Shown here piece by piece: positions 1-46,780 of a stretch of 46,780 nt of DNA (positions are counted from its first letter, which is position 1; the number at the start of each line of letters is the position of its first letter). The notes below the pieces were generated by a model. That model saw only the letters and a list, made by a program, of their open reading frames with translations. It did not search any database and had not been told where the DNA came from. The translations under genes were made by a program, and so were the position numbers. The stretch covers positions 1-46,780 of IMG/VR virus record IMGVR_UViG_3300037851_000296; one strand, written 5' to 3'. This DNA comes from a virus (taxonomy: Duplodnaviria > Caudoviricetes).

Positions 1-196
1 TTTCCCTCCACATAGGAACTTTGGTTCCTGGCTGAACGTTCTCTAGACCAGCTAGGATATCTGGGTAGTCTATAGCTGTGGTGGGAATCTCCTTCCCTGC
101 ACGGCTCGTGTAGGACGGAGGGGTGAGTATCCCTGGTCCTATGTCTTCACCCACCCGTGCAGCTTCGATATAGGACGGGGCTCTGCCATCCCAGCT
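1..196. repeat. Terminal direct repeat, copy 1 (circular assembly overlap)
   Basis: 1-196 is identical to 46585-46780 except T128/C46712; it lies inside a coding region. Confidence 0.95.
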
Positions 197-1540
197 TAGC
201 TGGTACGTTCCTTCCCAACCGAACTGCTGGTATCCCCATAGCCTAGGGTCTAGGGGTATATGACTAGGATTCTCTATCACATCGACCATAGCTGCGTAAT
301 CATCAGCACTCTTCAGTTTCATCATCTCATCGTTCATCGCTTTCAGGGTCAACTCACGAAGGTCGATGAGAGCAGAACCGTGTAGAGCCTGACGCATCCG
401 CATCACGCTCTTCTGAAGATTATGGCGCACCGAAGGTCTATAGAGACGACTGGTCCTTCCGAGCAGGGGCTGAGCCTGGTCGAGCAACGCCGCCAGGACC
501 AACTGGTTCCCATAGTCTAGGGCCTCTCCCTGGCCTAGCGCAGTAACCAATCTGTCCTTCAATAGTTGTGCTTGCTTAGGGTCAGTGATTCCGGCAAGAG
601 CTTGTTCGACAGCTGGTCCGACACGGATGTTCGTACCGGGTATGGTATCGGTAGTGAATATCCTGTGAAGCCCCATCTGTGCTTTACGCACGAGAGGATT
701 CACACTCATCTTTACTGGAACGGTCCCGTACTTCAGGAGTTCTTCGGTCGTTGGTACATATACACCACTCTCTGTCAAGAGCCTAGCAGTACCAACATCT
801 TTCATCCCGCTACCGATGGGACGGAGAATCATCCCAGGTCCACGGAACGGCAAGAGTTTCTCAGCGACCCGTCCTACAGGTAGAGCACGAGATACAGGAC
901 CTATCTTCGAGAGCAACTGAGCGCCCTTCCCGGCAGCACCCGGAGCCCCTGCCACCATCAGAGCGTCTAGACCGTAGCTCACAGGCTTCTCATAAAGCTG
1001 AGTGAAGAACTCAGGAATATCCAGCCTTATGAGTGGACCGTAACGGGTCTTCAGGTCCTCCATGATGGCTGAAGGGGCATCTTCGCCTTCAGGCAAACCT
1101 AGTTCCGTAGGTATCCCAAGGTTGTTGGTACCTGTTGGCATCCATGCGTCATACCCGAAAGCCCCTCCTACAAGGGCCTTCGCTGCGATAGGGTCTTGTT
1201 CTATCTGTTGTTCTCCGGGAAGAACTTCTGCTACGCCTTTAGCAACATCGTGGGCTCCGTATTTCAGCAGTGTGCCAATTCCACCAGCTACCAACCCAAG
1301 CCCACTAAGGATGTTCTTACTGAACCCTAGAGGACTTATCCCTTGTTCTATAGGAACAGAAACCCCTGGTTCGCTTTCTATCGTTCCAGCGAACGTAGGT
1401 TGTGGTTCACTCGGGGTAATCTGGGACAGCGCAGAAAGGGTAGGAGAAACGGTAGGAGACACCAGAAGTGTTCTCAGTGTCTTCTTCGGCGTAGAACTCT
1501 CTATCAGAGCTTGCCGTAGTTGGTCGATGTATTCAGTCAT
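1..1540 (-). CDS. N-terminal part of the giant internal virion/DNA-ejection protein (continues across the junction into 46584-42356; ~1922 aa total)
   Basis: Hand translation from ATG 1540 (MTEYIDQLRQALIES...) is open to base 1 and in frame with the 1460-aa ORF; the start overlaps the stop of the upstream gene; missed by the ORF track. Confidence 0.85.
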   Translation of the reverse strand, partial: MTEYIDQLRQALIESSTPKKTLRTLLVSPTVSPTLSALSQITPSEPQPTFAGTIESEPGVSVPIEQGISPLGFSKNILSGLGLVAGGIGTLLKYGAHDVAKGVAEVLPGEQQIEQDPIAAKALVGGAFGYDAWMPTGTNNLGIPTELGLPEGEDAPSAIMEDLKTRYGPLIRLDIPEFFTQLYEKPVSYGLDALMVAGAPGAAGKGAQLLSKIGPVSRALPVGRVAEKLLPFRGPGMILRPIGSGMKDVGTARLLTESGVYVPTTEELLKYGTVPVKMSVNPLVRKAQMGLHRIFTTDTIPGTNIRVGPAVEQALAGITDPKQAQLLKDRLVTALGQGEALDYGNQLVLAALLDQAQPLLGRTSRLYRPSVRHNLQKSVMRMRQALHGSALIDLRELTLKAMNDEMMKLKSADDYAAMVDVIENPSHIPLDPRLWGYQQFGWEGTYQLSWDGRAPSYIEAARVGEDIGPGILTPPSYTSRAGKEIPTTAIDYPDILAGLENVQPGTKVPMWRE

Positions 1541-2247
1541 CAACCTGCTCCTGACACCATCCCAAGGGTAGCGGGGTTAGAGTAAGCTTCGGCTGCGAGG
1601 GTGGCTATCGCTCTCGCGTTCGCTCCGTACATAGAAACGTATTGTGCTGTAGATGGGTCTTGTGCTATGATACCGAATATGAGGTCAGGAGTAGGAACCA
1701 CTCCTGATTCTACGAGCATCCCAGCAGCGTCCATCGCTACCTGACGGACTTCAAGTGGATTGAACAAGTCCTGTTGAGGGGTATACATCTCCGGGAGAGC
1801 GGGTTCGTTATACCTCTGGTTCAACTGGTATATCTGCTCGCTCGATGGAGCATCACCGAACTGTAGGTCGGCGAGACTCGAACCTGCGGATGCAGATGCA
1901 GGCAGATTAGAATAATCGAACAGTGGAGATGGAGTGCCTCTTCCGTCAGGGTATAGAGCCCGTACGGTATCTCGCAACGTACCTACTTGGTTCGGACCCA
2001 CCATGTTTGCAGCATCCCAGGCGTTCACCTGAGTCATCGCTGAGCGCCTATCGGGGTACATCGTGGCTGTGCCTTCGAGCGTAGCTGCAAGTTGCTGAAG
2101 GTTCGCTTTCCTGGTAGCCGCTCGTTCTTGCTGAGTAGCTATCACATCACTGAGTATAGAGTACCCTTGAGATGGGTCCAACCCTCCCTGAAGAGCCGCG
2201 AGGAGGTTCGTCAGGGTTGTGGTTTCATATGGATTGAAGTTCACCAT
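1540..2247 (-). CDS. Putative ejection/internal virion protein
   Basis: 235 aa, A/Q-rich, GGAGG RBS, tightly coupled within the late operon. Confidence 0.55.
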   Translation of the reverse strand: MVNFNPYETTTLTNLLAALQGGLDPSQGYSILSDVIATQQERAATRKANLQQLAATLEGTATMYPDRRSAMTQVNAWDAANMVGPNQVGTLRDTVRALYPDGRGTPSPLFDYSNLPASASAGSSLADLQFGDAPSSEQIYQLNQRYNEPALPEMYTPQQDLFNPLEVRQVAMDAAGMLVESGVVPTPDLIFGIIAQDPSTAQYVSMYGANARAIATLAAEAYSNPATLGMVSGAG

Positions 2248-2249
2248 GA

Positions 2250-3290
2250 TTATCCTCCCAGCCAGTTAGCTATGATATCCAACAGGGTGACTGGGGTATC
2301 GAGTAGACCAGGCTCGTAGATATTACTGCCACCTTCATATTCACTGGTGTATGTGCGTGTACGCCGAGCCCTACGGATAGCTTGCAACATCCCTCTGAGC
2401 ATCTCAGGGGTATAGGGGCCAGGAGGAGGTGGGCCTATCTCCTGCCGATACATCTTGAGGATTCTAGATTCTCGTGAGTTGCCGGTCTCGTCGGTAGCAT
2501 AAGGTCCGCCCTCACGGATAGCGGTATTCGCTTGCTCGTTCACTGTGGGTTCTTGTTTCTTCTTAGACCCGGATTTAGTGGTGGTTGATTTCACGTTATC
2601 GGTAGCTAGCAGACCACTTATCTGACTAGACAAGAACTCATTGAGAGCTGCGTTGGATGCAGCTTCCTGCTGAGCAAGTGCCATCTGTTGACGAGCGAGA
2701 CGGTTCTGTAGGTTCTGTTGACGTATCTGGTCCATCCGCTGGCGTATCTCCACCGGCATGGTGCTCGTTATGCCCAACCTACGGTCCCTCATCTCTTGGA
2801 GGAAATCCTTGTAGTCTTGCACGAGGTTCGTCTGTGCGGTCTCTCGTTCGATAGCACCTTGGCGTTTCGCAGAAGTGGTATACCCGAGGTTTCGCTGACG
2901 CTGGGAAGCCAGGAGTTCTAGACCCCCGGCTCCCAGCGTCCCGTACAGCCCAGCAGCTGCGGCAGCCTCGCCCGCCGGAGTGCCGTAGGCTATACCTTCA
3001 GGGGAACCCTCAGGCGCAGGTTCAGGGTTTGCTGTACCCAGCAGTCCCGCTAGTCCGCTTAGCTGCGTATTCAGCGTGTCAGCGATGTTGTTGGAGATTT
3101 GATTATACTGAGGATTCAACCCCTGAAGCTCATTGATGAGACCACGGTACGCTGAATCAGCGGCAGCCATATAGTCACCGAACTCGTTCGTACCTCTCTT
3201 GGTTTCCCTCTTTATCGCTTGGAGGGAAGGCTTGTTCGAGAGTCGAACGTCACGGGCTGCCTGACGGTAAACCTTCCGTCGCCTAGCCAT
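2250..3290 (-). CDS. Putative ejection/internal virion protein (coiled-coil)
   Basis: 346 aa, basic N-terminus, Q/A-rich helices, GGAGG RBS. Confidence 0.55.
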   Translation of the reverse strand: MARRRKVYRQAARDVRLSNKPSLQAIKRETKRGTNEFGDYMAAADSAYRGLINELQGLNPQYNQISNNIADTLNTQLSGLAGLLGTANPEPAPEGSPEGIAYGTPAGEAAAAAGLYGTLGAGGLELLASQRQRNLGYTTSAKRQGAIERETAQTNLVQDYKDFLQEMRDRRLGITSTMPVEIRQRMDQIRQQNLQNRLARQQMALAQQEAASNAALNEFLSSQISGLLATDNVKSTTTKSGSKKKQEPTVNEQANTAIREGGPYATDETGNSRESRILKMYRQEIGPPPPGPYTPEMLRGMLQAIRRARRTRTYTSEYEGGSNIYEPGLLDTPVTLLDIIANWLGG

Positions 3291-4332
3291 TTCGCCCTCC
3301 CTTGTTCCTGTTCTTCTTACGTCTTCGAGTACGTTTACCTGTTACACCTTCATATCCCCATTGTTTCAACCCGAGAGGAACGTTCTGTGCAGCAGCAAGA
3401 GCACGCTGTATCAGAGCTTCTATCATCTGTTGCTGGTAGTTCAGGTACGCTTCCCCTTGCTGAGAAGCGATGTCTGCGTACTGTTGGGCAGCATTCATCG
3501 CTAGGTCTTGACGGTTCCGCGTGTAATCTGCGTTCAGTCGAGACCAGTCACGGGTAGTGGTACCGGAATCATATATACCTCGGTCTACGAGACTTTCCCG
3601 CAGCGCAGCGGTATCTATACCCTGCTGGGTAGCCATGCGTTCCAGAGCTAGGTCCACCATCGGCTTTATCTGTTCTGCGGCTACTCCGAGAGAAGCTAGT
3701 TGTGCACTCAACTGGTCTTCGTACTGCCTCATGGAAGCCTCGTACTCAGGAGTCAGAGGAAGCCCTGCGGCTTCTGCTGCGGCCTTGATAGCGTCCGTAG
3801 AAGAGCCTGTCGTGGTCTCTGAGGCTCCCTGGGGTATACCACCAACCTGACGTGCGCGAGCCGCAGCAACGCTCTCAGGAGCTTTGAACGGGGCTATATG
3901 GAACCCGAGGTCCCTGAGATATGTTCGTTGGTCATCTCCGAGGTATCCACCTTGTTTCGATTCCCTAACGGCTCTAGTGGCTTGCTTCCGTCCAAGTTGA
4001 GTGAAGAAGTTCAGAAGTCGTTCATTATCTCCGGTAGAGATAGCTTTATTTACCAAGCGGTCTACCCGAGGACCTGCGTTACCAAGGGCGAACATCGACT
4101 GATTCCCGTAGAACGCAGGAGTACCTGTCTTGTCACCGAGTTTCGGATACCAGTTATAGTATCCTTGTGGTTCTGGGCGTAGGTTCTGGAAGAAGTTAGA
4201 CTGGTCCCGTCTGAGGTCAGGACGCCCTTCGTTGTGGTATGCCTGCCCTCTCTTGCGGGCCATCCACGGCTGAGACGCAGCCGTTAGCTGGTTCTTCTTC
4301 CTTCCCGGCTTTATCTCTCTAAAATAGGGCAT
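3283..4332 (-). CDS. Putative ejection/internal virion protein
   Basis: 349 aa; 'RGIYDSG' segment followed by Q/A helices, as typical of podovirus ejection proteins; position after the nozzle gene. Confidence 0.55.
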   Translation of the reverse strand: MPYFREIKPGRKKNQLTAASQPWMARKRGQAYHNEGRPDLRRDQSNFFQNLRPEPQGYYNWYPKLGDKTGTPAFYGNQSMFALGNAGPRVDRLVNKAISTGDNERLLNFFTQLGRKQATRAVRESKQGGYLGDDQRTYLRDLGFHIAPFKAPESVAAARARQVGGIPQGASETTTGSSTDAIKAAAEAAGLPLTPEYEASMRQYEDQLSAQLASLGVAAEQIKPMVDLALERMATQQGIDTAALRESLVDRGIYDSGTTTRDWSRLNADYTRNRQDLAMNAAQQYADIASQQGEAYLNYQQQMIEALIQRALAAAQNVPLGLKQWGYEGVTGKRTRRRKKNRNKGGRNG

Positions 4333-4896
4333 CTACTGTACCTCACTTTGTTCGAGCGTCACATACGCTATCGCTTCCCAATCATTAGTGGTAGGGGCGT
4401 AAGACCCATCTGTCGTGATGCGAAGGTCTATCTCTGAGTCTGCCGACCATCCGTAACTTCCTTTATTGAACTTCGCGGTATAATACCTCTGACTCGGAAC
4501 GGTTGCGATTGCTGTCGTCGCCACTCCGTCTATGAACAACGTAACGGTCATCACACCTGCACTCTTCGCTGCGGTCCCTGAGAATCCTAGAGCGAGTAGA
4601 GAGCCTCGGAATGGCATCGTAACCGATGTTGCTAGCCCGCTCGGAGAAAGCATCTGGACGTTTGTTTGTTCTGTGCCGATATTATCGTATCTGAACGGTA
4701 TAGACAAGATACCCCCAGACCCTATCTCAAGAGCGTATGCTAGTTGTTCTAGTTCTTCGATAGATTCTGATGAGATACCATTATTCACCCTACGGTACGT
4801 TACAGAGCTGCCAGTACCACTCACACCCGTCCCTGAGTACCACTTTGACCCGAATCCTGAGGTATTGAAGCTCGTTACTTTCGTCTTCGCTGGCAT
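4333..4896 (-). CDS. Putative structural/tail protein
   Basis: 187 aa, beta-rich, coupled to its neighbours. Confidence 0.5.
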   Translation of the reverse strand: MPAKTKVTSFNTSGFGSKWYSGTGVSGTGSSVTYRRVNNGISSESIEELEQLAYALEIGSGGILSIPFRYDNIGTEQTNVQMLSPSGLATSVTMPFRGSLLALGFSGTAAKSAGVMTVTLFIDGVATTAIATVPSQRYYTAKFNKGSYGWSADSEIDLRITTDGSYAPTTNDWEAIAYVTLEQSEVQ

Positions 4897-7022
4897 CAGC
4901 GTCTCGGTTCTACATCGTATGCGAACATCAGTTCTTCGATGTCCATGACACTTGATTGTCCGCTCGGGACCGTCTGCTCGAACCGGAACTGCACGTAATC
5001 TATCCCCGAGGCTCCACCTACATCTAGCCGTTCACGGTAGACCCCAGCTTCAGGCCAGGGACCGATGGTGTCTCGATGAATCTCGGCCCCGTTTCCGTAT
5101 GTATAGACCGTGATACCTGTCTGAGACGCGGTGCCTCCGCGCTGGCGAACCTTATACATCAAGTGCCGAGGGGTAACCTTCGTACCAGGCCCGACGGGCC
5201 ATAGTTCTGAGGTCCACATCTTATAGGTTTCAGTGAGAGTGTCGAAATCCTTCTGTAGACCTGTGCCTGGGATGTTCCGATAGCTGAGTAGCGTACCGAT
5301 GGTGGCGTTCTTTGGAGCCATCAACTGCGTGTAATCGTAGTTATAGAGAACCGCAGGAGCTTCAGCGGTATTATCGTGTTTCTCCTGATACCATACCCCG
5401 GTACTTAGGTCCAATGACCACACGGTACCCGTACCAGCATCCACGACACTGTATACATCATTGATGAAACTGCTACTCGCCCAGGTCGTGATTGCGTAGG
5501 TGTCGCTGATGGGGCGTGATACCAGTGTAACTTCGCCAGAAGAGTCTGCCATCCATACATGCTTCACACCTGCACACATTACCCCATAGGGGGTCGGCAT
5601 CAGCGACCGGCCGGGAGCCACCCCTCCAACCGGCAGGCGTGTTAGCGTGAATGTGTCGGGGCCAGAACCCGTTAGATACCATAGTGAAGTCTTCTTTCCT
5701 ATGAAGAGGGCATTACGGAACGGGACGATTTCTTCGATAGGTTCACCATCATCTCTACCGATGTCGATATAATCGTTCGCCCCCCAAGTGGTTTCATCAT
5801 TGATATTAGAGTAATACAGACGGTAAAGATTAGTGGCTGTTCCTCCGGTGAAGAGTCGGTTCTTGTGAAACGCTATACATCTCCCGGCGGGAGCATTAGT
5901 AAGTTCTGAAGCACTATCATTTAGAGGGTCGTATTGCCTTACGGTTGCGAACCTATGACTCGTGTAGAAAGTCTTCTTTAGACCTGTGGTAAACGCTACA
6001 GGGTCTGTGTTCACTGCCGTCGAAGGGGAGATGGTTTCTACCAGAGACCATGCTCCTGTCGAAAGGTCATTCCCTTCTTTACGATAAACCTTGTAGTCCG
6101 TAGATTCAGCGTTCGCCACTAGATACTGCAAGTCTAGGCTGGTTGTGACCTTCTTTACAGGAGTAAGGACGATAACACGGTTTGCTATATAAAGCGTTCC
6201 ACTCGTAGCTGTGGCAGAAAGGCTCGGGGGGTCTGTGGTTTCGTCAACCTTTACCCAGGAAGAAGAGATAGCTGCATCAGGACCACTCCATGAGGTATTG
6301 AGGATACTTGTATATGGAGAAGAATGAGTAGTGATTGCCTGAGCATTATTACCAGACGTAGCACCAGCGTCGTTCGATGCTATCGGTATCAGGATAGATG
6401 GGTCCTTGGTTATCGTAGTTGAGGCGAAATCTACTGTTTGGGGAGTACTTCCTGTTGATTGACTCTCTGCTACCGCAGTTACATCATCTATGTTGGTCCA
6501 TTCCATCAAGATAAGAGCCATGGGAGTAGATGAGCCATTAGTGAAAGACTCGCTCCCGCTTCTTATTGCTGAGTTTATAAGTTTGTAAACAGTGATAGCT
6601 GTGGTAGTTCCCGTTGTTCCTACCAAAGTCCATCCGCTAGGTGGGGTTATCGTACCTTGCGAGATATATGCTGCTTTCGGACGGACTAGGATAGCTAGAA
6701 GGTCATTGTTATTAGTGGTACTTACAGGCCAAGATACAGCGATGCTGGTACTTGCGTCAACCGTACCAGTCGCCTGTTGAACGAATAGAGGAGTTTCATA
6801 AGAAGGTTGACGTGCTGAGTACCCGATGCCACGAGCCACCTTCGTAGAAGGTGCACTCGTGGCGCTCGGCTTCAACCAACCCACGCGGGGTTTCAGGGAG
6901 CCAGAAGCATCGGGTACCCAGTTCTCTAGTTTCGCTGCGAAACCCGGAGGCATCATAGAATCCTCGATATGCCCGAGGAGACCCTTCTCCGAAGTTAGCG
7001 GCATTACGCGATATTCAGTCAT
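4896..7022 (-). CDS. Tail nozzle/tubular protein (P22 gp10 / T7 gp12-like beta-propeller) with an inserted domain
   Basis: 708 aa; N-terminal 'LENWVPD..GSLKPRVG' and 'IAFHKNRLF...LYYS' motifs; position after the adaptor. Confidence 0.7.
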   Translation of the reverse strand: MTEYRVMPLTSEKGLLGHIEDSMMPPGFAAKLENWVPDASGSLKPRVGWLKPSATSAPSTKVARGIGYSARQPSYETPLFVQQATGTVDASTSIAVSWPVSTTNNNDLLAILVRPKAAYISQGTITPPSGWTLVGTTGTTTAITVYKLINSAIRSGSESFTNGSSTPMALILMEWTNIDDVTAVAESQSTGSTPQTVDFASTTITKDPSILIPIASNDAGATSGNNAQAITTHSSPYTSILNTSWSGPDAAISSSWVKVDETTDPPSLSATATSGTLYIANRVIVLTPVKKVTTSLDLQYLVANAESTDYKVYRKEGNDLSTGAWSLVETISPSTAVNTDPVAFTTGLKKTFYTSHRFATVRQYDPLNDSASELTNAPAGRCIAFHKNRLFTGGTATNLYRLYYSNINDETTWGANDYIDIGRDDGEPIEEIVPFRNALFIGKKTSLWYLTGSGPDTFTLTRLPVGGVAPGRSLMPTPYGVMCAGVKHVWMADSSGEVTLVSRPISDTYAITTWASSSFINDVYSVVDAGTGTVWSLDLSTGVWYQEKHDNTAEAPAVLYNYDYTQLMAPKNATIGTLLSYRNIPGTGLQKDFDTLTETYKMWTSELWPVGPGTKVTPRHLMYKVRQRGGTASQTGITVYTYGNGAEIHRDTIGPWPEAGVYRERLDVGGASGIDYVQFRFEQTVPSGQSSVMDIEELMFAYDVEPRR

Positions 7023-7237
7023 CAGTCTTTCCCAACCACTAGAAGCGCGATAGCTTTCTGAAGGTCGTCATAACTGAAAGACGTTCGCCCGTCTAGAACT
7101 TCTTGCGCTTTCATGAAGAGCGGGTCTATATCACGGTCCGTGTGAGTCTCGAAGTTGGTATCTATGCCTCCGAACGCAGGAGGAAGAGCATACCTATCGA
7201 GGTTCTGTTTCGCGGAACGTATACGCTCGAATGCCAT
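7022..7237 (-). CDS. Hypothetical protein
   Basis: ATG 7237 (MAFERIRS...) with GGAG RBS, coupled to both neighbours. Confidence 0.6.
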   Translation of the reverse strand: MAFERIRSAKQNLDRYALPPAFGGIDTNFETHTDRDIDPLFMKAQEVLDGRTSFSYDDLQKAIALLVVGKD

Positions 7238-7899
7238 CACTCTAGCTCCCCACTCATATCGACCCACTGTTGAAGTTCAGGAGCTGTAGGCTCCGCGAGG
7301 ATACTGATGGGCGAAGATATATATTTATCTTTCCCGATATTCGGAACAGGAAGTTCCCGCTCGTAGTCCGATAGGAACCTATCTGCTTCATCTATCTCCG
7401 CTTCCGCATACTTCGCCTGAGCTACGGCGAAACTGACCATCTTCAACTGAAGTCCCATCGGAAGGGTGCATGTGTCTGTCGAGTCGTCAAGGTCCGCAGG
7501 TATATAGCTGAACCTCAGTTCATACGTGGTACCCGCCGAAGGCGTGGGGTATATCTCGATGTTCTCGTCGAATACCCTAGCCAGCGTTCTCGGGGGAGAT
7601 TCGGCTGCATCTTGGTAGCTATCGAAGATATCTTCATTCGTGAACTCTACCCTCTCTGTAGTATCTCCGCTCGTAAGCGTGAAACTCTGAGGTGCTACGA
7701 AGTCGGTAGGTAGAGCAAGGGTAGACACGCTGATGCTGCCGGTAGCTTGTTTCGTCATAACCTTAGTCCTGAGACACAGGTCTGCTTGGGCCATATTTAG
7801 CCAGGCAGCCACCATCTCAGGAGAGATGAAGTTACGTTCGGAATCTCTGAGGAGGTTATAGACCCTCTGGCGCATCTGTTCTAGTGTGAAGGCCATCAT
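7237..7899 (-). CDS. Head-tail adaptor (podovirus adaptor-like)
   Basis: 'TLEQMRQRV...WLNMAQ..LC...LPTDF...IYPTP...Y' pattern typical of phage adaptor proteins. Confidence 0.7.
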   Translation of the reverse strand: MMAFTLEQMRQRVYNLLRDSERNFISPEMVAAWLNMAQADLCLRTKVMTKQATGSISVSTLALPTDFVAPQSFTLTSGDTTERVEFTNEDIFDSYQDAAESPPRTLARVFDENIEIYPTPSAGTTYELRFSYIPADLDDSTDTCTLPMGLQLKMVSFAVAQAKYAEAEIDEADRFLSDYERELPVPNIGKDKYISSPISILAEPTAPELQQWVDMSGELE

Positions 7900-7905
7900 C
7901 TATCC

Positions 7906-8196
7906 TTACGTATCGAACGGAGTATCTTCGACGAATATCGTACCTGCACGCGCGGCAGCAGCAGTTCCGGTCCCTTCCCACTTCCATCGCCAGGTACCCT
8001 CTGAAGAAAGGGTGTATACCTTCGAGAAGATACCTGTGGAGTCCTTCGTGATGGTCCCTCCCCCGTACGTGTAGGTGTCAGTGGTGCCGTTCGGACGATA
8101 CAGTTTCAACGTAACGGTCGTGGGGTCCGTGAGGGTCCCGTCCACACGAAACTCACATCTGAACTTCGGGCTGTCACCGACGTAGTATTTAGCCAT
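7906..8196 (-). CDS. Small Ig-like structural protein (fibre-associated)
   Basis: 96 aa; 'DPTTVTLKL..P.G...STGIF...GTWRWKW' beta-sandwich pattern. Confidence 0.55.
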   Translation of the reverse strand: MAKYYVGDSPKFRCEFRVDGTLTDPTTVTLKLYRPNGTTDTYTYGGGTITKDSTGIFSKVYTLSSEGTWRWKWEGTGTAAAARAGTIFVEDTPFDT

Positions 8197-11100
8197 TCGA
8201 TGCCTCTGCTTTCACGGTACGTTCTACGCTCGGCGTAGAGCGGTTCAGTTCTATACTCGCTTTCGCTTGATGTCCTATCGTTAGGTACGCGATAGCTTGG
8301 GCGAAGACCGCTGCTATCGCTCCGGTTATCGTTGCTGCCGGGAGCGTGGGGTTCGCTGTGAGAACCGCTGCAAGGATTGCTATATCTATCCTAGCTGCCG
8401 GAAGAACCGGGGTCGTCGTGAGAACGACCGCAACTAGCTGAGCAGTAACTGCGGCAGCAGGCAAGCTCGGAGTTACCGTTAGGACCTGAGCTGTAAGGGT
8501 GTAATCTATCCGTCCAGCCGGTAAAGTTGGAGTGGTCTCCAACACCACTGCATTGATGTTCCCAGAACCTGCATCGTTGACCGTGGCTGCCGGGAACGAT
8601 GGGGTCGTCGTGAGAACCGCAGCTAGTATCTGTAGGTCTATCCTCGCTGCCGGGAGGCTCGGTGTGGCTTGCAACGCCACCGCGATGATAGAAGGACGTA
8701 CCTCCGCTGCTGGCAACGTGGGTGTCGTGGTGAGTACGACAGCGGTATGTGTATAGTTAAGCGTTGCGGCAGGTAGCGTTGGGGTTGTCGTCAACGCTGC
8801 GGCGAGTATCTGATTGTCTATCCGTGCTGCTGGTAGGGTGGGTGTGGTGCTCAGGACCACAGCGTTTATCAGAATCGTGACGTTCGCAGCGGGGAGGGTT
8901 GGAGTAACCGTCAAGACGGCTGCTTGTATCTGACGGTCTATCCTCGCTGCTGGCAGGGTTGGGGTCGTTGTAAGCGTGACTGCCAACATGCTGCCGATAG
9001 GTTGCCCCCTGGTGGTAGCATTCCCATCTGTTGCTGCGTAGATGTCTCCATTCGCAGCGTAAGCAAGGGCGAATATCGTCAGAGCCTGCTGTGAATATGT
9101 GACATCGGTAATCTGGTCCCAGTTCGCACCGTCATCTGTAGATTTCCACAGCCGACTCATCTCTGTAGAAGATGGACGGTCGTGAACGAATAAATCTCCT
9201 GAACTGTTTATCGTTAGCGCACCAGGGGACGTGATGCTCGCGGCTCCTACCTCGGTCTGTGCGATGGTTCCTGTCGATGCGTCTATAGACCCATCGTGCG
9301 CGTTCGTTATCTTGAATACTCCATCAACGGCAGAGAGAAACAGAGTGTTCGCTGATGGGTCTTTCACGAGATACCCAGTGTGTTTCGTCCCAGAGAGCTT
9401 GGTCCATATGCGGCTCCAAGTAGCTCCGTAATCGTTGGACCTCAAGAGCCCATACTCTGGATAATAACACCACACGTACTGACTGGTACCGTTCCAAGCG
9501 AACTCAACATGGCGGTTCGCCGTTGCGGTTGCGGGGATGTCGAAGACTTCTGACCAGCTACCGCCAGCCACCCTGCTATAGATACCATCACCGTCAGAAA
9601 CTATAAGCACAACTTCTTGCGATGACCCATTCTGTCCAACAGCTACACCGACGCTCCTGTTAGACGGGAATCCGGTCCCTCGTTCGTTCGTCCATGATGG
9701 AGCACTAAATGGAGTAGTAGCCTTGTAAAGACCACCTCGGCTGTTAGTATCTCCATCTCCTAGCGCCGCCCAGACATTGTTACTAGCATCTAGCGTTAGC
9801 TTCCACGCTGTATCTACCGTGCTATCGTCGAGAGCACTAAGACTTTCTCGATGAGCGGTCTGCCATCCATCACTTGTGCGGACGATACACCAGTCGGCAT
9901 CGCCCACCATAACGTAATCCTTGTTTGAAGAGTGAGCGATAACATCACGCTCGATGGTAGCCCCAAGTCCATCGACCGCTGGGTACCATTCCGGGGTCGC
10001 TGCAAGCCAGTTCTCTGTCCACCATATACCTGAACGTCCTGCGGAGTAGGCGTAAGACCCATCCACAACGATTGAAGCACAATCGTAAACGCTCTTGCCT
10101 AGCTTGTAGAAATCTTTGTCGGTTCCTTCGACGAGCCACCATTGAGGCCCGCTGGAATCTGTTATCGTTTCATTGACATTACCAGATAGTGAGATACAAT
10201 CCCAGCTAGAACCAGTGTTCGTTGACCGGAAGAGGCTTTCCCGCCACGCGGTCTCTGACTCGTCGGCGACTGGGTTGCAACAACCAACCAGGATACGGGT
10301 ATCAGACCCGACACGTTCCACGTCTATAGCAGACCATACCGAGGTGGCGATGTCCATGTCTGCCGGTGTTAGGTCGGTCCATGCAGAGGTATTGTTGTTC
10401 CATTTACGGATGCCGCTGTTACCAGCAGCGACATACACCATCGTAACACCACTTTCGCTTACGGCTACGCATTCTTGAGCAGTTACGAAAGCGGAAGAAA
10501 TCTGAGTCGCTGTGGCACTTCCAGTGGGACCATATGCATTGGTAACTCGATAAACACCTGGGTTGGTTCCACCATCTACGGTTACATAGATAGTATTATC
10601 TGCGTTCGGGTCTTGAGCTATGCTAGTAACGTTTCTACCGGAAAGGGTACGGCTAGTGAAAGAACTACCACCGTTCGTAGACCGTTTGATACCATCGAAA
10701 GTACCTATCAATATGTAGTTAGAATCAGTTGTACGCTGAAGTATCAGTGACCCCGTTTGCCTCGGGTGAACGTCACCGCCTGCTTCGGGACCCCATCCTG
10801 TCGAAGTCGTGGTGAGTCTCGTCCAACTTTCACCATCGTCGATGGACCTGAAGAAATATATAGCTCCACCAGCGGTTCGGGTGCTGGTAGCCATGAAGTA
10901 AAGAATGTTCGGATTCGTTGGAGATTGGTAAACGCTAGCTATGCGCTGATGCGCGTCTGTAGCCAGTCCTGCGTTCGTCGCTGCCCATGTACGCCCGTGG
11001 TTCAAGGAACGAGATACACCTGCTACATCTGAACCAGCCCACACGTATCCCCGCGTAGTATCCTTGATGATTACGTTCTGGAATCCAGCTCCATCAATGA

Positions 11101-13006
11101 CAGACCCAAGGAACTTATAAGCATTACCACCGACAGGGGTAAGACCAACCGTAACCCCGCCACCCTGGTTTACTTCGGTAGCTATACCGATTTCGATATT
11201 TAGGGCACCACCAGTGGTAGTGATAGGAAGTGCCTCAGAGCCTTCATTCGCGTACCCGATGTTCGCGTTCAGAACCGGAGGGCCGAGCCAGGTTTTTCCT
11301 AGCGCGATGTCATCGAGGATAGCAGTTTCGTTGGTGCTGTTGCTTAGGGACCCGAATCCGAACTCTCTTCCGTCAGGTCCGGTGTTCCAGTTATCTGTCT
11401 GGTTACCAAGGGTTTCGTCAGGGGTAGAACCGTTGATATTGGAACCCCAGAACAGCTTCGCCTCTAGGTGCCCTACGGTTGCGCTGAAGACGAAATGTGT
11501 TTCTATCCTGAACTCTTCACCGGCGACGAATGCTTTAGTAGAAGTATATCTTGCGGTTGAACCGGAGTCTATAAGAGCAACGGTACCACCGGGAAGTATG
11601 CGAACACCAGCAGAGATGCTCAGTGGTGAGTTCCCTCGTACCCGGTAGAATATCTTGTTCGCAGAAGGAAGAGTAGTGAAACTGTGATAAGACCGAGAAT
11701 ATATCTCTGAGAGGGTACCGAAACTGTTCCATCCAGCATATGCGAGAGCAGAGGTTCCTCCAGTTGTCGCTTTACCTGCCTTTACTCCCTTGATGATGTC
11801 ACTGGTGGAATACGTGAGGGTAGCATCGGTTCCGGTGTTAGCGATGTCCAGAGGCGTGCCGCTATGGGTTTCACCTGTGATGACAGGCGACCCCTCTGTT
11901 CCGTTATCAAACGTCCATGAGCCATAGTAGTAAACCACCGCTGCCGCAGGCAGTGATGGTGTAACCGTAAGTGCTACCGCTGCTACGGTACGGTTCAGTT
12001 GTGCGGCGGGAAGACTCGGGGTGGTCGTAAGGACCGCTGCAAGGACCTGAGTATCGACCCGTGCCGCAGGAAGCGAAGGCGTTACGGTGAATGCCTGGGC
12101 TGTGACCTTTATATCGACACTCGCGGCGGGAAGGGTAGGAGTCGTCGTGAGCGCTGCCGCGAGGACCTGTTTGTCTATACGTGATGCTGGAAGGGTAGGC
12201 GTCGTGGTGAGAACGACAGCATTTATATACGTCGTTCCACCAGATACCTGAACTTCTGCTGCTGGTAGAGTAGGAGTAGTGGTAAGAACAGCGGCTGTGT
12301 GGGTGTAATCTATCCTCGCAGCAGGAAGGGTAGGAGTGGTGGTGAGAACAGCGGCAGCGATATAAGTATTCTCGTAGAACGCTGCTCCGAATCCCTGCCA
12401 TGTATCCGACGATATGGTAACGGTGGCGGCAACGTTTCCACCGCTACCATCTGTACGGTCATAACTCGCTGTCTGGTTCCCGTAGTCGTATTCACCGAGG
12501 TTCGTTACGTTCGTCGAAACTGAGCCAACAGCAGCCTCACCTGTATGGAACAGGAATAGAGCGACCGTATCGAGTCCCGTGCGGGTGGAGATGGTAACGG
12601 TTCCACCGTTGTTCGTTCCTGAACCCGAATCGTTTCCAGCGGTGGCTTCCAGAGAAACCGGAACAGGATTATCAGTCGTAACGGTAACACATCCGCCTCG
12701 ATACGAGCTAGCTCCTGTGTTGACATCAATATTAACTGTCTGTGCCCCGGAAGGGATATTGTTTGCGAGGAAGAAGTGACAGGCCGAATCATCTGCTGAT
12801 GCTGTGTGGAGCCTCGGTGACCCTGTTATCTCTGTCGCAGCAACACCACCGTACGTGATACTAGCTATGGGCTGAGCATCTGTCCGGTTCGTCGCGGCCA
12901 ACATGATGATGGCAGCACGGGGCGTACCCACCGGAGTATGGGTCCATGATTGGTCAGTGGTGCTGTTGCCTGAAGCCGCTGAATAAGCATCGAAGGCGAT
13001 GCCCAT
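8189..13006 (-). CDS. Large fibre/receptor-binding protein with a BNR/Asp-box (GH74-like) propeller and ~20-aa repeats
   Basis: 1605 aa; Asp-boxes (RSIDDGESW, RSNDYGATW, KSTDDGANW and others); 18 AxxLTTTPTLPAA repeats. Confidence 0.75.
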   Translation of the reverse strand: MGIAFDAYSAASGNSTTDQSWTHTPVGTPRAAIIMLAATNRTDAQPIASITYGGVAATEITGSPRLHTASADDSACHFFLANNIPSGAQTVNIDVNTGASSYRGGCVTVTTDNPVPVSLEATAGNDSGSGTNNGGTVTISTRTGLDTVALFLFHTGEAAVGSVSTNVTNLGEYDYGNQTASYDRTDGSGGNVAATVTISSDTWQGFGAAFYENTYIAAAVLTTTPTLPAARIDYTHTAAVLTTTPTLPAAEVQVSGGTTYINAVVLTTTPTLPASRIDKQVLAAALTTTPTLPAASVDIKVTAQAFTVTPSLPAARVDTQVLAAVLTTTPSLPAAQLNRTVAAVALTVTPSLPAAAVVYYYGSWTFDNGTEGSPVITGETHSGTPLDIANTGTDATLTYSTSDIIKGVKAGKATTGGTSALAYAGWNSFGTLSEIYSRSYHSFTTLPSANKIFYRVRGNSPLSISAGVRILPGGTVALIDSGSTARYTSTKAFVAGEEFRIETHFVFSATVGHLEAKLFWGSNINGSTPDETLGNQTDNWNTGPDGREFGFGSLSNSTNETAILDDIALGKTWLGPPVLNANIGYANEGSEALPITTTGGALNIEIGIATEVNQGGGVTVGLTPVGGNAYKFLGSVIDGAGFQNVIIKDTTRGYVWAGSDVAGVSRSLNHGRTWAATNAGLATDAHQRIASVYQSPTNPNILYFMATSTRTAGGAIYFFRSIDDGESWTRLTTTSTGWGPEAGGDVHPRQTGSLILQRTTDSNYILIGTFDGIKRSTNGGSSFTSRTLSGRNVTSIAQDPNADNTIYVTVDGGTNPGVYRVTNAYGPTGSATATQISSAFVTAQECVAVSESGVTMVYVAAGNSGIRKWNNNTSAWTDLTPADMDIATSVWSAIDVERVGSDTRILVGCCNPVADESETAWRESLFRSTNTGSSWDCISLSGNVNETITDSSGPQWWLVEGTDKDFYKLGKSVYDCASIVVDGSYAYSAGRSGIWWTENWLAATPEWYPAVDGLGATIERDVIAHSSNKDYVMVGDADWCIVRTSDGWQTAHRESLSALDDSTVDTAWKLTLDASNNVWAALGDGDTNSRGGLYKATTPFSAPSWTNERGTGFPSNRSVGVAVGQNGSSQEVVLIVSDGDGIYSRVAGGSWSEVFDIPATATANRHVEFAWNGTSQYVWCYYPEYGLLRSNDYGATWSRIWTKLSGTKHTGYLVKDPSANTLFLSAVDGVFKITNAHDGSIDASTGTIAQTEVGAASITSPGALTINSSGDLFVHDRPSSTEMSRLWKSTDDGANWDQITDVTYSQQALTIFALAYAANGDIYAATDGNATTRGQPIGSMLAVTLTTTPTLPAARIDRQIQAAVLTVTPTLPAANVTILINAVVLSTTPTLPAARIDNQILAAALTTTPTLPAATLNYTHTAVVLTTTPTLPAAEVRPSIIAVALQATPSLPAARIDLQILAAVLTTTPSFPAATVNDAGSGNINAVVLETTPTLPAGRIDYTLTAQVLTVTPSLPAAAVTAQLVAVVLTTTPVLPAARIDIAILAAVLTANPTLPAATITGAIAAVFAQAIAYLTIGHQAKASIELNRSTPSVERTVKAEASNG
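8330..8990 (-). repeat. Coding repeat block 2 of the fibre (11 x ~20 aa, AxxLTTTPTLPAA)
   Basis: Visible in the translation; boundaries approximate. Confidence 0.8.
11935..12365 (-). repeat. Coding repeat block 1 of the fibre (7 x ~20 aa, AxxLTTTPTLPAA)
   Basis: Visible in the translation; boundaries approximate. Confidence 0.8.
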
Positions 13007-13019
13007 AGGCTATCGCCCC

Positions 13020-13493
13020 CTAAGATACTCTGTAGAATCCAGAAGCATTGACGATAGCAGTAAGTGTCGTACCATCCGTAGTAACCGAGAAATCGTGGTA
13101 CGTCAATGGGATGATGTTACTGTTCACGTTCGTGCCCAATGGGTCATAGACCACGAGCAACTTCACGAGGGTGTTGTTAGTTGCTCCACCAGCACTCGTC
13201 CATTGAGGGTCCGGGATATCGTACTCCACAACGTTCGCAGAGTCATCAGGAGACGGTGACGTGATGTTCGTCTGGTCCCACCATACCCGAGCGTAGTTCG
13301 TGAAGTTAGCTTCGGTGTTAGACCCGGCAAGAAGGTCAGCAAGGGTATCGTAGTTATTGAGCGTATCGTCGGTTTCTGCCACCTTCAATAGCACGATACC
13401 GAGCTTGCTAGCACTCGCTCCACCGACCTCATCTACGGTACGGAACAGCTCTGCCGCACGTCCTTTAGCGATATTGAAGACGCCATCGGCCAT
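13020..13493 (-). CDS. Structural protein (fibre-associated), probable paralogue of 13506-13949
   Basis: 157 aa; C-terminal 'TDGTTLT...NASGFYRV'; AGGAG RBS. Confidence 0.6.
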   Translation of the reverse strand: MADGVFNIAKGRAAELFRTVDEVGGASASKLGIVLLKVAETDDTLNNYDTLADLLAGSNTEANFTNYARVWWDQTNITSPSPDDSANVVEYDIPDPQWTSAGGATNNTLVKLLVVYDPLGTNVNSNIIPLTYHDFSVTTDGTTLTAIVNASGFYRVS

Positions 13494-13505
13494 AGCTGGC
13501 TCCTC

Positions 13506-13949
13506 TCAGAATCGGAAGATACCTGAGGTAGACCAGACCAGAGTGACGTTCCCGCCGGTGAAAGCAGCACCGAGGCCCGTAGCGTCATCATGGTTCGAGA
13601 ACAACGGAGAAACGGTATCGGTGGTGTTGTAATAGAATATATCGTAGGATTCAGGAGCATCGCCCGTCAGAGACGTATACGTATGGTCGTCGGCGTCTAC
13701 CACCAACACGGATGAGCTTATGCTCGACGTGAAGTTAGCGATGTTCGACGTAGAAGCGAATGCAGGAATCTGTGCAGCAGAAGCACGGTCAGCTACATCA
13801 ACATCTGCTGTCTGAGAGATAGTGTCATCCGCTTCATCTACATAGAAATACCGCATAACACTGACGGTATCCCAGTTGATAGGCCCGGTCACATGGGTAC
13901 CGATACTACCAAGCAGCTTACGACCTTCATCGTAAATGAAACTCGCCAT
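13506..13949 (-). CDS. Structural protein (fibre-associated)
   Basis: 147 aa; C-terminal 'TGGNVTLVWSTSGIFRF'; GGAGG RBS. Confidence 0.6.
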   Translation of the reverse strand: MASFIYDEGRKLLGSIGTHVTGPINWDTVSVMRYFYVDEADDTISQTADVDVADRASAAQIPAFASTSNIANFTSSISSSVLVVDADDHTYTSLTGDAPESYDIFYYNTTDTVSPLFSNHDDATGLGAAFTGGNVTLVWSTSGIFRF

Positions 13950-14443
13950 CAGTTACCTCCATTGAGTTTATATATCGTGCGTTTCTCACGCTTCTTCGCC
14001 ATCTGTTTGCGGTCATCCTCCTCAAGCGCCTTCTCGAAGATAGGAGTGAATGGTTTCCATATCTTATCCCGTGATTGATACTGGTTCATCTCTGGTTGGA
14101 TGCTGATAGCACCATCTATCTGACCATTCACCTGGCGTCTTACGATACGACTACGGTCTTTATCGACCGCACCGATACGCAGGTTCGGAGGGTTCTTTAC
14201 CTCATTCACTACTTGGAATCCGGCGAGTTGAAGATGGTCCTTCCATTTCTCCCAACTGACCGTATTGAGGATGGTATACCCTTCGGTATCTATATCGAAA
14301 TGTATCGCTTTATTATCGTGAAACTTTCCACAGTTGTTACAGGTCTTCGGTTGTGGGTAAGGCTTAGGAAGTTCTACTACGAATGTCAGGGTTGTGTCGA
14401 ACCCTGCTCGAAGGGTATCATGGCGAAGCCGTACACCTGGCAT
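13949..14443 (-). CDS. Hypothetical protein with CxxC..H
   Basis: 164 aa, translationally coupled. Confidence 0.6.
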   Translation of the reverse strand: MPGVRLRHDTLRAGFDTTLTFVVELPKPYPQPKTCNNCGKFHDNKAIHFDIDTEGYTILNTVSWEKWKDHLQLAGFQVVNEVKNPPNLRIGAVDKDRSRIVRRQVNGQIDGAISIQPEMNQYQSRDKIWKPFTPIFEKALEEDDRKQMAKKREKRTIYKLNGGN

Positions 14444-14895
14444 CAGACTATGAACTCCGTTCCGGGAAGTCTATCGAACTCGACAACCACCAATGTAGGT
14501 GGTCCGTAGTTACTGTTCGCACCTATACCTGTGGTCGTACTGCGAACCCTCCAACCAGGAGAGAGAAGCACGGCATCGGGTAGCGGAGCGGTTGCCCATA
14601 TGTTCGGCGTAGAACCTGTCAGGTCCTTCGCTTGAAGTCCACCACCCCAGTGGTACCTAGCGGTAGTGGAAGCTGATTGCGCGGTAGTCGCACCCGCAAC
14701 CAGTATCTGAGTGTTCGTTCCATCGTCGATGATGAGGGTTGGCTGAGGAGTCTGTGTGGCACCTTGTACCATCGTGACAGCGACCGTCAGTAGCTGCCAA
14801 TATTTCCCCGCTGGTACGGTTTCTGAGAACTCCGTGTTCGCAGCAACGTCGGTCCCCGTGACTATCCTTAGAACCCCCTGTCTGCTCCCGCTCAT
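14443..14895 (-). CDS. Putative virion structural protein
   Basis: 150 aa, T/G-rich beta protein, AGGAGG RBS. Confidence 0.6.
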   Translation of the reverse strand: MSGSRQGVLRIVTGTDVAANTEFSETVPAGKYWQLLTVAVTMVQGATQTPQPTLIIDDGTNTQILVAGATTAQSASTTARYHWGGGLQAKDLTGSTPNIWATAPLPDAVLLSPGWRVRSTTTGIGANSNYGPPTLVVVEFDRLPGTEFIV

Positions 14896-14903
14896 ATCTC
14901 CTC

Positions 14904-15338
14904 CTAGTCAGCGGTCGTCAGCATCCCTTGCTTGATGAGAGAAGGCTTATGAGTACCGCAGAACTCCTGACCAACGAGAGCCTTGTTCTTACACTGCCGT
15001 ATCTCACCGTCCTTGGTGATGAAGTGTCCACAGCGAACCTCTTGCGGTCCGGAACCGACGTTCACGTTTAGACCCTCAGGCGTCGTTTGTCCAGGGGCTA
15101 GCCATAGCCGGTACCCGAAATCCTGGTGACCCAGGAGATACTCCTCCACCTGCTTACGCTCTTCGTCCGTCCATCCGAGGGTCTTCTGGGCAGCTTCCGT
15201 ATCGAAGAGTCTATCTCTTCCACGGAACTGCGCGCTCAGCCCTGGAACAGGCGTGACCTTACCGGAAACAGGGTGTACCTGTTCCCACTTCGGCCTGACC
15301 ACGTAAGTCATGTTCTCCCAACGGGACATAAATATCAC
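14904..15338 (-). CDS. Hypothetical protein with a C-terminal C3H-type Zn finger
   Basis: 'RCGHFITKDGEIRQCKNKA....FCGTH' motif. Confidence 0.6.
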   Translation of the reverse strand: MIFMSRWENMTYVVRPKWEQVHPVSGKVTPVPGLSAQFRGRDRLFDTEAAQKTLGWTDEERKQVEEYLLGHQDFGYRLWLAPGQTTPEGLNVNVGSGPQEVRCGHFITKDGEIRQCKNKALVGQEFCGTHKPSLIKQGMLTTAD

Positions 15339-15353
15339 AGTAAGGTCCTTTCA

Positions 15354-15776
15354 TCAATAGCCCCAGGCCACCCAACGGAGCCCGGTGACAGCAGAGAGGT
15401 TCGTGCCGTTGGTTACCTGAGTCACGAGCCCATCGGTATATCCCAACAGCTTCTTGTTCCCGGTATCGACGCTCACCGTACGGACCGCAGCCACGTTCGG
15501 TTGCGTGAAGAGAGCACCGCTGAGAACTCCCCCAGGGAAAGCGTCCCATAGCGCAGTTATATCTTCACCACCCGTAGGGTAGGAAGAATCGAAATCGAAA
15601 GTTCCCGTCAGGACAACAGGGCGCTTCCCGGCGGTCGTAAGGCCACGTATAGACCCACCGATGCCGCGAACCTCACGGCCCTGCCCTGCGTGTCCAGGTA
15701 CCTTTGTGGAATACTTCGCGTCACCAGCGAGAGTGTTATCCCATACGGTCCCGTTATCGAAGTTTATCTTAGCCAT
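15354..15776 (-). CDS. Putative capsid decoration/cement protein
   Basis: Directly after the MCP; 'FDSSYPTGGE' motif and C-terminal 'AWGY'. Confidence 0.6.
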   Translation of the reverse strand: MAKINFDNGTVWDNTLAGDAKYSTKVPGHAGQGREVRGIGGSIRGLTTAGKRPVVLTGTFDFDSSYPTGGEDITALWDAFPGGVLSGALFTQPNVAAVRTVSVDTGNKKLLGYTDGLVTQVTNGTNLSAVTGLRWVAWGY

Positions 15777-15792
15777 ATCGTCTCCTAGGATG

Positions 15793-15822
15793 AGAAGGGC
15801 GGGAGCGGGTGCCCCCGCCCTG
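15793..15822 (-). terminator. Hairpin after the major capsid gene (terminator/stabiliser)
   Basis: GGGCGGG/CCCGCCC stem followed by TTCT on the minus strand. Confidence 0.5.
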
Positions 15823-15833
15823 AACTCAGACGG

Positions 15834-17054
15834 TTATGCCGTCACATTCTTCAGGATTCCGTGCACCTCAGGAGTCACGACCTGAAGACCGCTCTCCGTA
15901 AGGTACTCGTCAATCCAGCCGTCGGTGCCGTTACCCTGACGGTCGATGAGAAGCTTCGTAGAGCCGTTCGAGAACGGACGGTACATCAGCTTACTGACAT
16001 CAACAGCCAGAGCCCAGGAACCCCAGCCCTGCCCACCGCCAGGACCGTTCTCCAAGAGCCGGTGCTTTATGATGTTGAGCGTACCGTGCGAGGTGAGCCA
16101 CTGCTTCACCGCGATACCGTACGTCTTGTCAGAAGGCACAGTCTGAAGACGGGCAGCAGCAAGCTGGTCTAGAACAGAGATGACACCCGGCGCTGCGAAC
16201 AGCGTACGGGAATCATTCGCCGAGGTCTTGGAGAACACATCCTGAAGCCAAGTCTCAAGCTCAGCCTCCGTCAGTGTTCCACCAGCATCCTTGACCTGCA
16301 TCGAGCCGTTCCCGAACCCCGTGTCGAAGTTCACGAAACCACGGGTCGTGCGCCGAGGGGCACCAGCGGCACTGGTGTCCTCATAGCCTTCCCCGAACAG
16401 GAACGCACGCTCGATGTCTATAGCGTGTTCGATGGCCTTCTCTGCACGCTGGGTCTCTCGGTTCCCGCCGAAGTACGACTCGGACCCCTCACGGGTACGG
16501 GTCGCGCCGAAGGGACGCCGGAATATCTGCGTGAAGTTGGAGACCTGAACGCTCTGCCATTCATCAGGGTTCTGCACGTTCGCACCCTCGGGGTACGCAG
16601 AACCGATGATGAACAGTGAGTCGTTCGTGGACGTAGATGTGGCACCAGTGGTTCCAGCCACCCCACGCACGACGGTCCAGTCACTCGCGGCAACAGCCGT
16701 GATTCGCATGATTTCACCAGTGGACGGGTTCAGGGCGAGGTCATTGACCTGACCGTAGAGCCCGGTGTTGGTGGCAACCGGAATGGTAGTCGTGGTGTTG
16801 TTCACGGACGAGCTGAGGTTCGTGAGCTTGGGGCGGAGGGCCTTCTCATACCACTCGAAACGAGGGTTCGTGGCGACCTTGGACCCCGCCTTCTCCGACA
16901 ACAGCGTGAAGGGAGAGGCGGAAGGGTCAACGTAGAACACCTTAGGACCAACGTCACGGACCAGGATGGTCGTCGTGCTGTTGAAGCCAAGGGTTACATC
17001 GGTACCTAGACCCATAGGGTCGCCAGTTGAACCCTGCTTGATGGTAACAGGCAT
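15834..17054 (-). CDS. Major capsid protein (DUF5309/SU10-like HK97 fold)
   Basis: 'FEWYE', 'NFTQIFR', 'DIERAFLFG' and 'YLTESGL' motifs; ATG 17054 with AGGAGG RBS; follows the scaffold gene. Confidence 0.85.
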   Translation of the reverse strand: MPVTIKQGSTGDPMGLGTDVTLGFNSTTTILVRDVGPKVFYVDPSASPFTLLSEKAGSKVATNPRFEWYEKALRPKLTNLSSSVNNTTTTIPVATNTGLYGQVNDLALNPSTGEIMRITAVAASDWTVVRGVAGTTGATSTSTNDSLFIIGSAYPEGANVQNPDEWQSVQVSNFTQIFRRPFGATRTREGSESYFGGNRETQRAEKAIEHAIDIERAFLFGEGYEDTSAAGAPRRTTRGFVNFDTGFGNGSMQVKDAGGTLTEAELETWLQDVFSKTSANDSRTLFAAPGVISVLDQLAAARLQTVPSDKTYGIAVKQWLTSHGTLNIIKHRLLENGPGGGQGWGSWALAVDVSKLMYRPFSNGSTKLLIDRQGNGTDGWIDEYLTESGLQVVTPEVHGILKNVTA

Positions 17055-17128
17055 ATAGCCTCCTATCAAACATAGTGGGTTTCTGACGATATTCAGGTAC
17101 CAACCGAGGCCGCAAGCGGGTAAATCGG

Positions 17129-18199
17129 TTAGAAGAAGATGCTACCCTTCTGGGTCCTCTCATTACGGAGAGCCAGAACAGCAGCATCGAACTCATCCAG
17201 CGGTCGCTCATCCTTCGGAGGCGCTGCGCCCGTGGCCTTCTCAGCGACAGGCTTCGTAGGAACACGCCGTTGCTGCGTGGTGGGTTTAGGCTTCTCTTGG
17301 GTGAGTCGAGACTCAAGTATCTCTGCTTGAGCCCGAGCCAAGAGCATACCATCTTCAGACTCCACGTAGGACGGGTTCAACTCTAGAACCTTCTGCAACG
17401 CCGGACGCTGGGACGCCTCGTACGCAATCTCGTAGTTCCCAGAATCCGTGAGGTCTAGGGTCCAACCCTCAGACTCCCATGACTTATGAAGCGTCACGAT
17501 GGTCTCAGCGATACGCGAGTCCTCCTCGCTATCAGGCTCAATCTCAGGATGAGCCGAGAAGAACTGAGACAACGCATCGGAAGCAGCACGTGCCGCTTGC
17601 TCTTCGGCGGACTGCTGGTTCCTCTGTTGTTCCGCTTCCATGAGTCTGGTCTGAATCACCTGGTCTATGAGGGGCTTGACCTGAGCAGGGGTCAAAGCCG
17701 TATTCTCTTCCCAGGGCCACTGTTGCTCGCCATCAGCAGCAACAGGTTTCTGTTGCTGCTGCATATATTGCTGGATAGCGGGCACAGCTTCTTGGAGCGT
17801 CTTCTGAAGTTCGAGAGCCTTCTGCTCGACCATCAAACGTTGACGCTCTGCTGCCTTCGCACGTTCTGCCGTCCTGCGCTGAAGGTCACGTAGTTCCTTA
17901 TAGCCCTTCTCAAGCTCTTCGGCACTCGTGTATTTACCAGCCCACCGATGTTCCTCTACGGAAACCTCTTCAGGTTCCTCGACGACAGGTTCTTCGGTCT
18001 CTGGTTCCGCTTCCTGTGGTTCTTCGGCAGTAACGACAGGCTCCTGTTCAGCCTGCTCGGAAGCGGGTTCCTCCTCTGGATATTCCAGTGGCAGTTGCAA
18101 CTGCTCTGGCTCGCCGGTCTCCTCTGCCGAGGGCGGTGTATCCCGGAGGAAATCTAGATTCTCGTTCTCATCAAGGTTCGTCAACCCGAATACGTCCAT
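17129..18199 (-). CDS. Capsid scaffolding/assembly protein
   Basis: Acidic E/P-rich N-terminus; 'WAGKYTSAEELEKGYKEL' motif and coiled coil; lies between portal and MCP. Confidence 0.75.
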   Translation of the reverse strand: MDVFGLTNLDENENLDFLRDTPPSAEETGEPEQLQLPLEYPEEEPASEQAEQEPVVTAEEPQEAEPETEEPVVEEPEEVSVEEHRWAGKYTSAEELEKGYKELRDLQRRTAERAKAAERQRLMVEQKALELQKTLQEAVPAIQQYMQQQQKPVAADGEQQWPWEENTALTPAQVKPLIDQVIQTRLMEAEQQRNQQSAEEQAARAASDALSQFFSAHPEIEPDSEEDSRIAETIVTLHKSWESEGWTLDLTDSGNYEIAYEASQRPALQKVLELNPSYVESEDGMLLARAQAEILESRLTQEKPKPTTQQRRVPTKPVAEKATGAAPPKDERPLDEFDAAVLALRNERTQKGSIFF

Positions 18200-18486
18200 T
18201 CCTCTTCCTGTTCTTGCAGACGGCTTCTCTCTTGTTCGAGTTCCCGCTTTATCGAGAGAAGGTGGCGTACTAGCTTTATCTTGGAACGGTTATCGGCATC
18301 ATCCTTTCCTGTGATGAGAGCATCAATCGCATCACGTTCTATCTTCTGAAGTCTCCGCTCGAAGAGTGGCCAAGCTTCTGAGTAATACAGTGATAGCTCG
18401 AAATCTACTTCGGCGACCTGTCGCCTGAGTTCTTGTAGACGACGTTCCTGGTCTTCTACGTCTTCGAGGGTTTCTCGTAGGTCCAT
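18181..18486 (-). CDS. Small coiled-coil protein downstream of the portal
   Basis: 101 aa, coupled to the portal gene. Confidence 0.65.
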   Translation of the reverse strand: MDLRETLEDVEDQERRLQELRRQVAEVDFELSLYYSEAWPLFERRLQKIERDAIDALITGKDDADNRSKIKLVRHLLSIKRELEQERSRLQEQEEEWTYSG

Positions 18487-20324
18487 CAGCCTGCCATCAT
18501 CTGTTGGAGTATCTCAGGAGGAATCTCTTGGTTCCCGTTCTGCGGTGGTGTTCCTTCCGCAAGTGGAGAGGGTCCCGCCATGGGCATAGGTGTCGCTATG
18601 TACCGTTCGGTGTCTTTCCTTCCGAAGCTCCTCAGCACGTCTTCGACGAGTTCTTGCTGGTCCACGATAGGGTTCCCTGCGAGCATGTTGTAAAGGGCGA
18701 GGGTCTGTTCCCTGCGGACGGTCTCGGTCTGTGCTGAGGATTCAGACTCGATACGATAATCGAACGCACCCTGTATAGACTCTGCCGTGATGGGCACGAA
18801 TGCAGCCTGACCATCTTCGCCTATCAGCCGAATCTGCATCTCCTCTGGCATAAACTGCTGCAATATGCAACCGTACTGGTACGCTAGCTTCTTCAACCCG
18901 GTGATTTCTGAAACCTTCAGTTTCAACGAGAACCTAGTATTGCCTTGTTCAGAGATGAGAGCGACACCGGTAGCGGTACGGTTCAGGTTCGATGAGGTGT
19001 CTAGACCCATCTGGTACGCGGAAACCCCGCTGACCTTCTCGGAAATCCTCTCTACCTCGGCGGCTTCCTGATAACTCCCTGCGGTGGCGTCGCCGAGATT
19101 TATCTCTTTCACCACATCGTTCACAGGCATCCCGTCTTCGACCCGGATTACCCCTCCGGGTCGGCTTGAGAGGTCCTTCATATCCTTGATGTAGTTCGTA
19201 CTGACGGCGTACATCTTGTTCATCGTCAGTTTCACGTTATCTATACGACCGTTCCACAGAGCGTTGAGGGTGTGTTGGATACCTTCCTCGGGTTCTAGTT
19301 CCCCTATGCCCCAGAACTCATGCGGAACGAGGTGGTCCACCAGACGTATGAAAGGTTTCTGGGCGTGAGCGTAAGGGTTCTTCTCCGCACGCACCACGAG
19401 TCGTCTACCGACGACGGCTACGACCACTTCATCGGTCCAGAGTTCGAGTATCTCTATGAGACCTTCGGTATTGACCGTACCAGATGGAGAAAGTCCTACA
19501 GAAGCCAGTCGTTCCGCCATAGGGTAATCGTAGTTCGTGAGGAACGCAGACCATTCCTCGCCAGCGGGGAGCTTGTAAATCCCCATCTTCGCCATCTTCT
19601 CGATATGTTCGCGGTTACGGAACACTTGATGGATAACGTAACTCGCATCGTCGATGGTCGCGGCCTCGGGTGAAGGGAAGAACTGTGCTATATCCACACA
19701 TTCTACGGTAGGGCCAGCGTAGTTGATGAACTCCTCACGGGCCATCTCCCATTCCCCTGTAGGACGTTCACCTACCTGTCGTTCTCCCATCACCTCCCGT
19801 CCCGTGAAATCCGTTACCCCGGTGTTTATCTGTTGGAGTATGGGTTCCATCACGCTTTGACGGGTCATACGGTAGCTGGTCTTCTCTTCGTACGCGGTCT
19901 TGAGTATCCCGGTTCCGTACATCAAAGCTGACTTGAACCCCTCGACGAGAGGGAGGTACGCCTCTGAGCGGTCTATAGCCCAAGAAAGCAGGGTTTCCAT
20001 CTGTTCGGCCCCTGCTTCGTCTTCCGGCCCCTCAGGGTACACGTTGAACCGTGGCATCTGTGCCACGAGCTTGGGGAGTATGGTCTCGATGAGGTAGAAG
20101 CTCAGAGGGAACCACACGTTACTACGCCATTCTCCCTGTTTCCGTTTGGGAACGTAGCTGCGGTACATCTTATAGAACCGACGCCAGCGGGCCATGTGTC
20201 CGGTCTTCGCGGATTCCGCATCGGTGAATGCTTTGAGGACCCAGGTGAGGAGGTCTCGTTGACCTTCTTCCGTAGATGGGTAAAGGTCCTCGGATGCGCT
20301 GTTGAGGTTCAGGGGTATATCCAT
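18486..20324 (-). CDS. Portal protein (P22/SU10-like)
   Basis: 612 aa; 'ALMYGTGILK', 'FFPSP.A', 'EFWGIG' and 'RTATG' motifs; follows terL. Confidence 0.9.
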   Translation of the reverse strand: MDIPLNLNSASEDLYPSTEEGQRDLLTWVLKAFTDAESAKTGHMARWRRFYKMYRSYVPKRKQGEWRSNVWFPLSFYLIETILPKLVAQMPRFNVYPEGPEDEAGAEQMETLLSWAIDRSEAYLPLVEGFKSALMYGTGILKTAYEEKTSYRMTRQSVMEPILQQINTGVTDFTGREVMGERQVGERPTGEWEMAREEFINYAGPTVECVDIAQFFPSPEAATIDDASYVIHQVFRNREHIEKMAKMGIYKLPAGEEWSAFLTNYDYPMAERLASVGLSPSGTVNTEGLIEILELWTDEVVVAVVGRRLVVRAEKNPYAHAQKPFIRLVDHLVPHEFWGIGELEPEEGIQHTLNALWNGRIDNVKLTMNKMYAVSTNYIKDMKDLSSRPGGVIRVEDGMPVNDVVKEINLGDATAGSYQEAAEVERISEKVSGVSAYQMGLDTSSNLNRTATGVALISEQGNTRFSLKLKVSEITGLKKLAYQYGCILQQFMPEEMQIRLIGEDGQAAFVPITAESIQGAFDYRIESESSAQTETVRREQTLALYNMLAGNPIVDQQELVEDVLRSFGRKDTERYIATPMPMAGPSPLAEGTPPQNGNQEIPPEILQQMMAG

Positions 20325-20328
20325 AAGC

Positions 20329-22071
20329 TCATCCTGTCATCTCATCCTGTGGGTCGTAAAGCATCGGCGAATCACCTTGCCACCCATGGCGATGTTCCCT
20401 TGCCATCTGATGTGCGATAGCGAGTGCCATGACACGGTCGTCATGGCATCCTTCATCTGCCATAGGTTTCCCGTTCTCCCATACCACGAAGGTCACCATC
20501 TCACGGACGATATCCTTCGCCGGTATATCTATCTGTCCGAGCCTGACCTTCTGAGCTAGCTCGTCCAACGCAGGCATCCGGGTCTCTACGGTGGTCTTCC
20601 ATCCGAGGGTGCGGGTCATACGTCTCGTGAGCTTGTTCATCTCTCGATGCCAGAACAGCCGAGGGTAGCGGTAATGCTCCCTCAGGAGCCGCAGGACCGT
20701 TTGACCTGAGCTATGGGAACGTTCCACCCCCAGGAGAGCAACCGAGCGGGCAGGACCTTCGCCACAGGAGTACCAGTTCCCTAGGAGTCGCAGTTGGTCT
20801 GCGAAGACTTCAGGAGCGATTCTCCCGTGGAGTTCTGCCACGACCTCATCGGTGTCCACCCGGTACACGATGGCTGCGGAGTAATCCCTTCCACCACGTT
20901 CCCTGTCTGCCGAGTTCGAGGACATCCTTTCGGCGACGAGCTTGCCTTCTGCGGTATCCGCTCCGATGACGTAATGCCCTGCGTTATCCGGCTCGGAGTA
21001 TATCCTTAGGAACCCGCGAGGAGAGGGTCTATACACCACCAGGTTATCGTTGACGGCCAGCATCCCTCGGGTCTTCGCTTCCCCTGCGGTGCGGGTGAGT
21101 AGCCGTATCTGGTCTTCATCGAAGAAACAAGCACCGCTGACGAGGAACGCTTCCTCTGCGGTGGCAGGGTATTCCTGCTGGAAGTTCCTCACCGCGTCCC
21201 TACCGAGCCGTACACGGTCTCCACCGAACCTCTCGACGATGACGGCTCTCCGCCATGCGAGCTTGTTCATGCTGAGGGTGTGGAACTCTCCCTCGTAATA
21301 TATCCCCTCGGTGAGAGCTTGTTTCTCGAAATCATCGGGTTGTTCGAGGATTATCTCTCGGGTTTCCTCATCAGGTTCCAGCTCGTATTCCGAGTGTATC
21401 CACCAGGGGAGGAAGATGGCGAGCCAGTTACTCTCTCCGTTGGACGCAGCTTCCCACATCTCGTGGAACAGTCCACCAGCGCCTTTCGCGGTGGACTCTA
21501 TGATTATCTCTGAGTTCGTGTGTGGAACCGCCTGCATCAGTGATACCCACGCCTCGTAGCCGGTGTTCCCCCAGTACGCTAGCTCCGAGGCGTGGAGGAG
21601 GTGGATGGTCTGGGCTCTTCCGGCTTCAGTATCACTGGCGGGTCGAACGGAGATGTCTGAGTCATGGGCGAAGGCCAGATGCTTCCTTCTCCCCACCGAT
21701 TTACGTGTGGGTGCCAGTTCAGATGGTAGGTGGTCGTAGTACCTAGCGTAGATGTCGTAGAGGACACCGGCTCTTTCGAGGCTGTCCGCCACGACCATCG
21801 CAGAGGTCGCAGGCCAGAGATGGAGACGACGGAGGAACCGTGCCGCAACGTACGTGCTAACGCCTTCCTGACGGGCTTTGAGGATGATGGCTCGTACACG
21901 GTTCTCTTCTTTCCTCTGGGCTGATACCTTCTCGTGGACTATCTTCTGAGCTTCGTTGAACTCAAGGTAGTTCAGGGTGGCGTCTTTCTTGCGTATCTTC
22001 AAACACGCCGAGCAGTAAAGTTCGAGGTCTTTACGGAAGTCCTTGATGAGTTCAGTCTGAGGCTTGGTCAT
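20329..22071 (-). CDS. terL: Terminase large subunit
   Basis: 'ILKARQEGVST' ATPase motif, 'LHASELAYW', 'IESTAKG', and nuclease motifs 'GADTAEG' and 'HDDRVMA'. Confidence 0.95.
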   Translation of the reverse strand: MTKPQTELIKDFRKDLELYCSACLKIRKKDATLNYLEFNEAQKIVHEKVSAQRKEENRVRAIILKARQEGVSTYVAARFLRRLHLWPATSAMVVADSLERAGVLYDIYARYYDHLPSELAPTRKSVGRRKHLAFAHDSDISVRPASDTEAGRAQTIHLLHASELAYWGNTGYEAWVSLMQAVPHTNSEIIIESTAKGAGGLFHEMWEAASNGESNWLAIFLPWWIHSEYELEPDEETREIILEQPDDFEKQALTEGIYYEGEFHTLSMNKLAWRRAVIVERFGGDRVRLGRDAVRNFQQEYPATAEEAFLVSGACFFDEDQIRLLTRTAGEAKTRGMLAVNDNLVVYRPSPRGFLRIYSEPDNAGHYVIGADTAEGKLVAERMSSNSADRERGGRDYSAAIVYRVDTDEVVAELHGRIAPEVFADQLRLLGNWYSCGEGPARSVALLGVERSHSSGQTVLRLLREHYRYPRLFWHREMNKLTRRMTRTLGWKTTVETRMPALDELAQKVRLGQIDIPAKDIVREMVTFVVWENGKPMADEGCHDDRVMALAIAHQMAREHRHGWQGDSPMLYDPQDEMTG

Positions 22072-22462
22072 CTGTACCCGTGAGTTCCGCTAGTCTATCC
22101 TCGAAAGGCGTATGTCCCATGGCCGCTCTGGGTCCTTGAGCTTTCTCGAACTCTTGAAGACGTTTGATGACTTCCCCTGCGGCCTTGAGACGGATAGAGG
22201 TGTACCTGTCCGGGTTGCCCGTGAGGGCACCTTCATAGACCTTCAGGGCTTGAGGGAGGAGGTACGCGAGTCCTTTCTGCGCTATCTGCGCTTGGGTCTT
22301 CCCCGCTTTCTCAAGTGCAGAGATGAAGTCGGCATCCTTCGCTTTCCAGTTCGCCACCGTGACCCTGTGGACACCTGCTGCTTTCGCAGCTTCCTCCTGG
22401 GTACCACCTTCGGAGAGTATCTTTACGGCGATAGCTTTCGCGTTCACATCAGCAACCGTCAT
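22052..22462 (-). CDS. terS: Terminase small subunit (HTH)
   Basis: HTH 'TQEEAAKAAGVHRVTVANWK..D.DF'; immediately upstream of terL. Confidence 0.75.
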   Translation of the reverse strand: MTVADVNAKAIAVKILSEGGTQEEAAKAAGVHRVTVANWKAKDADFISALEKAGKTQAQIAQKGLAYLLPQALKVYEGALTGNPDRYTSIRLKAAGEVIKRLQEFEKAQGPRAAMGHTPFEDRLAELTGTDDQASD

Positions 22463-22719
22463 AGGTCTACCTCATACTCGGGACCGGACAGGAGGTACCG
22501 TATATCTTTGTTCTTGGTCTCTTCGAGGTAACGTTCCTCGGAGTCTTCACCGAACTGAGAATCTATAGCTCCTGAATCCCAGTAGTTCCGTAGGGTCCTG
22601 GTATCGAAGTTCTTGTACGAAACCTGGAAGGTTCGGATACGTTCACGGAAACTGAGCCCGCAAACACAGGCCCAGGTTCCTCTACCACAGGTCTCACAGT
22701 ACCTAGCTTCTTTACCCAT
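22459..22719 (-). CDS. Small Cys-containing protein, first gene of the late operon (near-leaderless)
   Basis: ATG 22719 (MGKEARYCETCG...) lies 9 nt after a -10 box; stop is coupled to terS. Confidence 0.6.
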   Translation of the reverse strand: MGKEARYCETCGRGTWACVCGLSFRERIRTFQVSYKNFDTRTLRNYWDSGAIDSQFGEDSEERYLEETKNKDIRYLLSGPEYEVDL

Positions 22720-22728
22720 AAGGTAGAC

Positions 22729-22757
22729 AGTATACCACATAGAAGAACAGAAGTCAA
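22729..22757 (-). promoter_or_regulatory. sigmaA/70-type promoter of the packaging/structural operon
   Basis: TTGACT-17 nt-TATACT with a TGTG extension. Confidence 0.7.
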
Positions 22758-22759
22758 AG

Positions 22760-22970
22760 GAAAGGAGAGAAAGAACTTCTGAAGAGAACTTCCTACTGCC
22801 CTCGCTTTCCATCTCCACGCTCGGGCACTCTTCTCTTCTCTTCGCCTTCAGGGTCTCCTCTAGACCCTGAAGGCATCTAGTTCTGTTCTTTCCTTCGCCA
22901 AGCTCCTGAAAGGGAGCTTGGCACTCTTCTCTTCTCTGTGCCCTCGCTCTAATCCCTCTTCGCTCGGGCT
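22760..22970 (-). ncRNA. Candidate hairpin-array small RNA
   Basis: Starts ~6 nt after a perfect consensus promoter; four GCC...GGC hairpins joined by AG-rich linkers; no convincing ORF. Confidence 0.55.
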
Positions 22971-22976
22971 AAGTAC

Positions 22977-23005
22977 ATTATACGATTTCTTTCTTCGGGT
23001 GTCAA
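22977..23005 (-). promoter_or_regulatory. Perfect consensus sigmaA/70 promoter
   Basis: TTGACA-17 nt-TATAAT. Confidence 0.8.
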
Positions 23006-23042
23006 CCCCCCAGGGGAAGATTTCACAAAGATTTATACATCA

Positions 23043-23060
23043 ACCACAAGATATAGTGGT
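23043..23060. promoter_or_regulatory. Possible NrdR box
   Basis: ACCACAAGATATAGTGGT resembles the NrdR consensus acaCwAtATaTwGtg; single copy only. Confidence 0.4.
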
Positions 23061-23403
23061 GTACACCGTACACCACGGGAACTACATCCCACCTTCGGCG
23101 CTCGTGACAAACGAGCGCCTCAGGGTGTAGCGGGAAGTAAGATTGTAGCGCGCTCTTGTTCGAAGGTACCATATAGATTCTTTCTACGACGGACCTCTCT
23201 TTCGTCCATTCGACTCCTAGGGTCCATAGGGGTTTCGAGGGTTCTAAGGGCCATCCGCAGAGATCAGAAGCACGAATCCCGTAAACCCGAACCGTACCGA
23301 CGGCAGGAAGCGCTCTGAGGGCTACCACGCCTGCCCGCCGCCGGGCGGCAGCCGGGAGGGCTGACGATCTCTCTCTCTCCCGGGGGGGGGTTCCGACGGG
23401 CAT

Positions 23404-23443
23404 AGAAAGACCCCCGGGAGCGGGCCGCGTGCTCCCGAGGGTC
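23404..23443 (-). terminator. Intrinsic terminator
   Basis: GACCCTCGGGAGC/GCTCCCGGGGGTC stem plus TTTCT, directly after the 23453 stop. Confidence 0.65.
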
Positions 23444-23452
23444 CTTAGGTGA

Positions 23453-23812
23453 TCACTTGAGACTGGTCAGGTACAGCTTCAATGCCTCGGGGTTCCCAGC
23501 GAGTGCCGCGAGGACTTGCGGGTCTGCCTGGTGAGTCTTCACCTTGCTTGCCTTGCTCGCCTTCGGTTCCGGCTTCGGCAAGCTTGCAAGCGCTTCGGTG
23601 ATGATCTCTGCCAGAGGCCCGTAGTCGTTCGGGTCGGCGTCCCTTGGGACGTTAATGCTCATGCCCCCGATGCGCCCGGAAACGTTGAGCGAACGCTCCC
23701 CGTTCTTGTCCACGTAGGGTTTGACGATACGGACGGAAAGCTGCCCGCCGTTGTGTGCCGCCACGACGGCGATACCGCCAAAGTCCTGCTGGTACGTGTT
23801 CTCCCACGTCAT
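23453..23812 (-). CDS. Hypothetical early protein
   Basis: ATG 23812 (MTWENTY...) with GGGAGG RBS; followed by a terminator. Confidence 0.7.
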   Translation of the reverse strand: MTWENTYQQDFGGIAVVAAHNGGQLSVRIVKPYVDKNGERSLNVSGRIGGMSINVPRDADPNDYGPLAEIITEALASLPKPEPKASKASKVKTHQADPQVLAALAGNPEALKLYLTSLK

Positions 23813-24205
23813 TGGAGAAACCTCCCTGGTCTCGATGTTCCGGTTGTCAAGATGCGGCCCCGGTCTCGAACGGTAGCAGAGATGAGGGCTGGGCGTCCAG
23901 GAACCCCCCCGGCGATGATCTCGGAGCCCGTGAGAGCCACGGTGACGACTCGAGCCCTCCCCCCCGGGCAAGGAACCCTAGGAACCCTTCCTACGTCGGT
24001 CCTGAGCGTTCCTACGGCCCGGAACGGGGTGCAGGGTGTACCCTCGTCTTCCCCCCGGGGCCGTGGCCCCCGACGGGGGCCGTGGAACCCCCCGCAAGGG
24101 TAGTTAGGGAAAGGAAAGGTAGGTGAATGATGATGAAAGGATGACAAGGAAGCCTATCTCCGCGGTTCAAGCAGAAGTAGGCGATACCAGAGAGAGGAGG
24201 AGGCG

Positions 24206-24403
24206 ATGGCTATTACCTGGACTAAGGCCTGCGGTTGCCAAGTGCGCGAAACTTTACGCACCATCACCATGGCCGACTTAACAGGCAGCACCACCGAAAC
24301 TATCCACTGGTGCCCCGAACACGAACACGAGTCCCCAGCCGCGCGTCAGCTCAAGCGCGAGGAAGCCTGGGCGGAGTACATGAAGAGGCACGACAACCCA
24401 TGA
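24206..24403 (+). CDS. Small hypothetical protein (CxC...CxxH)
   Basis: Strong AGGAGG RBS. Confidence 0.6.
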   Translation: MAITWTKACGCQVRETLRTITMADLTGSTTETIHWCPEHEHESPAARQLKREEAWAEYMKRHDNP

Positions 24404-24424
24404 CTATCAGAGAGAGGTAGCCCG

Positions 24425-24595
24425 ATGGCTGAGTTGTATGACCAGGACCATGAGAAATACCTCAAGTTCAGAAGGACGCAGAAACAGATGGCACTCATGG
24501 TCACGCTCGCTGAGCTAGACCATGACTGGTGTCAGTGGGAGAAAGAATATCTAGACAGCGACGAACGCTGGGAATGCGAGGACGATTGGAGATAA
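24425..24595 (+). CDS. Small acidic, Trp-rich hypothetical protein (56 aa)
   Basis: Hand translation MAELYDQDHE...EDDWR; GAGG RBS; followed by a terminator. Confidence 0.55.
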   Translation: MAELYDQDHEKYLKFRRTQKQMALMVTLAELDHDWCQWEKEYLDSDERWECEDDWR

Positions 24596-24620
24596 ACGTA
24601 AACGGGATGTAAGTAACGTG

Positions 24621-24657
24621 AAGCTCCCCCGGTTCTATACCGGGGGAGCTTTCTTTT
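24621..24657 (+). terminator. Intrinsic terminator between convergent genes
   Basis: 13-bp stem AAGCTCCCCCGGT/ACCGGGGGAGCTT plus TCTTTT. Confidence 0.75.
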
Positions 24658-24662
24658 ATCGC

Positions 24663-24821
24663 CTACTCAGGGTAACAGTACGGACAAGGATGGTACTTAT
24701 TCCAATCCAGTACCCAGTAAGCACGATGACAATGAGGACACGTGTGTCTCAATATGTCTTTCACTGCCTCACAGGCTAGTCCAACAAGGATAAACCCAAC
24801 GATAAGTAGGATAGGGTCCAT
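24663..24821 (-). CDS. Small membrane-anchored Zn-finger protein (52 aa)
   Basis: Hand translation MDPILLIVGFILVGLAC...CPHC...CPYC; AGGAG RBS. Confidence 0.55.
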   Translation of the reverse strand: MDPILLIVGFILVGLACEAVKDILRHTCPHCHRAYWVLDWNKYHPCPYCYPE

Positions 24822-24824
24822 TAT

Positions 24825-24983
24825 TTATCTCCTCGTTTCTATCCATCTTTGGTATCTATACCAGGCGCTGTTCCGTTGAGCTTCCTGCGTACAACGTAGA
24901 CACCAGCCTCTGATAGTATCACCTATCCTTGCCACCCGACCACACCGATTACATCGTTTCTTATAGAGTTTGAAGTAGACCAT
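24825..24983 (-). CDS. Small Zn-finger protein (52 aa)
   Basis: Hand translation MVYFKLYKKRCNRC...WCLRC. Confidence 0.5.
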   Translation of the reverse strand: MVYFKLYKKRCNRCGRVARIGDTIRGWCLRCTQEAQRNSAWYRYQRWIETRR

Positions 24984-24992
24984 GTTAGTGCC

Positions 24993-25859
24993 CTAGTGTT
25001 GTGTACAGCCAGCGTCCGTACAACCACTTCCCAACGCAGACAGCACCCTTTGAAAAGCACTTTGCTGGCCCTTCTTAATCATAGCTCTATTGAGCTTATT
25101 CAGAAATGTCTTATCCAGGTGCGGTTGCTGGTTAGGGTCCTTGCCGTCAGGACACTCGGTAGCATCCAGGGTACACAGCCTGTTCTTATCTGCATACATA
25201 TACGGATGCTTACAGATATCACACGTACCGACGAGCACTGCTCCGGTCCGCAGCTTAGGCTTACCACAAGCACACACCCATAGCCGCATCTTCCCGGTGC
25301 CTACCCCGATGGAATCTTCCGGCTTACGATGGACGTTGAGAGCGGTCACGTCGATACCGTCGGCGATGGTTTGAAGTTCGCTTTCCCATCGTGTTGGATA
25401 CGTGAAGTTGATGTATCCCCAGCCATCCACGACGGTAGCTTCGATACCGAACCTAGCTGCTGCGATACGGAAATCCGCGGAATGATAGCTGGTATCGCTC
25501 GCGGTCCGACTCACCTGGTGCATAGCTTGGTGGAACAGCACCTTTACGATTTCGATACGCGGTTTGTCAAGGATTTCTCCTGCGAGGAATACCTCGCCGT
25601 GGATAGCTTGCTGCCCTGCCATCGCTCCGAGCTTAGCGAAAGCTTGAACGGTCTGGGACTCCCAGCTTCCTGGTTTATACCAGCCTGTTTCCTTACGTCT
25701 CCCTTTCGGAGCGATACCCAGAACAGGCATCTTACTGGCGTAGCTTGTAGCTTTGCCCATGTAGTATTGATTATATCTGTCCAACTCCATGAGAATCTTC
25801 ATGTAGGCTGAGCGAAGCTCAGTGATGGCAGGACCGATATCACCTTTCATGATAGGCAT
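24993..25859 (-). CDS. SprT-like zinc-metalloprotease-fold protein with a degenerate active site (HQAMH)
   Basis: 'LFHQAMHQ....SYHSADF' plus C-terminal CxC...CxxC; GGGAG RBS. Confidence 0.6.
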   Translation of the reverse strand: MPIMKGDIGPAITELRSAYMKILMELDRYNQYYMGKATSYASKMPVLGIAPKGRRKETGWYKPGSWESQTVQAFAKLGAMAGQQAIHGEVFLAGEILDKPRIEIVKVLFHQAMHQVSRTASDTSYHSADFRIAAARFGIEATVVDGWGYINFTYPTRWESELQTIADGIDVTALNVHRKPEDSIGVGTGKMRLWVCACGKPKLRTGAVLVGTCDICKHPYMYADKNRLCTLDATECPDGKDPNQQPHLDKTFLNKLNRAMIKKGQQSAFQRVLSALGSGCTDAGCTQH

Positions 25860-25875
25860 TATTCTCTCCCTTCCC

Positions 25876-27075
25876 TCACTTCTCGATATGGACAGCCTGA
25901 GCGTACGCCGGATGTTTATTCCACCAATAACTTCCTTCGCTCGCCATGGTAACGATGATGAGTTTCCCTCTCGGCGCTACTTCTGGCCAGATGGTTTCAC
26001 TATCGGTGAGCAGGATGATGATGTTCGGGCGGGTCCTGAGTGCTGCGGTATGCTCGATGATTGTCTTCATGTTCGTACCACCACCACCGGTGAAGTCCTG
26101 TGCTCTGATGGTGGCTGATGTACTTAGTCGCTTCTCGCCCTTTACTTCCGTATCACCCCAAACAACAACCATTTCAGAAGCATGAGCCCTAAGGATACCT
26201 GTTACTTCACTCAGGAACACGTCGATACATGACCACACACTACCACTAGTATCTATACCGATAGCTACCACCGGGTCGTAGCTGATGAGGGACGGCAATA
26301 CGAAATCCTCTTCATGTCTGATGTTCTCCCTCTGGTATGAGTAATCCGTCTCACCACCGCTCACTACCTGAACAGCTTGTCTAACGTGCGCTTTCAAGAT
26401 ACTGGTCCAGGGCACCTGCGCTGGTCTAAGGATATCACCTGCCCATCGTTTCAAGTGCCCCGGTGCAGCACCGAACGTCTTTACCTCTTCAGCTACCTGT
26501 TTGAAGATAGATTCTTTCTCCACGCCGGTGATACGTTGGTCATCTTCGGGTTGTGTTCCTGGTCCATCCTCCCACTCATTAGGATTACCAGCACCACCAC
26601 CACAGCCAGGCATGTTATCGTTATCACTACCACCACCCTGCTCGTCCTCCCGCTGGCTGATGATATCGTAATATTCCTCAGCGAGCAATCCATCATCCGC
26701 TCCGATATCTCTCGGGAAGATACCGAACGGAAGGCATATCGTTTCATCTAGCTCCCGGATATAGATACCATCGGCGAGACCGTCGTTGATTTCACAATCG
26801 CCCGCCTGGTTCCATGTATCCGGTCGTCTCTCTACCCTACGCTGATGATGATTGAGCGTCAGGTGGTGAATCTCATGGATAACCGCCATCGTCTGCTCGT
26901 TCAACGACCAGTCGATATCGGAGTCGTAATATAGATTCCAATGCTCATCCACTGCCACCGTACCTATACCTGGTTTCGGGATAGGATTCATACGGAACAG
27001 GATGCTTGAGAAATACGGTGCGGCAAGCCGCACCTTCAATCTCACACCTTCCATATCGAACGTCATAGGTATCAC
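25876..27075 (-). CDS. DUF2201-type metallopeptidase (HEIHH) plus VWA domain protein
   Basis: 'HEIHH', 'WNQAGDCEIN', MIDAS 'DTSGS', 'GGGGT', 'LTD'. Confidence 0.85.
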   Translation of the reverse strand: MIPMTFDMEGVRLKVRLAAPYFSSILFRMNPIPKPGIGTVAVDEHWNLYYDSDIDWSLNEQTMAVIHEIHHLTLNHHQRRVERRPDTWNQAGDCEINDGLADGIYIRELDETICLPFGIFPRDIGADDGLLAEEYYDIISQREDEQGGGSDNDNMPGCGGGAGNPNEWEDGPGTQPEDDQRITGVEKESIFKQVAEEVKTFGAAPGHLKRWAGDILRPAQVPWTSILKAHVRQAVQVVSGGETDYSYQRENIRHEEDFVLPSLISYDPVVAIGIDTSGSVWSCIDVFLSEVTGILRAHASEMVVVWGDTEVKGEKRLSTSATIRAQDFTGGGGTNMKTIIEHTAALRTRPNIIILLTDSETIWPEVAPRGKLIIVTMASEGSYWWNKHPAYAQAVHIEK

Positions 27076-28217
27076 AGTCTCTCGATTAGGGGCAGGAACT
27101 TAGTGTATGCACCATCCCCAACCACGTTGAAATCTGAAAGTTGCTCACCGCATGCGTTACCAGCCTCGATGAGGCTAGGGATAAACCCAGCGAACACATC
27201 CGCGAATCCATTGGTCGCGCACTTACCACCGAACCGCCATGTATCATCCCAGGTAACGGCAGTCATACGCTCGACCACGTACCCGACGAGGTTCGCAACG
27301 ACAGCATACGTCCTGTCAGGTCGGTTCCTGTCGAATACCTCATGCTCATCGAAGCTGCCAGCCAGCACATCCTGCGGCATAGGAAGGTCCATGTTCCGCT
27401 TCCAGGTGATAAACTCAACGGCGGCAGCCTCTCCCACCATGCTGCTGATTAGGTCTAGACGCAGGTTCTCATCATCCACGTCCGTACCAGCGACAGCAAG
27501 CAGATGAGATGCCAAGTCCCATGTCCTAGGGCTAGGCCACGGACCGTCCTGCTTGATTTCTTCTTTCGGCATAGAGATGAGCAAGTTGGGGCGCGCTCGC
27601 ACGAATGAAGCAACCATAGCTCTTTCCTCGGTGAGTCTAGACACTGCCTCATCACCTAGGTCTGTCCGTGCTTTGAACTTCCCGGTCACCATACCCCTAA
27701 CCCACTCATCAAGGTTCGGGACGACAGGGACATGGCCCATCCTGTTGGCGAGCACCCCCGAGATAGGCCAACCACCAGCAGAATCTTCAACGCTGTTAGC
27801 AGCAGCCACGATGGGGACGCCCATCGGGATAGAATCGAAATCCCCAACCCTGCGCTCGTTGAGGATACGCAACAGTGGTGCTTGCTTAGCAGGACTCACG
27901 GTACGCAGCTCGTCGATGAACAGTCCGACGAAATGTCCTGCCTCATGCAACTCATTGATGAAAGTTACCCATGATGGCCCAGTGACAACCACTCCCTTGT
28001 CCGTACGGGTTGGCCAACCTGCGATATCCGTTGGCTCCCTAACACTTGCAAGCAATACGAACAGATGCGACGGTCCGCCATCGCATCCTGCGGCAGTACA
28101 CGGAGTATCTTCAAACATAGACTCCGTGCCAGCCGACTTGCCGATACCTGGTTGCCCGGTCATGAGGACCGGAACCCTAGCCTGAACATACGTGTTCAGG
28201 ACCCGACCAATATCCAT
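27072..28217 (-). CDS. MoxR-like AAA+ ATPase
   Basis: Walker A GQPGIGKS, Walker B LFIDE, 'AAAN', 'LANR' and 'SPRTW'; ATG 28217 with GGGAGG RBS. Confidence 0.9.
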   Translation of the reverse strand: MDIGRVLNTYVQARVPVLMTGQPGIGKSAGTESMFEDTPCTAAGCDGGPSHLFVLLASVREPTDIAGWPTRTDKGVVVTGPSWVTFINELHEAGHFVGLFIDELRTVSPAKQAPLLRILNERRVGDFDSIPMGVPIVAAANSVEDSAGGWPISGVLANRMGHVPVVPNLDEWVRGMVTGKFKARTDLGDEAVSRLTEERAMVASFVRARPNLLISMPKEEIKQDGPWPSPRTWDLASHLLAVAGTDVDDENLRLDLISSMVGEAAAVEFITWKRNMDLPMPQDVLAGSFDEHEVFDRNRPDRTYAVVANLVGYVVERMTAVTWDDTWRFGGKCATNGFADVFAGFIPSLIEAGNACGEQLSDFNVVGDGAYTKFLPLIERL

Positions 28218-28279
28218 CGGACGAACCTCCCTTTCTGGTCTATCCAGCGGGTACCTCCCGCCGTTTAGACCTGAGGCCC

Positions 28280-28309
28280 AGTCTACACCCTCGTCCCCCG
28301 GCGAGTCAA
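28280..28309 (-). promoter_or_regulatory. Promoter of the AAA-VWA operon
   Basis: TTGACT-18 nt-TAGACT. Confidence 0.6.
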
Positions 28310-28335
28310 CCCTGTCCCCCGATCGGGGGACAGGG
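28310..28335. repeat. Perfect 26-bp palindrome abutting the -35 box (possible operator)
   Basis: CCCTGTCCCCCGA|TCGGGGGACAGGG, centred on a GATC. Confidence 0.75.
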
Positions 28336-28602
28336 GGCCAGCGAACGAACACCCCGGCGAAGTAGGCGATGGTTCGGGCGAGACGGTCTAGACTCACGGG
28401 AGCTGCGGCGAGCCGAGAGGCGAGGGACGCGCATCTAGACCGTGACGACCTCCTGACCGTCCCCACGAACTCTCGACCGCACCCGTCCCTCCCAGACCTC
28501 CGAGGGGGTACCTTTATAGGGGTGCCCTCCTCGCTCCAGGTTCCCTGGGGGGACCTGGAGACGGGCCACCACTGGTCCTCAGCTCTTTAAGGAACCAAGG
28601 GG

Positions 28603-28631
28603 TTGACACCTAGGGGTAGGTAGTGTACGGT
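28603..28631 (+). promoter_or_regulatory. sigmaA-type promoter
   Basis: TTGACA-17 nt-TACGGT. Confidence 0.65.
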
Positions 28632-28662
28632 GAACCCAGAGCGAAGAGAGGAGGTGAAGCAG

Positions 28663-29289
28663 ATGGACAGTTTCGGAACCTGGCAGCAAGCCGAACTACA
28701 GGAACAGGACCGGGACGAACAGGACCGGGACGAAGGCCTGGAACAGGAACGAGACCTGGACCTGTACGACCAGGACCAGGAGCAGGACCAGAAGCAGGAC
28801 CAGGAGCAACAGGAGGACCAGCAGAAGGACCAGGACCAGGAGGTCTCGGTCTCGATGACCCACGCAGAGCGGGTCTATCGTACCGTCGAGAGGTCTCCCG
28901 TCCCCTTGCGAGCCTCGACCATCATCGAGGAGACAGGCGGGTTCACGAGCCCTTCTAACGGGTACAGCATCATCCGTTCCCTTGAGACGAAGGGACTCCT
29001 CAAGAGCAAGGCCGATGCCGGAGGAACTCGGTTCTTCAGCAAAGGTCTAAACTGGGATGCGGTCTCGCACAAGCGAGGCCGAAAGCCTGGGAAGCCTGGT
29101 CAGGTACAGAAGGTGGCTGCCAAGCGTAACACCGCCAAGCCTGTGGCAACGGCGCAGCGTTCGACGGTTGGCACGCCCACCATCACGGGGGTTGCCATCG
29201 TGGTCAACCAGGACGGGTCGCACCTTTACTGGCAGACCGAAGGTGGTAAGACCTACCGTGTCGAGGAAGTCGAGAACATCTTCATCTAA
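28663..29289 (+). CDS. Protein with a Q/D/E low-complexity N-terminus, a winged-HTH-like middle and a basic linker
   Basis: GAGGAGGT RBS; 'YSIIRSLETKGLLKS....G..FF' wHTH pattern; CAGGAC/CAGGAG repeats. Confidence 0.7.
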   Translation: MDSFGTWQQAELQEQDRDEQDRDEGLEQERDLDLYDQDQEQDQKQDQEQQEDQQKDQDQEVSVSMTHAERVYRTVERSPVPLRASTIIEETGGFTSPSNGYSIIRSLETKGLLKSKADAGGTRFFSKGLNWDAVSHKRGRKPGKPGQVQKVAAKRNTAKPVATAQRSTVGTPTITGVAIVVNQDGSHLYWQTEGGKTYRVEEVENIFI

Positions 29290-29292
29290 CCT

Positions 29293-29514
29293 CTAGACTT
29301 CCTCTCCCAACGACGAGGGCCGGGTAACCCCCGGCCCTTCGTCATGGCGGTCATGTGTTGGCTCATGTGAGTAGACCCAGTGATCTCGGTCTAGGCCTAT
29401 AGCCTTCTCCCTGGTGTCGGTCATGCGGGTCCATCCACATCTTCCGAGGTCACACACCACCAGCCACATAGGCTTGGACGCTGAGCGAGGACCCACTCGA
29501 AGAACTGACATCAA
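29293..29514 (-). CDS. Small hypothetical protein (CxxxxC...HxxxxH)
   Basis: 73 aa, in an operon with the exonuclease. Confidence 0.5.
   Translation of the reverse strand: MMSVLRVGPRSASKPMWLVVCDLGRCGWTRMTDTREKAIGLDRDHWVYSHEPTHDRHDEGPGVTRPSSLGEEV
29312..29343. terminator. Hairpin between convergent transcription units
   Basis: GACGAGGGCCGGG/CCCGGCCCTTCGTC stem; no strong U tract. Confidence 0.5.
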
Positions 29515-29527
29515 ATAATCTAAACCT

Positions 29528-30082
29528 TCACTTCCGTTCTAGTCTCGTCTTGGCGTGAAGGAGTTTCCAGTACGCCTGCTCTAGAACCTTCACATCCTGT
29601 TCACAGTGATGCACTACTTCGTCCATCGCGTCGGTATCGTACGCACCTGCCTTCGCCCAATCATCCCAGTTTATCTCTGTCTTCTCGTCTGGAAGACCAA
29701 GCATCTTCTGAACGTTGTTCAGTTTGGATGACATACGGAACTGGGTACGGACCACCCACATCGTATCGAAATGCCACTTCGGTTGAAGGATACGCTCGCC
29801 TACCTTGATTAGTCTAGCGTTGAGGAACTTCCTGTCATACAACAGGGAGTTATGCCCGACCAGTAAATCGTAATGTTCTAGTTCATCTCGTATAGCGATA
29901 GCGAGCTTCCCATCGTCTACCACTGAGGAACCAGCGAACTCAGGGTCATCGGCCCTGAACGTATAAACTTTACCCTTCGTCTTGTTCTCGGGAGGGAGTA
30001 TCTGTTTGAAGGAACAGCAGAGTATCCTTCCGAAATTGCCGCCGAGGTCAGTGGTCTCTAGGTCCCAACCGACTACCCTCAT
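29528..30082 (-). CDS. DnaQ/RNase H-like (DEDD) 3'-5' exonuclease
   Basis: 'WDLETT', 'GHNSLLYD', 'FDTM' and 'HCEQDV' motifs. Confidence 0.85.
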   Translation of the reverse strand: MRVVGWDLETTDLGGNFGRILCCSFKQILPPENKTKGKVYTFRADDPEFAGSSVVDDGKLAIAIRDELEHYDLLVGHNSLLYDRKFLNARLIKVGERILQPKWHFDTMWVVRTQFRMSSKLNNVQKMLGLPDEKTEINWDDWAKAGAYDTDAMDEVVHHCEQDVKVLEQAYWKLLHAKTRLERK

Positions 30083-30315
30083 CCTATACTTTCCTCCGTT
30101 CCTTCATCGCCGTCGATATCGTTCGTCTCGTTAGCCTCATCCGTGATGACTTTATCTAGAGCAGCTTCGAGAACAGACCGAACTTCCCACAGAGCGAACT
30201 CCCCTTCGTAGTCTATGCCTATATCATGTGCAGGCTCAACGACCAGCACGATGAGACGACGAGGAGCAGCGGTGGTTGGACCGTCAGGTGGTAGGTCTAG
30301 ATTCTGGCTCATCAT
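30079..30315 (-). CDS. Hypothetical acidic protein
   Basis: 78 aa, ATGA-coupled on both sides. Confidence 0.6.
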   Translation of the reverse strand: MMSQNLDLPPDGPTTAAPRRLIVLVVEPAHDIGIDYEGEFALWEVRSVLEAALDKVITDEANETNDIDGDEGTEESIG

Positions 30316-30560
30316 GGTTCCGCCTGTATCTCTACGACCTCGAACCCGTTCTCATGAAGCAGGTCTAGAACCATGCCCCACTGAGCCACCGGGTCCGGGT
30401 CTAGGACAGAAGCGGGGATGGGACCACACGAGAAGTCCAGGTCTGAAGCGTCCGGTATATACGTGCGGAAGGGGCGGGACCGGGAGTCGCCGGGAGAGAG
30501 AGGGTCCTCCCGGTCCCCGCCAGGGTCTACCTTCAAGGTTCCTTCGATGGAGTAGTTCAT
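30312..30560 (-). CDS. Hypothetical protein, leaderless
   Basis: ATG 30560 lies 6 nt after the TATTAT -10 box. Confidence 0.55.
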   Translation of the reverse strand: MNYSIEGTLKVDPGGDREDPLSPGDSRSRPFRTYIPDASDLDFSCGPIPASVLDPDPVAQWGMVLDLLHENGFEVVEIQAEP

Positions 30561-30566
30561 GGCGGG

Positions 30567-30595
30567 ATAATACCACGGATGTGATTCGATGTCAA
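30567..30595 (-). promoter_or_regulatory. sigmaA-type promoter (leaderless mRNA)
   Basis: TTGACA-17 nt-TATTAT with TG extension. Confidence 0.7.
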
Positions 30596-30609
30596 GCAAG
30601 TTCTAAACC

Positions 30610-30862
30610 AGAGGCGAAGCACACCGCTCCGCTCTTGTCAAGGGAACCGAAACTTGGGCATAGTCCCCTCCCCTTAGGTGACCCTAAGAGCGGGAAGGCT
30701 TCGTTCTTTCCTCATGCTCCGTAGTCTACGAGCGTCCCCACCCGAGCGCGGTGTCGTAACCTTCACGGTCCGCTAGTCGTCGGGCTCCGGGAATCCCTAA
30801 GGTCACCCCTCTTACGAGGACCCGGCCGCACCTCCGCCGTAAGGTGGAAGCATGAGGTTGTC
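30610..30862 (-). ncRNA. Candidate ~250-nt multi-stem, pseudoknotted ncRNA
   Basis: Own promoter; nested stems, a GNRA loop and a 12-bp cross-domain pairing; no credible ORF. Confidence 0.55.
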
Positions 30863-30868
30863 CGGCGG

Positions 30869-30897
30869 ACCCTAGCATGCCGAAGGGGTCCTGTCAA
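30869..30897 (-). promoter_or_regulatory. sigmaA-type promoter for the leftward ncRNA
   Basis: TTGACA-17 nt-TAGGGT with TG extension. Confidence 0.6.
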
Positions 30898-30944
30898 CCC
30901 TCCTCGGGAGAGGAACTTGTCCCGGAGGAAAGAGCCTCCAGGGC

Positions 30945-30973
30945 TTGACTCGGGACGAACGATGTGGTACGGT
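30945..30973 (+). promoter_or_regulatory. sigmaA-type promoter for the replication-operon leader
   Basis: TTGACT-17 nt-TACGGT with TGTG extension. Confidence 0.65.
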
Positions 30974-30979
30974 CCTCGG

Positions 30980-31255
30980 TGATGGTCGCTGGACCATCGG
31001 AGTACCTCCGCCTCGAAAGGTGGTAGACGGGTCCCTCTTCGTAGGGTACCCTGAGAGGTACCACCTCTGTCCCTGGCGACCACTCTGCGCCAGGGGCAGA
31101 GGGAGTATCCCTCCTAGTTGAAAGAGAGGAGGAAGTGACCTAGTGATTCACGGGCGAAGTGTAAGCACTAGGGATATTCCCTAAACCCGTCAAGGCCACC
31201 GAGGGAAAGTTTCGGCGGGGGAAGGCTGATACTCCCTCGGTGGTCTTGACTTTCC
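30980..31255 (+). ncRNA. Structured leader RNA / attenuator upstream of the replication genes
   Basis: Many hairpins, long-range pairs, and an 18-bp terminal hairpin followed by TTT. Confidence 0.55.
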
Positions 31256-31273
31256 TGAACAGCGGAGGAATCA

Positions 31274-31339
31274 GATGAGCGAAGAAGAAAGACGTGTCTT
31301 GACCATCTTTAAGGTAAAAGATACGAACTGGAAACTCTG
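31274..31339 (+). CDS. 21-aa mini-ORF coupled to the nuclease gene
   Basis: GGAGG RBS, MSEEERRVLTIFKVKDTNWKL; its TGA directly abuts or overlaps the next ATG; coordinates +/-1. Confidence 0.4.
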
Positions 31340-32041
31340 ATGACAACCAGTCCATATAAACTAAACGTCACCGTCGGGGATAAAGAAGTTTATAAAGTTA
31401 CACTCCCCCGAGTGACTACCATCTTGGATTCTGCCTTCGGTGGAGATGGTCTTGCGCGGTGGTATTACAACAATACGGTGATAGGGTTCTCCCATCTTAT
31501 CTCGAAATACGGAGGGAACCTACCTTCTGATATACCGAGTCTCCATTCTCTCCTCTCTACCGAAGGGGTTGGGCCTAACAAGAAGCGGGATGAATCTCAA
31601 GAATATGGTTCTAAACTTCATGACGTCCTGCACCGCCTCGCCATCGGAAGGAAGGTGCGCGAAACCGCAGATAACCAACGGCTCCTCGACTGGTTCTATA
31701 CTTCGGTCATCGCCAAACACGGGGTGATAGCGACGGAGAAGACCGTCATCAGCCTACGGGAAGGATACGCTGGTACGCTGGATTTAGTATGGCGTACGCT
31801 CGAAGGTAAGGTTCGTATGACAGACTTGAAGACAGGCACCATCATGGAAGCGAAGATGCGGTGCCAACTTCAAGCGTACACGGAAGCATGGCATGAGATG
31901 GGAGGTGAGAAGATAGATGAATGGAGCATCCTTCACGTTCCGCGGGACGGGAGTGAGGCATCCGAGATAAAGATTACGCCGGACCCGACGGAGTGGGCCG
32001 CTGCCCTGACCATATACAGGGCGCAGAGGAAAGGAAAGTAG
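31340..32041 (+). CDS. PD-(D/E)XK (RecB-like) exonuclease
   Basis: 'PRVTTIL', 'G..LH', 'YAGTLD', 'DLKTG' and 'QLQAY' motifs. Confidence 0.85.
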   Translation: MTTSPYKLNVTVGDKEVYKVTLPRVTTILDSAFGGDGLARWYYNNTVIGFSHLISKYGGNLPSDIPSLHSLLSTEGVGPNKKRDESQEYGSKLHDVLHRLAIGRKVRETADNQRLLDWFYTSVIAKHGVIATEKTVISLREGYAGTLDLVWRTLEGKVRMTDLKTGTIMEAKMRCQLQAYTEAWHEMGGEKIDEWSILHVPRDGSEASEIKITPDPTEWAAALTIYRAQRKGK

Positions 32042-32419
32042 ATGGCTGGTGAAGAGAAGTCCTACGGCGTGGGGCTCAGTTGGAAGACGCCGAGCGGTGC
32101 GATGTTCTGGGTGTTCCGTAAGGAATGGGCAGAAGTCATCGAAGACGTAACCGCCATGTTCGGTACGGATGCGATGGGGCGCATGAATCTAGAACTCCAG
32201 GAGGCGTTCCCCGTCCGTCCGTCACAACAAGCAGCGGCAGAGAAGGCGAACGTGGTCCGGGTGGCTGAAACATCTCAGCAGGGAACGACAGAGTTCGAGA
32301 CCTGTTCGGTGTGTGGACAAGCGAAGGACAAGTGGGTGCCGCCTGGTGTGAGTCAGAAGACCGGCCGTCCGTACCCTGGGTTCTTCGCTTGCCCTACCCG
32401 TGGTTGTCCTGGGAGATAG
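32042..32419 (+). CDS. Hypothetical protein with a C-terminal Zn ribbon
   Basis: CxxC...'GVSQKTGRPYPGFFACP..GC'. Confidence 0.7.
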   Translation: MAGEEKSYGVGLSWKTPSGAMFWVFRKEWAEVIEDVTAMFGTDAMGRMNLELQEAFPVRPSQQAAAEKANVVRVAETSQQGTTEFETCSVCGQAKDKWVPPGVSQKTGRPYPGFFACPTRGCPGR

Positions 32420-32421
32420 AT

Positions 32422-32820
32422 ATGCCTTCTAAAGAGCGGCGCATAGAGATAGGTACGGTTGAAGTAGACCTACCTCTAACATGGAGCTTAACGAAGTTCG
32501 AACCGGATGATGATTTATCCCTAAATACCATGGTGGATACCTGGATTCGGGAGCAGCTAGGAGAGATTCATCCTGTCTACTCCTATTATCCGATTATTGC
32601 ACTCGTGAAAGCTGAATGGACGGTCGATACGTGTGATAAATATGATGGCACTTATGACCTAACTGGTACGATGCACGTCGTTGTAGACTATTTCCCGGAG
32701 GGGCGGCGGTGGAATGAGCAGACGATTATCAAGAAGGTGAAAGATATAATCGTACTACTACTCACGCCCTGTAGCGGAAAGCTGACCGTCGGATATGTGG
32801 GAGAAAGCTCTACTACGTAG
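32422..32820 (+). CDS. Hypothetical protein
   Basis: ATG 32422 with GGAG RBS; in operon. Confidence 0.6.
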   Translation: MPSKERRIEIGTVEVDLPLTWSLTKFEPDDDLSLNTMVDTWIREQLGEIHPVYSYYPIIALVKAEWTVDTCDKYDGTYDLTGTMHVVVDYFPEGRRWNEQTIIKKVKDIIVLLLTPCSGKLTVGYVGESSTT

Positions 32821-33565
32821 GACCGGGGCGGTGGTCTCACCGCCCTGGCCTATCGGTATAGAACCTGTACGTGGTAACTTGGCGGTGGTGATGGGTACAC
32901 CTGGTGTGGGTAAGAGCGTGTTCACGTTGAACTGGGCTCTGGCGGCACGGTACCCGTCCCTGGTCATCAGCTTGGATACCGATGTTCATACGCAAGCTGT
33001 CCGTGCAGCGAGTATCCTTACCGGTGTGAAACAGTCCGTGGTTCGTGACTACCCCGAAGTGTTCAGCGTCTATCTGAAACGAGAGTTGTATCATTGTAGG
33101 ATATATGATATCTCTCTTAGAACCAAGGATATAAATGACTTACTTATAGCTGAACAAGAATATTGGGGTGACTCCCCGCCACTAGTGGTAGTAGATAACG
33201 TCAGTAACATCGTTACGGAAACCAGCTATGAAGCATACCGTAACGTGTTCATCGAACTACAGAAGGTCGCACGGATGCGGAACACGTTTATCCTAGCGTG
33301 TCACCATATCCGTCGAGGGAGCGCCAGTAAGTCTCAGCGCCTATCTCTACACTCTGGGCAGTACGCTGGCGAGCAGGAGGCAGAGATGGTGCTGGGGCTC
33401 TGGCGCTCCGACCGAGGTATAGAGGTCGGTGTGTTGAAGAACCGCAACGGCATAGCTGACCCCGATGGTGCGCTGAGCTTCCCCGTCGCTCTCGATGGAG
33501 ACAGTATGAGGATAAGGAAGGCGGAAGGATGGATAACCAACTCAAACGCACCATCGACGAGCTAA
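32795..33565 (+). CDS. DnaB-like (RecA-fold) helicase/ATPase
   Basis: Walker A GTPGVGKS, 'VVVDN', 'EQEAEMVL' and 'KNRNG' motifs. Confidence 0.85.
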   Translation: MWEKALLRRTGAVVSPPWPIGIEPVRGNLAVVMGTPGVGKSVFTLNWALAARYPSLVISLDTDVHTQAVRAASILTGVKQSVVRDYPEVFSVYLKRELYHCRIYDISLRTKDINDLLIAEQEYWGDSPPLVVVDNVSNIVTETSYEAYRNVFIELQKVARMRNTFILACHHIRRGSASKSQRLSLHSGQYAGEQEAEMVLGLWRSDRGIEVGVLKNRNGIADPDGALSFPVALDGDSMRIRKAEGWITNSNAPSTS

Positions 33566-33840
33566 CGAAAGTTCTCGACAGATGGCCGAACAAAGAACCG
33601 ACACCCATCGACTATTACAACATGATGAGGAGTACCAGGGATGCTCTTCTCCTGGTCCATGAGGAGATAGCTTCCGCATATGATAGCTTCCGTAAGATTC
33701 TCGACGCACAGATGGCGGTGTCGAAGAATATGGGTATCATATATAAACTGGGAGAAGAACCGACGGACCCGTCGGAGAACGTGACAGGGGATGAACTTGA
33801 AGGACAAGCCAAGCAGCAACAACGACGAGGCTACGTCTAG
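33529..33840 (+). CDS. Hypothetical protein
   Basis: 103 aa with RBS. Confidence 0.55.
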   Translation: MDNQLKRTIDELTKVLDRWPNKEPTPIDYYNMMRSTRDALLLVHEEIASAYDSFRKILDAQMAVSKNMGIIYKLGEEPTDPSENVTGDELEGQAKQQQRRGYV

Positions 33841-34165
33841 ACGAAGGGACCGTTACCTGAGTCGTACCTACGGTATCGACGCGACGGAATACGGCTGGCT
33901 ACTTGACACGCAGGGAGGAGGATGCTACGGTTGTGGTAGGTCCGGTGTTACGAGGAACCTCCATGTTGACCATGACCATAAGACCGGGGTGGTGCGTGGT
34001 ATACTATGTATCTCATGCAACTCTGCATTACAGAAACTCAAGGACGATGCATCCATCGCCAGGAACCTAGCGAGATACCTCGAAGCACCACCTGCGGTGG
34101 CTCTCCTCGGAGAGCGTCTATACTCGGGACCCGCTCCTCGCCGCAAACGCAAGAGGAAACGATGA
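33791..34165 (+). CDS. Endonuclease VII-like protein
   Basis: 'YGI...Y..LL..Q.G.C..C...LHVDHDH.TG.VRG.LC..CN' signature. Confidence 0.9.
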   Translation: MNLKDKPSSNNDEATSRRRDRYLSRTYGIDATEYGWLLDTQGGGCYGCGRSGVTRNLHVDHDHKTGVVRGILCISCNSALQKLKDDASIARNLARYLEAPPAVALLGERLYSGPAPRRKRKRKR

Positions 34166-34575
34166 CAGGTAACCCTTGGTGGGTAGAAGAAGTAGGGGTC
34201 CGTCATGACGACGGGCCACAGGTGTTGAAGGTTCACGAGGCTAAGACTTTATTGATGGATATACTCAACTATTACAGTGACGATATCCCTGATGTACCAG
34301 ATGTACCATCGGTTTTAGCGAAGAATGAATGGCTTCCAATGAAGTGCCCGTTCCACGAAGACACTCATGCTTCGGCAGGAGTGAACCTCTATTCATTGAG
34401 GTTCAAGTGTCATGCTTGTGACGCTCGGGGTGATGCTATAGACCTAGTGATGAGGGAAGAATGTTTGAACTTCAAAGAAGCTCTGAGATGGATAAGCGTA
34501 CGTTGGAAGCCGTCGAAGTTCTATGGAGCGTCGCCGGAGCACCGCACCTCGAATGGCTCAGAGGAAGAGGATTGA
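34162..34575 (+). CDS. DNA primase zinc-binding (CHC2) subunit
   Basis: 'CPFHED..AS....FKCHAC..GDAIDLV...E..F.EAL'; ATG 34162 coupled to EndoVII. Confidence 0.85.
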   Translation: MTGNPWWVEEVGVRHDDGPQVLKVHEAKTLLMDILNYYSDDIPDVPDVPSVLAKNEWLPMKCPFHEDTHASAGVNLYSLRFKCHACDARGDAIDLVMREECLNFKEALRWISVRWKPSKFYGASPEHRTSNGSEEED

Positions 34576-35075
34576 AAGACGTGACGATACGAGAAGCGTA
34601 TCTCGGGTATACGCCTGGTGCTATCACCATCCCGTACCTCAACCCGCCGTTGCGCTCGGATGGAGTGGTGAGCGTTCGTCAGATACGCAAACGGAACCTC
34701 CATGGACTACCGAAGTACGAAACCCCGAAAGGGGGGAAGTCACATATCTATAACGTGGCCGTAACCGACCGGCCGGTAGTCTACTTGACGGAAGGTGAGT
34801 TCGACGCTCTTATCCTTAGGCAACTCGGTAAAGCAGCCGTCGGGGTACCAGGTGTTAGCGTATTCCAGTCAGAGTGGAAATACTTATTCACTCATTGTGA
34901 ACACGTCTACCTGGTGTTCGACGCAGACGATGCGGGGAAGGGAGGTGGTAACCGTATCGCAGGGATACTAGGTCAATACGTTGAGAAGCTCAGTATCATC
35001 CACCTGCCTCCCGGCAAGGACGTAACTGACCTGTACCTCGAAGACCCGGAACATCTCCGGCGTCTAATCGGATAG
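34488..35075 (+). CDS. DNA primase TOPRIM subunit
   Basis: 'LTEGEFDAL', 'FDADDAG' and 'GKDVTD' motifs; start uncertain. Confidence 0.85.
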   Translation: MDKRTLEAVEVLWSVAGAPHLEWLRGRGLKDVTIREAYLGYTPGAITIPYLNPPLRSDGVVSVRQIRKRNLHGLPKYETPKGGKSHIYNVAVTDRPVVYLTEGEFDALILRQLGKAAVGVPGVSVFQSEWKYLFTHCEHVYLVFDADDAGKGGGNRIAGILGQYVEKLSIIHLPPGKDVTDLYLEDPEHLRRLIG

Positions 35076-35100
35076 GGAGAGGAAGTGAGTCAACGATGAG

Positions 35101-35241
35101 ATGGACCCGTACAAACTGCATCACCAACTTGAAGACCTTTACGTCGAGGTCGAAGGACGAGACGTGACCGAGTATAGAACCGGGTACCTCGATGCTATTC
35201 AGTTCATAATAGAGATAGTAGAAGAGGAACTCGACGATTGA
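35101..35241 (+). CDS. Small acidic hypothetical protein (46 aa)
   Basis: Hand translation MDPYKLHHQLEDL...EEELDD. Confidence 0.45.
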   Translation: MDPYKLHHQLEDLYVEVEGRDVTEYRTGYLDAIQFIIEIVEEELDD

Positions 35242-35256
35242 TAGGAGATATGACAC

Positions 35257-35418
35257 ATGCCGTACGGTATCCCGAAAGAGAAGGGCGGTGACTCTGCCGA
35301 GAACGTAAGGAAGATGGAGTCCTGTGTGAAGAACCTCATGAATAAAGACCCGAAACTCACGAAGGATAGAGCTATCGCTATCTGTAAATCTTCCCTGGGG
35401 TTCACGAAAGGGAAGTAA
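35257..35418 (+). CDS. Small basic hypothetical protein (53 aa)
   Basis: AGGAG RBS; MPYGIPKEKGGDS...MESCV...AIAICK. Confidence 0.6.
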   Translation: MPYGIPKEKGGDSAENVRKMESCVKNLMNKDPKLTKDRAIAICKSSLGFTKGK

Positions 35419-35420
35419 CG

Positions 35421-35888
35421 ATGCCTAAACCAGAAGTAATCGAGAAGGCGTTCGAGCACCATCCGTATAGATTCAACAACATCCTTACCCTCGGTGACGG
35501 ATGGGTATTCGGGCCTGCTTTCATCGTCTGGGAACCTAACTTCCATATCCCTAAAGCTCGACCTAAGATTTATCGTAACCTGGATGACAGAGCTTTGAAG
35601 AGGATAGCGAGCAGAATCATCAATGCGGCACCGAAGAAACCTGACCCTGAGGTACAGCTTGATAGGAAGGGGCACCCTCACCCACACCTCAAGACCCCGT
35701 GTAAAGGACGGACCCTCATCATCGGTGGAGAACCACAACCGTGGGAAGCGAGCACGGCCCACTGGCGACTCTATACCGGGAGCTTCTGCGATGGGTTCGC
35801 GTTTGACGCTCCGGTCCTGTACGGGTACCATGAGGGCAAGCTTCGAGTAGTCACGACGTTGAAGCAGAGGGTGAGGTGTTGGGAATGA
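35421..35888 (+). CDS. Hypothetical protein
   Basis: 155 aa, in operon. Confidence 0.6.
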   Translation: MPKPEVIEKAFEHHPYRFNNILTLGDGWVFGPAFIVWEPNFHIPKARPKIYRNLDDRALKRIASRIINAAPKKPDPEVQLDRKGHPHPHLKTPCKGRTLIIGGEPQPWEASTAHWRLYTGSFCDGFAFDAPVLYGYHEGKLRVVTTLKQRVRCWE

Positions 35889-36559
35889 CCCGTTACAAAG
35901 TGGCACGGCCCGACGGATGGGACTTCCGTACCGGCAGCACGGTGAACTACCGTGAGGCCGTCGGCGGAGTGGTCGAGGCCCCGGATTGGCGCAAGGATGG
36001 TGTATGCGGGGGCGGTCTGCATTATTCCCCTACCGCCATCGACGCCCTCTCTTACGGCACCATTCCTTGCTCGCTCTACATCGTCGAACCCGTGGGTGAG
36101 CGAGCGCGCATCGACAGGTGGAAGTCCAAGGCACAGAAGCTCACCGTGGTCGAGGAGGTTACGGACCTCGACGCAGCGTTCGGGTTCCGCTACGCCGAAG
36201 CCTGTCAGCCTGTGAGCCCGTTCCTGCTCCCGAAACGCGAGCCCACGGACGACGATATCGCCTGCTTGCGTGAATGGGCTTCGGTGTGGGCCTCGGTGTG
36301 GGACTCGGTGTGGGCCTCGGTGCGGGCCTCGGTGCGGGCCTCGGCGCAGGTCTCGGTGCGGGCCTCGGTGTGGGTCTATGCCGGTTCCCTGTTCCCTGGC
36401 ATCACCCGCTGGAAGTACGTGGACCATGAACCCGGCGTCTATCCCTACCAGCCCGCCGTGGACCTGTGGAGGCGCGGTCTGGTGCCGTCCTTCGACGGCA
36501 AGGTATGGCGTCTCCATGCCGGTGAGAACGCAGAGGTCGTATGGGAGGGGGTCCCATGA
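35885..36559 (+). CDS. Hypothetical protein with an internal (A/D/V)SV(W/R) tetrapeptide repeat
   Basis: N-terminal 'CGGGLHYSP' domain; 8 x 12-bp repeat. Confidence 0.7.
   Translation: MTRYKVARPDGWDFRTGSTVNYREAVGGVVEAPDWRKDGVCGGGLHYSPTAIDALSYGTIPCSLYIVEPVGERARIDRWKSKAQKLTVVEEVTDLDAAFGFRYAEACQPVSPFLLPKREPTDDDIACLREWASVWASVWDSVWASVRASVRASAQVSVRASVWVYAGSLFPGITRWKYVDHEPGVYPYQPAVDLWRRGLVPSFDGKVWRLHAGENAEVVWEGVP
36278..36373 (+). repeat. 12-bp tandem repeat x8 (consensus GCCTCGGTGYGG)
   Basis: Read directly from the sequence. Confidence 0.9.
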
Positions 36560-36705
36560 CCAACACACAGACCGGGGTTCGCATCGTCGGTCACCCGTTC
36601 TGTCCCGATCTACTGAGCATCCGTGACTTGGGGGAAGCTGATGGTTGGCGCGGGCACCTGATTCGGGGGTTCTTCCGGCTCCTGAAGGTGGTGACCGGCG
36701 TATGA
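36556..36705 (+). CDS. Small hypothetical protein (49 aa)
   Basis: GGAGG RBS; ATGA-coupled on both sides. Confidence 0.5.
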   Translation: MTNTQTGVRIVGHPFCPDLLSIRDLGEADGWRGHLIRGFFRLLKVVTGV

Positions 36706-37028
36706 ACTACACCGAAGCAGAATCGGTCGTGCGGGAGGCGTTAGGCGAACTCTTGGCATCGTTTCCCTACCGACATGAAACGCCAGCGACATTCGCTCCG
36801 GTCGCCGCCCTCGACGAGATGCGGAGGGAGTTTCACCAGAGGACCGAGATGTTACTGAACGTCGAGGTCGAGCGAGACGCCGCCGAGCGCAGACTGGCAG
36901 AGGCGGAGACCGCGCTGAACGGGATGGTGGACCTGTTTGGACGGCAACACGCTGAGGCGTCCGAGGTCTACGCCGTGAAGCAGGCCGTCGCCTACCTTGC
37001 CTCCCGAGACCAGGAGGACCAGGGATGA
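36702..37028 (+). CDS. Hypothetical coiled-coil protein
   Basis: ATG 36702, coupled. Confidence 0.6.
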   Translation: MNYTEAESVVREALGELLASFPYRHETPATFAPVAALDEMRREFHQRTEMLLNVEVERDAAERRLAEAETALNGMVDLFGRQHAEASEVYAVKQAVAYLASRDQEDQG

Positions 37029-37333
37029 ACCGCTGCGTGATGTGCGGCCGGTTCCGGCCCTGGGCCGACCTCGTGTTCAAGTGGGCCTACGAATCGTCCG
37101 TGACGTACCCGAGCGAGGTCGAGTGGTTCGAGTGCCGCCCCGGCCACGGCTGCGCCGGTGAGCGGTACCGACTCGCCCACGCAGACTGGAGTGAAACCGC
37201 CCGCGTGGCCGAGGAATGGAAGGAGCATGCCCATGACACCGAGCGCAGGCTGAGCGGGTGCTATGTCCTACCTGTGGAAGTCCTCACCATAGGAGACACG
37301 TCCGATATGATACCTGAAAGGATGTGGGAATGA
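37025..37333 (+). CDS. Hypothetical protein with Cys motifs
   Basis: AGGAGG RBS; coupled. Confidence 0.6.
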   Translation: MNRCVMCGRFRPWADLVFKWAYESSVTYPSEVEWFECRPGHGCAGERYRLAHADWSETARVAEEWKEHAHDTERRLSGCYVLPVEVLTIGDTSDMIPERMWE

Positions 37334-37740
37334 GGTATACGATACCGTTCCTTATAGCGGTTCTGTTGCCTTCGCCTGTCGAAGCTCACGAACATCGGCA
37401 GGCGAAGTGCACGTACCAGGATATAGACCCTGCGGTGTGGACCGTACCGGAAGTCAAAGCTACGATACGGTGCGCGGTGGAGAAGTTTCCCGTAAGCTCC
37501 GCGACCGCGCACTATATCGCGTACCGTGAGTCTCGGTACCGTGCTACTGCACTGAACAGTAGTAGTGGGGCGTGTGGTGTGTATCAGTTCATACCATCAA
37601 CATGGAACGATATATCTTTAAGGTACTCACGATGGAAGAAGAGATGGAACCTCGGTGATGGGTGTACCAACGCACGAACGAATGTATTGTTCGCTATCAG
37701 GTACGCCCATCAGATAGGATGGGGACCTTGGGCAATCTAA
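37330..37740 (+). CDS. Secreted lytic transglycosylase (SLT/Rpf-like)
   Basis: Signal-peptide-like N-terminus ending VEA; 'IAYRES....A.N....A.G..QF...TW' and 'GWGPW' motifs. Confidence 0.8.
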   Translation: MRYTIPFLIAVLLPSPVEAHEHRQAKCTYQDIDPAVWTVPEVKATIRCAVEKFPVSSATAHYIAYRESRYRATALNSSSGACGVYQFIPSTWNDISLRYSRWKKRWNLGDGCTNARTNVLFAIRYAHQIGWGPWAI

Positions 37741-38384
37741 AGATAGCTGTCGATGCTGACGGCGTACTCTACGAATGGAGTAAGACTGCGAGATACATGC
37801 TCCGGTCGTACAGAGACTATGACGTTGCTGGACCGATGGGGAAGGAATCAACCTCTTGGGATTATATACCTAAGAACGTAGCGCCTCAGGATTGGGATTG
37901 GCTCTGGACCGAGGGTGTAGAACTCGGACTGTTCCGGTACGGTCACCTCGTCACTGGTGCTATCGAGGGAGTGAACCAACTCTCCCGAGTAGGTGAAGTA
38001 GTCCTCGTAACCCATCGTCCGAAACAGGCGGTGAAGGATACCCTGGATTGGCTGAGTTACATCAACCTTCCGTTCTCTGGTATCCATATCCTTACCAACC
38101 AGGAACCGAAATCTATGGTCGATGCGGATATACTCATCGACGACAAACCAGATAATATCTTCGAGTGGGTCATGCACGCGAGATACGCTATCTTGTTCGA
38201 CCGTGAGTGGAACCAGCAAGCGCAAGTCGGGATGCGAGCGAAAGGATGGAACGAAGTTGTCGAGTACGTCGAAGAAATCGGATACCAGATGGGCCAACGA
38301 AAGAACGGACGTACTGGAAAGGTTCTGCGCGGAACTGACGAAACCAACGAGGGACGGGTCGTCCAAACGACAGAGAGGAGATAA
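37719..38384 (+). CDS. HAD-family 5'(3')-deoxyribonucleotidase
   Basis: 'AVDADGVL', 'LIDDKP.N' and 'WN' motifs; start could be TTG 37728. Confidence 0.8.
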   Translation: MGTLGNLKIAVDADGVLYEWSKTARYMLRSYRDYDVAGPMGKESTSWDYIPKNVAPQDWDWLWTEGVELGLFRYGHLVTGAIEGVNQLSRVGEVVLVTHRPKQAVKDTLDWLSYINLPFSGIHILTNQEPKSMVDADILIDDKPDNIFEWVMHARYAILFDREWNQQAQVGMRAKGWNEVVEYVEEIGYQMGQRKNGRTGKVLRGTDETNEGRVVQTTERR

Positions 38385-38550
38385 GCCACCGTGGTATCTA
38401 GACGAGAGTCACGAAGCAGCGATATTCTCGCACCTCGCCAGATGGAAGCGGGGAGAACTAGAGGACCCGGACAGTGGAGCGCATCCTCTGGTCCACGCCG
38501 CATGGAGATGTCTCGCTATAGCTTGCCAGGAAACCGGAAACGTACCGTAG
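38257..38550 (+). CDS. DUF5664-like (dATP/dGTP diphosphohydrolase-related) protein, short
   Basis: 'HLARWKRGELEDPDSGAHPLVHAAW' motif; start uncertain; overlaps the upstream gene. Confidence 0.6.
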   Translation: MSSTSKKSDTRWANERTDVLERFCAELTKPTRDGSSKRQRGDKPPWYLDESHEAAIFSHLARWKRGELEDPDSGAHPLVHAAWRCLAIACQETGNVP

Positions 38551-38561
38551 AACCTGACCCG

Positions 38562-39164
38562 ATGGTGTTCCTGGGGTACTGCCACCCTGGGGTGGTACGT
38601 CATGAGTTTCTGCGGTCGTTGCTAGCGTTGGTACAACACGTCGGGAACGAGTCCTTCCAGTTGATTATCAGTGATGCGTACACAGGACCACTGATTTCAC
38701 GAGCGAGATGTATCCTTGCAGAGACGTTCCTTGCTACCCCGGCTCAGTATCTTCTGTTCGTTGACACTGATATAGACTTCGAACCTACCTTCATAGGTAA
38801 ACTGATAGCGATAGATAAACCCATAGTAGGTGCTCTCTACTATGGGGTTCAGCATTCCGATTATTCTTCTTTCCCGACCGCTCTCCTGCAACAAGAGGAC
38901 GGGTACTATAGACCTATCGGGGTGATACCCGATGATACGGCAGAGGTAGATGCGGTCGGGATGGGATTCACGCTTATCAAACGAGAAGTGGTAGAAGCGA
39001 TAGGAGCAGATAGCGAGAAGCTATTACCTTTCGCAGAAGGTATATGGAAAGATAGAGTGGTAGGGGAAGACTTGATGTTCTGTCTTCGAGCGAAAGAGAA
39101 AGGATACAGTACATGGCTAGCGCCTCAACTTCGGGTAAGGCATATGAAGACGATAGCGGTTTGA
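38562..39164 (+). CDS. GT-A fold glycosyltransferase
   Basis: 'ISRAR', DxD motif 'LFVDTD', 'GMGFTLIKREV' and 'GEDLMFC'. Confidence 0.8.
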   Translation: MVFLGYCHPGVVRHEFLRSLLALVQHVGNESFQLIISDAYTGPLISRARCILAETFLATPAQYLLFVDTDIDFEPTFIGKLIAIDKPIVGALYYGVQHSDYSSFPTALLQQEDGYYRPIGVIPDDTAEVDAVGMGFTLIKREVVEAIGADSEKLLPFAEGIWKDRVVGEDLMFCLRAKEKGYSTWLAPQLRVRHMKTIAV

Positions 39165-39325
39165 CGGCGTATGAGAAGGGATACGTAGAAGGCCGACAGG
39201 CGACACAGAAGCATATGAAGGGACAGATAGATTTCTTCCTGCGAGAGCGTGAAGAGTTCCTTGAGCGTATCCGAGAACTAGAAGCAGAGATACAGCATCT
39301 CCGTAGAACGACGGGCGAAGGATGA
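39161..39325 (+). CDS. Small coiled-coil protein
   Basis: 'YEKGYVEG' motif; TTG start coupled to the glycosyltransferase stop. Confidence 0.5.
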   Translation: MTAYEKGYVEGRQATQKHMKGQIDFFLREREEFLERIRELEAEIQHLRRTTGEG

Positions 39326-39331
39326 GGATAA

Positions 39332-39405
39332 GGGGCAGTAGCTCAGTCGGTTAGAGCACGGTCCTTATAAGGCCGGAGTCGTGGGTTCAAACCCCACCTG
39401 CCCCA
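39332..39405 (+). tRNA. tRNA-Ile, anticodon UAU (CCA not encoded)
   Basis: Acceptor GGGGCAG/CTGCCCC plus discriminator A; D-arm GCTC/GAGC; anticodon stem CGGTC/GGCCG with loop CT-TAT-AA; T-arm GTGGG-TTCAAAC-CCCAC. Confidence 0.9.
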
Positions 39406-39408
39406 CTT

Positions 39409-39927
39409 ATGGAACTATTACTCGGTTGCGGGTCTGCCCGTGATAAGCGTATCTATCCTCATAACCGTGAACACTGGGAACATCTGGTCACCTCGGACAA
39501 TAACATCGCCCATGAACCTGATGTAGTGTGTGACCTAACGCGAACCCCCTGGCCCTGGGATGATAACACCTTCGATGAGGTACACGCTTACGAGGTGTTA
39601 GAGCATCTCGGACAACAGGGGGATTACGTTGCGTTCTTCGAGCAGTTCACGGAGATATGGCGTATCCTCAAACCTGATGGGTTGTTCTGCGCCTCCGTGC
39701 CGAGTCTAGATTCACCGTGGTTGTGGGGCGACCCGAGTCATACGAGGGTCATCGCTCCACAGACTCTCGTGTTCTTAGACCAAGAGGAGTATGGCAAGCA
39801 GGTCGGACGGACAGCGATGAGTGATTTCCGGTATCTGTACCATGCGGACTTCCGTACTGTGTGGAAGTCTCATGAGGGAGAATCGTTCTGTTTCGTTCTT
39901 CAAGCGAAGAAGAGTCCTTCTTCGTAG
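39409..39927 (+). CDS. Class I SAM-dependent methyltransferase
   Basis: 'LLLGCG', 'DL...PWP..D..FDEV.A..VLEHL' and 'EIWRILKPDG' motifs. Confidence 0.85.
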   Translation: MELLLGCGSARDKRIYPHNREHWEHLVTSDNNIAHEPDVVCDLTRTPWPWDDNTFDEVHAYEVLEHLGQQGDYVAFFEQFTEIWRILKPDGLFCASVPSLDSPWLWGDPSHTRVIAPQTLVFLDQEEYGKQVGRTAMSDFRYLYHADFRTVWKSHEGESFCFVLQAKKSPSS

Positions 39928-39960
39928 TCATCTTCCTCTTCCTCGATGAACTTCTTCAGT

Positions 39961-40191
39961 TTATCTTTCTCCCTCCTGTTCTTCGGAGGAGGGGTGTGGT
40001 TCTTCTCTTTCATACCGTTCCTTGAAATGTATCAGAGCCCAGCCGAGGAAACCGATGATGAGCCAGCCGGGGAACGTAGCTACGGTGACTTCGGTGAGAG
40101 TATCACCTTCGGCACGGGTAAGGATAGCTATGGTCTCGAAGACCAAGCCTATCCCTATCCATGCGTACCAGAACACCCGTGGAAGCTTCAT
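39961..40191 (-). CDS. Two-TM membrane protein (lysis cassette)
   Basis: Two hydrophobic helices and a charged C-terminus. Confidence 0.6.
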   Translation of the reverse strand: MKLPRVFWYAWIGIGLVFETIAILTRAEGDTLTEVTVATFPGWLIIGFLGWALIHFKERYEREEPHPSSEEQEGER

Positions 40192-40472
40192 ACCAAGCTA
40201 CGAGCCAATGCCACGACACCCGGCTTGTTCTCTGCGATAGCCCACCATCCACGACCCTTGACCTTGATGAGCACGTGACCGCTGTCCTGCTGGTTCCACA
40301 TGACGACCTTACCAAGCTCACGAAGCTCGGCCTTCGATTCTATGACCTTGGTACCATCACGCACGATATGACGCCACACGCACTCGTACTCGACGGACGG
40401 GATAAGTTCTCCATCCTCCGGGTCTATCCAGTTCTGAACACACTTCGGGTAAAGCTGAGCAAGCGTTGCCAT
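40188..40472 (-). CDS. Hypothetical protein
   Basis: 94 aa, coupled. Confidence 0.6.
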   Translation of the reverse strand: MATLAQLYPKCVQNWIDPEDGELIPSVEYECVWRHIVRDGTKVIESKAELRELGKVVMWNQQDSGHVLIKVKGRGWWAIAENKPGVVALARSLV

Positions 40473-40660
40473 TATCCAGACCTCCGTGCGAAATAGTAGC
40501 CGATAGCGGCACGAGCGAACATATAGACCAGGGCTACCACACCTAGTGACTGTTCTCCCTGGTCCGCAGATAGGTACCCGACGACGACGGCCACCCCTGC
40601 CAGTATAGAGTCACGCACGACCGGGTGTGCGACCCACCATGCCTTAGCTTTCTCAAACAT
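40472..40660 (-). CDS. Putative holin (2 TM)
   Basis: Two TM segments; in the lysis cassette. Confidence 0.6.
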   Translation of the reverse strand: MFEKAKAWWVAHPVVRDSILAGVAVVVGYLSADQGEQSLGVVALVYMFARAAIGYYFARRSG

Positions 40661-40934
40661 CTATGTCTTCCTCCTCATTCCAACGACGTTCATGGCGGTA
40701 AAGGTTCTGGTGTCGATTCAACCAGAACGCATGTTCCCGCAGCTGTATCTCTATGCTATCGAGTCTCATCTCTAGGGCGTGCATCACCTCTTCTATCCTA
40801 GCGACCCCGCTGCCGATGCTATGACCGTTCCCTGTGTCCTGGTCTTTCTTCACCTTGCTCGCTGTCCATGCAGCGAGCACAGCACCGCTAGCTCCTATGA
40901 GAGCAACGACGAGGGTAAGGATGCCGTCCATCAT
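40653..40934 (-). CDS. Single-TM plus coiled-coil lysis-associated protein
   Basis: N-terminal TM followed by a coiled coil; downstream of the endolysin. Confidence 0.6.
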   Translation of the reverse strand: MMDGILTLVVALIGASGAVLAAWTASKVKKDQDTGNGHSIGSGVARIEEVMHALEMRLDSIEIQLREHAFWLNRHQNLYRHERRWNEEEDIDV

Positions 40935-41596
40935 GCGCATGGGGGTCTACCATCAAAGTTCGGGTAAGCATCAACATGAACGTGAGTATGGTAGATGCCT
41001 GTGTAGGGGTTCCACCCCAAGTCCTTCCGCCAGATACGGTTCCCACATATCACGGTATAAACGATTCCTTCGAGGTCTCTGCCTTCCTTCTGTTCCTCTA
41101 CGAGCCTGTTAGCGATGGTCCATAGTTGGTCCATCGTAGAAGCCCCGACATCGAGCGCGTTCGCCCAGGAGTGTTGGCTCCACGTCGAGCTACCCGCCAC
41201 AGGGCGGCAGTTGAAGATGCCCCAGTTCTGAGCGAACGAGTAGTTCCTGAAGACCAAGGTATAGATGCGGTCGATGCGTTCGTTCCCTACGGTGTCTATA
41301 ATCGGAGGAGCTATCTCAACCTTGCGGATGGTGTACGAGTCACCTTCCGTTGGTGCTATGACCAGCTTCGTTCCGAGAGGAGCGTTGACCATCCTGACCT
41401 TGACACGTTTCAATGTCTGGTTGAGGGGTCTCCAAGGACCCCATGCATCCTCTCCGAACTCGTGTGCTTCGCGGATACGGTAAGGTCCCGTCTCAGGGAG
41501 CAGCTTCACACGTAGTCGTTCGATAGCGAACTTCAGGTTCAGCGGCTTAGAGAACTCTCCTGTTCCTAGCTTCGAGGTCTGATACTTGACAGTCAT
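40931..41596 (-). CDS. Putative endolysin, M15/LAS-type Zn peptidase
   Basis: 'R....S...SQHSWANALD' and 'HTHVHVD' motifs; next to holin-like genes. Confidence 0.7.
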   Translation of the reverse strand: MTVKYQTSKLGTGEFSKPLNLKFAIERLRVKLLPETGPYRIREAHEFGEDAWGPWRPLNQTLKRVKVRMVNAPLGTKLVIAPTEGDSYTIRKVEIAPPIIDTVGNERIDRIYTLVFRNYSFAQNWGIFNCRPVAGSSTWSQHSWANALDVGASTMDQLWTIANRLVEEQKEGRDLEGIVYTVICGNRIWRKDLGWNPYTGIYHTHVHVDAYPNFDGRPPCA

Positions 41597-41599
41597 GGT

Positions 41600-41803
41600 T
41601 CATCCTATGAGGGGTCTTATGACAGATGCGGGTATCCGCCATATCTTATAAGGACCTACTTTCATGGACCCGGGGAAACGTCCTTTCTCCACCCAGCCAC
41701 GTATAGTCCTGTCATCTTTACCGAGCAATCGTGCTACCTGGGTGACGGTGATATAATCATCCTGTGGTTTCCCACATACCGGACATTCTATCGAAACTTT
41801 CAC
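41600..41803 (-). CDS. Zn-knuckle plus excisionase/MerR-like HTH protein
   Basis: CPVC followed by 'ITVTQVARLLG....TIRGWV..G.F......WRIP'. Confidence 0.75.
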   Translation of the reverse strand: MKVSIECPVCGKPQDDYITVTQVARLLGKDDRTIRGWVEKGRFPGSMKVGPYKIWRIPASVIRPLIG

Positions 41804-41811
41804 AGCATCTC

Positions 41812-42366
41812 CTAATACAGATAACCTACGTGAAGATGGTTATAATGGTCAGGTTGTCTCCATAGGATGTTAGAGAACCCGAATCTATCTGAATGCTGAC
41901 TGAGCCAGTCATAAACTTCGTCGCCTATAGCAAGATTAGGTACCATCAGGTCTACGGCAGCGCCGTAAGCGTGTTCACTCGGGGTGTTGGTCCCCCTGAT
42001 ATTACGTGCGTTGAAGATACCGCCAGAGGAGACTTGCGGGAATCTGGATGTTACCGCGTTCAGGACACGCTCGCTCATGTTCATATACCTTGGGTCAGCT
42101 ACCCCGAAGGATAGTCCTCCGATACCTGCACCAGGTCCGAAGCTTCGGCCCTGGCCACTTCTAGCTTTAGACGCGAGCAACGCGAGGGCAAGTGACTGAG
42201 CCGTGGAAGGACCACTTGACCGGACAGGAGCTATCTGTTTGAGTGATGGAGCCTGTAGCTGGATGTCAAGGATACGTTTACCTATCTCTGACAATCGTTG
42301 GTCAAGGTCTGAGGTATCGAAGGGCTGTTGTTCTGCCAATCGTCTAAGTGTGAAATCACTGGGCAT
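41812..42366 (-). CDS. Putative virion-associated peptidoglycan peptidase (M15/LAS-type)
   Basis: 'R.....SEHAYGAAVD' and 'HYNHLHV' motifs; directly after the giant ejection gene. Confidence 0.7.
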   Translation of the reverse strand: MPSDFTLRRLAEQQPFDTSDLDQRLSEIGKRILDIQLQAPSLKQIAPVRSSGPSTAQSLALALLASKARSGQGRSFGPGAGIGGLSFGVADPRYMNMSERVLNAVTSRFPQVSSGGIFNARNIRGTNTPSEHAYGAAVDLMVPNLAIGDEVYDWLSQHSDRFGFSNILWRQPDHYNHLHVGYLY

Positions 42367-45300
42367 AGCGGTTCCTCCATGAATCCAGAACAGCTTCCTT
42401 CTGCTGCTGCTGGTCTAGGAATAGTTCTTGGGGGTCATAGGCGACGGTCGGTAGACCGACGTACCCGAGTGGGTCTTTCCACCAAGGCTGCGGGTACTTC
42501 GGTTTCCCTGTTTCAGGGTCTATGATGACCTCGCCGCTACCGCTGTACCGTGCTCCGATATCCTCTCCGCCGACAGCGGCAGCTAGCCCAGTGAGGACGT
42601 TCACTTGAGGGAACATATTCTGCATCAACTTGAACGCACCAGGCGAGACCTTGTATCCCTTCGGTAGCTGGGTGATACCTGTTATCTCACCATCAGGTCC
42701 ACGTATGACCCGCACCTTATTCCCGGCGAAGTCTTCCATCACGTCTCTGTCGGTGAGGGGTTCTCCGGTCAGGGTATTCACCCCCCAACCCATAGCCACC
42801 GCTGACTGCATGAGAGGGCTAAGCCCCTGGGTGAGAGATTGTCCAGCACCCAGCATGTTCAGTGGGTTGAGGTTCTTCGTACGTAGACCAATCATCTGGT
42901 CACTCCAGGTTCCTATACCAACCGTGCCGAGCAGGTACTCAGGAAAGTCCTTCGTCATCTCTGCGTCTAGACGCCCAAGCATGAGCAGCGTCGCAGCCTT
43001 GTACGGGTGGTCTATAGGCAGACGGAGGAGGAACTTCACCGAGTGTCGATAGAACGGATAGAACGGGAGGATGAACCTACGGACGACGTTCCGCTCCAAC
43101 GAGGTCAGGTTAGCGTAGTCACCGAGCGTACTGTTCAGGTCTGCAATACCGTTCTGAATCACGGAAGGTCTGATACTCTCAGGTCCCAGCGTTTGAAGTT
43201 TCTCAAGCATCTGCATGTCCCGAGAGAACCCACCGAGAGATTGTCCTGTTATCTGTCGTCTGACAGAACTGGTGAACACGGACGCACGGAAAGCATCTTC
43301 GATAGCCGTGTTGATATCACGCATTCGGGTACTTGTTCTTCCTGTACCGCGCGCGAGTCTGGAGTAGATACTCATGAGAGGCTGATACTTCTCAGGTACC
43401 CTGAGAGCAAGTTCACTCGGTTGTCCTCTCAGGGTCTTATAGACGTTCGCAGTCTTAGGAGCGACGACCTCACCGAACCCGTAGTTCGTAACCCTCTGGG
43501 TTGCGCTAGCGAATAGCCCGCGCTCAACACCTTCAGGCAGCTGTCCCTCGAAGACGTACTCCAAGGTCTTCCGGTACTGTGCATCTTTCCGTCGTACCAG
43601 TTCAGTGATAGCAGCAGGGTCCTTGATAAGGCTGAAGATGATGTTACCGAAGGTGTTGTTCACCAGCCATCTGGGGCTGAAGGCAAGAACCATAGACTTC
43701 CAGACGTTCATCGGAGCGTCGTAGTAGAACCTGACTTTCCAACTCATCGCACGGGAGATATTCCTGTTGAAGTCACTCACGAGACGGTCGGGTACAGCCC
43801 AGAACTGGTCGCCTGTGCGAGCGTTCTTGAGCATCGTATCCATCGTCTCATTCATAGCTTCATCCAGTACCTTCTCAAGATTATCTATGATGATGGTATC
43901 CCAATCGTCTGTGTTCGCTAGCTTAGAAGAAGCAATCCCGTCCTCGAATATCTTATCGGTTAGTCGTTCTCGTAGCTTGACCTGTTTCTTCAACCCATCG
44001 AAGTTGATGAGTGAGTATCCAGGCATCTTCCCGGTTTCCCATAGTGGAAGTTCTCCGGGTGGAACAGGGCGGGAGAGCCCCTTGATTTCGTCGATGAAGT
44101 CTAGAACCTGACGATGCCGGGTTAGCTGGGTCGCTCTCAGGCTATAAACATCAGAGACCATCTTGTGTGCGTCTTGTATGCGCTGCGCTTCTATGATGTC
44201 GTCCGAAGCATTCTTGAACGCAGGTATCTTCCGATAATCTTCTACCGAATCCAAGAACTTAGGATGGATATAGTTACCTGTTTCAGCAAGAAGACCTTTC
44301 GACCTTCTGAGCGCATCGGGTTCTCCATAGTTGAGAGCTTTGAGGTTATGCATCCGTCCGAGATACCCACCAGGGCTGGACTTAGAAGGATTGATATGAG
44401 GATAATATCCAGGGAGAACAGAAGTGGGGAACTCGTTGTCAAGGTCTGTCCATCTATAGTTGAACACATCCTGCCAGAGTGCTACTTCCTTATTGAGTTT
44501 GCGACCATCTTCGATAGCAGGATGCATCACTTCGTCGAGCTTATCGGAGAACGCACGAGCGTAGTTACCATCCTTCGGTTTAGAAACATCCGTGAAGGTT
44601 CTTTCGACCCATGCTTCTATCCCGCCAGCGAACTCGGTGTTGTCGATGTCTGACAAGTCTATATGGTTCGAGCGACGGAGTAGTTCACGGATATTCTCTG
44701 CCACTATCTTCGTGAGTCCTGGGATAGCATCTTCAGGTGACAGACCAGATTGAATCAATATGTTCTGGTAATCCCTCATAGAGTCATAGAGACTCTTACG
44801 GTACTTCCAGTAAAGCTCTACCTTCCTGGGAAGGAAGGCGCGGTCAAGCATCTCCGCAGCGCCGAACAGCATCGGGTCAAGGTGTCGGAACTCCGGTTCC
44901 ATCTGTTCGAGGTACCATATCGCTTTCACCTTATCGGCGGCCTTGTAGATAGGTTCATATCCATCAGGGTTCGCTAGGTGACGAACGATACCTTCATTGA
45001 ACCCAGCAGCTAGCCGCTGTTGTGCGAGTATCTCTGTATCTATACGTTCTTTCTCTTCGAGGTGTCGGCGTATCTCTATCTGCTGTGCTTTAGTAGGCAG
45101 ACCGTTCTTGCTCGCAGCAGCTTCTTGACGTATCTGTTCCGCTATAGCATATTCAGCGTCGCTCTTATCTCGTAGTTGATGTATAGTGGTCCAGGTCTTT
45201 CCTACCGCCTTCTGTGCTATCTCCATATCTGGGGTATAGAACTGAAGCTCGATGATTCTACCGTCCTTGGTTCTCACCCAAGCGTTGAAGGAACGGTATG

Positions 45301-46780
45301 CTCCGTACTTCGGGTTCATATCCCCACCCGTGTTCAAGCTGTTCCAGGTGGTAACGAGGTCAGAATCCGTCGCACGCAGAACTTCGTTCAGGTGAGCATC
45401 GACGTTCCTCATATCGTCGATGACCAGACCTATACGGGCAGGACGGTAGGTACTGGAAGGCCCATAGAACGGCGTGCTGAAGGTCTCAGCGTTCCGTGGC
45501 TGACCGTTTCCGTGAGCGTTGTCAAGTAGCTGTTGGAAGAACTCTACGATAGGTGTGTCGTTCAGATTGCTAGGTCGTGGTATCTCACCAGGACCCTTCG
45601 CCTCAGGGAAAGTCGTGGTGTATGGGGTAACAGGAGGAGGCATCGCTCCCCCGTTAGGGGCAGGTATAAGAGGTGGCAGGTCAGGGGTAAGCATGTCCTC
45701 AGGGAATGAGGGTAGACCACCTTCTGCGTTGAGGAATGCCATCGCTTCGTCACGAGTAGCGAAGGTGCCTGTGACGTACCCTGCTTCATCTGTCACCGCA
45801 TACGGTTCTTCGGTGCGGAACCTCTCACGCACCTCCATCGGAATCTCAGGGATAGTTTCAGGAAGAACCTCAGGTGGGGGTATGGTAGACTTCGCAGGCT
45901 TCGCTTTCTTCGGCGGAACCTTCTTCGCCACCTGTTTGACTTCTGGTGTAGGTTTCGCTTTCGTAAGTTCCATCGGAGCGCTTATAGGGTTCCCCCTACG
46001 GTCTATCCCATGCTTCTCAAGTTCGGCATCAATCATTCGTCTCATGGTACTCGTGTCTATATCCATACCTTTAGCACGCAAGATATTCGCTTTCGCATTC
46101 GCTGCCCACACAGCCGTAGAGACCTTGGGATGCGATAGGTCTAGTCCCTTAGGAGCAACCTTGGTACCAGAAGCCTGTTCTGCTTCGTCTGCTGCGGCTG
46201 CCATCTTCGCTGCGAAATCCGTTTGTGCTGCTTGCTCCTCTGCTTCGGTAAGCCTGCTTCGTTCCTGAACATCAATCTTAGGCTTCGATTGAGGCTGAGT
46301 TCGAGGAGGTTTAGTGGTCTTAGGAGTTTCGGGAAGCTTGATACCGAGAGCTGCGGCTTGGGCAGCTAGGGCTGAAGTGTCGATATGCTCGACCACTTGC
46401 CAGTTCTCATCATGGGCAAGCTCAGGTCCGTTTCCATAATCGACCCAGGTACCTTCTTCGGTAGTCCTTAGGTATCTCGCTCTGAGATTATCGTCGGGCC
46501 ATTCTATACGGGTCCCTCGACGGATACCTGCACCACCCTTCAGGTCTACAGCCAAGGGGTTGGGGAACAGCCCTCCCGTAGGGGTTTCCCTCCACATAGG
46601 AACTTTGGTTCCTGGCTGAACGTTCTCTAGACCAGCTAGGATATCTGGGTAGTCTATAGCTGTGGTGGGAATCTCCTTCCCTGCACGGCTCGTGTAGGAC
46701 GGAGGGGTGAGCATCCCTGGTCCTATGTCTTCACCCACCCGTGCAGCTTCGATATAGGACGGGGCTCTGCCATCCCAGCT
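42356..46780 (-). CDS. C-terminal part of the giant internal virion/ejection protein (polyvalent-type), containing a RelA/SpoT-like motif
   Basis: 1460-aa ORF in frame with 1-1540; position after the tail/ejection genes; mostly helical character; motif PKYGAYRSF...IELQFYT. Confidence 0.75.
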   Translation of the reverse strand, partial: SWDGRAPSYIEAARVGEDIGPGMLTPPSYTSRAGKEIPTTAIDYPDILAGLENVQPGTKVPMWRETPTGGLFPNPLAVDLKGGAGIRRGTRIEWPDDNLRARYLRTTEEGTWVDYGNGPELAHDENWQVVEHIDTSALAAQAAALGIKLPETPKTTKPPRTQPQSKPKIDVQERSRLTEAEEQAAQTDFAAKMAAAADEAEQASGTKVAPKGLDLSHPKVSTAVWAANAKANILRAKGMDIDTSTMRRMIDAELEKHGIDRRGNPISAPMELTKAKPTPEVKQVAKKVPPKKAKPAKSTIPPPEVLPETIPEIPMEVRERFRTEEPYAVTDEAGYVTGTFATRDEAMAFLNAEGGLPSFPEDMLTPDLPPLIPAPNGGAMPPPVTPYTTTFPEAKGPGEIPRPSNLNDTPIVEFFQQLLDNAHGNGQPRNAETFSTPFYGPSSTYRPARIGLVIDDMRNVDAHLNEVLRATDSDLVTTWNSLNTGGDMNPKYGAYRSFNAWVRTKDGRIIELQFYTPDMEIAQKAVGKTWTTIHQLRDKSDAEYAIAEQIRQEAAASKNGLPTKAQQIEIRRHLEEKERIDTEILAQQRLAAGFNEGIVRHLANPDGYEPIYKAADKVKAIWYLEQMEPEFRHLDPMLFGAAEMLDRAFLPRKVELYWKYRKSLYDSMRDYQNILIQSGLSPEDAIPGLTKIVAENIRELLRRSNHIDLSDIDNTEFAGGIEAWVERTFTDVSKPKDGNYARAFSDKLDEVMHPAIEDGRKLNKEVALWQDVFNYRWTDLDNEFPTSVLPGYYPHINPSKSSPGGYLGRMHNLKALNYGEPDALRRSKGLLAETGNYIHPKFLDSVEDYRKIPAFKNASDDIIEAQRIQDAHKMVSDVYSLRATQLTRHRQVLDFIDEIKGLSRPVPPGELPLWETGKMPGYSLINFDGLKKQVKLRERLTDKIFEDGIASSKLANTDDWDTIIIDNLEKVLDEAMNETMDTMLKNARTGDQFWAVPDRLVSDFNRNISRAMSWKVRFYYDAPMNVWKSMVLAFSPRWLVNNTFGNIIFSLIKDPAAITELVRRKDAQYRKTLEYVFEGQLPEGVERGLFASATQRVTNYGFGEVVAPKTANVYKTLRGQPSELALRVPEKYQPLMSIYSRLARGTGRTSTRMRDINTAIEDAFRASVFTSSVRRQITGQSLGGFSRDMQMLEKLQTLGPESIRPSVIQNGIADLNSTLGDYANLTSLERNVVRRFILPFYPFYRHSVKFLLRLPIDHPYKAATLLMLGRLDAEMTKDFPEYLLGTVGIGTWSDQMIGLRTKNLNPLNMLGAGQSLTQGLSPLMQSAVAMGWGVNTLTGEPLTDRDVMEDFAGNKVRVIRGPDGEITGITQLPKGYKVSPGAFKLMQNMFPQVNVLTGLAAAVGGEDIGARYSGSGEVIIDPETGKPKYPQPWWKDPLGYVGLPTVAYDPQELFLDQQQQKEAVLDSWRNRYAQ
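46585..46780. repeat. Terminal direct repeat, copy 2
   Basis: Matches 1-196 with one mismatch. Confidence 0.95.

Follow-up and report, generated by a model that had tools for sequence, protein, structure and literature searches.

A tRNA-Ile(UAU) gene, AUA codon use and GATC avoidance in an uncultured freshwater podovirus-like phage

Phage isoleucine tRNAs that read AUA have been reported for Latilactobacillus curvatus prophages (PMC10688831), for T4, as a tRNA-Ile(CAU) (PMC4810235), and for a vibriophage, as a tRNA(CAU) with lysidine (PMC13191261). According to the available excerpt on the L. curvatus prophages, AUA use is 15.7% in the prophages compared with 4.3% in the host, and one of ten AUA-reading prophage tRNAs had a UAU anticodon (PMC10688831). 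The phage analysed here resembles these systems in encoding an isoleucine tRNA for AUA, and the available excerpts indicate that the phages there use more AUA than their hosts. It differs in that the tRNAs of those systems are mostly of the CAU type, which needs the host TilS, and in that their AUA use is far below the 39% found here; in addition, the excerpts describe neither a link to purging of GATC nor an AUA-free gene block.

Encoded U34 readers of AUA that need no lysidine, as in the phage, are described in the available parts of reports on the tRNA-Ile(UAU) of Mycoplasma mobile (PMC3575796) and on a Bacillus subtilis tilS suppressor (PMC3919564). Those genes are chromosomal and act with an adapted isoleucyl-tRNA synthetase (IleRS) or ribosome and without tilS, whereas the phage gene is viral. 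A further likeness is to a family of viral tRNA-Ile(UAU) genes (e.g. that of Podoviridae sp. ctEqG8, MW202795.1), which have the same anticodon loop as the phage tRNA and often the same U30.G40 pair.

On the DNA side, GATC, AAAA and TTTT are given in the accessible portions of two surveys as being among the most commonly under-represented 4-mers in dsDNA phages (PMC7320823, PMC8410138). The phage is like phages that avoid restriction sites in that these 4-mers are low, as are six-base palindromes. Phage isoleucine tRNAs for AUA, bacterial UAU readers and GATC avoidance are each already in print; no publication joining the three, or describing an AUA-free block, was found in a search outside which most subscription papers lay. 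New here is an AUA-free block of five genes, which is specific for isoleucine and is repeated in a sister phage.

The phage, its tRNA gene and the neighbouring genes

The window, i.e. the whole stretch of DNA analysed, comprises an entire virus record of 46,780 bases with 54% GC and a 196-nt end repeat, and represents a podovirus-like, uncultured freshwater phage of ~46.6 kb. The phage encodes an SU10-type capsid, portal and adaptor, terminase, helicase, a split primase, endonuclease VII and exonucleases. A scan of 53 proteins, in which small ORFs are not all included, found no integrase, RNA polymerase or sigma factor, and an integration site in the tRNA was rejected since this set held no integrase. 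The datasets that hold the window are freshwater metagenomes, and no RNA dataset is among the holders listed. A single gene of ~1,900 aa, without Pfam, PHROG or NCBIfam match, spans the end repeat (42356-46780 and 2-1543), and its product is likely an internal virion protein. A tail-like protein of 1605 aa (8189-13006) carries 20-aa repeats of the VLTTTPTLPAA type at either end, and its middle part is Sortilin-Vps10-like.

Table 1. Features of the window, with positions, strand and main observations
Feature	Positions	Strand	Observations
Whole phage contig	1..46780	.	GATC 8 vs 246 expected; AATT 2 vs 31, TTAA 9 vs 41, AAAA/TTTT 7 vs 76
Major capsid gene and likely scaffold gene	15834..18199	-	ATA 6/28 vs 215/474 in other virion-side genes
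Two sigma-70-type promoter candidates	22729..23005	-	TTGACA-17-TATAAT at 23005 (12/12); TTGACT-17-TATACT at 22757
AUA-poor accessory block, five genes	23453..29289	.	ATA 4/84 Ile
Second, smaller AUA-poor run, accessory ORFs	35257..37028	+	ATA 1/22 Ile; window only
Glycosyltransferase-like gene and 70-aa ORF	38391..39325	+	Upstream of tRNA
tRNA-Ile(UAU)	39332..39405	+	Full cloverleaf; ARAGORN; Rfam; fold
SAM-dependent methyltransferase	39409..39927	+	Begins 3 nt past tRNA A73; widespread phage family

ARAGORN called a tRNA-Ile(tat) at 39332-39406 on the plus strand, and the Rfam model RF00005 matched 39332-39405 with 71 bits against a gathering threshold of 29, over model positions 1-71 of 71. 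This was the sole Rfam match in the window and confirms the preliminary description, in which the only tRNA recognised had the anticodon TAT. A second ARAGORN call, at 28154-28250 with the anticodon 'ggat', had no Rfam match and was rejected. The tRNA folds with -32.9 kcal/mol (z -3.2) and has an A73 discriminator, A37-A38, U12-A23 and, as in eukaryal tRNA-Ile, a U30.G40 wobble in the anticodon stem; CCA is not encoded by the gene. It has G4-C69 and G29-C41, the reverse of C4-G69 and C29-G41, which are described in the available excerpt as minor, E. coli-specific identity pairs of tRNA-Ile (PMC9976931). A sequencing error in the anticodon is unlikely, as the window agrees letter for letter over 37000-41000 with a Logan contig of 46,597 bp from run X2 (depth 40.7), with the limit that run X2 may be the source of the window.

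The genes directly upstream of the tRNA (Table 1) probably share an operon with the replication genes. Downstream, the methyltransferase ATG has no Shine-Dalgarno match and follows the tRNA discriminator by 3 nt (39406-39411), so that 3' processing of the tRNA would give a nearly leaderless mRNA. Of 34 methyltransferase loci, counted without redundancy, only one holds a UAU tRNA, as a member of a large array of tRNA genes, and the methyltransferase was rejected as a partner of the tRNA for want of co-occurrence elsewhere. The surroundings of the tRNA (37662-39927) hold an NT5C-type nucleotidase and a dATP/dGTP diphosphohydrolase domain along with the glycosyltransferase-like gene and the methyltransferase; this cluster could modify DNA or the virion, and no PurZ was seen in it.

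Isoleucine codons and two DNA-level bans

GATC is the most depleted 4-mer in the window, and its depletion extends to all three frames (1 observed vs 86 expected, 1 vs 22 and 1 vs 99). Depletion of a palindrome in all frames is the pattern of type II restriction-site avoidance, and the purge of GATC is likely an escape from restriction. Upstream of the terminase genes, five of the eight surviving GATC sites lie within 660 bases (23262-23917), for the most part in sequence that is probably non-coding, and this cluster is possibly a functional site, for example in packaging or regulation.

The preliminary description had counted the isoleucine codons in 1-1540 by hand, and these counts proved exact (after G, ATA 9, ATT 3 and ATC 0; otherwise, ATC 10, ATA 6 and ATT 2). 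The dependence on a preceding G holds genome-wide. Over 55 hand-picked ORFs with 733 isoleucine codons, those following a G-ending codon were ATA 151, ATT 38 and ATC 1, and those following A, C or T were ATC 391, ATA 137 and ATT 15 (Fisher p = 7e-40); ATA made up 288 of the 733 (39%). AUA encodes isoleucine and is not reassigned: at 54 ATA sites the majority residue of homologues was Ile at 21, Val at 11, Leu at 6 and Met at 3, and at 85 ATC sites it was Ile at 36 and Met at 2, ATA sites aligning with Ile likewise. Reassignment to methionine was rejected on these counts (3/54 vs 2/85), the pooled 10% Met at ATA sites being due to a few sites counted many times.

ATA already accounts for 25% of isoleucine codons in the contexts without a preceding G, a share that would give 48 of the 190 G-context codons as ATA, and the GATC ban therefore explains only ~103 of the 288 ATA codons (~36%). 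The earlier proposal that purging of G|ATC junctions pushed isoleucine to AUA thus holds in so far as G|ATC has been eliminated and G|ATA is its main replacement, but the ban does not account for most of the AUA use.

Relatives at all distances were gathered by capsid search. The sister phage (83% capsid identity), of which L001, L206 and L207 seem to be overlapping contigs, shares with the window both the absence of GATC and the richness in AUA. Among the other relatives, five that are GATC-free (L209, L218, L220, L223 and L224) had 4 G|ATA vs 66 G|ATT, these being 3-14 kb fragments of 48-62% identity, of which L218 and L220 may be close kin. The Streptomyces phages Gilson and Ankus, in which GATC is absent from stretches of 40 kb (0 vs 134) and 25 kb (0 vs 75), had G|ATA:G|ATT of 7:98 and 4:49. 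The usual escape from GATC is therefore ATT, and the idea that loss of GATC by itself leads to AUA is true in the window and its sister and fails in the other five relatives. Gilson and Ankus, which recode to ATT, carry tRNA-Ile(GAU) in large arrays, whereas the window recodes to ATA; the sister and the relatives that took the ATT route are represented by contigs that lie outside the tRNA region. In high-GC relatives ATA is 1-10% of isoleucine codons. The AUA-poor relatives G003 (46,219 bp) and G007 (44,893 bp, with end repeats) use 4% ATA and gave no tRNA match.

The choice of ATA involves a second ban, on A/T runs that contain AA or TT, which are avoided in the window (Table 1). Compared with synonymous-codon shuffles, junction-spanning AAT was found 48 vs 199 times and AAA 83 vs 215 and 70 vs 222 times, and junction-spanning TTT, TAA and AATT were also below the shuffled expectation. 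The same depletion recurs, more weakly, in the sister phage, and by the same test AAT and ATT were not depleted in L218 or Gilson, both of which are ATT users. ATA is the codon left when ATC is excluded after G and ATT is unfavourable, and the second ban is needed to explain the choice of ATA. Junction-spanning ATT was low in one frame only (80 vs 113; 131 vs 133), and the scarcity of ATT codons may therefore be partly translational. Avoidance of A/T runs is common to several relatives with 66% GC. AAGGAG is also depleted in the window (5 vs 31), together with many six-base palindromes.

UAU tRNAs of other viruses and the likely host

UAU anticodons, which the preliminary description had called rare, are so in most cultured bacteria but not in viruses, where one degenerate pattern led to an estimate of ~860 IMG/VR stretches, extrapolated from 120 matches in 9 of 64 parts (flanks obtained for 80 of the 120). 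A73 was present in all 120 matches and U30.G40 in 39 of 104 distinct sequences. The closest tRNAs found to that of the window were viral, with alignment scores of 62 and 61 of 74, and this resemblance suggests that the tRNA comes from an existing viral family and not from a fresh mutation.

For a comparison across viruses, 256 loci of at least 7 kb were reduced to 171 by removal of near-duplicates, and three with fewer than 60 isoleucine codons and one control holding a UAU tRNA were dropped; ORF calling was mechanical, and some giant viruses are among the UAU set. GATC fell short of 20% of its expected count in 9 of 66 UAU loci and in 9 of 101 controls (p = 0.44), the controls being partial loci that may hold the tRNA elsewhere, and the anticipated co-occurrence of GATC depletion with a UAU tRNA was thus not borne out. 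Across the 167 loci, a UAU tRNA brought no ATA excess after adjustment for GC (coefficient -0.014 +/- 0.014). Most carriers have 35-48% GC, are not GATC-free and use ATA no more than their GC predicts, and in ctEqG8, an actinophage-like podovirus, ATA is only 10% of isoleucine codons. Above 58% GC, the median ATA share was 12% in 4 UAU loci vs 3% in 23 controls (p = 0.004).

These results bear on the strict order of events implied by the preliminary description, in which the G|ATC purge came first and forced the use of AUA, and the tRNA was then recruited, the whole forming one coupled strategy of restriction evasion and translation. Consistent with such a chain, ATA occupies 151 of the 190 G-context positions, GATC depletion raises the ATA share by ~0.07 (se 0.021) across the 167 loci, and both AUA-rich close relatives seen are GATC-free. 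We nevertheless consider it unlikely, because the ban yields only about a third of the ATA codons, GATC-free relatives choose ATT, and UAU tRNAs and GATC loss do not co-occur across viruses. Furthermore, G023 (L160), a distant relative that is 90% complete with 43% GC, is GATC-free and uses 34% ATA, and no tRNA match was found in it, contrary to the expected association of the tRNA with AUA-rich, GATC-depleted genomes.

Among cultured phages, whose collections are biased, the matches to the helicase were actinophages in 1317 of 1319 records and those to the primase in at least 1493 of 1511. As the matches of these two genes are almost all actinophages, the host is probably a high-GC bacterium, perhaps of the Actinomycetota. 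The terminase and ATPase matched mostly proteobacterial or cyanobacterial phages, and scanning of genomes for a host turned up a single, distant MAG contig. ATA is scarce in those actinophages for which it was counted (2/612 in Tempo, 16/452 in Sycamore). The Microbacterium phage Tempo, with its 'tRNA-OTHER', was rejected as a cultured model, since that gene is not a UAU tRNA, GATC is normal and ATA is low. The tRNA-like gene of Tempo (MT310894.1, L390:29804-29877) has an abnormal, shortened anticodon loop, and in several related cultured phages the gene is either labelled 'tRNA-OTHER' or left without annotation.

There is genuine doubt about the charging of the phage tRNA, to which the reversal of the two minor E. 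coli pairs adds. In the available excerpts, a UAU tRNA receives isoleucine from E. coli IleRS at 1.1% of normal and Arg or Lys is needed at one site (PMC3575796), B. subtilis shows near-normal growth on a UAU tRNA (PMC3919564), and IleRS2 is stricter on anticodons, in an excerpt that does not extend to a G34U variant (bioRxiv 10.64898/2026.02.03.703510). It is conceivable, at a low probability, that a UAU tRNA is the AUA reader of the host, which may lack TilS, and that the phage supplies one more copy of this reader and bypasses nothing. Such bacteria exist, according to the available part of the M. mobile report (PMC3575796), the holders of the window are freshwater metagenomes, and one homologue of the methyltransferase comes from a Chloroflexota MAG; against this, the closest tRNAs found are viral and the replication genes are actinophage-like, within the bias of cultured collections. 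A host of this kind would be compatible with the compensating role of the tRNA considered below.

AUA-poor genes and the role of the tRNA

The five genes of the AUA-poor block encode an unknown protein, a SprT-like metalloprotease, a DUF2201 VWA/metallopeptidase, a MoxR-like ATPase and a second unknown protein. ATA accounts for 4 of their 84 isoleucine codons vs 284 of 649 elsewhere. A G-ending codon precedes isoleucine at 6 of 84 positions in the block vs 184 of 649 elsewhere, and the block remains nearly GATC-free through this avoidance of G-ending codons. Because the ATA counts had served to choose the block in the first place, it was tested by a permutation scan, in which none of 5000 permutations reached so low an ATA content in any window of 40, 60 or 84 isoleucine codons. 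The contrast with the rest of the genome is specific for isoleucine (ATA p = 2e-14; best non-isoleucine codon p = 0.004).

In the sister phage, the orthologues of three block genes have ATA at 1 of 36 positions vs 64 of 157 elsewhere (p = 3e-6). These orthologues share 60-64% protein identity and differ at 106 of 167 four-fold sites (63%), which indicates that avoidance of AUA is maintained and not merely inherited. Recent acquisition is an unlikely cause of the AUA-free block, because the sister has the same genes in the same place and also AUA-free. The capsid and scaffold genes are AUA-poor as well (Table 1), with 4 of 25 in the sister vs 64 of 157, and the replication genes are AUA-rich (33/78).

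A genome-wide DNA ban cannot give an AUA-free block, and selection against AUA in translation can. The block therefore likely comprises genes that must be made without the help of tRNA-Ile(UAU), and AUA is likely costly in the host, as judged from the block and the capsid genes. Shine-Dalgarno strength was unrelated to whether genes are poor or rich in AUA (rho 0.14, p = 0.35) and was rejected as a marker of early genes, so that any 'early' label for the block can only be conjectural.

The block also bears on the possibility that the tRNA has another role, such as making good the loss of a host isoleucine tRNA to an anti-phage nuclease, or that it is a mere passenger; the enrichment of AUA would then simply follow from the two DNA bans. 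In its favour, many viruses have UAU tRNAs without ATA excess, host tRNAs are cleaved when T4 infects, according to the available excerpt (PMC4810235), and the bans alone favour ATA after G. However, genome-wide bans do not predict an AUA-free block that is isoleucine-specific, GATC-free and conserved in the sister, and we regard this possibility as improbable.

On balance, we lean towards the explanation that tRNA-Ile(UAU) lets most phage genes use AUA cheaply in a host that likely reads AUA slowly. Loss of GATC, likely in escape from restriction, deprives the genome of ATC after G, and avoidance of A/T runs with AA or TT works against ATT, so that ATA is left. The tRNA may have been drawn from the existing viral UAU family; it would be transcribed along with the replication operon, host enzymes would mature it and the host IleRS would charge it, and it would cheapen AUA for replication and virion genes. 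AUA-poor genes would be read before the tRNA accumulates, or at rates at which AUA still costs. The part of the tRNA in making the spread of AUA possible may have been no smaller than its part as a response to it. The preliminary description had held that the tRNA offsets the cost of AUA, and this idea gains from the finding that the AUA-rich and AUA-free parts of the genome are set apart by just the codon to which its sole tRNA is the exact match; the coupled strategy to which it was tied is not supported in the form proposed.

A more specific reading is that AUA acts as a translational timer, in which AUA-rich mRNAs would be translated well only once tRNA-Ile(UAU) builds up and the AUA-free block at once. 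Both candidate promoters of the window, which are consensus matches, face AUA-rich packaging and virion genes, and two equivalent matches exist in the sister; as near-consensus candidate host promoters thus face AUA-rich virion genes in both phages, AUA could be a timer. The AUA-rich replication genes fit plain compensation equally well, and we consider a timer very doubtful. In Streptomyces, the bldA tRNA gates genes that contain TTA. An early vs late codon split is described for HIV-1 in the accessible portions of two reports (PMC4810235, PMC13191261). In both systems a rare codon splits genes into two classes, as AUA does here, where gating would be putative and the timing of the AUA-free block is what we infer.

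It is not settled why phages carry tRNAs, a question that large tRNA arrays make harder to see clearly. Direct tests are limited by the phage and its host being uncultured. With one tRNA, one codon, an internal AUA-free control and relatives that took alternative routes, this phage offers a clean test case for codon compensation and also for the reshaping of codon use by defence pressure at the DNA level. If the timer were true, it would give a small phage a new means of ordering its gene expression, and would be a phage counterpart of bldA gating that is built from codons left by the purging of restriction sites.
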